Origin: Nitrospirota bacterium
GTDB taxonomy: Bacteria; Nitrospirota; Thermodesulfovibrionia; Thermodesulfovibrionales; UBA9159
Assembly (NCBI GenBank): GCA_963699545.1
Contig: CAVOUE010000003.1
Coordinates: forward strand, 672,001-736,000
DNA: 64,000 nucleotides
Direction of reading: 5' to 3'
Part shown: piece after piece, positions 1 to 64,000 of the stretch
Layout of the letters: each line of letters begins with the position of its first letter
Numbering within the stretch: position 1 is the first letter of the stretch
Position numbers and translations under genes: made by a program
The notes under the pieces: generated by a model
Told to the model about the DNA's origin: nothing
Seen by the model: the letters and a program-made list of their open reading frames with translations, nothing else
Database searches by the model: none

Positions 1-282
1 CTGCTCACGTCTCAGAAGGACATTGCCCGATACAGGCCCCTGGACCTTTGCGAGGAAGCCGCCGTTTTCCGTAAGAAAGCTTATCGAAACATCATTTTCT
101 GCACAGAACCCCATGAGATACGGGCTGCACGATACCTGTCCGAAACAGACAATCCCGCCGAGTGTGTGAACAGGCACGCGGAGAGCAATTTCCCCGTCGA
201 TTTTGACGGCAACTGTCTCGCCTTCCTTTGCGAGATAGGCTCCCTGAGTTGTTACAAAAAGAGTATTAAGCAGTTTCTTCAT
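1..282 (-). CDS. cas1: Type I-C CRISPR-associated Cas1, 5' part (runs off the window)
   Basis: Manual translation MKKLLNTLFVTTQGAYLAKEGETVAVKIDGEIALRVPVHTLGGIVCFGQVSCSPYLMGFCAE...GNVLLRREQ is a typical I-C Cas1 N-terminus. Its ATG overlaps the cas4 stop (ATGA). Confidence 0.93.
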   Translation of the reverse strand, partial: MKKLLNTLFVTTQGAYLAKEGETVAVKIDGEIALRVPVHTLGGIVCFGQVSCSPYLMGFCAENDVSISFLTENGGFLAKVQGPVSGNVLLRREQ

Positions 283-908
283 TCCGCCCTCAGCACGTTT
301 TGCAAATACGAACTTGCCGACTTCGCCTTGCTACATGTTTTTGGAATACACAAATCCAGCAGTGAACATTGCTTGCACTTCTTCGAATATTCGGCTTTCG
401 GTGTAAGCCCCGACGCTATAAGCTCACGTACTTTCTTGGCAGTGTCGTCCGTCTCCATCCTCAGTTGAACGTCGAAGACAACGTCCTGCCTTCGCCGTGT
501 CTGCCCGTAAAAGAGAGCGCCTTCCTTAATATCAACATTCAGCATCTCCTCAAGGCAAATCGCCTGTGCGCAAAGCTGAACCTTATCGCAGTCATCCATC
601 TTCGGTTTTCCGCGCTTGTATTCTACGGGAAAAGGAATCCATGAGCCGTCATCCATCTTATGGAATTCGACCACATCCGCCTTGCCGATAAGCCCGAGCC
701 TGAGCGACCGCAGGGGAACGCTGTAATCTATACGGACATTCCCACGGGATTCGCATTTGTTACTATCAGCCTTCTCGTGCATGATCCTGCCCTCTGCCGT
801 GAATAGGTTCTCAGTCCATATTTGCTCAATATGGATCAAAGCACAACGACGCGAGCAGTAAAGGTAATGGTTCAGCGCTGAGAGCATTATCGGTTCAAAA
901 TCACCCAT
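279..908 (-). CDS. cas4: CRISPR-associated exonuclease Cas4
   Basis: YCSRRCALIHIEQ, ADVVEF, PVEYKRG, QLCAQA and C-terminal CxxCSLxxxC Fe-S cysteines. Confidence 0.95.
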   Translation of the reverse strand: MGDFEPIMLSALNHYLYCSRRCALIHIEQIWTENLFTAEGRIMHEKADSNKCESRGNVRIDYSVPLRSLRLGLIGKADVVEFHKMDDGSWIPFPVEYKRGKPKMDDCDKVQLCAQAICLEEMLNVDIKEGALFYGQTRRRQDVVFDVQLRMETDDTAKKVRELIASGLTPKAEYSKKCKQCSLLDLCIPKTCSKAKSASSYLQNVLRAE

Positions 909-917
909 ATCACCCCT

Positions 918-3191
918 CTAAATGCAGCAATGATCGTCAAAGTTCGCCAGATTGAGTACCCCAGCCATATAGCCAAGAAAGTCATCATATTCCAGCATCC
1001 AAAAATATAGGTCACCTGCTCCTTGAAGCGGCATAACACCATATTGAGACGCTTTCCAGCTATAAATCGCAACGGTTTTCTGCTGTAATTCTTGCGGCTC
1101 AATTTCTTTCCGGCTCTCACGGTCTTCAAGTCGCTGTCTCAGGTCATCATCTACAAGAACGGAAATAGTATTTGAGGCAATGACCTTGAATTTCTCTTCA
1201 ACATTGGGAAATTTCCGTGCCTTCTCGTCTTTTACAATTGGATCGTCGTCACATAGTCCCTGATTGAGGTCGCGGACTTCACGCCGCATCGCTTCCTTAC
1301 AAAAGTCAGGTGATATCTTTTGTTCTTTATACAAATCAGCCAATATGCGCGCTGACGTTCTAAACGCTGGATGCTCCTTGAGCAGATCTCCTGCCTTGAT
1401 TTTGAATATCCATAACTCGGAGGTGCCGAATTCTCCTGATCTGTTAGCCCTGCCGGAGGTCTGAATGGTACTGACCAGACTGCACTGTTCGCGCGCCGCC
1501 GATTTAAACGAAAAATCTATCCCTGCCTCGACGCATGAAGTGGCAACAAGCGTCCAATCAGTGTCGTTTTTATCTTTCAGACGCCTTTTTATTCGATCTA
1601 TGGTTATCTTGCGATGAATAGGGGCCAGCGCAGTAGATAAGTGTTCCACCTTGTCTTTATCGCCATTACGATAGCAGTTATGAAGCAGACCCTTTTGAGC
1701 ATATTCCACCTTGTTTCTATCATGCCGTCTTGCCATTTCTTTTGCTACTGCAGCAGCGGACTGGACCGTATTGAGTAGGACAAGACGGGGGCCGGGCAAT
1801 TCGGCAATCCAATCACACAATCCTTCAAGCGTGAGGGGATCATCTTTCATTCGATAGACAATTCGTTTCTGCTCCGAGTCTATTGTAGAAGCACGTACAG
1901 AGGGCGAAACCAATTCAAGTAGCTGGATTTTAGGAGAGGCAAATTCTTCCAACTCCCAAAAACGTGTGAGCGAGCCGGAAGCCATAACGATGTAGCAGCC
2001 CCAATCTTTTACAAGCTCCTGGAGCCATTTCCAAGCCTGCGGCCAGAGATGTGCTGGCAAAGCAGCATGGGCTTCATCAATAAAAATCGCGGAACCGGCC
2101 AACTGGTGCAATTTACGGAGTGTAGCGGGGTGATTGCTGGCAATGGTTTCAAAGAACTGCACGGCGGTCGTAACCGTAACCGGTGCATTCCAGAGAAAGG
2201 AAAATGCCCGGTTTGCCTCTTCCTCGAAATCGGCCTTATGGTGGTGTGCGGCAACCACCTTTTCCTGCTTCTCTCCGTCCAACACCAGCGCCTTCCGGTA
2301 GACCTCAACCGATTGATCAATAATGTTAGTGAACGGAAGGACAACAAAAACACGCCGTAGCCCCTTCTGTTTTGCAACGTTGAGCAAATGAGCCATAACA
2401 GCAGTCGTCTTACCAGTGCCAACCGGGCTATCACATGCAATCAACCCATTCTCGGCTGGTTGAGCTGTGCGGCAAGCATCATAAACTTGTTGCCGCAAAT
2501 CGTTACGTTCTCGACTATCTTTGTTATCTGTCGCCAATCCTGCAACATATTGGTCAAGAGCCGCAAGCCGCAACTCAGCAGTAAGCGCCACTTCCCCTTC
2601 AGGAACGGTGTTGCCATAATTGCGCGCCGTATCGGTATGGTCTGCATCCACAAGGCATGACAGGGCAAACCTTAAAAATGTTGGCCCCGGTGCTCGCCCT
2701 TTAGGGAAATTGGGACTGGACCCAATTTCAGCTTCATGATTATTGATATAATCTTTCAGTTTTTCATCAGTAATTTCTCTTACTGTCTTTTCACCGATTT
2801 TCGCACGAGTACGCACCCTGAACGGATACAGCTTGGATTTTTCTTCATATATTGAAGGTAAACCCACATGATGGGAGAAGATGCACACGGCGGACGGAAT
2901 TGATTTCTTTTCTAAAAGATAAGCGGCACCTGCATCCCAATGATCTACCGGAAGGGACTGTCTTGTCTTCACCTGAAGCACCTGTTGGTTGGCTTCATCA
3001 ATTTTGCCTAGGTCGTGGTATTCGGCAGCGGCGCGGACGGTTGATAATAAGAGAGCATCAAACCGAGTATGAGGTGCAATTTGGGAGGCGAATTCCAAGG
3101 CCCTTCTGACAACTTCAGATACATGCTGTTTGTAGGTCTGTTCTGGGCACCCAAACCTTTCACTGTGCGCTAAGAGAACTTTTCGGTTCAC
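918..3191 (-). CDS. cas3: Cas3 HD nuclease-helicase
   Basis: N-terminal LAHS...YHDLGK HD domain, LVDADH, GTGKT Walker A, DEAH, VATSCVEAGIDF, GRANR. Confidence 0.95.
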   Translation of the reverse strand: MNRKVLLAHSERFGCPEQTYKQHVSEVVRRALEFASQIAPHTRFDALLLSTVRAAAEYHDLGKIDEANQQVLQVKTRQSLPVDHWDAGAAYLLEKKSIPSAVCIFSHHVGLPSIYEEKSKLYPFRVRTRAKIGEKTVREITDEKLKDYINNHEAEIGSSPNFPKGRAPGPTFLRFALSCLVDADHTDTARNYGNTVPEGEVALTAELRLAALDQYVAGLATDNKDSRERNDLRQQVYDACRTAQPAENGLIACDSPVGTGKTTAVMAHLLNVAKQKGLRRVFVVLPFTNIIDQSVEVYRKALVLDGEKQEKVVAAHHHKADFEEEANRAFSFLWNAPVTVTTAVQFFETIASNHPATLRKLHQLAGSAIFIDEAHAALPAHLWPQAWKWLQELVKDWGCYIVMASGSLTRFWELEEFASPKIQLLELVSPSVRASTIDSEQKRIVYRMKDDPLTLEGLCDWIAELPGPRLVLLNTVQSAAAVAKEMARRHDRNKVEYAQKGLLHNCYRNGDKDKVEHLSTALAPIHRKITIDRIKRRLKDKNDTDWTLVATSCVEAGIDFSFKSAAREQCSLVSTIQTSGRANRSGEFGTSELWIFKIKAGDLLKEHPAFRTSARILADLYKEQKISPDFCKEAMRREVRDLNQGLCDDDPIVKDEKARKFPNVEEKFKVIASNTISVLVDDDLRQRLEDRESRKEIEPQELQQKTVAIYSWKASQYGVMPLQGAGDLYFWMLEYDDFLGYMAGVLNLANFDDHCCI

Positions 3192-3194
3192 AAA

Positions 3195-4226
3195 CTACTC
3201 CCTCATCAAGTCCATTAGATCTCGGATGTTTGTTGGCTTACCTTCTAAATCCTTTAGTTCTTTTAGCTTGCCTTTGAAATCTTTTAAGATATCCGGATCC
3301 TCAAGTGGGTTTGGGATTAAATATTCATTTCTCTCAGCAGAAGGTTTGTCTTTATCCTTCTCTTTCTTGGGCATCAGCACGTCTATCAGGTCAAAGTCGT
3401 TGAAGGTGCCTCTTTGATTATTGTGTTCCACATACCAAGCATGTAATACCTTAACTTGATTTCGGATTAAGGATGGATTGTGCGAATAAACGTAGGGAAT
3501 CAACTCCAGAGCAACATCAACGTCTGTCTTTGTACAGCCTGACTTACTTGCCGGCGTCGGGTTGACAAAAAATGGGATGGCATATATCCCGTGTTCAACA
3601 AACTTGAAGGCACCTGGTGCCATTCCCGCAGTTTTTCCTTCCTGCACACCAGCTTTATTGGTAAGTGTAAAATCCGTCCGTAGTTCTATCGGAGCCACAG
3701 ACAGGCCAAGTCCGAAATGGACTACGCCAGTCTTTACGTTTCTCTTTAAAGCAATGGTCTCTTCCGTTTTTGCATTCTTACCTTTGCTTGTTTTCTTGGT
3801 CTGTTTTTCTCCGGCGGTTGTGCTTTCTTCTGTGTCGCCTTCTGCCTCCTCAAGGAATGTATTCCCAAAAATGCGGCCATCCCAATACTGCTGGACAAAC
3901 CGTTTTTCTTCAAGAGGCTTGGAATCGTCATCAACAATCATTTTCTTAATTTCGCCCCGCGTTCTATCACGTTCTTCCAGAATTTGAAAGCGAGTTTCAT
4001 TCACATCGAATTTATTTTGCAAATAAAGCCAGATTGGCCCTTTTTTATTTCCAACAAGATCTCTCATTTTGCGCTTAACTGATACTGGAGAGATTTCTCC
4101 AATATCCCCGCTACGTCTTCTTGGCGCTCCGTCCCTTTCCGGGTCACCGTTTGGGTTAGAATTGCGCACCTCAACTATAATCAATCCTGTTGCTCTTGGA
4201 ATGTCTGTGCTAATTGTTTTACTCAT
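3195..4226 (-). CDS. cas7: Cas7 (Csd2/Csh2-like) backbone subunit
   Basis: NSNPNGDP and SVKRKMRD motifs, DGRIFG; position in the cas operon. Confidence 0.9.
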   Translation of the reverse strand: MSKTISTDIPRATGLIIVEVRNSNPNGDPERDGAPRRRSGDIGEISPVSVKRKMRDLVGNKKGPIWLYLQNKFDVNETRFQILEERDRTRGEIKKMIVDDDSKPLEEKRFVQQYWDGRIFGNTFLEEAEGDTEESTTAGEKQTKKTSKGKNAKTEETIALKRNVKTGVVHFGLGLSVAPIELRTDFTLTNKAGVQEGKTAGMAPGAFKFVEHGIYAIPFFVNPTPASKSGCTKTDVDVALELIPYVYSHNPSLIRNQVKVLHAWYVEHNNQRGTFNDFDLIDVLMPKKEKDKDKPSAERNEYLIPNPLEDPDILKDFKGKLKELKDLEGKPTNIRDLMDLMRE

Positions 4227-4654
4227 GTTTTTTGTGCCTCCTTATTGTTATTTTGTAGTTCCGTACTACTTTCTTTTGAGGGTTCTTCCTCTTTTACGCC
4301 ATAAGAAAGGTATCCTATGATCAACTTCGCCTTACCCGCATTATCAATTTCTTTTGGAATTTGGGTCTCTGTCAGCCTGGCTGTAATTTCAGCGATGTCC
4401 TTAAGGCAGTTTTTAGCCGCTTGTCTTGAAATCGTGTCAGGCTTCACTCTCTTGGCCCATGAAAAATATGGGTGTGTCAATCGTTTATTGAGGGATATGA
4501 AAGCTTCCAGTGGATTCTGAAGCGCAAGAGATATGTAGTCATTACCGATTAGACGAAGCGGAACATCTCCTTTTCTCACATCAAGTGAATATTGAATATG
4601 AAGCTTGTCTGCAACTGCGAAAAACCTTCCAAGGTAAAATACATCTTCATTCAT
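4223..4654 (-). CDS. cas11: Internally initiated Cas11 small subunit (143 aa) within cas8
   Basis: In-frame ATG (MNEDVFYLGR...) preceded by a strong SD: AAGGAGGTctatATG (SD at 4659-4666). Confidence 0.7.
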   Translation of the reverse strand: MNEDVFYLGRFFAVADKLHIQYSLDVRKGDVPLRLIGNDYISLALQNPLEAFISLNKRLTHPYFSWAKRVKPDTISRQAAKNCLKDIAEITARLTETQIPKEIDNAGKAKLIIGYLSYGVKEEEPSKESSTELQNNNKEAQKT

Positions 4655-6493
4655 ATAGACCTCCTTTCTAATTCCTTTTTTTTGTAAAAGCAGACCGTAT
4701 AGTGTCGGAAGCATGTGCAAATAATCGCTGTCTTTGAAAGTTATCTTTTCTGCGGCTGCATTCATCTTCGATAGAATGTGAGCCTGAGCACCTTTTATCT
4801 TAAGCTTCTCTATTTCAACTTTCATTGCTGCTTTTAATTTGGCGGTTATAAGAGCATGAGCACTCTTCTCTAGGACATTTTCAAGACCTGAGTCAACTCG
4901 TGCCCGAATTGACTCATCCTTCTCAAAGAGAAAATCCAGCGCATCAGAAGAAGTAAATCGTTTTGAAATTGGCATTTTCTGTTTGCCTTGTTTTCGCGTA
5001 ATCATCTCGCCATTTTGTCTCCATGCGCTATTCAGAAGCCAGATAGCTCGCGTTGGATAAATCTGTAGAGCGCCCTTTAGGACCTTTTCTTTTTTAAAAA
5101 ACCAGGGCAATACCACTTTGGGAATATTTTTGCATCCTTCCTGCCAGCGGCGAGCACCCGACATGTAGTATCGAAGTGGATAACGTCTAGAGGCAAGAAT
5201 CTTAGTATTGCCTTTGTCCACTGATGCGATAATGCCGATCACAATCTCTGCTGCCGGTTCGCTTTCGGCAATACCTTCGAATGTCTTCAACGCAGCTCCA
5301 GTAGCCTCTTCGCTTATATATATATTCTCTTGATCCTCAGCGTCATCACTATCAAAAATCCGTATCGCATTAGTGTTCATTAGCTTTGTGCAGTAGGCAA
5401 AGGCCACAGTGTTTCTATTTTCATATTTCCTGAGGCTTATCCATGTAATCCCTTCCCGGTTCTGGTCAAGAACATATTTCAAAGTCTTTCTTGCTAACTC
5501 CCTTGCATTATGTCCTGCAGGGAAAAGATCAGAGCTTGCAAGGCCGTAACGCATCAAACAAGGAATCTTTTCGAATGCGGCAAAAAGCTTTATCCGACCA
5601 AGTCCTTTACTATCGATGTTGTCATATTTCTCTGTCGCGCCAGCCATATCAAGACCAAAGGCATCCTTCCGCCCAACGGGCTTATTTGCCTTACTGCTTT
5701 GTTGTTCAAAGGTACGGGCCATCCATGTCTGCAAATTGCTGTGGTACGGAGGGAAACGCTTCTCTCCATATTCAGGTTTATCCCAATCTTTTATAGACAG
5801 GAGAAAGAGAGAGTCTCTACTGTGTTCCTTTCCACGTTCTTTCTTTTTGCCCTCTTTTTTGAACGCAAACAGCATTTCCGCGAAGTCCTTTTTCCCGGTG
5901 TCCCGTAGTTTTTTCATGAAAATGTCCCGAACCTCGTCTCGAAATTTGTCCGGCTGACAAAGACCTGATCTTCTGACCAGTTCTTTATATGCGCTGTATC
6001 CTCCCGGTTTTTCCGTAGCAGCTTCCAAATATTTTTGTTGCAGTTCATTTGGCAGTTCATTAAGACATCGTCCTATTAGCTTTAAATCATCTTTCCAAAG
6101 ATCATTACATCCCTTAATGAACGCTTGAAACTTAAGCTCCTCGATCTCTTCTTCCCGCTTGCCTTCTGCTTTACTTTTATCTCCCTTCTTTTGTTTTTCC
6201 TTAAGAGACTTAATTATGAATTTTGGTACCATGGACAGCTCACAGGTCACTTCATAAAATGCTCGGCAATTAATTACAGGGAAATATGGACCCGTGTTAC
6301 CTGTTTCCCATCTATAAACAGTTTCCATGCCGAAGTCTGGTATATCTGCATCTTCAACGTGCCCATCTCGGTCAAGGTATATTATGAAAGCCTTCTTGTT
6401 GGGAGAGCAACTTTTGAAGTTGGGATGCGATTCCCCAAAATCACAACCAAGTGCTTTTAATAGAGTGTTGGTTTCAATCCATTCATTCAGCAT
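4223..6493 (-). CDS. cas8c: Divergent Cas8c (Csd1)-like large subunit
   Basis: 756 aa between cas5 and cas7. C-terminal FYLGRFFAVADKLH and LIIGY resemble the Csd1 C-terminus; the N-terminal part is not recognisable by eye. Confidence 0.7.
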   Translation of the reverse strand: MLNEWIETNTLLKALGCDFGESHPNFKSCSPNKKAFIIYLDRDGHVEDADIPDFGMETVYRWETGNTGPYFPVINCRAFYEVTCELSMVPKFIIKSLKEKQKKGDKSKAEGKREEEIEELKFQAFIKGCNDLWKDDLKLIGRCLNELPNELQQKYLEAATEKPGGYSAYKELVRRSGLCQPDKFRDEVRDIFMKKLRDTGKKDFAEMLFAFKKEGKKKERGKEHSRDSLFLLSIKDWDKPEYGEKRFPPYHSNLQTWMARTFEQQSSKANKPVGRKDAFGLDMAGATEKYDNIDSKGLGRIKLFAAFEKIPCLMRYGLASSDLFPAGHNARELARKTLKYVLDQNREGITWISLRKYENRNTVAFAYCTKLMNTNAIRIFDSDDAEDQENIYISEEATGAALKTFEGIAESEPAAEIVIGIIASVDKGNTKILASRRYPLRYYMSGARRWQEGCKNIPKVVLPWFFKKEKVLKGALQIYPTRAIWLLNSAWRQNGEMITRKQGKQKMPISKRFTSSDALDFLFEKDESIRARVDSGLENVLEKSAHALITAKLKAAMKVEIEKLKIKGAQAHILSKMNAAAEKITFKDSDYLHMLPTLYGLLLQKKGIRKEVYMNEDVFYLGRFFAVADKLHIQYSLDVRKGDVPLRLIGNDYISLALQNPLEAFISLNKRLTHPYFSWAKRVKPDTISRQAAKNCLKDIAEITARLTETQIPKEIDNAGKAKLIIGYLSYGVKEEEPSKESSTELQNNNKEAQKT

Positions 6494-7136
6494 AATTTAG
6501 CCTCCCATTCTCAATCGTCCGCCCAGAGAGGCTCTGCACATACTTTGGATCGCAGACGCTGGTTTCAGAATCAAACACACAATATAGGAATGACGATAAG
6601 GTTTCATTAATAGATGTTTGCACCTTTCTGTTTTCAATATCATTTCTGATATGACCTACGTAATTAGGTACAAACTCACGCCATCCGAGACAGGGGATAT
6701 CATAAAACTGGCCCTTATTAAGACGCCTATTAAAGATTTCTTGGCAAGCATGTTGTGAATTAATTTTACTAAGTCGTGAGGCTTCTGCAAGGCTTTTCGG
6801 TACATATTCGAAATTTTCAATTCTTGCGTAAAGCCTATAACAAACGTTGATTAGAACAGTAGCCTTATGTTGAAAAGAATCGTTTTTCGTAATTTGGTCT
6901 CCTTTCCTAAGCGGGCCACCGTAGTTCGTAGTGTAATCGTGGTAAATTATCGGGGCACAGATCTCAACAGCGGTCGGGTTGATAATTACATTCTTCAAGC
7001 GTGCAATTGACTCAAAAATACCCTTTGCCGCTGACCATGGCGGCACAGGATAGCTGATCGGTGTCGCCCCTGTATCCGGCCTTGTCCACATTGCAGTCGG
7101 ACCAGAAATTTCAAGTTTTATTTCGTATGGTTCCAT
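6483..7136 (-). CDS. cas5: Cas5 (Cas5c/Cas5d type)
   Basis: GPTAMWTRP...SYPVPPWSAAKGIFESI and PCLGWREF; no cas6 in the locus. Confidence 0.9.
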   Translation of the reverse strand: MEPYEIKLEISGPTAMWTRPDTGATPISYPVPPWSAAKGIFESIARLKNVIINPTAVEICAPIIYHDYTTNYGGPLRKGDQITKNDSFQHKATVLINVCYRLYARIENFEYVPKSLAEASRLSKINSQHACQEIFNRRLNKGQFYDIPCLGWREFVPNYVGHIRNDIENRKVQTSINETLSSFLYCVFDSETSVCDPKYVQSLSGRTIENGRLNYAE

Positions 7137-7170
7137 CTATGTTCCTCCCTTCATAATAATAATGATTGTC

Positions 7171-7344
7171 TTACACCTGAATACTCCCCAAATCATGCCA
7201 CAGCCCCGCCAGATAACCCCACTCTCCACAGCCGAATTCTGCGGCAAATTGGGAGGCAAGCCTGGCTGTGCCGAGGAGATGCTCCTCAAGCCGATGCCAT
7301 TCTTCAACCGGCTTCCCCTCAAGGCTGTGGGCGTAATAGTTCAT
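7171..7344 (-). pseudogene. Truncated cas3 HD-domain remnant (57 aa)
   Basis: Manual translation MNYYAHSLEGKPVEEWHRLEEHLLGTARLASQFAAEFGCGEWGYLAGLWHDLGSIQV* matches a Cas3 N-terminus and breaks right after HDLG. Confidence 0.85.
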
Positions 7345-7416
7345 AAGCTCTCGCTTCTAAATCTGTCGTGGATAATGAACCGGGCTTTGTTGCTTTATTC
7401 GAATAGCTGGGTTTCT

Positions 7417-7466
7417 TGCGGGTTGATTGAATCCCCACTCATCTCCCTCAAAATGACGAGAATTCT
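7417..7466. repeat. 50-bp direct repeat, copy 1
   Basis: TGCGGGTTGATTGAATCCCCACTCATCTCCCTCAAAATGACGAGAATTCT; 45/50 identical to 8208-8257. Confidence 0.85.
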
Positions 7467-7557
7467 TTATTAAATGTCTGCTTTAATTCTACTCCGTTTG
7501 ATAATTTCTGTCAATTCATGGAGATACGTAATCCGGCAGTGGGGGCCACAGACGATT

Positions 7558-7839
7558 TCAAGTCAAGTTGCGTATGTAGCGTTCAGCGTCTTTTTTGCTC
7601 AAGACCCTCAGCACTACCACTGTGCCGGGTTCAATAACATAAAATACCCTGTACTTATCCACCCTGAGTCTATAGAAGTCGGCGTTCTTCCCTTTGAGCT
7701 TCTTTATCAGCTTGCCTCTCGGAAAAGGGCTTTCTGCGAGTGTTCTAAGCGCATATGCTATCTTCCCGCAGACTGTATCGCTAAAACCATCCATATCCTT
7801 TGTGGCGCGAGGGGAGAGGATAACCTCAAAGTTATCCAC
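7558..7839 (-). CDS. RelE/ParE family toxin
   Basis: GTG start overlapping the antitoxin stop; IKKLKG...YRLRVDKYRVFY motif. Confidence 0.85.
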   Translation of the reverse strand: MDNFEVILSPRATKDMDGFSDTVCGKIAYALRTLAESPFPRGKLIKKLKGKNADFYRLRVDKYRVFYVIEPGTVVVLRVLSKKDAERYIRNLT

Positions 7840-8095
7840 GCTTCTTCTTCCTTTTTGCAAGATAATCGTCCAGCGGGACGCCGCCTTTGCCGTGATATTC
7901 AGCAAGGGCCTCGGCAAGCGTGCTCTGAAGGCTGGAGCTTGTTTCAAGCAAATAGTCCTCGAAATCCTCCTCCGAAATAGCGGTCACTATAGCCCTCGGC
8001 TTGCCCTTAGACGTAATGATTACGGCCTCTTTTTCTGCTTTTCTCAAAATCTCCGAAGTCTTGTTCTTCAACTCTCTGACATTGGCAAATTTCAT
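7832..8095 (-). CDS. Phd/YefM family antitoxin
   Basis: NVRELKNKTSEILR...VIITSKGKPRAIV. Confidence 0.88.
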   Translation of the reverse strand: MKFANVRELKNKTSEILRKAEKEAVIITSKGKPRAIVTAISEEDFEDYLLETSSSLQSTLAEALAEYHGKGGVPLDDYLAKRKKKRG

Positions 8096-8107
8096 TGACT
8101 CACCTCC

Positions 8108-8130
8108 ATGTAGCTACATTTATAGCTACT
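8108..8130. promoter_or_regulatory. Probable TA autoregulatory operator
   Basis: Perfect palindrome ATGTAGCTACAT plus a second TAGCTA core directly upstream of the antitoxin RBS. Confidence 0.55.
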
Positions 8131-8207
8131 ATGACACAGCCCTTAGTTATAGTCAATGACCTGTTACGAAAAGAACAATATCGCGGGCATCGTGGGCGCT
8201 TGTTCAA

Positions 8208-8257
8208 TGCGGTTTGATCGAATCCCCACTCATCCCCTTCAAGATGACGAGAATTCT
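8208..8257. repeat. 50-bp direct repeat, copy 2
   Basis: TGCGGTTTGATCGAATCCCCACTCATCCCCTTCAAGATGACGAGAATTCT. Confidence 0.85.
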
Positions 8258-8334
8258 GTAAATAGCTTAGGTTGAACTCTATTTGTGTCCAATAATCTTT
8301 GTCAATCTGTGAGGAGATAGGGGTTTCGCTGGTC

Positions 8335-9141
8335 CTACGGCTTTTGGGCGGTTATGTATGCCGAGAAGACCATCTTTTCGACACCCTCGCCGAAATTCCA
8401 GCTTCTGATGATCTCGTCGCTGTTGCTCTTGTCCTGAATGACGATGCCGGTGAAACCGGCCCTTGTCAGGATCTCCTTCAGTTCCTCCACGGGAACCGAG
8501 CCGGTGATTCAGCCGCTGTAAGCGTTCTCGTTCTGTTTGATGGCCTCAGAGAATTCACCCTTTTTCAGCACGTCGGAGACGGCAAGCCTGCCGCCCGGTC
8601 TCAGGACCCTGAAGGCATCGTTGAACACTGCCTGCTTGTCAGGCGAAAGGTTGATGACGCAATTGGAGATGATCACATCGACGGAGGCATCTTCCAGCGG
8701 CAGACGCTCTATCTCTCCCAGTCTGAATTCCACATTCTGCAGCCCGAGTTTTTCTCCGTTGGCTTTTGCCTTTGCCACCATCTGAGGGGTCATATCCACG
8801 CCGATGACACATCCGGTCTTTCCCACCTTCATGGAAGAGAGAAAGGCGTCAAACCCTGCGCCGCTTCCCAGGTCCAGGACGCTTTCGCCTTCTTTGAGGT
8901 CTGCAATGGCGTGGGGATTCCCGCAGCCGAGGCCAAGGTTTGCCTCCCCGAGGCCGATCTTCAGTTCCTCGTCTGAATATCCGAGCCGCCTGCCTGTCTC
9001 CATGAGGCTCACGGCCCCGGTCTCAGGAGCACAGCAGCTTGAAGCCGGAAAGCAGGATGGTCCGCCGCCTGCCACGGCAGAGTAGCTTTTTATCACAAGC
9101 TGTTTGATCTCTGTTTTTTCTTTTTCCAAGCCGTGTGCCAT
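8335..9141 (-). CDS. arsM: Arsenite methyltransferase, predicted selenoprotein (268 aa, Sec211)
   Basis: NLGLGCGNP, VLDLGSGAGFD, SNCVINL. In-frame TGA at 8509-8511 in AYSG-U-ITGS at the conserved Cys; the frame continues 57 aa to TAG; SECIS-like hairpin follows. Confidence 0.85.
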
Positions 9142-9144
9142 CCT

Positions 9145-10357
9145 CTATACATTATCCAGCATGTGCCCGAGTTTCTTCTTTTTTGTCCTGAGGTAGATGA
9201 TATTCTTTTCGTGTGGTCTGCTCTCGATGGGCACCCTTTCCACGACCTTGAGGCCGTATCCTTCAAGGCCCACGATCTTCTTGGGATTGTTGGTCATGAG
9301 CCGCATCTTTCTGACCCCGAGATCAACGAGTATCTGCGCCCCGATGCCGTAGTCCCTCAGGTCCGGCTTGAACCCCAGTTTCAGGTTGGCTTCCACCGTG
9401 TCGAGTCCCTTGTCCTGAAGTTCATAGGCCCTCAATTTATTGGCGAGGCCGATACCCCTGCCCTCCTGCCTCATGTAGAGGATGACCCCCTTCTCTTCCT
9501 TATCGATCATCTGCATTGCTTTATGGAGCTGGTCGCCGCAATCGCACCTTCTGGAGCCGAAGACGTCCCCGGTAAGACATTCCGAGTGGACCCTCACGAG
9601 GACGGCCTCCTCCGGCCTTATCTCCCCTTTTACCAGGGCGATATGGACATTGCTGTCCATACCGTTCGTGTACGCGACGGCCCTGAACTCACCATATTCG
9701 GTGGGGAGCTTCACGTCGGAGATCCTCTTCACGAACCGCTCGGTCCGCACCCGGTGATGGATGAGGTCCTTGACGGTAACGATCTTGAGGGCGTGCCTCT
9801 TTGAGAATTCCATCAGCTCAGGGACCCTGGCCATGGTGCCGTCCTCGCTCATTATCTCGCATATGACCCCGGCGGGATATAGCCCGGCGAGCCTTGCAAG
9901 GTCCACCGAGCCCTCGGTCTGGCCGGCCCTCTGGAGCACTCCTCCCGGTTTCGCCCTGAGGGGGAATACGTGTCCCGGCCGCGCAAGGTCATCAGCGCCG
10001 ACCTTCGGGTCGATGGCGGTGAGTATGGTGGTTGCCCGGTCGGCGGCAGAGATACCCGGTGGTAACACCCTTTTTCGCTTCTATCGAGACGGTGAAGGCG
10101 GTGCCGAACTGGGAGGTATTTTCATCGGTCATCATCGACAGCTGCAGTTCCTCTACCCTTTGCGGGGTGAGGGACAGGCAGATGAGTCCCCTGCCGTGCT
10201 TTGCCATGAAATTAATGGCGGACGGGGTCACCTTCTCTGCGGCCATGCAGAGGTCGCCCTCGTTCTCCCGGTCTTCGTCATCCACAAGGATCACCATCTT
10301 CCCCCTTGCGATGTCCTCTATGGCTTCATCTATGGTATTGAACGTATGTTTTTGCAT
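9145..10357 (-). CDS. ribBA: Bifunctional DHBP synthase / GTP cyclohydrolase II (one frameshift near 10057)
   Basis: [37 protein letters not shown] split across ORFs 9992-10357 and 9145-10068. Confidence 0.93.
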
Positions 10358-10420
10358 GCTTGTTCCTCCGAGAATTGTCAGCCAGGATGCCTGGCCTGTT
10401 AAGAGGGCTGTCCCCTCGCA

Positions 10421-11082
10421 TCAGTCTTTTATATATCCCGACTCTGTCAGTGCCTTCATCAAGCTCCTGTCACTGGCCGTCTTGTCTGAGCCGGCCTTCC
10501 GGTCGAGAAAGCGCGCCACATACTTCCCGATGATATCAGCTTCGAGGTTCACCGTGGCTCCCGCGCTCTTGAAGCCGAGGGTGGTGAGCCGGGCGGTATG
10601 AGGGATGATGACCACCGAAAAGGAATCCCTTGAAACGTCCACCACAGTGAGGCTTATGCCGTCCAGCGCGATGGAACCCTTTTCGACAAGAAGGCCGGTG
10701 ACGGTCTCCGGCGCTTCGATGGTCATCGTAAAGGTGTCCCCCGCCGTGTTCTTTGACCTGATCCTTCCCACCGCATCCACATGACCGGTCACAAAATGGC
10801 CGCCCAGCTTCCCGTCAGCCCTGAGGGAAGGCTCAAGGTTCACCCTTTCCCGGGGGGGAGCTGGCCCAGGTTTGTTGAGCGCAGCGTTTCGTCCGACAGG
10901 TCAAAGGTGAGGATGCTGCCCTGCCGGCTCACGACGGTCAGACATGCGCCGTTGATGGCGATGCTGTTTCCCAGGGCTGCGTCCTGCGCGAGGAGAGGGG
11001 CTGAAATGGTGAGGGACGCCCCTGACGGCTTCCTGCCGAGCGATACGACCTCGCCCAGTTCGACGATTATACCGGTGAACAA
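10421..11082 (-). CDS. ribE: Riboflavin synthase alpha chain (frameshift in G-run near 10855)
   Basis: MFTGII start, [35 protein letters not shown]. Confidence 0.92.
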
Positions 11083-11083
11083 C

Positions 11084-11431
11084 CTATTCCTCTATGTCGA
11101 TCTTAAAGTCCAGGGTCTTCTGATAAAGCCCAAGAATGTCCACTGTAGAGGACCAGGAAGTCTGGACCCTGGTGGAGTGTGTTTTCCTGGTCACGACAAT
11201 ATCTTTTGCTTCGATGGGTATTTTCAGGTCCTGGGCAGCCTCAAAGAGCTGGGCCCTTGTCTTTTCAACATTCCCCAGCTCAAGGCGTGCGATCGCCTTT
11301 GCTTCGCTCGCGAAGGCGGAATGTTTGTAGTAGGGGACCCCGAACTCAAAGCCTACGTATCCAGCCAACAGAAGAATGGCGATGGTTAAAAGTGGCTTTA
11401 TGAACCCGTCCCTGCTCCGCAAATGTCTCAT
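11084..11431 (-). CDS. Small membrane-anchored protein (DUF4845-like) downstream of lepB
   Basis: N-terminal hydrophobic helix; ATG overlaps the lepB stop. Confidence 0.55.
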   Translation of the reverse strand: MRHLRSRDGFIKPLLTIAILLLAGYVGFEFGVPYYKHSAFASEAKAIARLELGNVEKTRAQLFEAAQDLKIPIEAKDIVVTRKTHSTRVQTSWSSTVDILGLYQKTLDFKIDIEE

Positions 11432-12042
11432 TTCACCAACCTCCCTATTCTTTCCAGCCTTGGCCAGTGTTTCTTGCTGTCCCATGACCAGTAAATGATG
11501 AGGGCTTCTCCCCTGATCTCTTTCAGATCCACGTACCCCCAGTATCTGCTGTCGTAGCTCTGGTCACGGTTATCCCCCATCATGAATATCTTTTCTTTCG
11601 GGACGATGAAAGGCCCGAAATTGTCCCTGGGCTCTATGCCTCCGGGCTTGAGCGCAGTGTCCGTATGCTGCGCGTAAGGCTCGTTTTGGGCATGGCCGTT
11701 CACAGAGATCACCCTGTTTCTCGATTCTATCACATCCCCTTCCACCGCTATCACCCGCTTGATGAAATCCCTGCTCGGGTCCTCGGGATACTTGAAGACT
11801 ATTATATCACCTCTCGCGGGCTTCCTGAATGCCAGGACCTTCTTGTCGGAAAAGGGGATCGTTGTTCCATAGATGAACTTATTCACGAGGATGTGGTCTC
11901 CTATCTGCAGGGTCGGTATCATGGAGCCCGAAGGGATCTTGAACGCCTGGATAAAATAGGCCCTGATAAAGAGGGCGAGTATGAGGGCGGTGAGAATGGC
12001 TTTTGTATATTCCCAAACTAACTCTTTCTTTGTTTTTTTCAC
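11428..12042 (-). CDS. lepB: Signal peptidase I
   Basis: IPSGSMIPTL, DFIKRVI, MGDNRDQSYDSRYWG; GTG start inferred. Confidence 0.95.
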   Translation of the reverse strand: MKKTKKELVWEYTKAILTALILALFIRAYFIQAFKIPSGSMIPTLQIGDHILVNKFIYGTTIPFSDKKVLAFRKPARGDIIVFKYPEDPSRDFIKRVIAVEGDVIESRNRVISVNGHAQNEPYAQHTDTALKPGGIEPRDNFGPFIVPKEKIFMMGDNRDQSYDSRYWGYVDLKEIRGEALIIYWSWDSKKHWPRLERIGRLVK

Positions 12043-12116
12043 CCTTTGGGTTTCCTCCTCTTCTTCCTGAAGCGTGTAGCGTATAGGAACACAAATACAC
12101 GCTATGCGCTCTACGC

Positions 12117-13905
12117 TTATTTTACTTTCAGCACCGACAGGAATGCCTCCTGGGGGACCTCGATCCTCCCCACCTGCTTCATCCGTTTCTTGCCTTCCTT
12201 CTGCTTCTCGAGCAGCTTTCTCTTTCGCGTGATATCCCCGCCATAACACTTTGCAAGGACGTCTTTTCTCAGGGCCTTGACGCTCTCTCTGGCGATGATC
12301 TTGGACCCGATGGCCGCCTGTATCACCACTTCGTAGAGTTGCCTCGGGATGACCGCCCGCAGTTGTTCGGCGATCTGCCTGCCCTTATAATACGCCTTGT
12401 CCCTGTGAACTATCAAGGAAAGGGCGTCCACCGGCTCTCCGTTCAGCAGGATGTCGAGCCTGGTGAGGTCCGCTTCGATGTATCCGACAAACTCGTAATC
12501 CATTGAGGCATATCCCTTTGACAGGGATTTAAGCCGGTCATAGAAATCCCAGAGGATCTCGTTGAGGGGGATATCATAGACGACCTTGATCCTGTCCTTG
12601 CCGATATAGGTGAATTCCTTCTGGGTCCCCCGCTTTTCCTGGCAGAGGTCAAGGATGGAGCCGATAGAGGACTGGGGCACAAATATCGTCACCTTCACGA
12701 AGGGTTCCTCGATCATAAGAAACCCTGCAGGCAAGGTGGTCGGGTTGTCCACAAAGATGACATTCTCCTTCGCATCCGTGACCCGGTATACTACGGTGGG
12801 CGCAGTGCTGATGAGGGAGAGGCTGAACTCCCGCTCAAGTCTCTCCTTAATGATCTCCATATGGAGAAGCCCGAGGAATCCGCACCTGAAACCGAATCCC
12901 AGGGCAGTGGAGGTCTCCGGCTCATACGAGAAAGAGGAATCGTTAAGGCGCAGTTTTTCGAGGGCATCCTTCAAGCCCTCGTACTGATGGGTTTCTGTAG
13001 GGTAGAGTCCGCTGAACACCATGGGCTTTATCTCTTTGTACCCGGGACAGGGTTCGGCGGCAGGGCGGTCTGCATCGGTGATGGTATCCCCTATCTTGGT
13101 GTCGCTGACGCTCTTTATCCCCCCGATGATATAACCGACCTCTCCGGCGGAAAGCTTTTCAACGGGCTGCATCTTCGGCGAGAAGATCCCCACGTGGGAG
13201 AACGTCAAAGTCCTTTCCCGTGCTCATGATCCGTATCTTCATCCCGGCCCTGACCGTGCCCTCAAAGACCCTCACAAGGACAATGACTCCCTGGTAGTTG
13301 TCAAACCATGAGTCAAAGAGGAGGGCCTTGAGAGGGTTGGCCTCATCTCCCCCGGGCGGCGGGACCTTCCTTACGATAGCCTCCAGGATCTCTCTTGTGC
13401 CTATCCCCTCCTTTGCGCTTGCAAGGATGGCATCCGAACTCTCTATGCCGACAATATCCTCTATCTGTTCTTTGACCCTGTCAGGTTCGGAGGCCGGAAG
13501 GTCGATCTTGTTTATCACGGGGATGATCTCTAGGTTGTTCTCCATGGCAAGATAGGTGTTCGCGACGGTCTGGGCTTCAACGCCCTGGGTGGCGTCCACG
13601 ATAAGAAGCGCGCCTTCGCAAGAGGCAAGGCTCCGGGAAACCTCGTACGAGAAGTCCACGTGGCCCGGGGTGTCGATGAGGTTCAGCACATACTCCTGAC
13701 CGTCCCCGGCGGCGTAGGCGAGCCTGACCGCATGCGCCTTTATGGTGATCCCTCTTTCCCGCTCAAGGTCCATGGAGTCAAGGACCTGCTCCATCATTTC
13801 CCGGGAACTGAGCGCCCCCGTATATTCCAGGAGCCTGTCAGCGAGGGTTGATTTGCCGTGGTCGATATGGGCGATTATCGAAAAATTTCTTATGTTCTTT
13901 GGCAT
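12117..13905 (-). CDS. lepA: Elongation factor 4 LepA (frameshift near 13200)
   Basis: [20 protein letters not shown] and [25 protein letters not shown] in two overlapping ORFs. Confidence 0.96.
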
Positions 13906-14816
13906 GTAAAGACGAGATACGAGGACCCGATAATGCCGGCGTCGTCGCCCAGGGATGAGGGGAGGATCTTCACCCTGTCAAACAACGGTTTGAAGGTGCG
14001 TCGTGAAGCCTCTTTTATCGCCTCCTTAATATAGATGTTCCAGGCCCCGATAAGGCCCCCTGCGAGTATTACGGCCTCCGGACCGAATATGTTTATCATT
14101 GTGGATATTCCTACTCCCAGGTATCTTCCTGCCTCCCGTAACACCTCCCTTGAAAGGTTGTCCCCGTCAAGGGCGGTCCGGTAAATGTCTTCTGGTGTCA
14201 GCTTGTAAATATTTCCCTTGCAGCATTCCCTCAGCGTGCTTTCCGCGCCGTTGTTCAGGGCCGTTATCGCGTAGGCGAGCATCGCCTTTGCGGAAGCATA
14301 CATTTCCAGGCATCCGTTATTTCCGCAGGAGCACTTTTCTCCTGCGGCGTTTATGGTTATGTGCCCTATCTCTGCAGGGACGTTCAGCAGCGAGTTGTTA
14401 TGGATGATACCGCCGCCGATCCCGGTCCCGAGGGTGATAAGGACAAAGCTATTGAATTCCTTCCCTTCTCCCCTCCATTTCTCTCCGAGTGCAGCGACAT
14501 TGGCATCGTTTTCCACGTATACGGGGACATCGAACCTTGTTCTTACTATTTCCGGGATGTTCAGACCTTCAATGGCCGGGAGGTTGGGGGATTCGATCAC
14601 CAGCCCCTTGTCGCTGTCGATGAGCCCTGCCACGCCGAACCCTATCCCCGCCACATCGCCGGTAAAGATGTCGCCGATAGACCTCAGAAGTGATTCCCTG
14701 ATGTTCTCAGAGGAGGGGACCTTGATCTTTCTTGCGATCTCTCCCTCTTCCGACACCAGGGCCACCCTCAGATTCGTACCGCCCAGGTCTATTCCGATTG
14801 CATAGTGTTTTTTCAT
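13890..14816 (-). CDS. ROK family sugar kinase (glucokinase-like)
   Basis: [40 protein letters not shown]. Confidence 0.9.
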
Positions 14817-14864
14817 GCTCTCTCGCAGGATGAATGAAAGAAGATTTATAATTATACCACAAAG

Positions 14865-15719
14865 ATGAAAGCGAGCGTGAGGAGACTTGGGGTCCATACT
14901 TCCATCGCGGGCGGCATCCATCTTTCCCTTGAAAGGGCGGGGGAATTGGGGTGCACTACTGTCCAGCTCTTTTCCCATAATCCGAGGTCCTGGCGGGTTT
15001 CCCCCATACCTGCAGGCGGAATTGCGAGGTTCGGGGAACTGAAAACTGCCCTCGATATCTTTCCTGTTTTCATCCACACATCGTATCTCATCAACCTTGC
15101 CTCGGCAAGACCTGATGTCCTGGAGAGATCAATAGGACTTCTCATCCAGGAAATGGACAGTGCGGATCTGCTGGGTGCTGACTATGTTGTCCTCCACACC
15201 GGCAGCGCGTCACAGGACGATGAAGAGACCGGCCGAAGGAGGGCGGTGGAAGCCCTCAGGGCGGTTTCCCGGAGGGGTCGCTGGAGGGCACGCCTCCTGC
15301 TCGAAAATACCGCAGGGGAAAGAGGCGACATATCATCCCGCATCATTGACCTTGCAGTGATCATGGACAAGACCGGGGGCGTGCTCATAGGGGGGATATG
15401 CCTGGATACCTGTCATGCCTTTCAGGCAGGGTATGAACTGTCAAGGGAAGAAGGCGTGGCCGAGATCGCTGGAGAGATCGAACGTCACATGGGGCTTGAG
15501 AAGGTAAGGCTGATTCATCTCAACGATTCAAAAAGGACATTCAACTCAAGGGTCGACCGGCATGAACATATCGGTTCCGGCGCAATCGGCACCGAGGGAC
15601 TGGGGAAGTTCATGAACCATGCCGCGTTCAGGGACGTCCCTCTGATCCTCGAAACCCCGAAGAAGAGCGACGATGACGACCCGAGGAACCTGAGAATTGT
15701 AAGGGGGCTTTTCAGATAA
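14865..15719 (+). CDS. nfo: Endonuclease IV
   Basis: HTSYLINLAS, LENTAG, CLDTCH, HLNDS, DRHEHIG, ILETP. Confidence 0.95.
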   Translation: MKASVRRLGVHTSIAGGIHLSLERAGELGCTTVQLFSHNPRSWRVSPIPAGGIARFGELKTALDIFPVFIHTSYLINLASARPDVLERSIGLLIQEMDSADLLGADYVVLHTGSASQDDEETGRRRAVEALRAVSRRGRWRARLLLENTAGERGDISSRIIDLAVIMDKTGGVLIGGICLDTCHAFQAGYELSREEGVAEIAGEIERHMGLEKVRLIHLNDSKRTFNSRVDRHEHIGSGAIGTEGLGKFMNHAAFRDVPLILETPKKSDDDDPRNLRIVRGLFR

Positions 15720-16003
15720 GCGTATCATCCTCCGCGCAGTTTGCGGTTCCGCTCCGGTATGAGCGTTACACCCCGCTACTCCTCACTGTGGACATTCCGC
15801 CACAGTAACAATTACCGTTACTACTCCTCGCACGGGGCCACTATTACATCTGTGGTGTTCACTCCGAAAGTCACCGCCAATGGACATGTGCATCGGTGGG
15901 AACTTGCTTTCGAAACAGGCTGGAGCTGAAAATAAGAGCCGCTGTATATTTGGCAGCGATGAGAAGGGAATCAGAAATCAATGCGATGTTGCTTATGCCG
16001 CGT

Positions 16004-16297
16004 TTAAACTGCAATAGCCTCAACCAGTTTCCAGTCATCAGACCTATGTGATGCCTGCCATAGATCGTAATTCCGCTGCATGTTAAGCCAAAGTTCAGGG
16101 GTTGTCTTAAACGCCTTTGATAAACGAAGAGCCATGTCCGGAGTTATAGAAGCATGTTCATTTACAATCTCGGACAAAGTCTTTCTTGACACGCCGAGAA
16201 CTACTGCAAGTCCGGAAACCGTCAGGGACAGGGGCTCCATGTAATGCCTTCTCAAAATGCCGCCCGGATGCGTCGGGCGCCTCAGCCTTTTTCTCAT
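16004..16297 (-). CDS. higA: HigA family antitoxin
   Basis: PTHPGGIL, ITPDMALRL, PELWLNMQRNYDL. Confidence 0.92.
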   Translation of the reverse strand: MRKRLRRPTHPGGILRRHYMEPLSLTVSGLAVVLGVSRKTLSEIVNEHASITPDMALRLSKAFKTTPELWLNMQRNYDLWQASHRSDDWKLVEAIAV

Positions 16298-16309
16298 GTC
16301 TTCACCTCT

Positions 16310-16588
16310 CTAATGGTAATCGATATATTCGACGTCATATGCGTTGCCTTCTTCAAATCTAAAGACAACCCGCCAATTTCCTGAAACTTTTACGGCCCAG
16401 CGACCTTTCATCTTGCCTTTAAGTTGATGAAGATCAGATCCCGGGAATTTCATGTCTTTGATGTCTTCCGCAGCATCAAGCCTGTCGAGAATATCCGCCA
16501 GCTTTTGAGCATGAATCGCCTGGATACCCTTTTTTATCTCGTCATAAAAGAAGTCTTCCAGTCCCTTATGAGAGAAGGACTTAATCAT
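16310..16588 (-). CDS. higB: HigB (RelE-like) toxin
   Basis: MIKSFSHKGLE, LHQLKG, VSGNWRVVFRF, DYH C-terminus. Confidence 0.92.
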   Translation of the reverse strand: MIKSFSHKGLEDFFYDEIKKGIQAIHAQKLADILDRLDAAEDIKDMKFPGSDLHQLKGKMKGRWAVKVSGNWRVVFRFEEGNAYDVEYIDYH

Positions 16589-16599
16589 TTATGTATTAA

Positions 16600-16618
16600 T
16601 GTAACCCGCAGGGTTACA
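16600..16618. promoter_or_regulatory. Probable HigA operator
   Basis: Inverted repeat TGTAACCC-gca-GGGTTACA 12 bp upstream of higB. Confidence 0.6.
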
Positions 16619-16933
16619 AATGTCAAGAAGAAAAAGGTTAAACGCTCAACCTTTCCGATGTTCCATTTGAAGTAGCCGCAGGTCTTAGCCTTTATTTCAA
16701 CCCGAATTATGTTCATTCAAATACATCCAGTACACTGCACTATTTCGATCACAGGCACTCACGGTATTATGGTGAAATGACAGGGGGGTCGGGCATATTC
16801 CCCATTATATATGCGGAGAAAGAAAACATCTGATAGCTGTAAGTTTACGGTCTTCACTTCCTATCCCCACAAACTCGCTCTGGACGCCTTTTAGAAATCC
16901 TTACCTTTATTAATCATGGATAATTGCAATGAA

Positions 16934-16949
16934 AGGCATAAAAATTGCC
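16934..16949 (+). promoter_or_regulatory. Candidate sigma-54 promoter
   Basis: AGGCATAAAAATTGCC fits GG-N10-GC (-24/-12), about 100 bp upstream of the DUF1566 gene. Confidence 0.55.
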
Positions 16950-17045
16950 TATATTTCAAGTGCTTTTCCTATAAGCTGGCTCATGAATAAGGAATGGCAA
17001 ACTAAATTCGTCGCTATATTTCATGAATAAAGGGGAAAGAATGTT

Positions 17046-17702
17046 ATGAAAAGGATAGGCATTTTATTAAGCGCCTTGATCATGGTGTTTGGGCTATCTG
17101 TCTCTGCGTATGCAACGCTCCAGGACATGGGAGATGGGACGATTTATGACACTACCACGCAGTTAAGTTGGCTGAAGAATGCCAATACGGCAGGGTTGAT
17201 GAATTGGAGTTCAGCCGTTGCCTGGGCAGCAGGTTTAAACAGTGGCAGTGGCTTTGCGGGGTTAACAGGCTGGCGGCTTCCGAATACCTCTCAGCCGGAT
17301 ACGAATTGCAGTAATAATTTTGACCCCGGTGGAGGCTTTCAATATTCTGGATATAGTTGCACCGGTAGTGAAATGGGATATTTGTACTACGTTTCACTGG
17401 GCAATGCGGCTGGCGGTCCATTGACCAACACAGGCCCATTTACAGACTTGCAGGCCCCCAACTACTGGTCAGGTACCGCGTATGCGCCGGATCCGACTGT
17501 CAACGCATGGTCCTTCGGTTTCAACGATGGCGTCCAGGGCATCGGCGATCAGAGCGGTGGCTACTACGCCTGGGCAGTGCGTCCCGGGGCAAGAGGATCA
17601 CAAGCATCGCCTGTACCGGCAAGTGGGACGGTTGGCCTGATCGGCCTCGGACTGGCAGGGCTGGTAATAGTCGGGATGAGGCTTAGGAAGGCAACCAGGT
17701 AA
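17046..17702 (+). CDS. Secreted DUF1566 (Lcl C-type-lectin-like) protein with PEP-CTERM/IPTL-like sorting tail; DGR target gene
   Basis: Signal peptide; DMGDGTIYD..QLSW, GWRLP, YWSGT, AWAVRPG; tail VPASGTVGLIGLGLAGLVIVGMRLRKATR. Confidence 0.85.
   Translation: MKRIGILLSALIMVFGLSVSAYATLQDMGDGTIYDTTTQLSWLKNANTAGLMNWSSAVAWAAGLNSGSGFAGLTGWRLPNTSQPDTNCSNNFDPGGGFQYSGYSCTGSEMGYLYYVSLGNAAGGPLTNTGPFTDLQAPNYWSGTAYAPDPTVNAWSFGFNDGVQGIGDQSGGYYAWAVRPGARGSQASPVPASGTVGLIGLGLAGLVIVGMRLRKATR
17448..17594 (+). repeat. DGR variable repeat (VR); similarity to the TR side continues to about 17662
   Basis: Aligns codon by codon to 18369-18512, with mismatches mostly at TR adenines. Confidence 0.85.
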
Positions 17703-17771
17703 CGATACGATAGCGTCCCGGACATGGGCGCTTTGGTGATTTGGATTATTTGGTAATTTGTTTTTTGGGGT

Positions 17772-17791
17772 GCAGGGGGAATTCCCCCTGC
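17772..17791. other. GC-rich perfect palindrome downstream of the target gene
   Basis: GCAGGGGG-AATT-CCCCCTGC. Confidence 0.6.
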
Positions 17792-17827
17792 CTTCGCGTA
17801 ATTTTTTAAAAGGGTTGAGCATCAGCA

Positions 17828-18232
17828 ATGGCCAGGTATGAACATTTGCCGATCGACAAGAAGGCCATGGATGTGGCGGTCCACTTCGAAAAGGTGGTTG
17901 CCGGGTTCAGCCGGTATCACAAATACACCCTGGGCACAGAGCTCCGCAACAAGAGCAGGGATATTCTAGGTCTCATAGTGAAGGCAAACTCCTCTTCTGA
18001 TAAACTGCCTCATCTTCTTGAATTGCGCGAGAAGGTCGAGGAGCTTATAATCCTGATTCGCTTATGCAAGGAGGTGAAGGCATTTAAGAGCTTTGCGGCT
18101 TTTCAGTTTGCCGTCGAAGAGGTAATCTCAGTAAGCAGACAGAACGAGGGATGGCTTAAGAGTGCTGGAACAACAAAAAGGGGGCCGGAATCACCTAAAG
18201 GAAATGAGCGAGATCATTCTTCCTTCAGGTGA
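17828..18232 (+). CDS. avd: DGR accessory variability determinant (Avd, four-helix-bundle protein)
   Basis: YEHLPI.KKAMD...FSRYHKYTLGTELRN...RQNEGWLKS; basic 134-aa protein directly upstream of the TR. Confidence 0.8.
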   Translation: MARYEHLPIDKKAMDVAVHFEKVVAGFSRYHKYTLGTELRNKSRDILGLIVKANSSSDKLPHLLELREKVEELIILIRLCKEVKAFKSFAAFQFAVEEVISVSRQNEGWLKSAGTTKRGPESPKGNERDHSSFR

Positions 18233-18368
18233 GCGTGCCGAGATCGATCATTGTGCGTCTGTCCCGCTTGCGGCTGATGCAAGCATGACTATACAGGACG
18301 GGATACCGTTTGGCGGATTCCCGCCCGGTGGGGCGGAGGAAAAGCTCTGCCAGAAGTGGGCAGACAAT

Positions 18369-18512
18369 ATGCAGGCCAACAACTACTGGTCAGGCACTGA
18401 GTATGCGCCAAATACAACAAACGCGTGGAACTTCAACTTCAACAATGGCAACCAGAACAACAACAATAAGGACACCAACAACTACGCCTGGGCAGTGCGT
18501 CCCGGCGCAAGA
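18369..18512 (+). repeat. DGR template repeat (TR); followed by a copy of the sorting-signal sequence to about 18583
   Basis: AAC-rich; conceptual translation NNYWSGTEYAPNTTNAWNFNFNNGNQNNNNKDTNNYAWAVRPG. Confidence 0.88.
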
Positions 18513-18628
18513 TCACAATCACAAGCATCGCCTGTACCGGCAAGTGGGACGGTTGGCCTGATAGTAATGGGACTGGCAGGGCTTGGGGTAATTATCTATT
18601 CGAGGAAGAAAAGAAGCCTGAATCAAGA

Positions 18629-19183
18629 ATGTCAGAGATAGCGGAGTCAAACAATGACCAGAAAGGAGCGGTCTCGGGAAATACGCAATTCCTGAGGACG
18701 GCCCTCCTGTTTTGTTCTGTAGTTGTCCTTCTTGACCTCTTAGTCTGGTATCTCGGAAGAAAAGAATATCTGGCCTTTCTCGACATCATTACCTCATGGG
18801 TTGTTGCAAACCTCATCCAGTTCTCCGGTCTTCAGGTAATCAGAGACAGCAATACAATTTACCTTGCGCACAGCGAATGGGTGGTCACCACTGAATGCAC
18901 CGCAATTTTCATCATGCTAATCTTCACATCCTTTATCCTGGTGTACCCCTCTTCCGTTAAGGCAAAGGGCCTCGCGCTTCTCACAGGAATACCCTTCATC
19001 TTCGGGGCTAATATACTGAGGCTTTTTATGATGGCGTGGATAGATAAACTCAGGCCTCAGTATACAGAGTATTTTCACCAGTACATCTGGCAGGTGGTCT
19101 TCATCGTGATGGTCATTTTCATGTGGCTCTTGTGGATTGACAAGGTAGTGAACCGTGAAACCAGGGTATCTCTTCCTTCTTAA
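18629..19183 (+). CDS. Exosortase/archaeosortase family transpeptidase (XrtH-like)
   Basis: Multi-pass membrane protein with Cys (TTECTA), Arg (NILRL) and His (FHQYIWQ) triad spacing. Confidence 0.82.
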   Translation: MSEIAESNNDQKGAVSGNTQFLRTALLFCSVVVLLDLLVWYLGRKEYLAFLDIITSWVVANLIQFSGLQVIRDSNTIYLAHSEWVVTTECTAIFIMLIFTSFILVYPSSVKAKGLALLTGIPFIFGANILRLFMMAWIDKLRPQYTEYFHQYIWQVVFIVMVIFMWLLWIDKVVNRETRVSLPS

Positions 19184-19649
19184 ATTCCTGGGATATTCCC
19201 TGGTCCTGTTTGCTTTCGGGCATCAACTGCTGCACGGGTATGCAGCGTTACTGAGGGAGGGAATGGACCTGCTGAACCCAGATTACCATGTTCCAACCGT
19301 ATTGAAGATTTTCTCTACGGCTCCTCAATGACGATAATCGCATTCATTGCCCTTGTGCTTGCGACACCAAGGATCTCCGGCAAAAAAAAAGACAGGTGTT
19401 ATTGGTATCGGTCTTATAGCGTTCTTCCTCACCGACTGGCTGTTTATTCAGTACGTGATTTTCCCGACAGGACAACCACCGGCAAATGAAGACTCTCCAG
19501 CCTTTGAGATGTACCTGTGCGCTAAATGGATCTTGCCGTTCCTCATGTGGATAATTCCATGCTATCCGTTTCTCGGACATTTTTTTGCAACCACCAAGAA
19601 GGTTCCTGAGGATGCGATTACGGACTGCCAGAGCCGCAACGATTCTTAG
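19155..19649 (+). CDS. Exosortase-associated membrane protein (two apparent frameshifts)
   Basis: GTG overlaps the exosortase end; hydrophobic segments and IAFIALVLATP joined across frames to ORF 19347-19649. Confidence 0.5.
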
Positions 19650-19880
19650 TTTGTATCGATAATCTTCGTCTTTCTGACCAATTGATTCTGTGTAGTAGCG
19701 GGGGAAGCTAATACGGGGAAACCTTTCAGTGTAAGAAGGGCATCCGCGTGTGTAGTGCGGTCGTTACGGTAAAAGTTTCTCCACGAACTCTTGATTGACC
19801 ACGTCGGTACTCAACATTTGTTTCCGAAAGAATCTCTCACCTGTGGTAGAAAAGCGACAGTGTTAATAACAGGAAGTAGT

Positions 19881-19948
19881 CTTGCCTCTCATCTCCACCG
19901 ACTAACAACCGTGGTTCAATTAATTGCAACAATGAAGATTTCCGAGAG
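19881..19948. repeat. 68-bp dispersed repeat, copy 1
   Basis: CTTGCCTCTCATCTCCACCGAC...GAAGATTTCCGAGAG; about 57/68 identical to 23204-23271. Confidence 0.75.
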
Positions 19949-20156
19949 AAGTCTGCGGTAATAATGAGTTCGGCGGCTTAGCCGCTGAAAGATTGGTTGT
20001 GGGACCATTTTCCTATTCTCTGTTACTTATTAAGTTGTCTAAATTGTCAACATTCCATATTTGCCAGGTCTCCAAAATAGCATTCCGGAAGTTTGATAAG
20101 AAGAGAGAATTTCACTCTTTCTCATGCCTGTGTTGAGTAAGGACTTCCGACGTTTT

Positions 20157-21635
20157 TTACGTATACGCATAATCATTATACGCCAGCATTTGCAGGATCT
20201 TTGTAATTCTGTAACGCTTGCTAAAGATATTGGGCATTACTTTGATGATGAAAACAGATCGTTCCCAGTTGAGAGAAAGAAGCAGGCTGGCCATACGGAG
20301 CGCAAAAAGCAGACGATAGTGGAACTTTATAGGGTCAGCTTCATTTTGCTGAAGCCAGAAGCCCAGATCCCCGAAATATCTTAGCCTCCGATAGATCGAC
20401 TCAAAAGAGTAGATGCTCTTGTTCACCTTTTCGAATCCCGCCAGGAGCTCTTCGGGAGTCAGATTCGCCGGCTTGAAGACGACATTCTTTGTGTCATACT
20501 TACTCCAGTCTTTATGAATAATGCGTCTTTCCTCTTCAAGCCGTTTAAAGAGCTTGGTCCCCGGAAACGGGGTGAGAATGTTGATGATAGGCTCCATTAT
20601 ATGGGCCTCATCGATAAAGGCGATCAATTCATCAAAGGAGTCCCGCGTGTCGAAGTCATAACCCAAGATAAATGATCCGAGGATTAGCAGGCCGTGTGAA
20701 TGTATTTTTTCGATCGCCTCCAGATAGTTGTGCTTCATATTAACGTTCTTAGACATCGCCGACAAATTCTTTTCTGAAATGGATTCAAAGCCGATAAAAA
20801 CAGAACCGCAGCCGGCCTCTTTCATCAGTTTCATCAGATCCTCATGCCGGGAAAGATTAATTGATGCCTGACAGCCCCATTTGATATTCAGCGGTTTCAA
20901 TGCAGCAAACAACTTGCGGGCATAAGGTATGTCCGCGATGATATTATCATCAGCGAAGAATATCGCTTTCCCCTTGTTTTTATAGCGGCCGCTTGCGAGG
21001 TTCAGGGAATTGATTTCCTCTATGACCCTCTCGACCGGTTTATGCCTGATCGTCTGCCCATCAAAAGCGTGCACGGAACAGAATTCGCAATGAAAGGGAC
21101 AGCCTTTCGTAGTCTGCACGAAATCATTGATATATTTCGTACTATCGAGTTGTGACCTGTCCGGAGGCTGAGCGGCAGCTAAATCTGCAAGCCCATCAGC
21201 CTTATAAGTCCTCTTTAGGGCGCCTCGTTGGGCGTCCTCGACGAGTTTCAGCCAAACCTTCTCAGCCTCACCGATTACAACGGCATCGCAGTAGAGGATC
21301 GCCTCTTCCGGGCACATGGAAGGGTGTATTCCTCCCAACACCGTCCTGGCCCCGCCCTTCCGAAAAGTTTCCGATATCTCATAGGCCCTCTTGGCATGCA
21401 TTGTCCTCACGCTTATGCCGACCAAGTCCGGTTTCCACCCGTAATCAATATCTTCTATGTTTTCGTCGAAAACCCTTAGGGTGTGTCCATGAGGCGTTAA
21501 AGAAATCAGGGCAGGTATTGAAAGCATATAGGAGTAATATTTTCTTGAGCACAGGAATTTGGAAAAGAATTTGTAATCGTAATAACTCTTTTCTTTTTCA
21601 GAGAAATTCTTGGGCATAACAAATGCTATTTTCAC
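20157..21635 (-). CDS. B12-binding radical SAM protein
   Basis: VLGGIHPS, VVIGEAE, KGCPFHCEFC, DDN, GFES. Confidence 0.9.
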   Translation of the reverse strand: MKIAFVMPKNFSEKEKSYYDYKFFSKFLCSRKYYSYMLSIPALISLTPHGHTLRVFDENIEDIDYGWKPDLVGISVRTMHAKRAYEISETFRKGGARTVLGGIHPSMCPEEAILYCDAVVIGEAEKVWLKLVEDAQRGALKRTYKADGLADLAAAQPPDRSQLDSTKYINDFVQTTKGCPFHCEFCSVHAFDGQTIRHKPVERVIEEINSLNLASGRYKNKGKAIFFADDNIIADIPYARKLFAALKPLNIKWGCQASINLSRHEDLMKLMKEAGCGSVFIGFESISEKNLSAMSKNVNMKHNYLEAIEKIHSHGLLILGSFILGYDFDTRDSFDELIAFIDEAHIMEPIINILTPFPGTKLFKRLEEERRIIHKDWSKYDTKNVVFKPANLTPEELLAGFEKVNKSIYSFESIYRRLRYFGDLGFWLQQNEADPIKFHYRLLFALRMASLLLSLNWERSVFIIKVMPNIFSKRYRITKILQMLAYNDYAYT

Positions 21636-21873
21636 AATGAGCTCATCCCCTCATGCAATATTTAGGCTCGCAGCATTATGGAAACACACTCTTAACGTAG
21701 CGCATCTGCGCCATGTCGGTCAAGGAGAATGCCTTTATCTAACCCACCCTCCACTGAAGCCTCGTAAGGACCACCATGATTTACACACACTGCATTGCCA
21801 TTTCTCCTGAAGTCTCTACTAATGAACGCTTTTTCAGGAAGATTGGAATGAACGATTAAAGATAGAAATCTAA

Positions 21874-23139
21874 TCAGAAAGAGCTGCCTGTTTCTTCCCC
21901 GACATCGGGGTCAGAAAAGAGAAACGATTCATGTGCGATAACACAGTTCTTCCCCTCAGACTTCGCTCGATACAGGGACTCATCAGCGAGTTTTATTACA
22001 TCCTTTATAGAACGTGCATCAAATGGAAAACATGCTATACCACCGCTTATGGATACACAACCACGAGGTTGCTTTTCCCTGTGAGGAAAAGGATGGACTG
22101 CGATAGTTTCCCTCAAGCGCTCGGCATAGATTATGGCATCTACTTTCGCAATCCCGGGGAGGATAACGATGAACTCCTCACCTCCGTATCGTGCGGCAAC
22201 CGATCCCTTCCGCGTAGCGCTGAGCACCAAGCTGCCCAGTTCCTTTAGAAGTTCGTCCCCTGCGGCGTGGCCGTTTTTATCGTTATAGTTCTTGAAGTCG
22301 TCAATGTCAAAGAGAAAGATCGAGATTGGGGTGTTGCTTTCCATAATAGACTTCTCCACAAAGACCTGGGCCATCTGGAAGAAATGCCGGCGGTTGCTCA
22401 GACCGGTCAACGGGTCAGTATTCGCATCCCGCTCTGCCTCTCCGATGATTGAACGATTCACAAGCACCATGCCACCTATATCCGCAATAATCTTCATCAA
22501 GTTGTTTTCATTGCCGGTGGGGTTTTTGACCTGTCCGATGGCAATAACACCAAAAAGACGACCACCTATATCAATCGGAGCTGCCATCCAGAGTTGCGAG
22601 CGAGTGTCTTGCTGACTGATATGTCCCTTATCGTCACGCCCTCTGATTTTCACCATGCCGTCCCGGGCCGCCATCCCTACTATTCCTTCTCCCAACGAAT
22701 AAGAGACTTGCTCCTCATCCTTCTGACCGTGAGCACCCAATTTCTTTAGCTGGTTGTCTTCTATGTCAAATCTATAGAGATCAACCGTGTCCGTCAAGAT
22801 AAGATCACGCACGAGATTAAGAATAGTTGAGATAACTTCGTCAGACTTCGCCGTGTTCAACCGATGGATAATGGCTGATACTTTCCCCATGAAGGTCAGA
22901 TAGCGGCGGTTGAGGTTATTGACATTATGTATTTCGTCTCGAAGATTTTGAATCTCTTCGTCCCTGGAAAGTATGTCCTTTTGAAAAGCTTGACGCTGCT
23001 TCTTGTTGTCAGTTTGCTCTTGCTCTCTGCGACTGGTTAGCTTGCCTCTGCGGTAAGCCACAACACCTACGACAACCATACCGATTATTGCCAAAATGAG
23101 CATAATTCCAGACAAATCATACATATTCATGCTCTCCAT
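21874..23139 (-). CDS. Membrane-anchored GAF-GGDEF diguanylate cyclase
   Basis: N-terminal TM helix, coiled coil, DPLTGL, DIDDFK..ND..GH..GD, RYGGEEF. Confidence 0.9.
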   Translation of the reverse strand: MESMNMYDLSGIMLILAIIGMVVVGVVAYRRGKLTSRREQEQTDNKKQRQAFQKDILSRDEEIQNLRDEIHNVNNLNRRYLTFMGKVSAIIHRLNTAKSDEVISTILNLVRDLILTDTVDLYRFDIEDNQLKKLGAHGQKDEEQVSYSLGEGIVGMAARDGMVKIRGRDDKGHISQQDTRSQLWMAAPIDIGGRLFGVIAIGQVKNPTGNENNLMKIIADIGGMVLVNRSIIGEAERDANTDPLTGLSNRRHFFQMAQVFVEKSIMESNTPISIFLFDIDDFKNYNDKNGHAAGDELLKELGSLVLSATRKGSVAARYGGEEFIVILPGIAKVDAIIYAERLRETIAVHPFPHREKQPRGCVSISGGIACFPFDARSIKDVIKLADESLYRAKSEGKNCVIAHESFLFSDPDVGEETGSSF

Positions 23140-23203
23140 CAATAATAAAGTATCACAGTCGATGTCGCTTTCTCAAATATAATATTTTGTATTCTTAACC
23201 AAC

Positions 23204-23271
23204 CTTGCCTCTCATCTCCACCGACAAACAGACGTGATGCAATCAATTTCAGCAGTGAAGATTCCCGTGAG
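23204..23271. repeat. 68-bp dispersed repeat, copy 2
   Basis: CTTGCCTCTCATCTCCACCGAC...GAAGATTCCCGTGAG, followed by the hairpin GCGGCTGAGCCGC. Confidence 0.75.
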
Positions 23272-23295
23272 CACTGCGCGGCTGAGCCGCTTTCG

Positions 23296-24585
23296 TCACG
23301 GAAAACGCTGAAGCGCGAGCGCGTACGCCAGGTTCAGGGGCAAGGTCCAAAACAACCCGACCGGGGAACGGGACAGGCGCCTGTGCACGCTCTTCCATGA
23401 GTAGAATCGCCTGTTCGCGTGCTGATAGCCGGCCAGGAGTTCCTCCGGGCTCATCTGCCTGGGCCGGAAGACCACATCCGCCCGGCCATTGTACTTGCTC
23501 CAGTCGCGCGTAAGGATCCTGCCCTCTGCCTCCAGGCGTTGGTACAGCCTGGTCCCTGGAAATGGCGTCAGGATATTGAACGTCGCGTTCTGTACTCCTG
23601 CCCCCTCGAGGAAGTCGAGCGTTTCGCCGAAGATTGCTTGCGTGTCATTGTCGAAGCCAAAGATGATACCCGCCTGCACCGCTATACCATGGGAATGGAT
23701 CCGCTCTATCGCCCGGGCGTAGTCGGTCACGCGATTGAAGCCTTTTCGGACCTCGTCCACGCTGGCTTGCGAGATCGATTCCAGTCCGACGAACAGCTGC
23801 TTGCAGCCGCTTCGAGCGGCCAACTCCAGGAACTCGTCGTCCTGAGCCGCGTGAATGCTCGCCTGGCTGCTCCACCACTTGCGATGGTGAGCAAGGGCCC
23901 TGAAGAGCGTCTTGGCGTACTCCATGTCGCCCGCGATGTTGTCATCCCACAGGATGATGACCTTGCCCTGGAAGGAGCCGTACTCTTGAGCGACGGCCTC
24001 CACGGGCCGCTTGCGCACGCGGCTCTGATACATGACGGCGAGCGTGCAGAAATCGCAACGGTGCGCACAGCCGCGCGTGGCAAAGAGGACTCCCCCCGTA
24101 TGGTCGCGGCGGTGAAACAGGTCTTTCCGCGACATCGGAGCCTGTTCCAGGGTTGGGGGCTCGGCAGCACAGTAGCGCCGGCCATGCCGTCCAGCCTCAA
24201 AGTCAATGAGGAACTGTGGCCAGTGGGGTTCGGCTTCTCCGACAAAGATCACGTCAGCGTGCGCCTGGGCCTCCTCCGGCATCAACGTCACATGCGGCCC
24301 GCCGAGCACTACCGAGATTCCCTGGTGACGGAACCGGGCCGCCAGGGCATACGCGTGGGGCGCGCTCGGGGTGTGGAAGGTGATTGCCACCAGGTCCGGC
24401 CGCGCCGCGAAATCGACAGGTCTCACCGCCTCATCGATGTGGAGCACGGTCCAATGTGGCGGCGCGAAGGCGGCCAGATACGGCATGGTGATCTGCTGAA
24501 AGTTCAGGACACGGGAACGACGAACTTTCCGGATTTCCGGTGATGAAGCGGTGATCAGAAGGAGGGTTCGCGCTGCAGCGGACAA
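23296..24585 (-). CDS. B12-binding radical SAM protein (GC-rich; start uncertain)
   Basis: VLGGPHVT, VGEAE, RGCAHRCDFC, DDN, GLES. Confidence 0.88.
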   Translation of the reverse strand: MSAAARTLLLITASSPEIRKVRRSRVLNFQQITMPYLAAFAPPHWTVLHIDEAVRPVDFAARPDLVAITFHTPSAPHAYALAARFRHQGISVVLGGPHVTLMPEEAQAHADVIFVGEAEPHWPQFLIDFEAGRHGRRYCAAEPPTLEQAPMSRKDLFHRRDHTGGVLFATRGCAHRCDFCTLAVMYQSRVRKRPVEAVAQEYGSFQGKVIILWDDNIAGDMEYAKTLFRALAHHRKWWSSQASIHAAQDDEFLELAARSGCKQLFVGLESISQASVDEVRKGFNRVTDYARAIERIHSHGIAVQAGIIFGFDNDTQAIFGETLDFLEGAGVQNATFNILTPFPGTRLYQRLEAEGRILTRDWSKYNGRADVVFRPRQMSPEELLAGYQHANRRFYSWKSVHRRLSRSPVGLFWTLPLNLAYALALQRFP

Positions 24586-24597
24586 ACCTGCCCTCTG

Positions 24598-25098
24598 TCA
24601 GAAGGCTTTTTTGGATTTCGGTATCTTGCTTCTCCTGAACTCCCCGCTTCTTCCGCCGCGCTTTTCCATAAGCATGATGTCCGAGATGACCATCTCTTTA
24701 TCCACCGCCTTACACATGTCGTAGACGGTCAAAGCCGCAACTGATACTGCGGTCAACGCCTCCATCTCGACCCCTGTCTGGCCCACGGTTTTTACTGTTG
24801 CCACGATATCCATCCTGCTCTTCTCTTCATGGATGGTCATATCAACGGCCACCGAAGTGATGGAGAGGGGATGACACAGGGGGACAAGCTCCGCCGTCTT
24901 CTTTGCGGCCATGATGCCGGCAATTCTTGCAGCCGACATCACATCCCCCTTGGGGACCGCTCCGTCCTTTATGAGCTTTATCGTCAAGGGCTTCATTGAG
25001 ACGCTGCCCTTTGCCACCGCCTCCCGTTCGGTTGCGGCTTTCTCAGAGACATCTACCATCCTTGCTTTTCCCTGTTTATCGAGGTGTGAAAGCCTCAT
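24598..25098 (-). CDS. moaC: Cyclic pyranopterin monophosphate synthase
   Basis: [29 protein letters not shown]. Confidence 0.96.
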
Positions 25099-25099
25099 C

Positions 25100-26086
25100 T
25101 TATCCCCCGATCCTCGACATTGGTCTCAATGACCCGGGAAATCCCGCCCTGCGGTTGAGGGCATGTCCTTCAGGCTTCACTTCTATCGATAATTTGAGGA
25201 GACGTTCTATCTCTTCATCGGATGATGAACCTCTGAGAGCGGGTTTCAGATCGATCTCGGTTTCAGAGAAGAGGCATGGCCTCAATTTGCCGTCGGCGGT
25301 GATGCGAAGGCGGTTGCAGTCGGCGCAGAAGTGGTGAGTCAATGCGCTGATGAACCCTATGACGCCGGGCGCGTTTTTGATCCGGTAGTACCGCGCAGGA
25401 CCGTCCCTCCTCAGTCTGACCGGCGAGAGGCTCCCCATCTTCTCAACCCGCGCTTTTATCTCATCAGTTGAAATATATCGCTCATCGCTCCACAGGTCTC
25501 CAGCACCTATGGGCATGAATTCGATAAATCTCACCTGGCAGGGGGTATTCAGGGTCAACCCGGCAAATGCCTCGATTTCGTCATCATTCAAGCCTCGTAT
25601 CGGCACCATGTTGATCTTCAGGGGGAGCAATCCGGCTTTTTCCGCTGCCTCTATCCCCCTCATCACCGGAGCGATCTCCCCTCCTCTTGTCATCTCCCTG
25701 TACCGTTCCTGCTTGAGGGAGTCAAGGCTGATATTCACCCTGTTCAGACCCGCGTCTGCCAGCTCCTTTGCATACTTTTCGAGGAGCACTCCGTTGGTGG
25801 TGAGGCTCATGTCCTCGATGCCGGTGATCTTTCTCAGGGAAGCGATGAGATAGGTGACATTCTTCCGCGCGAGGGGCTCTCCCCCGGTGATCCTGATCTT
25901 TCTGACCCCGAGTGCTGCCGCAACTCCCACGACTCTCACGATCTCTTCGTACGTGAGTATCTCTTTGTGCTCCACGGGCATGACACCGCTGTCGGGCATG
26001 CAGTAGACACACCTGAGGTTGCACCTGTCGGTGATGGAGATACGCATGTAGTCGATAACGCGGGAGAAATTATCACGGAGTTTCAT
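25100..26086 (-). CDS. moaA: GTP 3',8-cyclase
   Basis: [24 protein letters not shown]-terminal IGG. Confidence 0.96.
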
Positions 26087-26261
26087 GCTTGATTGTAACC
26101 CATTTAGGGAAAATTAACACCTGCCGTGGAAAATCCCGGGCACGAATACCTGGACACTGAACGGTATCAACCCAGGAGAAATCAAAACGGTCTTGAACGT
26201 TTTGATCGTGGGTCTGTTCAGGGTTCAGCGGTTCGCATTAAGGATCTGATCCCTTAAATCC

Positions 26262-27171
26262 TTACCGCGTTCCCTTCTTTGCCGGCTTTTTGTCGATCTC
26301 GGCCTTCTTGTTCTTTGCCATCGGAGCTTCCCGGGAATCAGGGTATTTTTCAATGATCTTGTCGAAGATGACCTTTGCGGTCTTCTTATCGCCCAGCTCC
26401 ATAAAGGACAGACCCTGTTTGTAAAGGGCTCCGGAGTATCTTGTCGTTGCGGGGATAGCTTTTGATAAGGCTTTCGTAAGACAGTATGGCGTTTTCGAAA
26501 TCCTTCTCGGCAAAATACGCTTCCCCTATCCAGAAATGGGCATTGCCCACGAGGCCGTCCTTGGGATACTTGGCGATAAGGGCATTGAATTTTTCCCTTG
26601 CCGCTTTATATTTTTTCCCTTTAAAGGACGTATATGCGGACTCGTAGAGCGCCGCAGGGCTGTTGTCTTCGGTCTTCTTCGCAACAGAAGCTTTTTCGCC
26701 GTTCTCTTCCGGCGATGGTCCCTGCTCGGCAACGGGAGGTTTTGTATCGCCGGACCTTGCGGAAAGCTCCTTCACACGCGCATCGAGGCTGCTGATCTGG
26801 GATCTCAACAGTTCCCGCTCCAAGGAACTCTCTTTCATCGTCTTGTCCATAAAGAACTTGTACTCGTCAAACCTGCCCCGCAGCACCTGAAGCTCCCTCG
26901 ACTGTTCGTTCACCTGGGAATAGAGGGATGCCTGACTTTCCCGGAGAGCGTTAAAGGAATCCTCTCTTACGGTCCCGCTTGTCTGCTTCCTGAGGTCAGC
27001 GGTCTCTTTTTTCAGTTCAAGGTTCTCCCTTTTCAGCTGGTTCATTTCTCCTCTGGTAGCGTTGAGATCGCCTGTGGAAGCACATCCCATAAGCATGACG
27101 AGGGAGAACGCCAACAGAAGTGCAGCGTGGAGCGCATGGCGCGGGAATCTGAAATCAACCATGTGTGGCAT
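26262..27171 (-). CDS. cpoB: Tol-Pal TPR protein CpoB/YbgF (frameshift near 26435)
   Basis: Lipoprotein-like signal, coiled coil, NAHFWIGEAYF TPR; follows pal. Confidence 0.85.
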
Positions 27172-27172
27172 C

Positions 27173-27724
27173 TCATCTCCCCTTCAGGATCACAAAATGT
27201 CCCCTTCTGTTCTTCGCCCAGCAATCTTCCGTATGTTCGCCGCAGACCGCTTTTTCCTTCCCGTAACTGATGGTATCGATGCGGGACGAAGGAACGCCCA
27301 GGGAAACGAGGAAGTCCTTTACCGACTTTGCCCTCTTGTCTCCCAGACCGAGGTTGTATTCCGATGTGCCCCTGTTGTCACAATGACCCTCGATAAGAAC
27401 CTTCTGCGCGGTGTTCTTCCTGAGATGGTCGGCAACCGCCTTTAACGTCGGTCTCGCATCTTCCCGCACGTCATACTTATCATAATCAAAATAAATGTCC
27501 TTGAACATGCCCGATATCTCATCAAACTTTGAACGGATATCCTTTGATTCGACCTTGGCCATCTGCTGTTCCGTGATCTTTTCCTGAGCCTTTCTGGATT
27601 CCTCGAATGTCTGCGCCTGCGACGGCTGCATTTCCTGGGGCTGCGCAGGCACCACGGCCTTCCGCTCTGCACACCCGAATGCCGCGAACCCAAGGATTAC
27701 TGCCAGGACTAAGAATCGTCTCAT
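27173..27724 (-). CDS. pal: Peptidoglycan-associated lipoprotein
   Basis: IYFDYDK, IEGHCDNRGTSEYNLGLG, ISYGKEK, KNRR. Confidence 0.95.
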   Translation of the reverse strand: MRRFLVLAVILGFAAFGCAERKAVVPAQPQEMQPSQAQTFEESRKAQEKITEQQMAKVESKDIRSKFDEISGMFKDIYFDYDKYDVREDARPTLKAVADHLRKNTAQKVLIEGHCDNRGTSEYNLGLGDKRAKSVKDFLVSLGVPSSRIDTISYGKEKAVCGEHTEDCWAKNRRGHFVILKGR

Positions 27725-27742
27725 TGCGAAATCCTCCCTTAG

Positions 27743-29041
27743 TTAATTTGGTGACCAGCGAGGGCCAAAGACCCTCAACCCCTTCGGGGTTATCCTCTTC
27801 TGGGCCTCTCCGTTCGCCCTCATTACATACACCGCTTTTTCACCGTCCCTGTCCGATGAAAATACTATATACCTCCCGTCCGGAGAAAAGGAAGGGTCTT
27901 CGTTGTTTCCCCTGTCGGTCAGTTGTGTAATTCCGGAGCCGTCGGGACTGATGGTGAACACCTGGTTCTTCCCTCCCTGTCGCCCCGAGAACACGATCTT
28001 GTCTCCTCTGGGGAGACCACGAGGGAGAGGTGTTATAAGAACCGTTGAATGTGAGTCTCCTTTCGTTGCGGCCATCCCTGCCCATGATGAAGAGCTGCGG
28101 AGTCCCATCCCTGTCGGAGATAAAGCATATCTGGCTGGCGTCAGGGGCAAGGGTGGGAGATACCTCTATCCCCCGCGAAGAGGTGAGGCGGGAAACCTTT
28201 GATCCCGAGATCCGGTAGGTGTAAAGGTCCTGACTTCCGTTCATGGAAGACGAGAAGATGAACTCGTCCGGGTCGGGGAAAAAATCGCCGGCGAGGTTCG
28301 TCCCTTTGGAAGAGAAAACCGCTGCTTCGGACATCTTCCTGAAGTCCAGCAGATAAATCCCCCACTGCCTGCTCCTTTCTGATGAGTAGATGAGCCGGGA
28401 GCCGTCCTTTGACCAGCGCGGTGAGAGGATAACATTCCCCTTTATGCCGAGGTTCGTCGCCCTGTGACCGTCCCAGTCGGCCAGGTAAATATTGTCTTCT
28501 CCTCCCTTCCGTGCGACATAAGCGACCCTCGTCCTGAAAATGCCTGACTCGCCGGTCATCTGCTTGTAGATATCGTTTGCGATGGTGTGTGCCAGGGGAC
28601 GGAGAAGCGATGCATCGGTCTGGTATTCTTTCCTGAATATCTCTCTTCCCTCCAGGGCGTCATAGAGGGAAGACCGTTGCCACGAGGTTCCTGGTCCCGC
28701 TGACCATTCCCTTTACCACGGCCTCTGCGCCTATCACCGTCCAGTTCTTTGCGTTAAAGGGATGGGAGGGAGGCTCGATGAATGCGTTCCTGTCAAGGCA
28801 GAGGAATATCCCCGTGAAGTCGAGATCGTCCTTTATTATGTCGGATATTTCCCTGCCCGCAGTCCCCCCGAATTCGGAGACAGCGATCGGGAGTCTCTTG
28901 ACCGCGGGAGAACGCGATGTCGATGTAGACCTTTGCTTCGGCAACAGTGAAAAGTGACAGGTGAAGAACGACAAACAGACAATATGCAAGAATGTTTTGC
29001 ACCGTTAACCTGTAGCCCGCACCTTGTACCTTTTTCATCAC
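27743..29041 (-). CDS. tolB: TolB beta-propeller (about three apparent frameshifts)
   Basis: DLDFTGIF, TGESGIFRTRVAYV, repeated PSWSP/PSFSPDG PD40 motifs across overlapping ORFs. Confidence 0.88.
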
Positions 29042-29724
29042 GGATAAAATCTCACTCCTATCTCCATCTCATACGGCGGCGGGGTGACCGGACTTGCCTT
29101 GGCGATGGCCCTGAGCGCAGAGCGGTCAAAAAGGCCGTTGCCCGAGGATTTCTCTATCCGGGTGACCTGCACAAAGCCGTCTTTCATGATCCTGATGGAG
29201 ATGACCGCTTCGAGGTTCTTGTTCGATGTCTCGGGGAATACCCAGTTCTGCCATATAGCCTTTGTCACCTTCGCATAGTAGTCGTCTGCGGGAACGCCTG
29301 TGGGAACGCCTCCACCTTTCCCTTCTGTGCCCCTGGAAGCCGGCTTCCCCTCGCTGCTGCCTTTCAGAGAAATTATATTCCTCAGTTCCGCAAGTTTCTT
29401 TATTTTCTTCTTGGCCTCCAGCGCCGCTATTTGCTCCGATACATGCTTTTCCTGTGCTTTGCTGACGGCTTTTGTTTTCTGAGGAGCGCTTTTTGTCTCT
29501 TTTGTCTCTTTCGTCATTGCCGGAGCCTGCGTTCTGGTCTGTTCGACTGCCTGTGTGTCGCTCTTCCCTTCAGGTTTTCCTTCAGACCCTACAAGACTCA
29601 CCACATAGGGAGAGGGCATCATGAACCGGCTTGACTGTTTTACCGCAAAGAACACTGCCAGGAAGAAGCTGAGGTGAAAGACGAGGGAGAGAACCGTTAG
29701 CCGCTGTAGGGAAGGCCCGCTCAT
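29038..29724 (-). CDS. tolA: TolA/TonB C-terminal domain protein
   Basis: N-terminal TM with SLVFH; SSGNGLFDRSALRAI; position between tolR and tolB. Confidence 0.8.
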   Translation of the reverse strand: MSGPSLQRLTVLSLVFHLSFFLAVFFAVKQSSRFMMPSPYVVSLVGSEGKPEGKSDTQAVEQTRTQAPAMTKETKETKSAPQKTKAVSKAQEKHVSEQIAALEAKKKIKKLAELRNIISLKGSSEGKPASRGTEGKGGGVPTGVPADDYYAKVTKAIWQNWVFPETSNKNLEAVISIRIMKDGFVQVTRIEKSSGNGLFDRSALRAIAKASPVTPPPYEMEIGVRFYP

Positions 29725-30122
29725 TTCGTGATGATCGCTGGTTCCGTCACCATGCCCAGTTTCTCTATCCCCGCCTCCTTTATCTCGCCCATAACCTCCA
29801 CCACAAAACCATAAGGGACATCCTTGTCCGCCTTCAGGAATACACTGGGATTCATCTTGCTTATGGCCTGAAGTTTCTGCCTCATAGCCGCTATGGATAC
29901 GGGGGTCTCGTTCATATAGACCTTCATATCCCTCTTTATCACAAGGGCGATCCGTTCCTCGGGCGGCATATCCTTCCCTTTTGCCTTGGGGAGATTCACA
30001 TCGATCCCCTGCTGAAGCAGGGGAGCAGTCACCATGAAGATGATGAGCAGCACCAGCATGACATCCACAAGGGGAGTCACGTTGATCTCCGACATCACTC
30101 CCTTGTCTCTCTCGACCTTCAC
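29721..30122 (-). CDS. tolR: TolR
   Basis: EINVTPLVDVMLVLLIIFMVTAP. Confidence 0.92.
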   Translation of the reverse strand: MKVERDKGVMSEINVTPLVDVMLVLLIIFMVTAPLLQQGIDVNLPKAKGKDMPPEERIALVIKRDMKVYMNETPVSIAAMRQKLQAISKMNPSVFLKADKDVPYGFVVEVMGEIKEAGIEKLGMVTEPAIITK

Positions 30123-30748
30123 TGGGCCTCTTTCAGGAAGAACTCAAAGAGCTCTTCAGAGAAGTCTTCCATCTCGATGATGAGCATTCTTGCACGGCTG
30201 AGGTAGTAGTTGTAGGCCACAACCCCGGGGATTGCTGCGGCAAGACCCGCTGCCGTAGCGATCAGCGCCTCTGCGATACCCGGCGCCACGACCGCGAGAG
30301 ACGCAGAGCCGGCAGTCCCTATCCCTCTGAAGGAATCCATGATTCCCCATACCGTGCCGAAAAGCCCGATGAAGGGGCTGGTGGAGCCTGTGGTCGCGAG
30401 GAAGTTCAGATACGACTGCAACTTGGCGACTTCCAGGGCCTCATATCTTCTGAGGATCCTCTTCACCTCATCCTTGCTTGTGCGGCTTTCCTCTGCATAC
30501 ACAGACCGGAACACATTGGCAAGGGGGCTCAGCGTAAGGCTTCTCGCCGAGTTGTAAAGTCCCTTCATGTCCCGGCCGGCCCTGAAGGTCCTCAGGAAGG
30601 AGTCGGATTCCTTCGACGCCTTTGAAAAATAACGGTGCTTATAGAAAATAATTGCCCAGGAAAAGACGGAGAAGAAAAGGAGGATGACCAGTACCCCCTT
30701 CACCACATATCCCGCATGAAGGATCAACTGAAGTGCCGAATCTTGCAT
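30119..30748 (-). CDS. tolQ: TolQ
   Basis: PFIGLFGTVWGIM, VAPGIAEALIATAAGL. Confidence 0.93.
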   Translation of the reverse strand: MQDSALQLILHAGYVVKGVLVILLFFSVFSWAIIFYKHRYFSKASKESDSFLRTFRAGRDMKGLYNSARSLTLSPLANVFRSVYAEESRTSKDEVKRILRRYEALEVAKLQSYLNFLATTGSTSPFIGLFGTVWGIMDSFRGIGTAGSASLAVVAPGIAEALIATAAGLAAAIPGVVAYNYYLSRARMLIIEMEDFSEELFEFFLKEAQ

Positions 30749-31041
30749 AGATAACCTCTGCTTACAAATGAATTTCCATTATTGTAAACCAGATTAAAAA
30801 AAATTGCACGAAAAGTCAAATGAACCAGAGGAGCGAAGACGCTCTTATTTTCCCTGAGGAAGCATTGTTTACGTCAGACCCCCGTCGCCACTCCGGGATC
30901 GTGAATCTCCCTCAATGGGGGATGGGGACGGGTGGCCGGTACACCGACTACCTGACAGTTCTCAAAAGGCGAAATGGTCTCGAGGTTTCTTTGTCCGGAT
31001 GCCAATTTTCCGAAAGGGCCAGGAACGGTCTTGCCCTGAGG

Positions 31042-31473
31042 TCACCACTCCACGACTATGGTGACAAAGTCGGTGTAAGCTCCCGGCTTCACTTTCTGCA
31101 ATGCGGGAATCCTCCCGTAAACCGTGAGGTTGCTCGCTCCCGGCTGTGTGAAGGTATTGCTCGTGCCGTCGCCCCATATCGTTGTGCAGGCGGCATCAGT
31201 ATAGAGGTTGTAGTTGAGGTAGTCCCCCGCTCCATACAACTTTCTCTTGCTATAGTCCCCGCCGGAATTCTTTCCCGGGTCGAGTTTCACCACTGTCGCT
31301 GTTGCAGGATTGCATGTGACACTGACAGAACCGGTGGTGTTAAGGGGACTGACTGCAGTGGCATCATATGCTCCAAAGCTGACCGCTACCGCCGAAACCG
31401 TGCACTGCTGGGCCCATGCCTCAGCAGAATATGCGATAACCAAAAGGACCAGGAGCCATTTAATCCATTTCAC
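31042..31473 (-). CDS. Spore coat U / Csu-type pilus subunit (minor or tip)
   Basis: Signal peptide, CTVSAVAVSFGAYD, LNYNLY, WGDG, VYGRIPA, GAYTD. Confidence 0.88.
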   Translation of the reverse strand: MKWIKWLLVLLVIAYSAEAWAQQCTVSAVAVSFGAYDATAVSPLNTTGSVSVTCNPATATVVKLDPGKNSGGDYSKRKLYGAGDYLNYNLYTDAACTTIWGDGTSNTFTQPGASNLTVYGRIPALQKVKPGAYTDFVTIVVEW

Positions 31474-33781
31474 AGATTATATCTCCCATAGTGACTGTTA
31501 TCTCCTCACTTTCCGGCACAATCATTTCAAAATTACACTGCTTGTCCTCTAGTGTCATTTTAGCAGGAAATTTTCCCGGTTTCAGATTTTCCATATAAAA
31601 CTCCCCCCGCTTCCCTATTACCGCCTCTACTATCTTACCCTCTATATTCACTTCAAGCACTGCGGATTCCGCAGCTATCTTCTTGCTTTTTGTCACGAGG
31701 AAGAGGCGTCCTTCAAAGGACTGGATCTTCGTAATGTCGAACTTGATGACACTGCCGCTCCGGTAAGCAGGGGAGATGTATTTTTCGAGCTCTTTCAGCT
31801 CATAGTTCACGGGTATGTCCGCTGCCTCGTAAGAGATCTTATTGTCGTTATAAGAGATGAGTCCCGGCACTATGGCTTTGCCATGAGCGTTGGTGAGCGC
31901 GACCTCCTCGTTGCTGTAGTAAACCTTTGCGCCCTCAATGTCTCCCACTTTCACAAGGGCAAAGCTGTCGGTTATCGGTCTGGAAACGTAAAAAGATCTG
32001 TCAATAAATCCTATGCCTCCTGACATGCTCACATCGTAGCTGTTAGCGCCTGATGTCCTCCGTGCAGTCGCAGAATAGATCCCATAGGGTCCGTTGTACT
32101 GGAGGTACGACAGCCCGCCAGGTTCCCATTGTTCATTATCCTTCGTTTCGACCTGGAATTTGTAGCCCCATCCCGGACCCCTCGGAGGGTTCTTCTCTAT
32201 GCTGGCAGACAAGGTCTTCTGAGAATCGTCAGACTGATAGTTCAGTGTTCCGAAATGGTTCTTGCCGAGAGTGAAAATCAGGGAGGCAAAGACCTGGTAG
32301 GTGGTTGTAAGTTCATCCGTTCTTGAGGCTGAAACGGACAGGCTCACGTTGTTTCCGAGCGTCCTGCTGTAAAAGAGGTTCACCCTCTTTATGTCAGCCT
32401 CGCCGTATTGCGAAAGAAACTGAACGTTTGCCGATATGGAGCCCAGTAACTCTGTATGGAAACCGAGACCGATCCGGCCTTCAAAATGCGGCCTGCTGCT
32501 CGCTTCCTCGAGGGAAAAATTCGTATAGTCTCTTGAGGCGTACCTGAAGGCGGCATTTCCACTCAGGATGCCGCTGTTATAGGTATAGCTCAAAAACGCA
32601 CTGTAGCCATAGCTGCCATCTCTTATTTTGCTCACGGCAATGCCGGTGTCGAACTCTCCGGCCCTGCCGATAAGGAAGGTGGCAAGGGGGCCGAAATTTA
32701 TCAGGTCCTTATTCACCTCTCCCCTCAGCCCGCCGGTGAAGGTATCGCTGAAGCCATACCGGTGATACCCGAGGAAGCCCGGCTCCGTATAATCAAAGCT
32801 CTTCGTGCCAAAATTGAGACGTTTGAATCCGAGGTTGTAGCTATAGTCATGGAGGCCCGCTTTCAGGAGGTTCGAAGAGAGGTAGAAGGGGGTCACGATC
32901 GTCTGCTCCCTCCCGAAGGCGTCCTTTATCACAAGGGTTGCGTTGCCTGCCCCCGTCTGTCCGTAAAAGTTCGAGAAGTCAAAGGCCCCTGGGGGAAGTT
33001 TTTCTTTTTTCATAGAGACATTATTGATATAGAGGTCAACCTCCGAAGGGGTCTGGATCAGCCCCGACAGGTTCAGACCCTGATATTTTACAAAGTAGGG
33101 ATTGAGCGAGAAGTTCTTTGTCATGCTCACTCCGGCAAGGATGCCGCTCCCCCCGAGGGCGCCTGAAGTTGCAAAAAAGTCACCTGCGGTGTATCGAATG
33201 ATATTCACCGTGTCATCCTTTGTGATATTTGTCATCATTCTCACAAGACTGCTCTCGGTATTCGTCTTTGTGTAAGAGACATTGGAGTAGAACAGGTAAT
33301 CGCTGATGAAGAGGCCCATCTCTGCGGGGATGCTCAGGGAATTAAAATCAAAGCTGTCTCCCGCGCTGTAGGTAATGGCATAGTTGAGGAAGGCGGAATT
33401 CTCTTTTGTATAGGTGACGCTTGCGGGCCTTGCATAGCCCATGTTTATGACATATTTCTCAAGGAGCTGAGGTTCAGCCGTTATCAGCAATGCCGACTCC
33501 TGCATATGAAGAGAAAAACTCACCCCGGGGGCAAGGGACCTGAGGGAAACATAGCCTCCCTCTGTGATCATCGCCTTCTCCGGTACCCCTTTGAAGCCTA
33601 ATTCCGTGAGCTGTCCCCGCGAAAAGAGCATGTCCCCGTCAGGGGTCATCATGAGGAGGTGTTCCCCTTTATCCATCGTATTAAGAATGACCTTGAGGGG
33701 CACGGTTTCAGCCCCCCATGAGTGTAGAGGGACAAAGAGGACAATGAAGGGAAGCAGGATGATCAGCCTATGGATCTTCAC
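31460..33781 (-). CDS. Chaperone-usher outer-membrane usher (CsuD-like)
   Basis: PSEVDLYINN, IKDAFGRE, LLKAGLHDYSY, HRYGFSDTFT; GTG start inferred. Confidence 0.9.
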   Translation of the reverse strand: MKIHRLIILLPFIVLFVPLHSWGAETVPLKVILNTMDKGEHLLMMTPDGDMLFSRGQLTELGFKGVPEKAMITEGGYVSLRSLAPGVSFSLHMQESALLITAEPQLLEKYVINMGYARPASVTYTKENSAFLNYAITYSAGDSFDFNSLSIPAEMGLFISDYLFYSNVSYTKTNTESSLVRMMTNITKDDTVNIIRYTAGDFFATSGALGGSGILAGVSMTKNFSLNPYFVKYQGLNLSGLIQTPSEVDLYINNVSMKKEKLPPGAFDFSNFYGQTGAGNATLVIKDAFGREQTIVTPFYLSSNLLKAGLHDYSYNLGFKRLNFGTKSFDYTEPGFLGYHRYGFSDTFTGGLRGEVNKDLINFGPLATFLIGRAGEFDTGIAVSKIRDGSYGYSAFLSYTYNSGILSGNAAFRYASRDYTNFSLEEASSRPHFEGRIGLGFHTELLGSISANVQFLSQYGEADIKRVNLFYSRTLGNNVSLSVSASRTDELTTTYQVFASLIFTLGKNHFGTLNYQSDDSQKTLSASIEKNPPRGPGWGYKFQVETKDNEQWEPGGLSYLQYNGPYGIYSATARRTSGANSYDVSMSGGIGFIDRSFYVSRPITDSFALVKVGDIEGAKVYYSNEEVALTNAHGKAIVPGLISYNDNKISYEAADIPVNYELKELEKYISPAYRSGSVIKFDITKIQSFEGRLFLVTKSKKIAAESAVLEVNIEGKIVEAVIGKRGEFYMENLKPGKFPAKMTLEDKQCNFEMIVPESEEITVTMGDIICEMD

Positions 33782-33795
33782 AGAAATAGTGTAGG

Positions 33796-34596
33796 TTAAA
33801 TCAGTCCTTCTGTCCGGTTTTCTTCTCTTTCTCTGCCGGTTCTTCTGTTCTCCCTGGGGCAGAGGGCCTTGTCCACATCGAGCTTCGCCTCTTTCTTCGA
33901 CTCTCCCACCTCTGCAATGACCATGATGGCGCTGGATTTCAGGCACTCCTTGCCCGGTATCTTGATGCCAAAGGTGCGCGTCACCCCCGGCAGGACATAC
34001 CAGCCTGCCTCCTCCTTCTGGAAAACCTCCTGATTGGACGCGTCAACTCCCTTTGCCTTCATCTTCCCTACCGTGATATGGCTGTTCCCCCCGTTTCTTA
34101 TCTTTATCAGGAGCATCCCTTCAGAAAGCTCCGCCTTTTCGATCGCCCATTCCTTCACTTCCTTTGAAGGCTTGATGAAGACAGGGATGCTCAGCCTCAG
34201 GGCAAGCCTGAGCTGCGACTCTCCCGGCCTCGAAACAGGTATCTCCTGCAGAAAGACCCGGTATGCCAGTTCCTTATCCGTCGCCTTGCGGTCCTTTGAG
34301 CCTACGCGCAGGAGCAACTCCTTGCCCTTTTCCACAGTAATGATCTTCGGGAAAAAAACAATGTCCCCGGTCGGCTCGTACACATCCTTGCCCCCTTCGC
34401 CCTGGACCCATTTCATCGCCTCCACCTGGACAGTCACCTTTTCATCCCCTTCATTGGACACCTTGAGGACCTCTGTCTTTTTCCCGGCAGATAGGAAGAG
34501 CTTGGTGGGTATTACCTTCAGAGAGCCGGCATACGAAAGGGACGCCCAAAAGCATAAAGATGCTATCATTAAAACAGCTGGCCGGGTGTGTCTCAA
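33796..34596 (-). CDS. Pilus chaperone (CsuC/PapD-like)
   Basis: LKVIPTKL, ELAYRVFLQEIP, LSIPVF, WYVLPG; TTG start inferred. Confidence 0.88.
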   Translation of the reverse strand: MRHTRPAVLMIASLCFWASLSYAGSLKVIPTKLFLSAGKKTEVLKVSNEGDEKVTVQVEAMKWVQGEGGKDVYEPTGDIVFFPKIITVEKGKELLLRVGSKDRKATDKELAYRVFLQEIPVSRPGESQLRLALRLSIPVFIKPSKEVKEWAIEKAELSEGMLLIKIRNGGNSHITVGKMKAKGVDASNQEVFQKEEAGWYVLPGVTRTFGIKIPGKECLKSSAIMVIAEVGESKKEAKLDVDKALCPRENRRTGREREENRTEGLI

Positions 34597-34620
34597 TTCT
34601 TTCTCCCCTTTTTTGTAAAG

Positions 34621-34647
34621 GGGCCTGAGGGGCAAATCCCCAGGCCC
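34621..34647 (-). terminator. Hairpin after the pilin gene (terminator or attenuator)
   Basis: GGGCCTG...CAGGCCC stem; near-identical copy at 35571-35596. Confidence 0.5.
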
Positions 34648-34662
34648 TGAGAGACGGAAACC

Positions 34663-35160
34663 TCAATAGTGCACTGTCACCGTCACGGTATCGGTCAGCA
34701 CTGTGCCTGCGGGAAAGCCTATAAACTGCATAAGCTGTGCGTTTACGGTGTGAGCCTGGTTTGATCCGTTACCTGTATCAGCAAGGCTAGTTCCTCCTAT
34801 ATATGTGCCTGCATAGTCAAAATCTCCCCATTCTACCCCGCCGGCCGGCTGAAAAAGGAAATAAGCAGCCTCTCCCGCAGTCGGGCCAAGCCGTCTTGCC
34901 GATTCGTTGCCATACAGTCCCTTATCGAGCGCGATGTGATAGGGTGTCCCACTCGAACAGTTAACAGTGACATCGCCAGTGGCATTTACAGTGGCCAACC
35001 CCGTGACATCCCCGAAATTCACCGCTGTTGTTGAGACGGTGCAGACTGCAGCGACCGTAGCGCTTACCTGCAGCTGACCTGTTGCTGTACCGGCATAGGT
35101 CACGGCAGAAAAGACAAGGCTGAATGCCAATACACCTAGTACTAATATGATCTTTTTCAT
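34663..35160 (-). CDS. Csu-type (spore coat U domain) major pilin, paralog C
   Basis: Signal peptide, LQVSATV..CTVSTTAVNFG, VTVNC, DTVTVTVHY. Confidence 0.9.
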   Translation of the reverse strand: MKKIILVLGVLAFSLVFSAVTYAGTATGQLQVSATVAAVCTVSTTAVNFGDVTGLATVNATGDVTVNCSSGTPYHIALDKGLYGNESARRLGPTAGEAAYFLFQPAGGVEWGDFDYAGTYIGGTSLADTGNGSNQAHTVNAQLMQFIGFPAGTVLTDTVTVTVHY

Positions 35161-35248
35161 TGCAATCCCCCTTTCTCAGTCGTAAGGGTTCTTAAGTGGA
35201 ATAATCCCCCAAACCTCTCTTTTCTTCCCACCCCCTTCCACACCATAC

Positions 35249-35357
35249 AAAAAGGCCGGGCATGCCGGGATATCTCCTTCGGCAGCTCGGCCATCTTCTC
35301 TAAGACCCGCCGCTTTCCGTCTCCCGATTACTCGGGATTTGGCTTTGTCGGGATACC
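35249..35357 (-). ncRNA. GEMM-I (c-di-GMP-I) riboswitch, G20 variant, with overlapping terminator
   Basis: RNA CCCGACAAAG-CC-AAA-UCCCGA-GUAA-UCGGGA-GACGG-AAAGCGGCGGGUCUUAGAGAAGAUGGCCGAGCUGCCGAA, then CGGCAUGCCCGGCC-UUUUU. Confidence 0.88.
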
Positions 35358-35570
35358 CTGATTACAAGACCATACGTCTGGATAAGGGCATTTGAGCCCG
35401 CTCTCCGCTCCTAAGAAAAGCATAGCAAAGCAGTAGGGAATGTCAAGTTTTAACTTTAGGTTTGCCAGGCAGGAACAAGGGCCTGTTAACTGATCATGAA
35501 GGCAGGAAATGAAAACTCGCGAAAACACCCTAATGGGCCTGTCTCTCAATCTTGTCTTCTTTTTTCAGAT

Positions 35571-35596
35571 GGGCCTGGGCCAAAATCCCCAGGCCC
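35571..35596 (-). terminator. Hairpin after pilin B
   Basis: GGGCCTGGG...CCCAGGCCC stem. Confidence 0.5.
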
Positions 35597-35611
35597 TGAG
35601 AGACGGAAACC

Positions 35612-36121
35612 TCAGTAATGCACCGTCACCGTCACGGTATCGGTCAGCACTGTGCCCGCAGGAATACCTGAAAACGGGTGAAGGTATGCCCTTGCAGTGT
35701 GAGCCTGGTCAGAGCCATTACCCGTATCAGCAATGACACTTCCCCAGAGATATGTACGTGCGTATTCAGCGTCACCCCAATATACATTCTCGCTCGGTTT
35801 TAGGATTTCATAGTCGGCCTGATAACCGCTTCCGGCAACGTTCCTGTAATAACCACCAGGGTAGTGAGTCCCCGCATCGAGAGCAATGTGATAGGATAGT
35901 CCATTCGAACAGTTAACAGTGACGTCGGCAGTGGCATTTACATAGTCCGACACTCCGGTGACATTGCCGAAATTCACCGCTGTTGTTGAGACGGTGCAGG
36001 CGGTGACTACTGTTGCGCTCACCTGCAGCTGACCTGTCACCGTACCGGCATAGGTCGTGGCAGAAAAGACGAGGCTGAATATCAGCACACCCAGCACTAA
36101 TATGATCTTTTTCATTGCCAC
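35612..36121 (-). CDS. Csu-type major pilin, paralog B
   Basis: Same scaffold as the other two paralogs, with a divergent central segment. Confidence 0.9.
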   Translation of the reverse strand: MAMKKIILVLGVLIFSLVFSATTYAGTVTGQLQVSATVVTACTVSTTAVNFGNVTGVSDYVNATADVTVNCSNGLSYHIALDAGTHYPGGYYRNVAGSGYQADYEILKPSENVYWGDAEYARTYLWGSVIADTGNGSDQAHTARAYLHPFSGIPAGTVLTDTVTVTVHY

Positions 36122-36140
36122 CCCCTCAGCTATGGAACCC

Positions 36141-36644
36141 TCAATAGTAAACCGTGACCGTTACGGTATCGGTCAATACGGTCCCTCCAGGAATGCCAGA
36201 AAACGGGGTAGGGTTAAGCTGTGCGTTTACGGTGTGAGGCTGGTTTGACCCGTTACCCGTATCAGCAAGGCTGCTTCCTCCCATATATGTGCCTGCATAG
36301 TCAGCATCTCCCCATTCTACCGAGCCGGTCGGCTTAAAAAGGAAATAATTAACCTCTTCCACAGACGGGCCAAGCCGCCTTGCCGCGTCGTTGCCATACA
36401 GCCCCTTATCGAGCGCGATGTTATAGGGTGTCCCACTCGAACAGTTAACAGTGACATCGCCAGTGGCAGTTACGTAGTCCACTCCGGTGACATTGCCGAA
36501 ATTCACCGCAGTTGTTGAGACGGTGCAGGCGGTGACTACTGTTGCGCTCACCTGCAGTTGACCTGTTACTGAAGCGGCATAGGTCATGGCAGAAAAGACA
36601 AGGCTGAATGCCAATACACCCAGTACTAATATAATCTTTTTCAT
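36141..36644 (-). CDS. Csu-type major pilin, paralog A
   Basis: Same scaffold; 5' UTR nearly identical to that of paralog C. Confidence 0.9.
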   Translation of the reverse strand: MKKIILVLGVLAFSLVFSAMTYAASVTGQLQVSATVVTACTVSTTAVNFGNVTGVDYVTATGDVTVNCSSGTPYNIALDKGLYGNDAARRLGPSVEEVNYFLFKPTGSVEWGDADYAGTYMGGSSLADTGNGSNQPHTVNAQLNPTPFSGIPGGTVLTDTVTVTVYY

Positions 36645-36731
36645 TGCAATCCCCCTTTCTCAGTCGTAAGGGTTCTTAAGTGGAATAATCCCCCAAACCT
36701 CTCTTTCTTCTCACCCCCTTCCACACCAAAC

Positions 36732-36838
36732 AAAAAGGCCGGGCATGCCGGAATATCTCCTTCGGCAGCTCGGCCGTCTTCTCTAAGACCCGCCGCTTTC
36801 TGTCCCCTCCTCACGGGGGGTTTGGTTTTATCGGGAGA
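36732..36838 (-). ncRNA. GEMM-I riboswitch, A20 variant (candidate 3',3'-cGAMP sensor), with overlapping terminator
   Basis: RNA CCCGAUAAAA-CC-AAA-CCCCCC-GUGA-GGAGGG-GACAG-AAAGCGGCGGGUCUUAGAGAAGACGGCCGAGCUGCCGAA, then CGGCAUGCCCGGCC-UUUUU. Confidence 0.82.
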
Positions 36839-37148
36839 GCCTCATCTCTAGTTTTCTTTTATCATGGAAAAGTGCCGGTGTCAAGTTATAACTTTAGTTT
36901 ATACAGCTTCGAGTATGTTTAATAAGAAATGATCTATCCTTTTGATTTCCATTTGATACCTTCAGTCATGCGCAGGATATCCGAGGTGTGTGCATAGACG
37001 ACTAAAACATTCACCTCTGGAACTTGCTATAATCATACATGCTATAGATCGTAATCACCTCATGGTGCGGGGTCATCCGGATGTTCCGATGCTCTGAACA
37101 TCTGCATCTGGCTTTCGGTCCATTCCTGGAAGAGAATTGGATATTCAT

Positions 37149-38741
37149 ATGAAGAATGATCACCTACAGAAACCAGCGGCATCGGAGAAATCCGAAAGAT
37201 TGCCGCTCTCTTATGCCGTACTTTTCTCTGTCATCATTCTGGGCATGTACATCAGAGTGCATAACGTGGGTTATAGACCTTTTTGGCTTGACGAACTCTA
37301 TTCGGTATCGTATGCACAATTGACGATAGAAAGCCTGTTCAAAGTTCTGCATACGGACATCCAGATGCCTCTTTACTTCATACTGCTCCATGCCTGGATT
37401 TGGATTTTTGGGGATTCTGATAGAGCCGTGCGGTCTCTCAGTATTCTTTTTGGTTTGCTGGGAATTATAGGATTTTTCTTGCTCTTGAGAAAAGGTTTGC
37501 GATGGGGCGTGAACTCCTGCTTGATCGGCCTTTCTCTTCTGGCCGTGAATCCTTTTCACATCTATTATTCTATTGAAGCACGAACCTATTCCCTGATGTT
37601 TGCCTTAGCGACATTCTATCTTACCGCTTTTGCTTTAATGCATGCTGAAGGCGATAAGAAATACTGTCTTGCATATGCTCTTCTTCAGGCGTTGCTTCTT
37701 TACACTCATCCGACAGCATTGTTATATTGTTTTTGCATAAATGCCACATACGTATTCCTCCTCTTTTCCCATAGAGAATGTTCATGGCTGAAGCTGAGGA
37801 ATTTCTTGGCAGCGAACGTAGTTGCAGCGGTCATTTTTGCGCCATGGGTTACCTCATCGATACAGCAAGCATACTCAGTTCACAAGAGTTTTTGGGCACA
37901 ATTACCATCCCCTGTCGGAGCGCTCAAGAGCTGGTTGAGCATCGCCCTGTTCTGGTCTCCTGAATTGGTAGAGTTTCTTTCTTACCATAATACAGGTATG
38001 AGAGTTATAGCCTGGATCTGCATTATTGTCCCGGTTCTCCTCCTCATGGCACGAGGGGGCATGTATGCCCTCAGGCGGAAGAATCTTGTCGAACTGTTGA
38101 TCATCCTCAGCTTATTTGTTTATCCCGCGGCTCTCTACCTGGTTTCGCTTCTGTTCAAACCGATATTTATGAACAAAATATTAATCCCCTCACTTATAGG
38201 GTTGCTTGTACTCATCGTAATTCCGGAAGAAAAGCATTTTCCCGGGAAAGGAAGAGCGACCCCTTTGTTGGTCTCACTATTCTTGCTCATAAGTATAAGC
38301 CTAAGCTTTGCCGTTACGACTATCGATAAGAATCCTGACTGGAAAAAAATCGGAGAAGCTATTTCTCAAAGAGCTGGGCCGGGAGATCTCGTCTTGGTGT
38401 ATAGAAGCCACGGAGCTTCGCTGCTGAAGAGATACTCCAAAGGTAACTTCAATATCGAAGGAGTCACGCATGATTTTGAAGATGAAATGAGACAACGCGA
38501 ATTGCAGAACTTCAATAGTGCGACTTTCTATAGACCTTTTTCTTCACAGGCCGTTCGAGAAAGGCTTGTCCAGCTCATTGATGGAAGAGAGAGATTCTTT
38601 GTGGTCTTGTTCCCCGTCCCAGGCAATGAAGTTGTTATGGCGCGAGATTTTACGCTAAAGAGATATGCTGTCAATGAACTAATCATGCTCAAGCAGGCTC
38701 AGATCTTGGTCTTGTCATCTTCTCCTCAGCAGAGCCCTTGA
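37149..38741 (+). CDS. Membrane glycosyltransferase (GT39/PMT-like)
   Basis: FWLDELYS, PLYFILLHAW, YYSIEARTYSL, LYTH; many TM helices. Confidence 0.82.
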   Translation: MKNDHLQKPAASEKSERLPLSYAVLFSVIILGMYIRVHNVGYRPFWLDELYSVSYAQLTIESLFKVLHTDIQMPLYFILLHAWIWIFGDSDRAVRSLSILFGLLGIIGFFLLLRKGLRWGVNSCLIGLSLLAVNPFHIYYSIEARTYSLMFALATFYLTAFALMHAEGDKKYCLAYALLQALLLYTHPTALLYCFCINATYVFLLFSHRECSWLKLRNFLAANVVAAVIFAPWVTSSIQQAYSVHKSFWAQLPSPVGALKSWLSIALFWSPELVEFLSYHNTGMRVIAWICIIVPVLLLMARGGMYALRRKNLVELLIILSLFVYPAALYLVSLLFKPIFMNKILIPSLIGLLVLIVIPEEKHFPGKGRATPLLVSLFLLISISLSFAVTTIDKNPDWKKIGEAISQRAGPGDLVLVYRSHGASLLKRYSKGNFNIEGVTHDFEDEMRQRELQNFNSATFYRPFSSQAVRERLVQLIDGRERFFVVLFPVPGNEVVMARDFTLKRYAVNELIMLKQAQILVLSSSPQQSP

Positions 38742-38803
38742 GCATGCGTTGGGCTGACAAGGGTCTTTTTGTGCACCAGCGGGAAGCCGCCAGGAAGGAA
38801 GCA

Positions 38804-38965
38804 TCATTCCGACGATTTGCCGAATTCCCTCATCTCGATCAATACGGCACCGCATTTCCCGCACTTGGGACTCTGTTGGAGCATTAATGCCTTCAGCTTG
38901 TTCTGAACGCCACAGGACAGACAGCGGATAAGCATTTCTTCGTTTTCCTTATCGTTCTCTTCCAT
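38804..38965 (-). CDS. 53-aa zinc-ribbon protein
   Basis: MEENDKENEEMLIRCLSCGVQNKLKALMLQQSPKCGKCGAVLIEMREFGKSSE; two CxxC pairs. Confidence 0.55.
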   Translation of the reverse strand: MEENDKENEEMLIRCLSCGVQNKLKALMLQQSPKCGKCGAVLIEMREFGKSSE

Positions 38966-39050
38966 ATCCTATCCGAAGGGCCGTTTTCTTCCATTCTAGC
39001 ACGTTTGTTCTTTCCTGCATTCACAGGACCTGATGTGTTATAATTTTCTC

Positions 39051-39461
39051 ATGAAACGAATCCTTCTGGTCGCGCTGCTTCTTATCCCTGCCCTTGCATA
39101 TGCGGCTCCCTCCATTAAGTTTGTGGAGGAAACCCATGACTTCGGAAAGGTCCGGGAAGGGGAGAAGGTAGAGTATACCTTTGAAGTCGCCAATTCTGGC
39201 ACAGATGAACTGCGCATAGAGAGGGTAAGGGCCTCCTGAGGATGTACCGCGGTGATGGCTAGTTCAAGCCATCTGAAGCCCGGAGAAAAAGGGAGCATAA
39301 CCGCGACCCTCGACACCCGGAACAGGGCAGGGTTCATCGTGAAGACGATTGAGGTGGTGAGCAATGATCCTGACACGCCAAAGGTGGTCCTCACGCTCAA
39401 AGCTGAAGTGACGGCAAAAGACAACGCGGCATCTCCGCAGCGAGCCCCGGATAAAAGATAA
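39051..39461 (+). CDS. DUF1573 (Ig-like) secreted protein, predicted selenoprotein (136 aa, Sec63)
   Basis: HDFGKV...FEVANSG...AS-TGA-GCTA...LKPGEKG...SNDP. TGA at 39237-39239 replaces the first Cys of SCGCT; hairpin GATGGCT-agttca-AGCCATC 14 nt downstream. Confidence 0.82.
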
Positions 39462-39497
39462 AAGCATCTGTTTTACTTTCGCCCTGTTTCCGGAAGT

Positions 39498-40103
39498 TTA
39501 CTTCAGGATGACGTAGGTAGCCCCGAGGCCACCGTCGCAGTCTTTGGCCGTGGCGTATGCAAGTACCCACTTGCTGAAGGGGCCGTGAAGCAGTTTTCTG
39601 AAGGCCTCCTTAAGTACCGGGCCGTTCGGTGACCTGAGCCCCCTGCCGTGTATTACCTTGACGCAGAACAGCCGCCTCTTCACCGCATCCCTGAAGAAAA
39701 GGGCAAGCGCCTCCTCCGCCTCGCCGAGGGTCATGCCATGAAGGTCTATGGAATCCTGAACCGCAAAATCTCCCTGATGCAGCCTCCTGGTGATGTCACT
39801 CCTCACCTGGGGGCTTGTCCATTCCATGTACTCACCGGTATCTGACAGCCTTATCTTCCCCTCTCCCTTCACGATCTGTTTCAGGATCTCAAGGCAGTTC
39901 TCCGGGGGTATGGTGCGCGGCTTGATCTTCCGCGGGCTTTTGTAGGGGATCTCCCTGAATTCCCTGATCTCCCGTACCTCTGCCATAGCCTCGATGAAGA
40001 GTTCTTCGTCGGTCTTTGCGAGGTGTGCGGTCTTCCTGACTTCGAACGTCTCTCTGACGACTTTAAGGTCTTTCAATGAGGCGAATGAGCATGTTCTCTT
40101 CAT
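39498..40103 (-). CDS. Smr/MutS2 family protein
   Basis: IDLHGMT, VIHGRG, GGLGATYVIL. Confidence 0.9.
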   Translation of the reverse strand: MKRTCSFASLKDLKVVRETFEVRKTAHLAKTDEELFIEAMAEVREIREFREIPYKSPRKIKPRTIPPENCLEILKQIVKGEGKIRLSDTGEYMEWTSPQVRSDITRRLHQGDFAVQDSIDLHGMTLGEAEEALALFFRDAVKRRLFCVKVIHGRGLRSPNGPVLKEAFRKLLHGPFSKWVLAYATAKDCDGGLGATYVILK

Positions 40104-40177
40104 CCTGAACCTCCTTGGGATGAGAAAGTGGATGCCGCAACTTCACGGCTGATTGTTAATTATAGCAAATCGGGGAC

Positions 40178-40222
40178 TTGACATGATTTCCTTAATTTGT
40201 AATAATTGTACTAAGACTACAA
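40178..40222 (+). promoter_or_regulatory. Sigma-70 promoter and operator for the XRE gene
   Basis: TTGACA-17 nt-AATAAT, followed by the inverted repeat TTGTA-N7-TACAA. Confidence 0.6.
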
Positions 40223-40244
40223 CTATTAGGAGGGAGGGTTAGAT

Positions 40245-40622
40245 ATGGCTGGCGAGTATAAGTCCTTTGGGGATTTTTTCAAAAGCCTTCGGAAAAAGAA
40301 GAGAATAACGCTGAGAGAATTCTGTATAAAGGCGTCGGCTGATCCGGCGAATATCAGCCGTCTTGAACGTGGGGCGATGCCCGCGCCGCAGGATACTGAA
40401 ATACTTGAACGATACGCAAAAGCTCTTGGCATTGAATTGGGAACCGATGACTGGTATGCCTTTTTCGATTTGGCCGCTGCAGACAGGGGAATCATCCCCA
40501 AAGATCTGATGAAGGATGGTGAAGTCGTAAGAATGCTCCCCGCATTCTTCAGAACATTACGAGGTCAGAAGCCGACAGTGGCGGAGATGAGCAAACTGGC
40601 GGAAAAGATAAGAAAGAGTTAG
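40245..40622 (+). CDS. XRE-family HTH regulator
   Basis: FGDFFKSLR..KRITLREF...NISRLERG. Confidence 0.88.
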   Translation: MAGEYKSFGDFFKSLRKKKRITLREFCIKASADPANISRLERGAMPAPQDTEILERYAKALGIELGTDDWYAFFDLAAADRGIIPKDLMKDGEVVRMLPAFFRTLRGQKPTVAEMSKLAEKIRKS

Positions 40623-40629
40623 TCGCGTA

Positions 40630-41259
40630 ATGATGGACCCGAGGGAGTTTAAGGCCCCTTATATAACAATTGAAGACATCAGGAAGGCGGTCGATGATTT
40701 TCGTAAACGGTATTGGCCCCGAGATGCAATCCCGGTTGATATTCTTGAAATTGTTGAGTTTGAACTGGGCTTGGAAATACGGACGATCTTCAACTTGAGA
40801 GAAGCCGGCGATGTGGATGCTCTTTTACTTGGTGATCTTAAGACGATCGCTGTTGACCAGAACGACTTCCTGAATGACCGCGCTCAAAACAGGCTCAGAT
40901 TTTCGATAGCGCATGAAATTGGTCATCTCATACTTCACAGAGACACTTTTTCGAAGATTCAATACTCCTCGATTAACGAATGGATTGCCTTCTTTCAGGA
41001 AATACCGGAGGATGAATATACATGGATTGAACAACATGCTTATGAATTTGCCGGACGGCTTCTTGTCCCGAGAGAAAAACTGATAGAGAAATTGAATGAT
41101 GCAGTTGCCTTGGCAAGGAGTTCAGGCTTTGATGCATGGGATGCCTCTGGCGACTCGACTCGCCAATTCGTAGCGCATGGTATTGCCAGGCATTTCGAAG
41201 TATCCGACCAGGTTATCGAAAAAAGGTTAATCAGAGAAAATCTCTGGCCACCGGCCTGA
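40630..41259 (+). CDS. ImmA/IrrE family metallopeptidase
   Basis: IPVDI, RFSIAHEIGHLILH, EQHAYEFAGRLLVP. Confidence 0.9.
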   Translation: MMDPREFKAPYITIEDIRKAVDDFRKRYWPRDAIPVDILEIVEFELGLEIRTIFNLREAGDVDALLLGDLKTIAVDQNDFLNDRAQNRLRFSIAHEIGHLILHRDTFSKIQYSSINEWIAFFQEIPEDEYTWIEQHAYEFAGRLLVPREKLIEKLNDAVALARSSGFDAWDASGDSTRQFVAHGIARHFEVSDQVIEKRLIRENLWPPA

Positions 41260-41335
41260 AGGGAGAAGGCAACGAAAATAGGTATGGTGTCGCCGAATTC
41301 AAGCATTCAGTATAATAAGGCGAAGGTAGAAGAAG

Positions 41336-41833
41336 ATGGTCAACTATGAGGAAATGGTAAGAGCTATACGGCAGATTATTCTGCGATAGAATCTGTCAGG
41401 GCAAATTGAGACATTAGAGCGACAGAAACAATGCCAAGCACATTTTTATCAGTCCTCGTCGAGTTATGCAAACCTGATCATGCTTGGAGGTTATGCCGGA
41501 TTATTTGGTTTATGGCAGTTAACGAAAACATATTTGCCTCAGCGGTTATCTCTCTGCACAGGGCTCCTCGCAGCAATTTCTATTGCTTTATTTGCCGGGT
41601 TTGAAGTAATTAAGATGATTGATCACGCCCGATTCTTACGGGAACTCAATAGAGTTATTGAACGGGAGATTACTGACGATCACGAACGTGTGGAGGTATG
41701 GAACAAGGCTTGGAATGAATTTAACCGCTTTCAATCAAAATGGTGGTTAATTTTCTTAGTCCCTACTGTGCTGACAGGGTTTGGTGCAGGACTTATTCTT
41801 ATTTACTCGCTGGTACTCAGTTTATTTTATTAA
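41336..41833 (+). CDS. Hypothetical membrane protein (possible frameshift near 41390; start uncertain)
   Basis: ORF 41480-41833 has three hydrophobic segments; the frame is open upstream to about 41390. Confidence 0.45.
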
Positions 41834-42051
41834 TCTTTCAGTAAGGGTGGAGTTTCCAAAGGCAATTTTCCCCCCGAAAGGCTATAGGAGACAATTCCTG
41901 TTCTCTCAAGAAGGTAAAATCAGTCTGATTGGGAACAAGAAGTCACATTTCTATCGAACTATTTTCAGCGGAAGCCTTCCTCCTGCTTCCAAGAATATGT
42001 GAAAGAGTGTATATTACAATCGAAAAGTCCAGAGGGGAACTGTAAATAGGA

Positions 42052-43032
42052 ATGGTAGGCGTGAAGATAATGTTGTGGATCGGTGTAGCCGGAGCGGCAC
42101 TGTTACTTATTCCCATAATATGGCTTGCAGCTAAAAACTGGAGTCCAGATATATATAAGCCGTTAATATCGATTGTTCTTGGCGGCATCGTGGCTCTTCT
42201 TATAACTCTATTGACTATCCTTCGAGACAGCGAGGAGCAGCGGAGATTCGTCTCATCAGTCGTGATGGACAACAGAACCCATCTTCCGGCGGTGGAGATT
42301 AAAGGAGATCTTCTTCTGGACGAGACCGCTTCCCCTGAGAATCGCGTCAAGTCTCGGCACGCGATACTTGGCCGATTTAGCGAGTTGACAAAGGACGCCA
42401 TTTCTGTCCAGTCTGATGAACGTGAGGATGCAATTGCTGCTGAATTTTTTGAATAGAAACTACTTTATGACATTGCGCAAAGTCAGGGTCCAGAGGGTAA
42501 GGCTTATGCAATTGGAGCCGACGAGAAAGGCACTCGTCGAATATACGCGAAAATTCAGGAAAAAATTCTTCCTCCTAATGCAGTACAAATAGAAAGAGAA
42601 TTGCTTCAAGAATGGCTTAAAGATAACCGTTTGTTCAAGTCACAAGTCGAGATGTACCTATATAATCTTCGCAGTATGTGGATGCCTAAGGATGCAAGGC
42701 TCACCCTGAGCGCCCAGATATTAGATACAATTCCTGCGAGGGTGATTTATATTGAAGTCCCAGATGTCTTGACGGCCTCTTTTCGCATACAGTGTCTTGG
42801 TTCTCCGGGATTCGGCATCCTGCCTCCCGCTGTGACTGTGAATGGGGCAGATCTGAAAAATTATCAGACATATGGAATCGACGTGACGATGAAAGTGCAT
42901 TATAAATGGACTTCAGCTGCAAGTCCACAGATGCCAGCCTATAAACAGTGGATATCATTCTTATTCACTCGGCTTGAGCAACTGAACTCTGACGATTTTC
43001 AGGTCTTCAAGCCGACAGAACACAAAAGATAA
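42052..43032 (+). pseudogene. Hypothetical membrane-anchored protein interrupted by an in-frame TAG
   Basis: ORFs 42052-42456 and 42601-43032 are in the same frame, separated only by TAG at 42454-42456. Confidence 0.55.
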
Positions 43033-43365
43033 AATTATTCATCCCATTCTTTCTCTGCCTCATTTTCACCATTTCGCCTATTAATCAAGCATCAATCTGG
43101 CAGATTGTGCAAAGGTTTTTTCAAGCACTCAGGCAAAATCGGAGGGATTAGGCATAAAAAAGGTCACATTCATATCGAACTATGCTCTCCGGGTCCTTCG
43201 TGCGTATTACGACCAGAAGAACTCATTTGCGGGGGGCCAACCCTTGCTATTTATAACCACATTTGAGGTAAAATGGTGCATGGAAAATGAGGGTAATCTA
43301 CAACATAGTGAAATTCCAACTCCAGAGACGTCTATTGTAAAGCGTGCCTCCTCTCGGAGACGACC

Positions 43366-43797
43366 GTGACAATGTGGCTTTATCAAATGGATCAGCGCCA
43401 GTGGCCGCCGAACAGCTACCGAATCGACATTTGGGAGAATGAGCGCTGGTCGTGGCCGATCGGAAGAAAAGCATCAACTGATTACCCAGCGCCTGGCGAT
43501 CGAATCGTCTTCTTTTACGCACCCAGCGGCGGCGCCGAACCTGGCTTCTACGGCTGGGCTATCGTGTTGGACATGCACGACGATGAGCGGGGCATGTACT
43601 TTCGACCCGTACGCCCAAGCGATCACCTGAAGATGCATCCTTGGTGGGATGCTGCGGCGAAGGCTATTGCCGATCAAGTTCGTGGCAAGGTCAAACAAGG
43701 TACGCTGTGGCAAGTTCCAGATGACCTGGCGGTGATCATCTCGACCGGCATCACGTCATGGGTGGCCGGCACGAGTCTGCCAAGCTCAGGAAGTTAG
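43366..43797 (+). CDS. Hypothetical Trp-rich protein, possibly EVE/PUA-like
   Basis: WLYQM...WSWPI...PGDRIVFFY...GFYGWAIV pattern. Confidence 0.5.
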   Translation: MTMWLYQMDQRQWPPNSYRIDIWENERWSWPIGRKASTDYPAPGDRIVFFYAPSGGAEPGFYGWAIVLDMHDDERGMYFRPVRPSDHLKMHPWWDAAAKAIADQVRGKVKQGTLWQVPDDLAVIISTGITSWVAGTSLPSSGS

Positions 43798-43953
43798 CAA
43801 CATTTTTGTTGCCATCTGTTTATAACCGGTGAATTAACTCGTCCATCTCGCCTCTCAGTCCTTTCTCTATCCCAGATTTTCCATTTCGCCTGTCAATTAA
43901 GCACCTTCAGTTTCACCTCGCAAGAGACTGAGAACTCCCTCCAGTCCCTTTAG

Positions 43954-44096
43954 CAGGCTGCTGAGAAAATCCCAAATTCGTCATTCCCCGGCTTGACCGG
44001 GGAATCCAAGTTAAGTATAAATTATTGAAAAGCATGGATTCCCGCCTTCGCGAGAATGACAGATGAAAGCCGCGAAAATAGTTCTTCAGCATCCTG
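43954..44096. mobile_element. MITE with terminal inverted repeats and internal palindromes
   Basis: Left end CAGGCTGCTGAGAA, right end TTCTTCAGCATCCTG, flanked by TTAG on both sides; internal GTCATTCCCCGG..CCGGGGAATCCA and TGGATTCCCGC..GCGAGAATGAC. Confidence 0.75.
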
Positions 44097-44152
44097 TTAG
44101 AAGGAAGCTCGTGGAGACCCTCAGCGTGCTCCTGAAGTATAATAGTACAACC

Positions 44153-44935
44153 ATGAGACGGATTCGATTGACACTTCAGTATGACGGTTCAGCTTATCAG
44201 GGATGGCAGGTGCAGGCTTCAGGGGTCACTATACAGGGGCTGCTCCAGGACTGCATCTACAGGCTGACAGGCGAAAGGGTGAAGGTGATCGGAGCGGGAA
44301 GGACCGATGCAGGGGTTCATGCCCTGGAACAGGTGGCAGCCTTTGATTCCGGTTCGGGACTTCACGTTGATGTCATCGGGAGGGCGCTGAACGCGATGCT
44401 CCCGCAAGACATACGGGTCATGGACGCGAAGGACGTTGAAGGGGACTTTCACGCGAGATACAGCGCCCGGTCAAAATGCTATGTATACGTGCTGGCGAAT
44501 ATGAGGGATGTCCCGGTGTTCATGGACAGGTATGTCTGGTCGATCACCTGTCCCCTTGATCTGGAAGCTATGAAGGCAGCATCGGCATGCCTCATCGGAA
44601 GGCATGATTTCACGTCTTTCAGGGGATCGGGCTGCGGGGCAAAGAACGCGGTGAGGACGGTACACAGCCTGGAGGTCAAGAAGCTCTGCGAGGCCGCATT
44701 CCTCTTTGCGAGGTTCCGGGGTGAGTTTATCACAATAACCGTGGAGGCAGATGCCTTCCTCAGGCATATGGTGAGGAACATGGTGGGGACTCTTGTGGAA
44801 GCCGGCAGGGGGAGGTTATCCCCCGAAAGGGTGAAAGTCATTCTTGAATCAAGGGACAGGAGGCTTGCCGGACCAACAGCGCCGGCAAAGGGGCTTTTCC
44901 TGCAGAACGTGAGCTATGAGCCCCGGGCCTCTTAG
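44153..44935 (+). CDS. truA: tRNA pseudouridine(38-40) synthase
   Basis: YDGSAYQGWQ, GRTDAGVHA, FLRHMVR, TAPAKGLFL. Confidence 0.96.
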   Translation: MRRIRLTLQYDGSAYQGWQVQASGVTIQGLLQDCIYRLTGERVKVIGAGRTDAGVHALEQVAAFDSGSGLHVDVIGRALNAMLPQDIRVMDAKDVEGDFHARYSARSKCYVYVLANMRDVPVFMDRYVWSITCPLDLEAMKAASACLIGRHDFTSFRGSGCGAKNAVRTVHSLEVKKLCEAAFLFARFRGEFITITVEADAFLRHMVRNMVGTLVEAGRGRLSPERVKVILESRDRRLAGPTAPAKGLFLQNVSYEPRAS

Positions 44936-45675
44936 GTGATTATCTCTTCCCGTGCTATTTTTTCGAGCTGCTCCCTTTTTTCCTGACAGTCCCTGCAGTA
45001 GATGGCAAAGGGCATGACCTTTAGCCGCTCAGAAGTGATCTCTCCTCCGCACTCCTCACAGACGCCATAGGTGCCTTCCCTGAGTTTCATCAGGGCCTCG
45101 TCTATGCCGAGGAGCCGCTCCCTGTGTGTTTCAAGGCGCCTGATATTGATGTCTGCGGAAAGATCGATCACCGACCAGTCGCCGTCGTCCAGGGCGGTCT
45201 CAACAAGCTGGTTGGCTTCTCCCTTTATGTACTTGGCGATCTCATCCTTGGCCTCCCGCACGATCTCTTCCCGTTTGCTGATGAGATGCTTCCGCAGCAG
45301 CTCTTTCCTTGCGGTCAATGGCGGGGCAGTTGCGCGCGTTGTCCTGGACGGCGTTTTCCGTGAAACAGTCCGTGCCCTGACTTTCGGGGCAGGCTTCCTC
45401 TGTGCAACGCGCTTTGCAATTGCTTTTGGTCTCCTGCTCACGACTTTTTTCCGGACGGGTTTCTTTGCCGGTCTTGATATCTTTTTCGTCTTTTCTTTTA
45501 CCGTCTTTTTTTGAGCTTGCTTCTTTTCTTGGACCTTCTTCTGAGCCTTCACCTTCCCGGCCGGTCTCACCGGTCCCGCGGTCCTTTTCTTCGTCGCCGT
45601 TTTCTTCTTTGGCGTTATCTTCCTCACTGCTGTTTTTTTCTTTGCCGCTGTCCCTGTTCTCTTTTTCTTTGCCAT
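44932..45675 (-). CDS. TraR/DksA C4-zinc-finger regulator with long Lys/Arg-rich N-terminus
   Basis: DDGD tip, GTYGVCEECG...CRDCQ. Confidence 0.88.
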   Translation of the reverse strand: MAKKKRTGTAAKKKTAVRKITPKKKTATKKRTAGPVRPAGKVKAQKKVQEKKQAQKKTVKEKTKKISRPAKKPVRKKVVSRRPKAIAKRVAQRKPAPKVRARTVSRKTPSRTTRATAPPLTARKELLRKHLISKREEIVREAKDEIAKYIKGEANQLVETALDDGDWSVIDLSADINIRRLETHRERLLGIDEALMKLREGTYGVCEECGGEITSERLKVMPFAIYCRDCQEKREQLEKIAREEIIT

Positions 45676-45676
45676 C

Positions 45677-45820
45677 TTATTTTGCCTCTTCCGCTGGTTT
45701 TTCTTCTTCTTTATGGAGCTCGAGGATGCTCCTTACCTGGATCCCTGCCTGCTGAAGGGCCTTCTGGACGTCCGTAAGCTTTGCATCCTTCACTTTTACG
45801 ATATAGTTGATGTTCGTCAT
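45677..45820 (-). CDS. 47-aa hypothetical protein
   Basis: MTNINYIVKVKDAKLTDVQKALQQAGIQVRSILELHKEEEKPAEEAK fills the gap between frr and dksA with 1-bp spacers. Confidence 0.6.
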   Translation of the reverse strand: MTNINYIVKVKDAKLTDVQKALQQAGIQVRSILELHKEEEKPAEEAK

Positions 45821-45821
45821 C

Positions 45822-47106
<1,285 letters not shown>

Positions 47107-47242
47107 TCACCTGCCTTGGATCTTCTCAGATTATAAATGCAAAAACCCGATACCTCAACGCCAGAGACAAAAGATCCAAACACGATGAGCGATCCTGCTC
47201 CCGCGTGTCTTACCTCACGGCAGATTTCTGAACAGGATGCTC

Positions 47243-47842
47243 TTACAGTTTCTCCCCGACCTGGAATCGCGCGAAGCGTTTCACAATGATATTCTCACCC
47301 AACTTCGCGATCTTCTCGACCACCAGGTCCTTCACCTTCAGTTTCTGTTCAGGGTCTTTGATAAAGATCTGATCCAGGAGACAGGTCTCGGAGAAAAACT
47401 TGTCCAGTTTCCCTTCCACGATCTTCTCTACCACCTGGGGCGGCTTTCCCGTGACCTGAGAGCGGTAAATCTCCCGTTCGCTTTCCACAACACTCTGGGG
47501 CACGTCGTCCCGTGACACATACACAGGGTTGGCGGCGGCGATGTGCATCGCCACATCCTTGAGGAGATTTCTGAAATCATCGGTGCGTGCAACAAAGTCA
47601 GTCTCACAGTTCATCTCCACCATGACCCCTATTCTGTCCATGTGGATATACGCTCCGACCAGGCCTTCCGACGCGGTTCTCCCCGCCTTTCTTGACGCAC
47701 TGGCAAGTCCCTTCTGCCTGAGAACCGTCAGCGCCTTTTCAAAATCCCCGCTGCTTTCGGTAAGCGCTTTCTTGCACTCCATCATGCCTGCGCCCGTCTT
47801 CTCCCGCAGGTCCTTGACCATATCCGCTGAGATCGTTGTCAT
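47243..47842 (-). CDS. tsf: Elongation factor Ts (short form)
   Basis: [24 protein letters not shown]. Confidence 0.97.
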
Positions 47843-48642
47843 GCTGAAACCTCCGCTTTTTCTCCTGCCGGTCCCGCGGCCGCGCTTTCCCCGGTCTCCT
47901 CCTGCTGTATCTTTTCTTCGATCTTTGTCTTTTCTTCCTCCATTGCGGCAGCCTTGGCTACGATCGCCTTGCCTTCGTTCACCGAATCAGCGATCTTTGA
48001 GGCGATGAGCTTTATGGCCCTGATGGCGTCGTCGTTCCCCGGGATGACATAGTCGACCTCATCCGGGTCGCAGTTGGTATCCACCACCGCCACAACGGGT
48101 ATGGAAAGCTTCCGCGCCTCTGCAATCGCGATCTTCTCCTTTTTTGGATCGATCACAAAGATCGCTCCGGGCAGGCCGTTCATGTCCTTTATTCCGGTGA
48201 GATTCCTTTCGAGCTTTACCCGCTCCTTTTCGAGGAGCGAGATCTCTTTCTTGGAGAGGGCGTTATAGGTGCCGTCCTCTTTCATCTTCTCGATGCTCTT
48301 GAGGCGCTCGATGCTCTTCTTTATGGTGGAGAAGTTGGTGAGCATCCCGCCGAGCCATCTCTGGTTCACGAAGAACGCCCCTGCCCTCTGGGCCTCTTCC
48401 TGCACCGCATCCTGCGCCTGTTTCTTCGTGCCTACATAGAGGATGGGCGCATTGCCCGTTGAGGTTTCCCTGACGAACTTACAGGCCTCTTCAAGTCCCT
48501 TCAGCGTCTTCTGAAGGTCAATGATGTAGATGCCGTTCCTCTCCCCAAAGATGTACTTCTTCATCTTGGGGTTCCACCGCTTCACCTGGTGGCCGAAATG
48601 TACCCCGGCTTCCAGGAGTTCCTTCATCGTTACTACAGGCAT
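47839..48642 (-). CDS. rpsB: 30S ribosomal protein S2
   Basis: [36 protein letters not shown]. Confidence 0.98.
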
Positions 48643-48760
48643 ACATACCTCCTCTGGTTTTCCCTCCGCCGTTACCGCCTCGGACGAGAATCCTCTGCCC
48701 TGGCTCCCCTTCCCCTTTGCTCAAACGAGACCAGCAGGGAAATCGCAACGGCGTGCGTAG
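48643..48760 (-). promoter_or_regulatory. rpsB leader (t44-like S2 autoregulatory RNA)
   Basis: Structured 5' UTR ACGCACGCCGTTGC...GTAACGGCGGAGGGAAAACC closing before the SD. Confidence 0.55.
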
Positions 48761-48892
48761 TGATTAATAACAGAGCGTTTACGGAAATAGTCGGTCCACG
48801 CTCTGAGGGTAGCAATCTTATCATAAGAAAGGCTCTTTTTGCAAGGGTATCGACGTTGAAAACAAAAATCCGTTGTGATAAAGTCCATAGGC

Positions 48893-49966
48893 ATGGGAAG
48901 CAACAGAGCCTGGGATCTGGAAGCCCTTATCAATTCACTCAGCGAGGCGGTCCTTCTTCTCGATAAACGCGGCACCATAACGTTTGTCAACAAAACAGGA
49001 GAGGAACTCTTCCGCAGGAGCCATCAGGAGATCATCGCGAAAAGACTGACAGACCTCTATCCGGAGGCGCGGGCCCTTGCGGGACTGGCAAAGAAGGCCA
49101 TGAAGGAAGTGAGGTCGTTCAGCATAAAAGATACAGAGGCGAAGATCAACGGTATGTCCAGGGTCGACGTCGATATCTCTCCCTTCATTGTGGATGGCCG
49201 GTGCGAAGGGGTTTTGCTCTCCATCCGCGAGAACCTGTCCATTGCCGAGCGAGAGGATCCCTCCTTTGATTCCCTTGTCTTTCTGCTCGGCACCATAGCG
49301 CATGAGATAAAAAATCCCCTTGGAGGGATCAAGGGTGCCGCGCAGCTCCTGAAGAGGAAACTGGTGAGGGAGCGGGAAACACCCCGGGGTGCTGATGACG
49401 TTGACGAGTATATAAACCTCATCATCCGTGAAACAGACCGCCTGAACACCGTGCTCCAGAACTACCTCACCATGAGCAAAAGATCTGTGCTTCAGCAGGT
49501 GAATGTGCACGAGGTTCTCGAAAAGGCGATCTCGATCATGGATTTATCGCTGAAAAATGGTAATATATCCCTGCACCGTTTCTACGATCCGAGCCTGCCG
49601 AGGGTGACCGGAGACGGGGGCAAGCTTCTCCAGGTCTTTCTCAATATTGTGAAGAACGCCCTGGAGGCGATGCCCCGCGGGGGAACTCTGAGCGTTATGA
49701 CGCGGCCATCCGGAGAATACGTGGTCCAGAACGGGCAGGTGAAGCGGTGGGCAGTGATCTCCCTCAGAGATACAGGAAAGGGTATCCCGAAAAATGAGAT
49801 GCAGAAGATATTCCTTCCTTTTTATACAAAGAGGAAAAAGGGGACCGGGCTCGGTCTTGCTCTTTCGAAGAAGATCATAAAGGACCATAACGGTTTTATT
49901 AAAGTGGAGAGGCCGGATTCGGGAAAGGGTACGGTATTTCATATCTACATCCCCTTCGCCCAGTGA
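48893..49966 (+). CDS. PAS sensor histidine kinase, NtrB-like
   Basis: AHEIKNPLGGIKGAAQLL, YDPSLP, QVFLNIVKNA, GTGLGL. Confidence 0.9.
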   Translation: MGSNRAWDLEALINSLSEAVLLLDKRGTITFVNKTGEELFRRSHQEIIAKRLTDLYPEARALAGLAKKAMKEVRSFSIKDTEAKINGMSRVDVDISPFIVDGRCEGVLLSIRENLSIAEREDPSFDSLVFLLGTIAHEIKNPLGGIKGAAQLLKRKLVRERETPRGADDVDEYINLIIRETDRLNTVLQNYLTMSKRSVLQQVNVHEVLEKAISIMDLSLKNGNISLHRFYDPSLPRVTGDGGKLLQVFLNIVKNALEAMPRGGTLSVMTRPSGEYVVQNGQVKRWAVISLRDTGKGIPKNEMQKIFLPFYTKRKKGTGLGLALSKKIIKDHNGFIKVERPDSGKGTVFHIYIPFAQ

Positions 49967-50039
49967 ATCATCGGCGCGATCGCTGTGATGTAAGAAGGAA
50001 TGTGCGTCGGTACGTGAACAGTCATTTCGGCACAACAGC

Positions 50040-51431
50040 ATGGAAAAAGAAGTCCTCATAATCGATGATGATGAATCCATAACCTGGGTCGTGAAGAAAG
50101 CCCTGGAACCCATGGGCTATAACGTGACCTCACGTCCAAGGCTCTCGTCGGGACTCAGGGCGGTGAAGGGAGGGTTTCAGCTTGTCCTTCTGGACATCGT
50201 CCTCCCCGACGGCAACGGCCTGGAAGGGCTCAAGGAGATACGGTCTTCCTATCCGGATGCGGTGGTGATCATGGTCACTGCTCATGGAAAGATGGAGAGC
50301 ACCATAGAGGCGATGAAAGAGGGCGCCTATGATTATCTTGAGAAACCGTTCGATATCGAGGAACTCAAGATAACCGTCGAGAAGGCCTTCAGGGATATGG
50401 CGGTGAGGGAGGAACTGAACAGCCTCAGGAGCGCCACTGCCGAGGCCGAGGAACCTCAGATCGTGGGGAGAAGCCCCAGGATGCTGAAGGTCTTCAAGGA
50501 CATCGGGCGCGTTGCTTCCCGGGATATCACGGTCCTGGTGACGGGGGAAAGCGGCACCGGTAAGGAACTGGTGGCAAAGGCGATCCATTACAACAGCAAG
50601 CGCAGGAGCGGGCCCTTTGGCGCCATAAACTCCGCCTCTATTCCCAGGGACCTCATGGAGGCCGAGCTTTTCGGATGGGAGAAGGGGGCTTTTACCGGGG
50701 CGCGGGACAAGCACATCGGCAAGATCGAAGCGGCCAACGGCGGCACGCTTTTTCTGGACGAAATTTCAGAACTTGACGCTAATCTTCAGGCAAAGCTCCT
50801 GAGGTTCATGCAGGACAAGAGATTCAGCCCCCTGGGGAGCAACAGGGTGCTGGAGGCCGATGTAAGGGTCATCGGCGCGACCAACAAGGACCTGAAGGAC
50901 GCGGTGGGCAAGGGGGCATTCAGGGAGGATCTCTACTACCGGTTCAATGTCGTGCAGATCAAGCTCCCTCCCCTCAGGGAAAGAAGGGAGGACATAAACC
51001 CGCTCGCAAAGCATTTTCTGAAGGACGCAGAGAAGAGGTTCGAGACGGGGAAAAAGGAACTGTCGAAAGAGGCGAAAGACCTTCTTCTCAAATACAACTG
51101 GCCCGGCAATGTGCGGGAATTGGAGAATGCCGTCAGGAGAGCATGTGTGCTGTCCAACGGAGCGGTCATCGAGAAGCGGGACCTTCTCCTGGATGAGGCC
51201 AGTTCCTTCACCATAAAGGAATTCCTCGAGGATAAGCTGAAGCGTTACCTCAAGGAGATGACGAAGCTGGAGAACTGCAACCTCTACGAGACGGTGATCT
51301 CCGAGGTCGAGAAGGCCCTCATAAACATCGTGCTGAACGAGACGGGGGGAAACCAGCTCAAAGCTGCGAAGACCCTCGGCATCAACAGGAATACCCTCAG
51401 GACGAAGATAAAGGCGTACCGGATAAAGTAA
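50040..51431 (+). CDS. Sigma-54 response regulator, NtrC-like
   Basis: Receiver domain, GESGTGKE, GAFTGA, FREDLYYR, Fis-type HTH LGINRNTLR. Confidence 0.93.
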   Translation: MEKEVLIIDDDESITWVVKKALEPMGYNVTSRPRLSSGLRAVKGGFQLVLLDIVLPDGNGLEGLKEIRSSYPDAVVIMVTAHGKMESTIEAMKEGAYDYLEKPFDIEELKITVEKAFRDMAVREELNSLRSATAEAEEPQIVGRSPRMLKVFKDIGRVASRDITVLVTGESGTGKELVAKAIHYNSKRRSGPFGAINSASIPRDLMEAELFGWEKGAFTGARDKHIGKIEAANGGTLFLDEISELDANLQAKLLRFMQDKRFSPLGSNRVLEADVRVIGATNKDLKDAVGKGAFREDLYYRFNVVQIKLPPLRERREDINPLAKHFLKDAEKRFETGKKELSKEAKDLLLKYNWPGNVRELENAVRRACVLSNGAVIEKRDLLLDEASSFTIKEFLEDKLKRYLKEMTKLENCNLYETVISEVEKALINIVLNETGGNQLKAAKTLGINRNTLRTKIKAYRIK

Positions 51432-51499
51432 TTGATTTAATTGCGGTGCTGTGGTATAAATAACGGATCGGGTTCTCAGAACGTTTCTTGATAATGGGT

Positions 51500-51597
51500 A
51501 CCCTCCTTGCCCTCGCTGAGGCGAGGGCTGTTCTGCCGCGGGTCCTAGACTCCCGGCGGACCCCCTGACGGGGGAAAATCCATAAGGAGGTGTTCAG
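51500..51597 (+). promoter_or_regulatory. rpsF leader (S6:S18-binding RNA-like)
   Basis: CCTCCTT at about 51502 can pair with the SD AAGGAGG, enclosing GC-rich hairpins and CCG. Confidence 0.55.
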
Positions 51598-51978
51598 ATG
51601 AACATCTACGAAAACATCATCATCCTCAACGCATCCCTCACCGACGAGGAGACCGAAGCATCCACCAAGAAGATAAAAGACCTCATCACCAACTCAGGCG
51701 GAGAGATCCTCAAGGCTGATGCGTGGGGCAGGAGAAAGCTCGCCAATGAGCTGAAGAAGCAGAAAAAAGGGTTTTACGTGTTCCTCGTATTCAGAGCGGC
51801 CTCACCGCTGATCAGGAAACTCGAAGACTATTATAAGGTCTTCGACCCTGTGATAAAATACATGGTGATCAAACTCGAAAAAAAGCAGAGCGCCCATGTC
51901 CTCGAAAGCCTGAGCCAGGCCGAGGCTGCGGCCAAAGCGGCCGCCGCCGCCGCTGCTGAACAGAAGAAAGAGGAATAG
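51598..51978 (+). CDS. rpsF: 30S ribosomal protein S6
   Basis: YENIII, WGRRKLA, operon with ssb-rpsR. Confidence 0.95.
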   Translation: MNIYENIIILNASLTDEETEASTKKIKDLITNSGGEILKADAWGRRKLANELKKQKKGFYVFLVFRAASPLIRKLEDYYKVFDPVIKYMVIKLEKKQSAHVLESLSQAEAAAKAAAAAAAEQKKEE

Positions 51979-52371
51979 ATGTACAACAGGATAATCCTCA
52001 TCGGCAATCTCACCAAAGACCCTGAACTCAGATATACCCCCCAGGGCACGCCGGTATCCACCTTCAGGATAGCGGTGAACACAAAGTATAAGCAGTCCGA
52101 TGAAGCCAGGGAAGATACCCTGTTTATCGACGTCGTCACGTTCGGAAAACAGGCGGAGACCTGCAGCCAGTATCTCAACAAGGGGAAATCCGTTCTCGTG
52201 GAGGGCAGACTGCAGGAGAGGAGATGGGAATCCGACGGGCAGCAACGGAGCAAGTTTGAGGTCGTTGCGCAGACCGTACGGTTCCTGTCAAGGAAGGGCG
52301 GCGGTGAAGGTCAGGGAACTCCTGACACCGAAGTCGCGCCGCCGGAAGGGACTGACCTTGAACCATTTTAA
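51979..52371 (+). CDS. ssb: Single-stranded DNA-binding protein
   Basis: NRIILIGNLTKDPELRYT, VEGRL, C-terminal EPF. Confidence 0.96.
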   Translation: MYNRIILIGNLTKDPELRYTPQGTPVSTFRIAVNTKYKQSDEAREDTLFIDVVTFGKQAETCSQYLNKGKSVLVEGRLQERRWESDGQQRSKFEVVAQTVRFLSRKGGGEGQGTPDTEVAPPEGTDLEPF

Positions 52372-52398
52372 CCTGAACCATTCAGTCATTAGGTCATT

Positions 52399-52647
52399 AT
52401 GGCATTAAGAAAGGAGCGACCATTGCAGCAGAGAAGATTTCAGAGGAGAAAATTTTGCAGGTTCTGTGCAGAGAAATCGGAATTCATAGACTATAAGGAC
52501 CTGAAGACGTTAAGGAGTTTTTTGACCGAGAGGGGGAAGATCCTTCCCAGGCGCATGACCGGGGTGTGCGCGTGCCATCAGCGGAGCCTGAATGAAGCGA
52601 TCAAGAGGGCGCGGAACATCGCGCTTCTCTCATTCGTGGAAAAATAA
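52399..52647 (+). CDS. rpsR: 30S ribosomal protein S18
   Basis: [24 protein letters not shown]. Confidence 0.96.
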
Positions 52648-52650
52648 CAG

Positions 52651-52932
52651 GTGAGGATCCCCAGGACATGGGTGCCCCTGATCGCAAAGAAGATGATAGA
52701 TGACCTTGTTGCAAGGGAGCTCATTGTGCCGAGGGTGCCGTTGGGGGAACTTGTTGCAGAAGCGGAGAAGCTCGTCACGGAAGAGCTGATGGTGGAGGAC
52801 AGGGTGAACGACGAGGTCAGGGAGATACTCAAGAAGTTCACCGGAGAGATCGAGAAAGGGAGACTTGACTACCGGAAGGTGTTCGAGCTTACCAAGAGGA
52901 AGATCATCGAGGAAAGAGGGCTTGTGATATGA
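52651..52932 (+). CDS. DUF507 family protein
   Basis: EDRVNDEVREIL...DYRKVF pattern. Confidence 0.75.
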   Translation: MRIPRTWVPLIAKKMIDDLVARELIVPRVPLGELVAEAEKLVTEELMVEDRVNDEVREILKKFTGEIEKGRLDYRKVFELTKRKIIEERGLVI

Positions 52933-53213
52933 TGCTCTCCGATGAGAAGATCTCCCATCTCAGCCATGTCCTGCTCAAAGGACTGACGGACAGGAACCTC
53001 ATAGAGCTCAACGACGAGGAAGGCAAGGTGAGGCGTGAGATGAAACGCTCCACGGTCTCGTTCCTCAAGGTCAGCGAGGATATTGATTCGTCGGTGAGGA
53101 AGAAACTGCAATCCTTCTCAAGAAAGATCATCGAGGGAAGCCCCGAGTGGGAGGTACTGTACAAGAAGTTCTACAGAGAAGAGGCGGCGAGAAAGGGTTT
53201 GTCGCCAGAGTAA
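52929..53213 (+). CDS. DUF507 family protein
   Basis: LSDEKISHLSH...EGSPEWEVLYKKFY.EE. Confidence 0.78.
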   Translation: MMLSDEKISHLSHVLLKGLTDRNLIELNDEEGKVRREMKRSTVSFLKVSEDIDSSVRKKLQSFSRKIIEGSPEWEVLYKKFYREEAARKGLSPE

Positions 53214-53291
53214 AGAAGGCCCTCAGAAGGATTCTCATCTCGTTCTCCTCTGGTCCTTCTCTATATCGGGATCCTCTTTGGTTCACCGTCA

Positions 53292-55287
53292 ATGAAGCAG
53301 TCCCGGTTGTATGCTCCTGCCGTTTATTTCTGGTTTTTCCTCACGCTTCTTTTCATGGCCTTCTATTCATATTCATGCTTTTTCAGGCGTGAAAAACGGT
53401 ATCTGCGGAAGGTCGGAGACGGGTATCTCGTGCAGACCCTTAACACCAGGCACAGGGATGAGAGCGCAAAAAGATATCTCCCCGAAGCCCTGTTGTCCTT
53501 CCTGATCTTCACAGCGGGGGTTATCCATGTCTTCGAACTCACCTGGCTTCATGTCCTCTTCATTCCGCTTCTCTCTGCGTTGTCCCTTGTGTACGGATGG
53601 AAGATCATGATCCCCCTGAGTCTGGCGGTGCCGGCGCTTGAGGTCAGGCATTTCCTGTACGGGAACCGCCTGGAAGCAGGATTTTTCAGCGGTTCGGTGG
53701 TTCTGATCGTTGCCATGGTATCGATCGTTGCAACGAGAGTGAGAAACGAACGGAACAGTCTCAAACAGGAGTTCGATACGCTGAAGGAGGAGGTGGTCGA
53801 AATAGATTCCGGCGCCGATGGTGACATTATCAGAGGAGACAATCTCATTTCTCAGCATCTCCTCTCGACAAGAAAAGCGAACGAGGACATAAAGGAAATG
53901 CTGTCCATTGCGAAACACTCGCTCTCGGCAGGGTCGGTAAGCATGTTCGATCTTCGAGGTAACCAGCTCACGTTCCGGTGCTCCACTGACGGATCTCAGG
54001 GTTCCCCTTCGGGTGAGAGGATGCTTGCCTCATGTGTGAGCCGGAAGATGTCGATGATCTTTGATGCAGTGCCTGCAACAGGCGTGGGAGGGTCTGCTCA
54101 CATTCTCACTCCCGTAGCGGATGGGAATTTGATCGTTGGCGTGTTGACCGCATGGAAAGACAAGACCTCAGGAGACGGCCGTTTTGAGATTCAGGCCTTG
54201 GAGATGTTCTCCCGACAGATCGTGAAGATCCTCCACAGCCAGAGGGTGCATGCGCAAATGAGCAAGGAACATGCAGGGCTGAACATCCTTCACAGGGGAA
54301 GCTCGAGTCTCACGACGTCGCTTAAAACAGAAGATATCGGGCAGCGAATAGTGGAGGCAGCCCGTGCGATCGCGCCTTTATCAACAGCGCTTTTCATGCC
54401 GAACGGTCAGCGTTTCGAGCTGGTCTTTGGCGAAGGGTTCAAGGAAGAGTTCGGACTTACCGAAAGGATATTTGACTTCAGTAATACGCGTATCGGGGTG
54501 GTCAGCAGAGGGACGGAGCCCCACTATCTTTCGGACCTGAAAGTCGAGATGACCGATGAGCGTATCGCCGTCTTCCCTTCTGAGTTTAAGGCGGATAACG
54601 AGGGGTCTGTCTTCATGCTTCCCCTTTCATACGAGAGGGAACTCCTTGGGATGCTCGTCCTGTCCTCTCAAAAGAGGAACGCGCTCAGTTCATATCAGAT
54701 CGAGCTGCTGGAGCTCCTCGGGAATCAGGCGTCATCGTCCCTTGCAAATGCGAAATTTCACGCGGAAATAGAGAGGATGGCCATAACCGACGGTCTCACG
54801 GGGCTTTTCAACCACAGGAATTTTCAGGAGAAGCTGACCGAAGAGTTCAACAGGATGCAGCGCTTCGCAAACCCTCTCTCGGTTCTCCTTATTGATATCG
54901 ACTTCTTCAAGAAGATCAATGACACCCACGGACATCCCGCAGGAGACGAGGTGCTTAGGGGGGTGGCAGGTGTCATAAAGGAGACGATACGAACGGTGGA
55001 TATTCCCGCCCGATACGGTGGAGAGGAGTTCGCTGTCGTACTTCCGGGAGACGAACCACGAAGGGGCGCGAAAGATGGCGGAAAGGCTGAGGAATGCGAT
55101 CGCAGGGAAAGCGTTCTCCGTCGACGGGAAGATACTGCAGGTGACGGTGAGTATCGGCGCTGCCACGTCTCCCCACGATACGGGGAACAGGGATGAACTC
55201 ATAGAGAAGGCGGATCAGGCGCTTTACCATGCGAAGAGGAACGGGAGAGACCGGTGCGTGCTATGGAACGATTTACCTCACACGTAA
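53292..55287 (+). CDS. Membrane GAF-GAF-GGDEF diguanylate cyclase (frameshift near 55045)
   Basis: TDGLTGL, DIDFFK.INDTHGH.AGD, RYGGEEF; C-terminus (VTVSIG, ADQALYHAK) in ORF 55018-55287. Confidence 0.88.
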
Positions 55288-55568
55288 CAGAAGAAGAGAT
55301 CAGAAAAGAGAGGGCAAAGGCCCGTGAGTTGAGGCAGACGCAGTGGTGGAAGAGAAAGCGCGCTTCCGGAGAGTGCTATTACTGCAGGAAGAAGATGAAG
55401 CCGAAAGAGCTCACCATGGACCACATCGTTCCGATCATCAGGGGCGGAAGATCCACAAAGGGGAATGTGGTGCCGGTATGCAAGAAATGCAACGACCGGA
55501 AAAAATATCTCCTTCCCCTTGAGTGGGAAGAGCATCTGGAGCGTTTGAAAAAAGGAGAGGAAGAATAA
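55263..55568 (+). CDS. HNH endonuclease family protein
   Basis: CYYC, LTMDHIVP, GGRSTKGNVVPVCKKCN. Confidence 0.9.
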   Translation: MERFTSHVTEEEIRKERAKARELRQTQWWKRKRASGECYYCRKKMKPKELTMDHIVPIIRGGRSTKGNVVPVCKKCNDRKKYLLPLEWEEHLERLKKGEEE

Positions 55569-55953
55569 CGAGCGCCCGTCCTCTCTGTGATATCTGCGAC
55601 AACAAGAACGATGACAGACCCCGCAAGGACGTCGCGGGGATAGTCGACCGCTCCTGCACGGCGGACATCGCCACGTTCTTCGATTAGCCAACCCCTCCCA
55701 GCAGAAACAGTCCTGAACGCTTCTCCATATGTATCCCCCTCAGTTGCATAGACTCTTGACAAAACCAGCGCGCCTGTCATGATGAAAAGAAAGAGATAAA
55801 ACGGGCTGTGCTAAGGGGGGCGATGTTCAGCAAAACAATGTACGGCCCTAAGGCCGGGGCCCTGGACGGCCGCTGGAACCCGCCGTCGGTGAAGCGGATT
55901 TGGAGAAGACGCAGGATAGGAGAGGTGCAGCCGATCAAAAAAGGGGAAAAGGT

Positions 55954-56562
55954 ATGAAGACAAGAATGATACTGTGCTGGTGTCTTGTGATTATTGCTTC
56001 CTTTGTGTGCGCATCGTGTGCAACAACCACGATCACCGCTGTCTGGAGGGGCGAGAGCTATAAGGGGCCTGTCAGGAAGATAGCTGTTATAGGGGTCTCG
56101 AATAAACCTGTCATAAGGAACCTTTTTGAGGACGAGTTTGTGAGGGAACTGAAGGTCCGCGGCACTGATGCGATGGCGAGTTATACAATACTCACCTTTG
56201 ATCAATTGGCGGATAAGGAGACGGTTCAGTCCAGGATCAGGGAACTGGGCGCTGATGCGGTTCTCATGACAAGGATGGTCGATAGAAAGACGGTGCAAAC
56301 GTATATCCCCGGACAGGTCTATGTGATGCCGAATTACTACTATGGCTGGTCAGGCTATTATGGAAACGTCTTCGTCACACCGGGATTTACAGTCCAGGAT
56401 GAGTATGCCTTCCTGGAAACAAACGTGTATGACCTCAAGACCGAACAGCTGGTCTGGAGCGCCAGGTCCGAGACCTGGATGCCGGACAGTGACCAGGAAT
56501 TGATCAAGTCATTTATCGGGGTTATCATCAGCAGGCTCTCTGCAGATGAGGTTATCAAATAG
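55954..56562 (+). CDS. Putative lipoprotein
   Basis: Lipobox-like ASC, RNLFED, LETNVYD, LVWSA. Confidence 0.7.
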   Translation: MKTRMILCWCLVIIASFVCASCATTTITAVWRGESYKGPVRKIAVIGVSNKPVIRNLFEDEFVRELKVRGTDAMASYTILTFDQLADKETVQSRIRELGADAVLMTRMVDRKTVQTYIPGQVYVMPNYYYGWSGYYGNVFVTPGFTVQDEYAFLETNVYDLKTEQLVWSARSETWMPDSDQELIKSFIGVIISRLSADEVIK

Positions 56563-56804
56563 CGTGGAGCCAGGGGAAAGGAGTAAAGAGATGAAGACAG
56601 GAGCAGTTGTAACACAGGAAATGAAGACCGCCGACAAGGAAGAGGCGGAGAAATCACATAAGGAAGCCGTTCTGAAGAAAGGGCTGTCCGATTAAGATAA
56701 GGAGAACACCTATGTCAGCTCGCGTTCCCGAAATGAGAGAAAGAGAGGATATGAGAACTCTGAAAATGGCGGTAAAGAGAATTTTGAAACTTGGAGGAAT
56801 CGAC

Positions 56805-57968
56805 ATGAAAGTGGAACAGAAGTTCGGTTTTTTTATTATTTGGGCGTTGGTCCTGCTCATGGCGGTGCCGCCGGTAATCTTTGCCCAGGAGGGCGGGGCA
56901 AAACCAGCTTTAAAGCAGGAGCAGCTCGAGCAGTTGCTTGCTCCAATCGCGCTTTATCCTGATTCGCTGCTTACCCAGATACTGATGGCTTCCACGTATC
57001 CGCTTGAGGTTGTGCAGGCTGATCGCTGGGCAAAGCAGAACAAGAATATGAAGGGTGACGCATTGGCAAAAGCCCTTGAAGCTCAGACCTGGGACCCGAG
57101 CGTCAAGTCCCTGGTGAACTTTCCCCAGGTCTTGCAGATGATGAGCGAGAAGCTTGATCTGACGCAGAAGTTGGGAGATGCCTTTTTAGGTCAGCAAAAG
57201 GATGTTATGGCAACTATCCAGAAGCTTCGGGCCAAGGCACAGGCGGCGGGCAACCTGAAGACTACCAAGGAGCAGGTCGTCAAGGTAGAACAAGAGGTCA
57301 TCATCATCGAATCTCCCAGCCCGACGGTCATCTATGTGCCGGCTTATAATCCGACTGTTGTTTACGGGGCATGGGCCTATCCCGCCTATCCGCCATATCC
57401 CTATTATCCTCCCGGTTATGCGGCAGGCGCTGCCTTTGTTACAGGCGTTGCGGTTGGTGCCGCCTGGGGCTATGCGTGGGGCAATGCCAACTGGAACGGA
57501 GGCACTGTCAATGTCAACGTTAATCAGAATACCAACATAAACAGCAATATTAACCGGGCGCAGTACGCGAGTCAATACCCGAGCGGCCAGAGCCAATGGA
57601 AGCAGCAGGCGACGACATCTCAGCAGGTGCAGGCGCGGCAGGCTTACAAGGGCTACACAGGGAGTGCCCTGACACCCAGTGAGCAGCAGCAGGCTCAACA
57701 GAAGGCGCAGCAGGCCCAGCAACAACAAACAGGCCAGCAGGCGCAACAAAAACAAACAGCACAGCAGGCCGCCGGCAAGCAAGCCAGTTCCGGCAGCAAG
57801 CAAGGCGGCGGCGCTTTTGAAGGAATGGACAAGGGAAGTTCAGTCAACAATGCCAGTGCGCGTGGAAGCAGTAGTCGTGAAAGCATGTCCGGCGGAGCCG
57901 GTGGAGGCAGAAGTGCCGGCGGTGGCGGAGGCAGAAGTGGTGGAGGTGGCGGAGGCGGCCGTAGATAG
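56805..57968 (+). CDS. DUF3300 domain protein with Gln/Gly-rich tail
   Basis: LLAPIALYPDSLLTQILMASTYPLEVVQA, WDPSVKSL, YVPAYNP. Confidence 0.9.
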   Translation: MKVEQKFGFFIIWALVLLMAVPPVIFAQEGGAKPALKQEQLEQLLAPIALYPDSLLTQILMASTYPLEVVQADRWAKQNKNMKGDALAKALEAQTWDPSVKSLVNFPQVLQMMSEKLDLTQKLGDAFLGQQKDVMATIQKLRAKAQAAGNLKTTKEQVVKVEQEVIIIESPSPTVIYVPAYNPTVVYGAWAYPAYPPYPYYPPGYAAGAAFVTGVAVGAAWGYAWGNANWNGGTVNVNVNQNTNINSNINRAQYASQYPSGQSQWKQQATTSQQVQARQAYKGYTGSALTPSEQQQAQQKAQQAQQQQTGQQAQQKQTAQQAAGKQASSGSKQGGGAFEGMDKGSSVNNASARGSSSRESMSGGAGGGRSAGGGGGRSGGGGGGGRR

Positions 57969-58018
57969 TTGCCGGTGTTAACTGGCAGTCACCAGAGATT
58001 ATAAAGGAGGAAAGGATT

Positions 58019-58975
58019 ATGATTCTCAAGATAAAAGAAAAGAATATATCGGTGTGGCCCGTCATCCTGATCGCCGTCCTCGTCCTGTTCACTGTGGGCC
58101 TCGCCTTCGGCGGGACATCAAAGGTAACGCAGAAACAGAAGACATTTAGTTCGCCTGAGGAGGCGGTGAAAGCTGCCGTGACAGCAGCAAAGAACGATGA
58201 TGACAAAGAGCTTATTGCGATCTTTGGCGCTTCGGCAAAGGATCTGATCTCTTCAGGAGACGCCGTTGCCGACAAACAGAGGCGCGAGCGCTTTCTGGCG
58301 GCATATGATGAAAAGAACAGTCTTGTCTCAGGAAAAGGCGGCATGGTCCTGGTGATCGGAAATAATGACTGGCCTTTTCCTATCCCTATTGTGAAGAAAG
58401 GCGAGTCCTGGTTCTTCGATACGGACAAAGGAAGGGAGGAGATCCTGAACCGCCGTATTGGAGATAATGAACTCAGCTCTATTCAGACCATGCTCGCCAT
58501 TGTCGATGCCCAGCGTGAATATGCAAGGAGGGTTATCGGTAGTGACGGCATACCCCAGTATGCCCGGAAGTTCATAAGCGACACGGGAAAGAAGAACGGG
58601 CTCTACTGGGAGACAAAGGAAGGGGAGAAGCCCAGTCCGATCGGCCCTGCTTTGGCTAAAGCAAAGGCGGAGGGATACACAAGCAAGAAGTCCGGCGACG
58701 AACCCTCTCCTTTTCACGGCTACTATTTCAGAATTCTGACAGCACAGGGGAAGAATGCTCCCGGCGGAGCATTTAATTACGTCATCAAGGGCAAGATGAT
58801 CGGCGGTTTTGCCGTGGTTGCCTATCCGGCAAAGTATGGTAATTCCGGTGTGATGACTTTTGTGGTGAACCACGACGGAGTGCTTTATGAGAAGGACCTT
58901 GGCAAGAACACAGAGAAGATCGCCAAGGCGACGAAGAAATTCGATCCTGATAAGACATGGAAGAAAGTTGAGTAG
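58019..58975 (+). CDS. DUF2950 domain protein
   Basis: WPFPIPIVK, RRIGDNEL, GLYW, PFHGYYFRIL, YGNSGVMTF. Confidence 0.9.
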   Translation: MILKIKEKNISVWPVILIAVLVLFTVGLAFGGTSKVTQKQKTFSSPEEAVKAAVTAAKNDDDKELIAIFGASAKDLISSGDAVADKQRRERFLAAYDEKNSLVSGKGGMVLVIGNNDWPFPIPIVKKGESWFFDTDKGREEILNRRIGDNELSSIQTMLAIVDAQREYARRVIGSDGIPQYARKFISDTGKKNGLYWETKEGEKPSPIGPALAKAKAEGYTSKKSGDEPSPFHGYYFRILTAQGKNAPGGAFNYVIKGKMIGGFAVVAYPAKYGNSGVMTFVVNHDGVLYEKDLGKNTEKIAKATKKFDPDKTWKKVE

Positions 58976-59075
58976 AGCGGGGCAGAGGTCGCGGGCGGCG
59001 CTAGGGCCGAGCCGGACAGCGCCTCTTTGGCAAAGGTATCACAGGAAAAGAGAAGACTGAGGGAAGGAGGTGACG

Positions 59076-59510
59076 ATGATGAAAAAAATAATCGTGAAAA
59101 TAATTCAGACAAAGGGGAAAACATTTTGTTCGGTCTTGCTCGGGTTGACCGTGATATGCGCTGCGTTCCTGCTCGCCGGGATGGCAGTTCCGGCCATGGC
59201 AGATGATGGCGATCAAAAACCTATTGCTGTCATTGACGGGACTCTGAAGGTCACTGTGGGCAAGCCCGTCTATCTCGACGGGTCTCTTAGTAAGGATCCA
59301 GGCGGGAATGCCCTCAGTTACCTCTGGACGCTGGAATCTGCTCCTTCGGGCAGCATTGCCACGATCGAAGACAGATCTTCCCGACGAGCCCAATTCGAAG
59401 GAGATGTGGTTGGCACTTACAGGGTTAAGCTGATCGTAAATAACGGATCTGTGGATAGCAACCCGGCTTATGCGACCATCACTGTCACAAAAGAGGCATA
59501 CCAGTGGTAA
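59076..59510 (+). CDS. Secreted PKD/Ig-like domain protein
   Basis: LDGSLSKDP..LSYLW, GTYRVKLIVNNG. Confidence 0.75.
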   Translation: MMKKIIVKIIQTKGKTFCSVLLGLTVICAAFLLAGMAVPAMADDGDQKPIAVIDGTLKVTVGKPVYLDGSLSKDPGGNALSYLWTLESAPSGSIATIEDRSSRRAQFEGDVVGTYRVKLIVNNGSVDSNPAYATITVTKEAYQW

Positions 59511-59578
59511 CGAACGTGAGAGGAGGAACTCGAATGGGTTCTATCTTTGGTAAGACTAAAACAAGAAAGGAGAGTACG

Positions 59579-60406
59579 ATGAAAGACTTTTATTTGCTCA
59601 GAGCAGTAAAGGTAACAGTGTTAGCACTTGTGGCGGCGGGGTTGCTTTTCTCCGGCACGATTGCGAATGCAGCAGAACCCAAACTGGATGAGGACTGGCA
59701 TTTCACGCTCATCCCCTATATCTGGGTGCCCAGCGTCCATGGCAAGATGAACATAAACCTTCCCGAGAGCTCGGGTGGCGGCAACATTGGCATCAATCCG
59801 GACAATTACGTAGCCAATCTCAAGTTTGCTGCGATGCTTTCGATGGTGCTGGAGAAAGGAAACTGGTCCCTTCTGTCCGATATCATGTACGTGAATTTTT
59901 CTGATAACAGGCAAGCGAACTTTTCAGGGCCTTCAGGCAACGGGCTGGAGATTAACGCTGATACCAGCCTTAAGGCGACGGTCTTTGAGATAGCCCCTGC
60001 ATACTCCTTGTATCGCACTGAGAGTGCGAAGTTTGATCTGCTTGCGGGCATTCGATATGTAAACATTGATTCCGAAGCCACACTGGACCCCACCGCAACA
60101 CTTCCCGTCGATCTCCCTTCGCGCACGTTCTCCGCCAAGAAAGATTATGTTGACCCGATCATTGGGTTCAAAGGCAGATTTGAATTGGGTGATAACTGGT
60201 TTCTGCCTTATTATCTTGACTTCGGCGGCTTCGGGGTGAACAACGAATGGAATTGGCAGGCTTTTGGGGGAGTTGGTTACCGTTTCAGTAAACTGTTCTC
60301 AATGACGCTGGTTTACCGCCATCTGCAGTACAATTTTGATGACAATAAACTCGTGAAGGATTTGTATCTTAGCGGTGTGCAACTCGGGTTCCTCTTCCGG
60401 TTCTGA
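59579..60406 (+). CDS. Putative outer-membrane beta-barrel protein
   Basis: Signal peptide, PYIWVP, DPIIG, DFGGFG, C-terminal FRF. Confidence 0.75.
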   Translation: MKDFYLLRAVKVTVLALVAAGLLFSGTIANAAEPKLDEDWHFTLIPYIWVPSVHGKMNINLPESSGGGNIGINPDNYVANLKFAAMLSMVLEKGNWSLLSDIMYVNFSDNRQANFSGPSGNGLEINADTSLKATVFEIAPAYSLYRTESAKFDLLAGIRYVNIDSEATLDPTATLPVDLPSRTFSAKKDYVDPIIGFKGRFELGDNWFLPYYLDFGGFGVNNEWNWQAFGGVGYRFSKLFSMTLVYRHLQYNFDDNKLVKDLYLSGVQLGFLFRF

Positions 60407-60498
60407 GCGATCGGCGAACGGAAAGGTTGGTTTTGGTACTGCCCCTGTGTCTCGGGGAGCAGCTGATATTATTGCTGCGGAAAGAGGGATTCACTGAC

Positions 60499-61686
60499 TT
60501 GAACGATACACAGCTGATCGAAAGGACGTCACACATCTCGTTCCATCTGCGGGAAGCAGGCGAATGCCAGGTGTTTCTCGTGGCATCGGCGAAGCCTCGT
60601 GCTGAAGGCAGTGAGGCTGTCCGCGAATCGTACGCCTGCATCGCAGAGGTATTGAGGGAGCGCGGGCTGGAGATCGTCCATGAACGGGTCTTCGGCAGCC
60701 TGTCCGTGGAACCGCTTGTCATGGCAGCCCGACAGCATGCGCTCCGGAGTTGCGGTATCCATTCGAATAATCCGGTCAGCTATATTGAGGGCGATCCGCT
60801 CCGGGGAGAAGGGTTCGCCGGCACGATCATCCATGGAGTTTCCCCGGACAGTCCTCATGATGTCTGGACGATCATGGACGGGGAATATCCTTGCGGACGG
60901 GGATGGCGGAGGAATGGCTCCAGCTATCTCGTGATCCAAAACATGAGCGGAAATGTGGGTGGTTCAAATGGCAATGGGACCAGACATCTCCAAGTGCGTC
61001 AGATGCTCGATCGCGCGGAACGGATCCTTCGCGAGAACGGCGCATCGTACCGTGACGTGGTAAGGACATGGTTCTATCTCTCCGACATACTGGACTGGTA
61101 TGCGGCGTTCAATAAGGTCAGGAATGAAAAATACGGGGAGTTCGGCATCATGCCGGGCCCCGGTGACAGGGACCTCCTGCTTCCTGCAAGCACCGGGATC
61201 AGGGGTGACACGCCTTCGGGCGCAGCTGCCACCATGGACCTTATCGCCATTGCAGGAGAAGCCGACACCCGTTCCGTCGTTAGACAACTGACCAACGCTT
61301 CACAGCTTGATGCCTTTCGCTACGGATCGGCTTTTTCGCGGGGAGCGCTTATTCAAGAACCCGATGTTTCCCTGATCGAGGTCTCTGGCACCGCTTCAAT
61401 CGACGAACGGGGCAAGAGCCAATTTCCCGGTGATATACGCGGCCAGATCAACTGCACCTTCGACAGGATCGAAACACTCCTCGGTCAGGAAGGGGCCGGA
61501 CTCAGAGACATTGCTGCAGCCACTGTGTTTGTGAAAAGGCCGGAATATGCTCCCATCTTTTGGGAAATGGCGAAGGACCGCGGACTGGAAGAATTCCCTG
61601 CTGTGTGCGTTGTTGCCGATGTCTGCCGGGACGAACTGCTCTTTGAGATCGATGCTGAAGCGGTGGTGAGAAAAGGATCACCATGA
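60499..61686 (+). CDS. Two-domain Rid/YjgF (chorismatase-like) protein; start uncertain
   Basis: VVRTWFYL, PASTGI, FSRG, VSGTASID, ADVCRDELLFEIDA. Confidence 0.75.
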   Translation: MNDTQLIERTSHISFHLREAGECQVFLVASAKPRAEGSEAVRESYACIAEVLRERGLEIVHERVFGSLSVEPLVMAARQHALRSCGIHSNNPVSYIEGDPLRGEGFAGTIIHGVSPDSPHDVWTIMDGEYPCGRGWRRNGSSYLVIQNMSGNVGGSNGNGTRHLQVRQMLDRAERILRENGASYRDVVRTWFYLSDILDWYAAFNKVRNEKYGEFGIMPGPGDRDLLLPASTGIRGDTPSGAAATMDLIAIAGEADTRSVVRQLTNASQLDAFRYGSAFSRGALIQEPDVSLIEVSGTASIDERGKSQFPGDIRGQINCTFDRIETLLGQEGAGLRDIAAATVFVKRPEYAPIFWEMAKDRGLEEFPAVCVVADVCRDELLFEIDAEAVVRKGSP

Positions 61687-63904
61687 GAGCAGTAATCCTG
61701 TTCATCATCTGTTTATCCTTCTCAGCAAAGGCTCAAGCTGAGGAGAGCCAGCCCACAGCCTACGCCGGTTCCTCCAGCTGCCGGGAGTGCCATGAGAAGT
61801 TCTATCAGCTCTGGTCCACGTCCATGCACGGACTGGCCATGCAGCCCTATACGGCGAACTTTGCAAAGGCAAAGCTCACGCCTCAGCAGAACGATATTGT
61901 GATCAGGAAAGTATAAGTACCGCGCTGATATCAATGAAGGCGTAGTCATCGAAACAGGTCCGAAAGGCAAGAAAGAAATACAAGATCGAACACGTCCTGG
62001 GCGGAAAGAACGTCTATTATTTCCTGACGCCCCTCAAAAAGGGCAGGCTCCAGACCCTGCCGGTGGCCTATGATGTGAACAAGAAAGAATGGTTCGATAC
62101 GGCAGCCAGCGGCGTGCGCCAATTCCCGGGGGGGAGCCGGACCAGCCGGTCAACTGGAAGGAATCGCCTTACACCTTCAATACCGCCTGCTACAGCTGCC
62201 ACGTGAGCCAGCTCTCGACCAACTACGATCCTAAGACCGACACCTACCACACCACCTGGGCCGAGCCGGGCATCAACTGCGAGACCTGCCACGGCTCCGT
62301 CAGGCAGAGCACAACAAGATCGCGAAGGCCACACCGAAGGGACAGCCGCTTCCCGAACTCAGGCTCATCAGGACCAAGACCATGACCAAAGAGCAGCGCA
62401 ACGACCTCTGTTCGAGCTGCCATGCGAAGGCAAGTCCGCTGACCATTGAGTATAAACCCGAGGAACGGTTCTTTGACCATTTTGATCTCGTGACTCTGGA
62501 GGACCCCGATTATTATCCTGACGGCCGCGACCTGGGAGAGAATTATACCTTGACCTCGTGGCGCATGAGCCCCTGCGCCAAGTCGGGCAAGCTCGACTGC
62601 ATCCACTGCCATACCTCCAGCGGCCGCTACCGGTTCAAGAAAGAGAAGTTCAACGACGCCTGCATGCCCTGCCATGAGGACAAGGTGAAGAACCCGACAG
62701 AACATACGCACCATCCCGCGGAAAGCGAGGGAAGCAAGTGCATCTCCTGCCATATGCCCATGACCGCCTTTGCGCGGATGAACCGGAGCGACCATTCGAT
62801 GCTTCCGCCGGCGCCGGCAGCGACCATGGCATACAAGTCGCCGAATGCCTGCAACCTCTGCCACAAAGACAAAGACGCGGCATGGGCTGACAAATACGTG
62901 CGGCAATGGCGCACGCGGGACTACCAGGCGCCGGTGCTCAAACGGGCAGCGCTTATCGATGCCGCCCGCAAGCGGGACTGGTCCAAGCTGCCGGAGATGC
63001 TTGCGTATATCCAGAGCAAGGACCGCGACGAGGTCTTCGCCACCTCGCTCATCCGGCTTATGAGCTCATCCGTGCAGGACCGAACGGATCACTCCAGTTC
63101 TGCTCATCGCAGTCAAAGACCCGTCGCCCCTCGTGCGTGCCGCAGCAGTCCAGGCCCTGGGCCTGAGGCCGACCACGGAAAGTCTGCAGGCCCTGGTCGA
63201 GGCAACAGGCGATGAGTACCGGCTGGTAAGGGTCCGGGCCGCTGCAGGGATCGCGGCTATTCCCACGGATGACAGCTCACCGGTGACTATCAAGGCGCAG
63301 CTCAAGAAGGCGAACAAGGAATACCTTGCGTCCATCATGGCGCGGCCCGACCAGTGGACGTCCCATTACAACATGGGCAACTACCAGCTCAGCCGCGGCG
63401 AGACGCAAGGAGGCGGTTGCCTCTTACCAGGCAGCGCTCAAGCTCGAGCCGCAGGCGATCATGGCAATGGTGAACTCATCCATTGCCTATGCCCAGATGG
63501 GAGAGAACGACAAGGCAGAGAAATCCCTGCAGCAGGCCCTCAAGATGGCGCCTGACAATGCAGCAGCGAACTTCAACATGGGCCTTGTGAAGGCAGAGAA
63601 GAACGAGCCCAAGACAGGCCGAGAAGTATCTCAAGAAAGCCATAAAGGCCGATCCCCAGATGGCACAGGCGGCCTATAATCTCTGCATCATCACCGCAAA
63701 GGACCGCATCAACGAGGCGGTGACCTGGTGCAGGAAGGCGTCGGACCTCAGGCCGCAGGAACCCAAGTATGCCTATACGCTTGCGTTCTATCTGAACCAG
63801 AAGGGCGACAGGGACGAGGCGGTCAGGATATTAAAGGCAATCTAGAGAAGTATCCGGAGTACAAAGATGCCGAGATGCTTTTGAAGGAAATATCGAAGAA
63901 GTAG
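61683..63904 (+). CDS. Eight-heme cytochrome c with HEAT/TPR C-terminus (many apparent frameshifts)
   Basis: CRECH, CYSCH, CETCH, CSSCH, CIHCH, CMPCH, CISCH, CNLCH across successive ORFs, then HEAT and TPR segments. Confidence 0.8.
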
Positions 63905-63933
63905 CCAAGGTCATAAAGAAGGGGGTAAAGGAA

Positions 63934-64000
63934 ATGAAACAGAGCAAGAAGTTCGTCAGTATCATGCTACTTTTGTTATTCGTTATGGTTATCGGCCCCA
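63934..64000 (+). CDS. 5' end of a secreted protein (runs off the window)
   Basis: ATG after a purine-rich SD-like run; MKQSKKFVSIMLLLLFVMVIGP resembles a signal peptide. Confidence 0.5.
   Translation, partial: MKQSKKFVSIMLLLLFVMVIGP

Follow-up and report, generated by a model that had tools for sequence, protein, structure and literature searches.

In the accessible text of Wu et al. 2018, the diversity-generating retroelements (DGRs) with DUF1566/CLec2 targets constitute category 'd', an example of which is the Legionella pneumophila DGR with its surface lipoprotein LdtA (PMC5758913). Dedicated exosortase systems and the tripartite sorting signal have been presented as concepts in the available part of another report (bioRxiv 10.1101/2023.06.07.544157). 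A literature search for DGR in combination with exosortase, PEP-CTERM or archaeosortase, outside of which lay the supplementary tables of DGR surveys, returned no paper linking them.

The locus described here lies in a 64,000-nucleotide stretch of the genome of a Nitrospirota bacterium, hereafter the window. It resembles the category 'd' DGRs, as these appear in the accessible text (PMC5758913), by its adenine-specific differences, its Avd, its DUF1566/Lcl_C lectin-fold target with the diversified part exposed at the surface, and its multiple and remote targets. In the window, a linker and a tripartite tail come after the variable region (VR), with a dedicated exosortase and its partner adjoining, whereas LdtA carries, according to the same text, an N-terminal lipoprotein signal. 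Unlike the Legionella-type DGR, moreover, the genome of the window has no reverse transcriptase (RT) in its assembly, and its template repeat (TR) is fused to what we read as a tail remnant.

Organization of the locus

A secreted DUF1566 protein, avd, an AAC-rich repeat, an exosortase and a partner membrane protein had been reported in a preliminary description as a co-oriented series. Each of them was found and all are encoded on the + strand (Table 1). The same description had presented the series as a DGR cassette; the adenine-biased TR and VR, the Avd and the lectin target of such a cassette are present, but the cassette is incomplete, as no RT was found in the assembly. That description had mentioned neither the missing RT nor the fact that the repeat goes on for about 90 nt past the segment mutated at adenines and includes a second sorting-tail copy. 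An Rfam scan of positions 15500-20300 (E up to 0.1) gave no match and a tRNA search of 10000-26000 found none. The promoter and terminator scan of 16600-20200 gave a result not above that of shuffled sequences, and the hairpin which follows the target gene in the DNA fold was not listed by it.

Table 1. Features of the window locus and of the related locus L065, with their positions and the basis of each assignment.
Feature	Position	Strand	Size	Basis
Target gene 1, secreted Lcl_C/DUF1566 lectin-like protein with internal VR and C-terminal sorting tail	17046..17702	+	218 aa	Pfam, AlphaFold2, Foldseek
Variable region VR1	17446..17587	+	142 nt	Alignment to TR
Tripartite sorting tail: PVPASGT motif, hydrophobic helix, basic cluster RLRKATR	17610..17702	+		Read from translation
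Terminator-like GC-rich hairpin GCAGGGGG-AATT-CCCCCTGC, then T-rich stretch, after target gene	17772..17791	+		DNA fold of 17700-17830
avd, DGR accessory variability determinant, intact	17828..18232	+	134 aa	Pfam bAvd, NCBIfam DivGenRetAVD
Template repeat TR	18367..18505	+	139 nt (50 A, 15 AAY codons)	Alignment to VR1
Linker and sorting-tail copy fused to TR 3' end	18506..18641	+		Direct repeat, tail comparison
Small exosortase/archaeosortase-family protein	18629..19183	+	184 aa	TIGR04178, Pfam Exosortase_EpsH
Partner membrane protein, start overlapping exosortase end, interrupted by two frameshifts	19155..19649	+		DNA alignment with C5 copy
L065 avd	4120-4533
L065 Lcl_C target	4535-5095
L065 TR	5418-5555
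L065 RT	5490-7034
L065 tail-bearing Lcl_C target	7046-7855
L065 exosortase	7995-8522
L065 partner	8494-8934

Adenine bias between the template repeat and the variable regions

The TR and VR regions match each other by BLASTN with an E value of 9e-44, so that the repeat is not due to chance. A three-way alignment revealed 37 substitutions between VR1 and TR over the 139-nt TR core, of which 28 fall on TR adenines (Fisher p = 1e-8), in agreement with the approximately 28 of 36 counted previously; pairwise alignment with MAFFT gave 27 of 35. The single 3-nt indel noted before was recovered in the three-way alignment as an insertion in VR1 relative to TR, and the block CTACGCCTGGGCAGTGCGTCCCGG, described as near-invariant, is present and invariant. 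In VR2, which is carried by another contig (C5:277052-277654), 25 of the 33 substitutions relative to TR are at TR adenines (Fisher p about 1e-7). The adenine-biased substitution from TR to VR is genuine.

The remaining mismatches, at non-adenine positions, amount to 9/37 in VR1 and 8/33 in VR2 (about 24%). Two of these non-adenine columns are identical in VR1 and VR2 and differ from TR in both. As a candidate IMH/IMH* difference, both VRs read CCCGGGG against CCCGGCG in TR. The DNA folds located 3' of VR1, TR, VR2 and the L065 VR2 were not more stable than those of shuffled sequences (z from -1.2 to +0.5).

The lectin-like target and its sorting tail

The product of target gene 1 was recognized by the Pfam Lcl_C (DUF1566) model with an E value of 1.8e-18 and 67.3 bits, for a cut-off of 34.9, and its N-terminus forms a signal-like helix. 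The AlphaFold2 model has a mean pLDDT of 69.8. With this model, the best Foldseek match was the C-terminal domain of Legionella Lcl (8q4e_A), at an E value of 1.8e-3 that misses the 0.001 line of the tool, and the matches coming after it were C-type lectin domains. These results support the C-type-lectin-like fold proposed in the preliminary description, and the VR is indeed internal to the protein, with the sorting tail behind it, as had been put forward there.

A helix is predicted at residues 192-217 of the structure model, and ORFs bearing a tail of this kind number only three in the genome. The tail of target 1 scored 13.8 bits with the Pfam PEP-CTERM model, under the cut-off of 20.7. For the ORF that spans the TR-fused tail (18162-18641), the scores were 13.8 against 16 with NCBIfam PEP_CTERM and 15.0 against 19.9 with Loki-CTERM; no curated CTERM model passed on the window and C5 targets, on this ORF or on 19 upstream ORFs of related loci. 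Natural members of the Lcl_C target family bear sorting tails of at least three kinds, and with each kind the variability is concentrated at the template AAY positions. Among 74 natural homologues, the AAY codon positions of TR showed a mean entropy of 2.71 bits versus 0.68 (Mann-Whitney p 7e-7).

The exosortase and its membrane partner

The small exosortase scored 58.7 bits with NCBIfam TIGR04178 (cut-off 23) and 47.1 bits with Pfam Exosortase_EpsH (cut-off 25.7), and its residues C90, R131 and H150 are conserved without exception across 21 family members. All the named exosortase subtypes remained under their cut-offs with the window and C5 enzymes: the best, ArtB, gave 68.0 and 85.5, respectively, against 150, XrtX gave 61-64 against 170 and XrtH 50-52 against 86. 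No relative turned up when viral contigs were scanned with the exosortase alignment.

The partner gene was compared with the intact C5 copy, which encodes 154 aa. It contains a -1 frameshift near 19298/19299 and a +1 frameshift in the A9 run at 19382-19390, and a stop codon lies between the two. Both frameshifts coincide with short homopolymers and could be errors of sequencing, so that they are hardly informative on decay. The partner belongs to no Pfam or NCBIfam family; in the Atlas, it falls in unnamed clusters at 0.93-0.95, with a weak lead to XrtH_assoc at 0.80. Prediction of an exosortase-partner complex gave scores of 0.18 and 0.11, for a mark of 0.32.

In metagenomes, the partner follows the exosortase in 23 of 24 loci, and the 24th locus ends within the exosortase gene. 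By inspection, an upstream ORF with a motif-helix-basic tail was recognized in 19 of the 23 related loci having an upstream ORF, the motif being VGY[S/N/D]PxW in the majority and PVPA[S/T]GT in the minority. The exosortase, the partner of about 150 aa and the adjacent tailed substrate are a conserved cassette.

Known pairings are that of ArtB and VPXXXP-CTERM and that of XrtH and IPTLxxWG-CTERM, the latter accompanied by an XrtH-associated membrane protein. The cassette of the window shares with these dedicated systems a small TIGR04178 exosortase with Cys, Arg and His, a neighbouring tailed substrate and a small membrane protein. It differs from them in that the subtype models stay under their cut-offs, no CTERM model passes and the partner is outside the Pfam and NCBIfam families. 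If it works as exosortases and archaeosortases do, the enzyme would remove the tail and leave the lectin anchored at the cell surface.

Avd and the missing reverse transcriptase

The avd product matched Pfam bAvd (E 8.9e-10) with 39.5 bits, just under the cut-off of 40, and NCBIfam DivGenRetAVD (E 6.7e-11) with 42.4 bits, under the cut-off of 80. Its earlier assignment as Avd agrees with the presence of homologues, 42-63% identical, at 13 loci of the same phylum; in nine of them an RT domain adjoins. The search of the own assembly (3.04 Mb, 13 contigs, 86.9% complete) with PF00078 yielded no RT match, while the same model, as positive control, gave 63.8-66.2 bits on the DGR RTs of relatives. 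When five related DGR RTs were used as tblastn queries against the assembly, they matched only the TR/VR segments. Weak RT-like tblastn matches at 44570-44740 on the - strand (E 0.9-5) were discarded as spurious, being antisense within an ORF of 290 aa. By eye, this ORF looks like the pseudouridine synthase TruA.

Two of the 13 Avd-homologue loci (L060 and L062) have avd between two targets and no RT domain within 13-15 kb, and in a further locus (L055) the RT matches are fragmented. RT loss is recurrent in the phylum.

Related loci in the same genome and in other Nitrospirota

The canonical Nitrospirota cassettes (L052-L059 and L063) are composed of a target, avd, TR, RT and, often, a second target. 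They have in common with the window an Avd that is 52-63% identical, a homologous avd-TR spacer and Lcl_C targets. Their targets end with ...VRxGQ right after the VR and are devoid of a tail, whereas the window target is tailed; no exosortase was detected by tblastn in the flanks examined, whereas the window has one; and their RTs, which possess RVT_1 and a MutS_I extension, are present, whereas the window lacks an RT.

The link between DGR and exosortase, for which a search of other genomes for the same synteny had been suggested, was encountered again at two places. On contig C5, a paralogous, tailed and DGR-varied Lcl_C target stands directly upstream of an exosortase of the same kind and its partner. 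In L065, an independent locus of a Nitrospirota MAG, avd, a target, TR, RT, a tailed target, an exosortase of the same kind and a partner follow one another (Table 1). The VR mismatches of this locus are at TR adenines in 23 of 23 cases for the tail-bearing target and in 27 of 27 for the other VR, the non-adenine mismatches being 0/23 and 0/27. The coupling of DGR and exosortase cassette is real.

The L065 unit is comprised in a block of about 7 kb bounded by a 5' segment of a comM/YifB-like gene that is present in duplicate. Another candidate, the RT of L090, was rejected as a DGR enzyme: its sequence places it with the group II intron/maturase type, and there is no TR/VR repeat at the locus. 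Most members of the exosortase family are found beside non-lectin substrates, with no DGR parts within reach, and the linkage of the exosortase cassette to DGRs is facultative. In two genomes of the same genus (G001 and G002), no exosortase match was found, and a DNA search with positions 12000-25000 matched no target-to-partner cassette sequence.

Fusion of the template repeat to a sorting tail

Upstream of the junction, the segment 18252-18506 matches the N-terminal, TR-encoded part of the RT ORF of a relative (46.7% identity over 92 aa, E 2e-4). The homology to this TR-bearing RT ORF stops at the end of TR, at 18506, and the copy of the sorting tail runs from there. A direct repeat (17597-17662 and 18518-18583, 92% identity over 66 nt) relates the copy to the tail of target 1, whereas distally it is more like the tail of the C5 paralogue (IYSRKKR). 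The TR-fused tail is a mosaic, identical to neither of the two. The ORF that spans it has no signal peptide. The start of the exosortase gene overlaps the end of this segment, an arrangement near that of the C5 target-exosortase junction, where the gap is 17 nt. No orphan 5' fragment that could come from a third target gene was found in a search of the assembly. We take 18506-18641 to be what remains of the 3' end of a former target gene, still in its native position before the exosortase.

Discussion

Our joint reading, to which we give a probability of about 0.6, is that a cassette made of a tailed lectin and an exosortase is joined here to an RT-less and frozen DGR relic, produced by recombination between TR and a VR. 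The ancestral order would have been target 1 with VR1, avd, TR, RT, a target with VR and tail, exosortase and partner. The arrangement in L065 is comparable, but its order, with avd before target 1, differs from that of the window, so that the order proposed for the ancestor is modelled rather than observed. The DGR formerly rewrote the ligand-binding loops of the lectins at the template adenines, in VR1 next door and in VR2 of the paralogue elsewhere. Homologous recombination of TR with the VR carried by the downstream target would then have removed the RT together with the 5' portion of this target, and joined TR to the sorting tail immediately before the exosortase. Deprived of the RT and of the native TR-RT spacer, the element would have been frozen, and TR and the VRs would since have drifted at non-adenine positions. 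Because no RT is found in the assembly, a tail remnant occupies the RT position and non-adenine mismatches are present, the element is most likely inactive. The adenine bias of 76% remains strong and counts against reading the element as frozen.

A wider proposal can be made only tentatively, and we consider it somewhat doubtful as a whole. The small exosortase, its obligatory partner of 150 aa and its VGYSPxW- or PVPASGT-tailed substrate may represent a one-to-one sorting system, absent from the papers searched, that has been captured repeatedly by DGRs. It would covalently anchor a hypervariable lectin, the retroelement and the cassette moving and evolving as a unit; in the boldest form of this proposal, the element of the window would be active by means of an unassembled RT.

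The survival of an intact avd, of 15 AAY codons in TR and of two open target ORFs is what would be expected of a working system. The DGR could accordingly still be active, its RT being encoded in an unassembled region, on a plasmid or in a prophage and acting in trans on TR and the VRs, with a TR-tail fusion that is tolerated or native. Remote targets, as well as a supply of avd, TR and RT in trans, are documented for DGRs in the accessible text of PMC5758913. The missing part of an assembly that is only 86.9% complete might contain such an RT; yet the 3.04 Mb at hand gave no match, and in nine of the 13 related loci the RT domain stands beside avd. Moreover, in the full-length ORFs listed, the RT frame continues from TR, precisely where the window has the tail remnant, and the non-adenine mismatches reach 24% here versus 0% in L065. 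In BPP-1, priming of cDNA synthesis needs the spacer between TR and the RT gene, and this spacer is absent from the window. We regard an active element served in trans as unlikely.

Less probable still is a TR-tail junction that arose in assembly or belongs to a minority haplotype, with a true genome in which TR, an RT and a third target lie between 18505 and the exosortase. The assembly is of the metagenome style, and the two homopolymer-type frameshifts of the partner gene are possible consensus errors. TR and the VRs also have exact stretches in common, of about 26 and 45 nt, but these stretches are short and the junction is located deep within a contig of 903 kb. An orphan RT or 5' target fragment is missing from the assembly, and the tail that follows TR, as a distinct mosaic, matches neither of the other tails exactly. 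Finally, the inclusion of the tail in the copy recalls a segmental duplication, but an origin of the AAC-rich segment by partial duplication and divergence of the lectin gene, with a coincidental adenine pattern and no retroelement history, is highly improbable in view of the bias in two independent VRs (p about 1e-8 and 1e-7), the Avd homologue between the copies, the homology of the avd-TR region to canonical DGRs and the variability at AAY positions across the 74 homologues (p 7e-7).

The exosortase subfamily, the partner protein and the sorting motifs of this locus are without a name in the current curated models. Among bacteria, the variable proteins of DGRs come closest to a programmed diversification of receptors, and the way in which they are attached to the surface is known for very few; LdtA, with its lipoprotein anchor, is the case named in the accessible text of PMC5758913. 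The locus points to a different anchoring route, in which a C-terminal sorting signal comes after the variable lectin domain and the gene is accompanied by its own exosortase and partner. It also suggests a route of DGR death, recombination between TR and a VR with deletion of the RT, an event that we infer here and that bears on the interpretation of the RT-less TR/VR pairs found in genomes.

Adenine-biased repeats of the cassette

Six features are co-oriented on the plus strand at 17046-19649 of the window (see the table below). The target protein matched the Pfam family Lcl_C (DUF1566) with an E value of 1.8e-18 (67.3 bits for a cut-off of 34.9); its gene encodes a signal-like N-terminus, a lectin fold in which the variable region (VR1) supplies the last ~45 residues, and a tripartite tail. 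This C-terminus, ...AWAVRPGARGSQAS-PVPASGT-VGLIGLGLAGLVIVG-MRLRKATR, consists of a short motif, a hydrophobic helix and a basic cluster. The AlphaFold2 model (16-row alignment, mean pLDDT 69.8) contains a helix at residues 192-217. In a Foldseek search against the PDB, the top match was the C-terminal domain of Legionella Lcl (8q4e_A, E = 1.8e-3, TM 0.61 on the target), and snake-venom and mammalian C-type lectin domains were found with lower scores.

Features of the diversity-generating retroelement (DGR) and exosortase cassettes and of their surroundings
Feature	Locus	Position	Strand	Description
Variable stretch	window	~15715-24630		HigBA pair, DGR/exosortase cassette, two radical-SAM-like ORFs, GGEEF-motif protein
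HigB/HigA pair	window	16004-16588	minus	directly upstream of cassette; HigB-like toxin (Pfam E 6.5e-24), HTH antitoxin (HTH_3 E 8.7e-9)
Target gene	window	17046-17702	plus	218 aa; signal-like N-terminal helix, Lcl_C (DUF1566) domain
GC-rich hairpin with T-rich tail	window	17772-17791	plus	3' of target gene
Avd-like protein	window	17828-18232	plus	134 aa
Template repeat (TR)	window	18367-18505	plus	139 nt, 50 A, 15 AAY codons
Exosortase	window	18629-19183	plus	184 aa
Partner membrane protein	window	19155-19649	plus	start overlaps exosortase gene end
Three-gene cassette (L018)	source genome (G000), contig C5	276044-277654	minus	Lcl_C protein with PVPATGT tail, exosortase, partner
Paralogue with VR2	C5	277052-277654	minus	200 aa; Lcl_C E 6.4e-21
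avd	L065	4120-4533		
Lcl_C target	L065	4535-5095		
TR	L065	5418-5555		
Reverse transcriptase (RT)	L065	5490-7034		RVT_1 63.8 bits, MutS_I
Second target	L065	7046-7855		Lcl_C, CarboxypepD_reg-like domain, tail ...GGYSPAWLIITLISLTLVGGYLMRKRIASN
Exosortase	L065	7995-8522		
Partner	L065	8494-8934		

Pairwise MAFFT alignment of the TR with the VR1 core revealed 35 substitutions, 27 of them at TR adenines. In a three-way alignment, VR1 (17446-17587) differed from the TR by 37 substitutions, 28 at adenines, and carried a single 3-nt insertion; with 50 A among the 139 TR bases, the bias has a Fisher p value of 1e-8. An adenine excess had been counted by hand in the preliminary description, and both alignments agree with it. 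A genome-wide BLASTN search with the TR region detected a third copy on contig C5, as the 3' part of the gene for a 200-aa paralogue. This copy, which differs from the TR by 33 substitutions (25 at TR adenines, no indel, p = 1e-7), is a second, remote variable region (VR2). VR1 and VR2 bear the adenine-specific pattern that mutagenic retrohoming leaves, with the window TR as template. Non-adenine mismatches amount to 9/37 in VR1 and 8/33 in VR2, and at two such columns VR1 and VR2 agree and the TR differs.

The 134-aa protein scored just under the cut-off of Pfam bAvd (39.5 bits for 40, E = 8.9e-10) and under that of NCBIfam DivGenRetAVD (42.4 bits for 80, E = 6.7e-11). Avd matches were present in 30 of 400 other same-phylum genomes; at the 13 loci fetched, the homologues are 42-63% identical, Lcl_C targets are present and an RT domain adjoins in nine. 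The genomic context of these homologues identifies the protein as Avd more firmly than its domain scores do.

Absence of the reverse transcriptase from the assembly and fusion of the TR to a sorting tail

No PF00078 match was obtained in the whole 3.04-Mb assembly (13 contigs, 86.9% complete, 5.1% contamination). Relatives' DGR RTs reach 63.8 and 66.2 bits with this family, so that an RT in the assembly would have been detected. With five relatives' DGR RTs as tblastn queries, only TR and VR segments of the assembly were matched, besides a few RT-like matches at E ~1 that were rejected as antisense in an unrelated ORF.

In the relatives' full-length RT ORFs, the RT frame reads across the TR, and ~10 residues past it the RT domain starts. 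The window segment 18252-18506 resembles the TR-bearing N-terminus of a relative's RT (46.7% over 92 aa, E = 2e-4), the similarity ends at the TR end, and a second copy of linker and sorting tail follows. In this second copy, 18518-18583 is 92% identical to 17597-17662, the distal part (…IYSRKKR…) is nearer to the C5 tail, and the final codons of the tail remnant contain the exosortase start codon, near the position of the C5 target-exosortase junction.

The ancestral order was probably target1-avd-TR-RT-target(+tail)-exosortase-partner; the order avd-TR-RT-second target is common (L054, L056, L057, L063) and is found with an exosortase in L065. The TR would then have recombined with the downstream target's VR inside the 3' block that the two share, so that the RT and the 5' portion of this target were lost. 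This history, which we infer as a model, would account at once for the lack of an RT, for the tail that follows the TR, for the kept tail-exosortase junction and for the later non-adenine drift.

Two of the 13 Avd-homologue loci, L060 (G209:C21) and L062 (G162:C10), have no RT domain within 13-15 kb and carry avd between two Lcl_C targets; the avd match of L062 has a TGA stop, that of L060 aligns over only 87 of 134 residues, and the RT matches of a third locus, L055, are fragmentary. RT loss seems to recur among the phylum's Avd loci, L060 and L062 may be further RT-less DGR remnants, and the window DGR copy is probably a dead element.

The exosortase and its partner

The window exosortase passes the TIGR04178 exosortase/archaeosortase signature (58.7 bits for 23) and Pfam Exosortase_EpsH (47.1 for 25.7), and remains under all named-subtype cut-offs (ArtB 68 for 150, XrtX 63.5 for 170, XrtH 50.2 for 86). 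In a large protein collection, 76 clusters matched it at E <= 1e-5; C90, R131 and H150 are invariant across the 21 of these that were aligned. On C5, an exosortase 83% identical to that of the window directly follows the lectin gene after a gap of 17 nt and precedes an intact 154-aa partner, and neither avd nor TR is present in this cassette. Compared with the C5 copy, the window partner shows a -1 shift near 19298/19299, a +1 shift in the A9 run 19382-19390 and a stop between them; because both frameshifts sit in short homopolymers, these interruptions may be real lesions or consensus errors.

Scans of genome and metagenome contigs gave 8 and 24 exosortase-family loci, respectively. The partner follows the exosortase in 23 of the 24 metagenome loci, the last of which stops within the exosortase gene, and also in L064-L066, L101 and L102; it was undetected at L067-L069, whose exosortases are more distant (29-48% identity). 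It has no Pfam or NCBIfam family.

The upstream ORF was surveyed at 30 related loci, seven of which have less than 75 nt of upstream DNA; in 19 of the other 23 it ends in a motif-helix-basic tail. The majority pattern is VGY[S/N/D]PxW-L..T..SL.L.GG.LLR+R; the minority pattern, PVPA[S/T]GT-.GLI.LGLAGL, occurs in the three copies of the window genome, L073 and L075, with variants in L068 and L078. No curated sorting-domain model reached its cut-off on any tail scanned from the window, C5 or the related loci. The exosortase-adjacent substrates are varied binding modules, namely Lcl_C (window, C5, L065, L075, L076, L084), a Kelch propeller (L083), NHL repeats (L085, L086), another beta-propeller (L067) and G8 (L090), together with proteins without family. 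As just three ORFs of the source genome carry tails of the window kind, the cassette fits a one-to-one, "dedicated" system in the sense defined in bioRxiv 10.1101/2023.06.07.544157.

Apart from L065, no avd or DGR RT was found in the loci where 1.3-10 kb of upstream DNA is available (L064, L066, L075, L081, L083, L085, L086, L088, L090, L101), and DGR parts are not the rule beside this exosortase family. L090 encodes an RT of 459 aa (350-1729) upstream of a 684-aa repeat protein with a VGYSPMW tail and the exosortase; as a group II intron type, unrelated to DGR function, it was rejected as a DGR part. In L064 (6565-7172, minus strand), the MAG locus whose exosortase is the closest of the genome-borne ones (64% identity), ORFs that look transposase-like by eye lie upstream of the exosortase, and the substrate gene is reduced to a 72-aa remnant with a VGYNPQW tail.

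A complete DGR beside an exosortase

L065, a Nitrospirota MAG locus whose exosortase is 53% identical to that of the window, contains avd, TR, RT and two targets. All mismatches to its TR fall at TR adenines, 23/23 in the exosortase-adjacent VR and 27/27 in the other, which has a 2-nt indel besides. In this independent genome, a complete DGR thus diversifies a tail-bearing substrate of the window's exosortase family; the DGR-exosortase coupling is real, and is found in complete form outside the window. L065 differs from the window in tail motif and gene order. The 5' ~380 nt of a Mg-chelatase-like gene (ComM/YifB-type by eye) are duplicated on either side (2522-2902 and 9741-11285) of a ~7-kb block, which comprises the DGR, the exosortase with its partner, and a small pair of minus-strand genes (8939-9591). 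The block resembles an island that has inserted into the Mg-chelatase-like gene.

Ordinary DGR targets in this phylum stop at ...VRxGQ and are tail-less; tblastn detected no exosortase in the fetched flanks of these DGRs. The DGR RTs of this Nitrospirota group show a MutS_I match at the C-terminus (L056:7943-9778, 38.9 bits; L065:5490-7034, 23.9 bits); Wu et al. 2018 (PMC5758913) note it as a rare extension of three related RTs.

Variability across the target family

The target family comprises 312 proteins at E <= 1e-10. By our own regular expressions, the best 120 were classed as having no tail (46), a VPEP-type PEP-CTERM tail (33), a PVPASGT-like tail (28), a GYSPxW tail (9) or another helix-plus-basic tail (4). 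The VR was located by pattern in 74 of the 120, the remaining 46, where the pattern was unmatched, being dropped. Among these 74 homologues, column entropy is 2.71 bits where the first or second base of the window TR codon is A (27 columns) and 0.68 bits at the other 18 columns (Mann-Whitney p = 7e-7), and the contrast is present in every tail class (PVPASGT-like/other n = 19, GYSPxW n = 9, PEP n = 15, no tail n = 31). It supports DGR-type diversification of the tail-bearing members, short of proof because of the relatedness of the sequences and because the columns concerned line the binding site. A close target homologue in a same-family genome (L111, G003:C95, 6906-7499), which shares 67% identity with the C5 copy along 168 aa, ends in ...AWAVRPGARSQSTLTPS and lacks a helix tail; exosortase, avd and RT are all missing within about 6 kb of it.

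Genomic surroundings

The cassette sits in a variable genome stretch. The flanks that correspond to window ~15715 and ~24630 are separated by about 1.2 kb in G002 and by about 8.7 kb of unrelated content in G001; the exosortase is absent from both of these same-genus genomes. The radical-SAM-like ORFs (20157-21635 and 23296-24585) and the GGEEF-motif protein (21874-23142) lie on the minus strand and were recognized by eye only. The short segments 15781-15862 and 19783-19962, which lie on either side of the variable region and match many contigs of same-family genomes (G003, G011, G014) with 76-90% identity, are mutually unrelated multi-copy small repeats; neither had an Rfam match.

Proposed working and significance

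Exosortases and archaeosortases are described in bioRxiv 10.1101/2023.06.07.544157 as cysteine proteases removing such tails, with lipid attached afterwards in the case of ArtA. The window enzyme keeps the family-conserved Cys, Arg and His. The lectin would be exported, the exosortase, probably together with the partner, would cut at or near the PVPASGT motif, and the cut lectin would stay anchored at the surface with its variable face exposed; cleavage and anchoring are proposed from homology to characterized exosortases/archaeosortases.

DUF1566/CLec2 targets, Avd, adenine mutagenesis and remote targets are established for DGRs in the account of Wu et al. 2018 (PMC5758913), as are dedicated sorting enzymes with adjacent substrates in that of bioRxiv 10.1101/2023.06.07.544157. 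Two-term full-text literature searches returned no DGR with an exosortase-class-tailed variable protein beside its own exosortase. The probable death of the window element lowers the value of the window itself, and L065 is an intact example.
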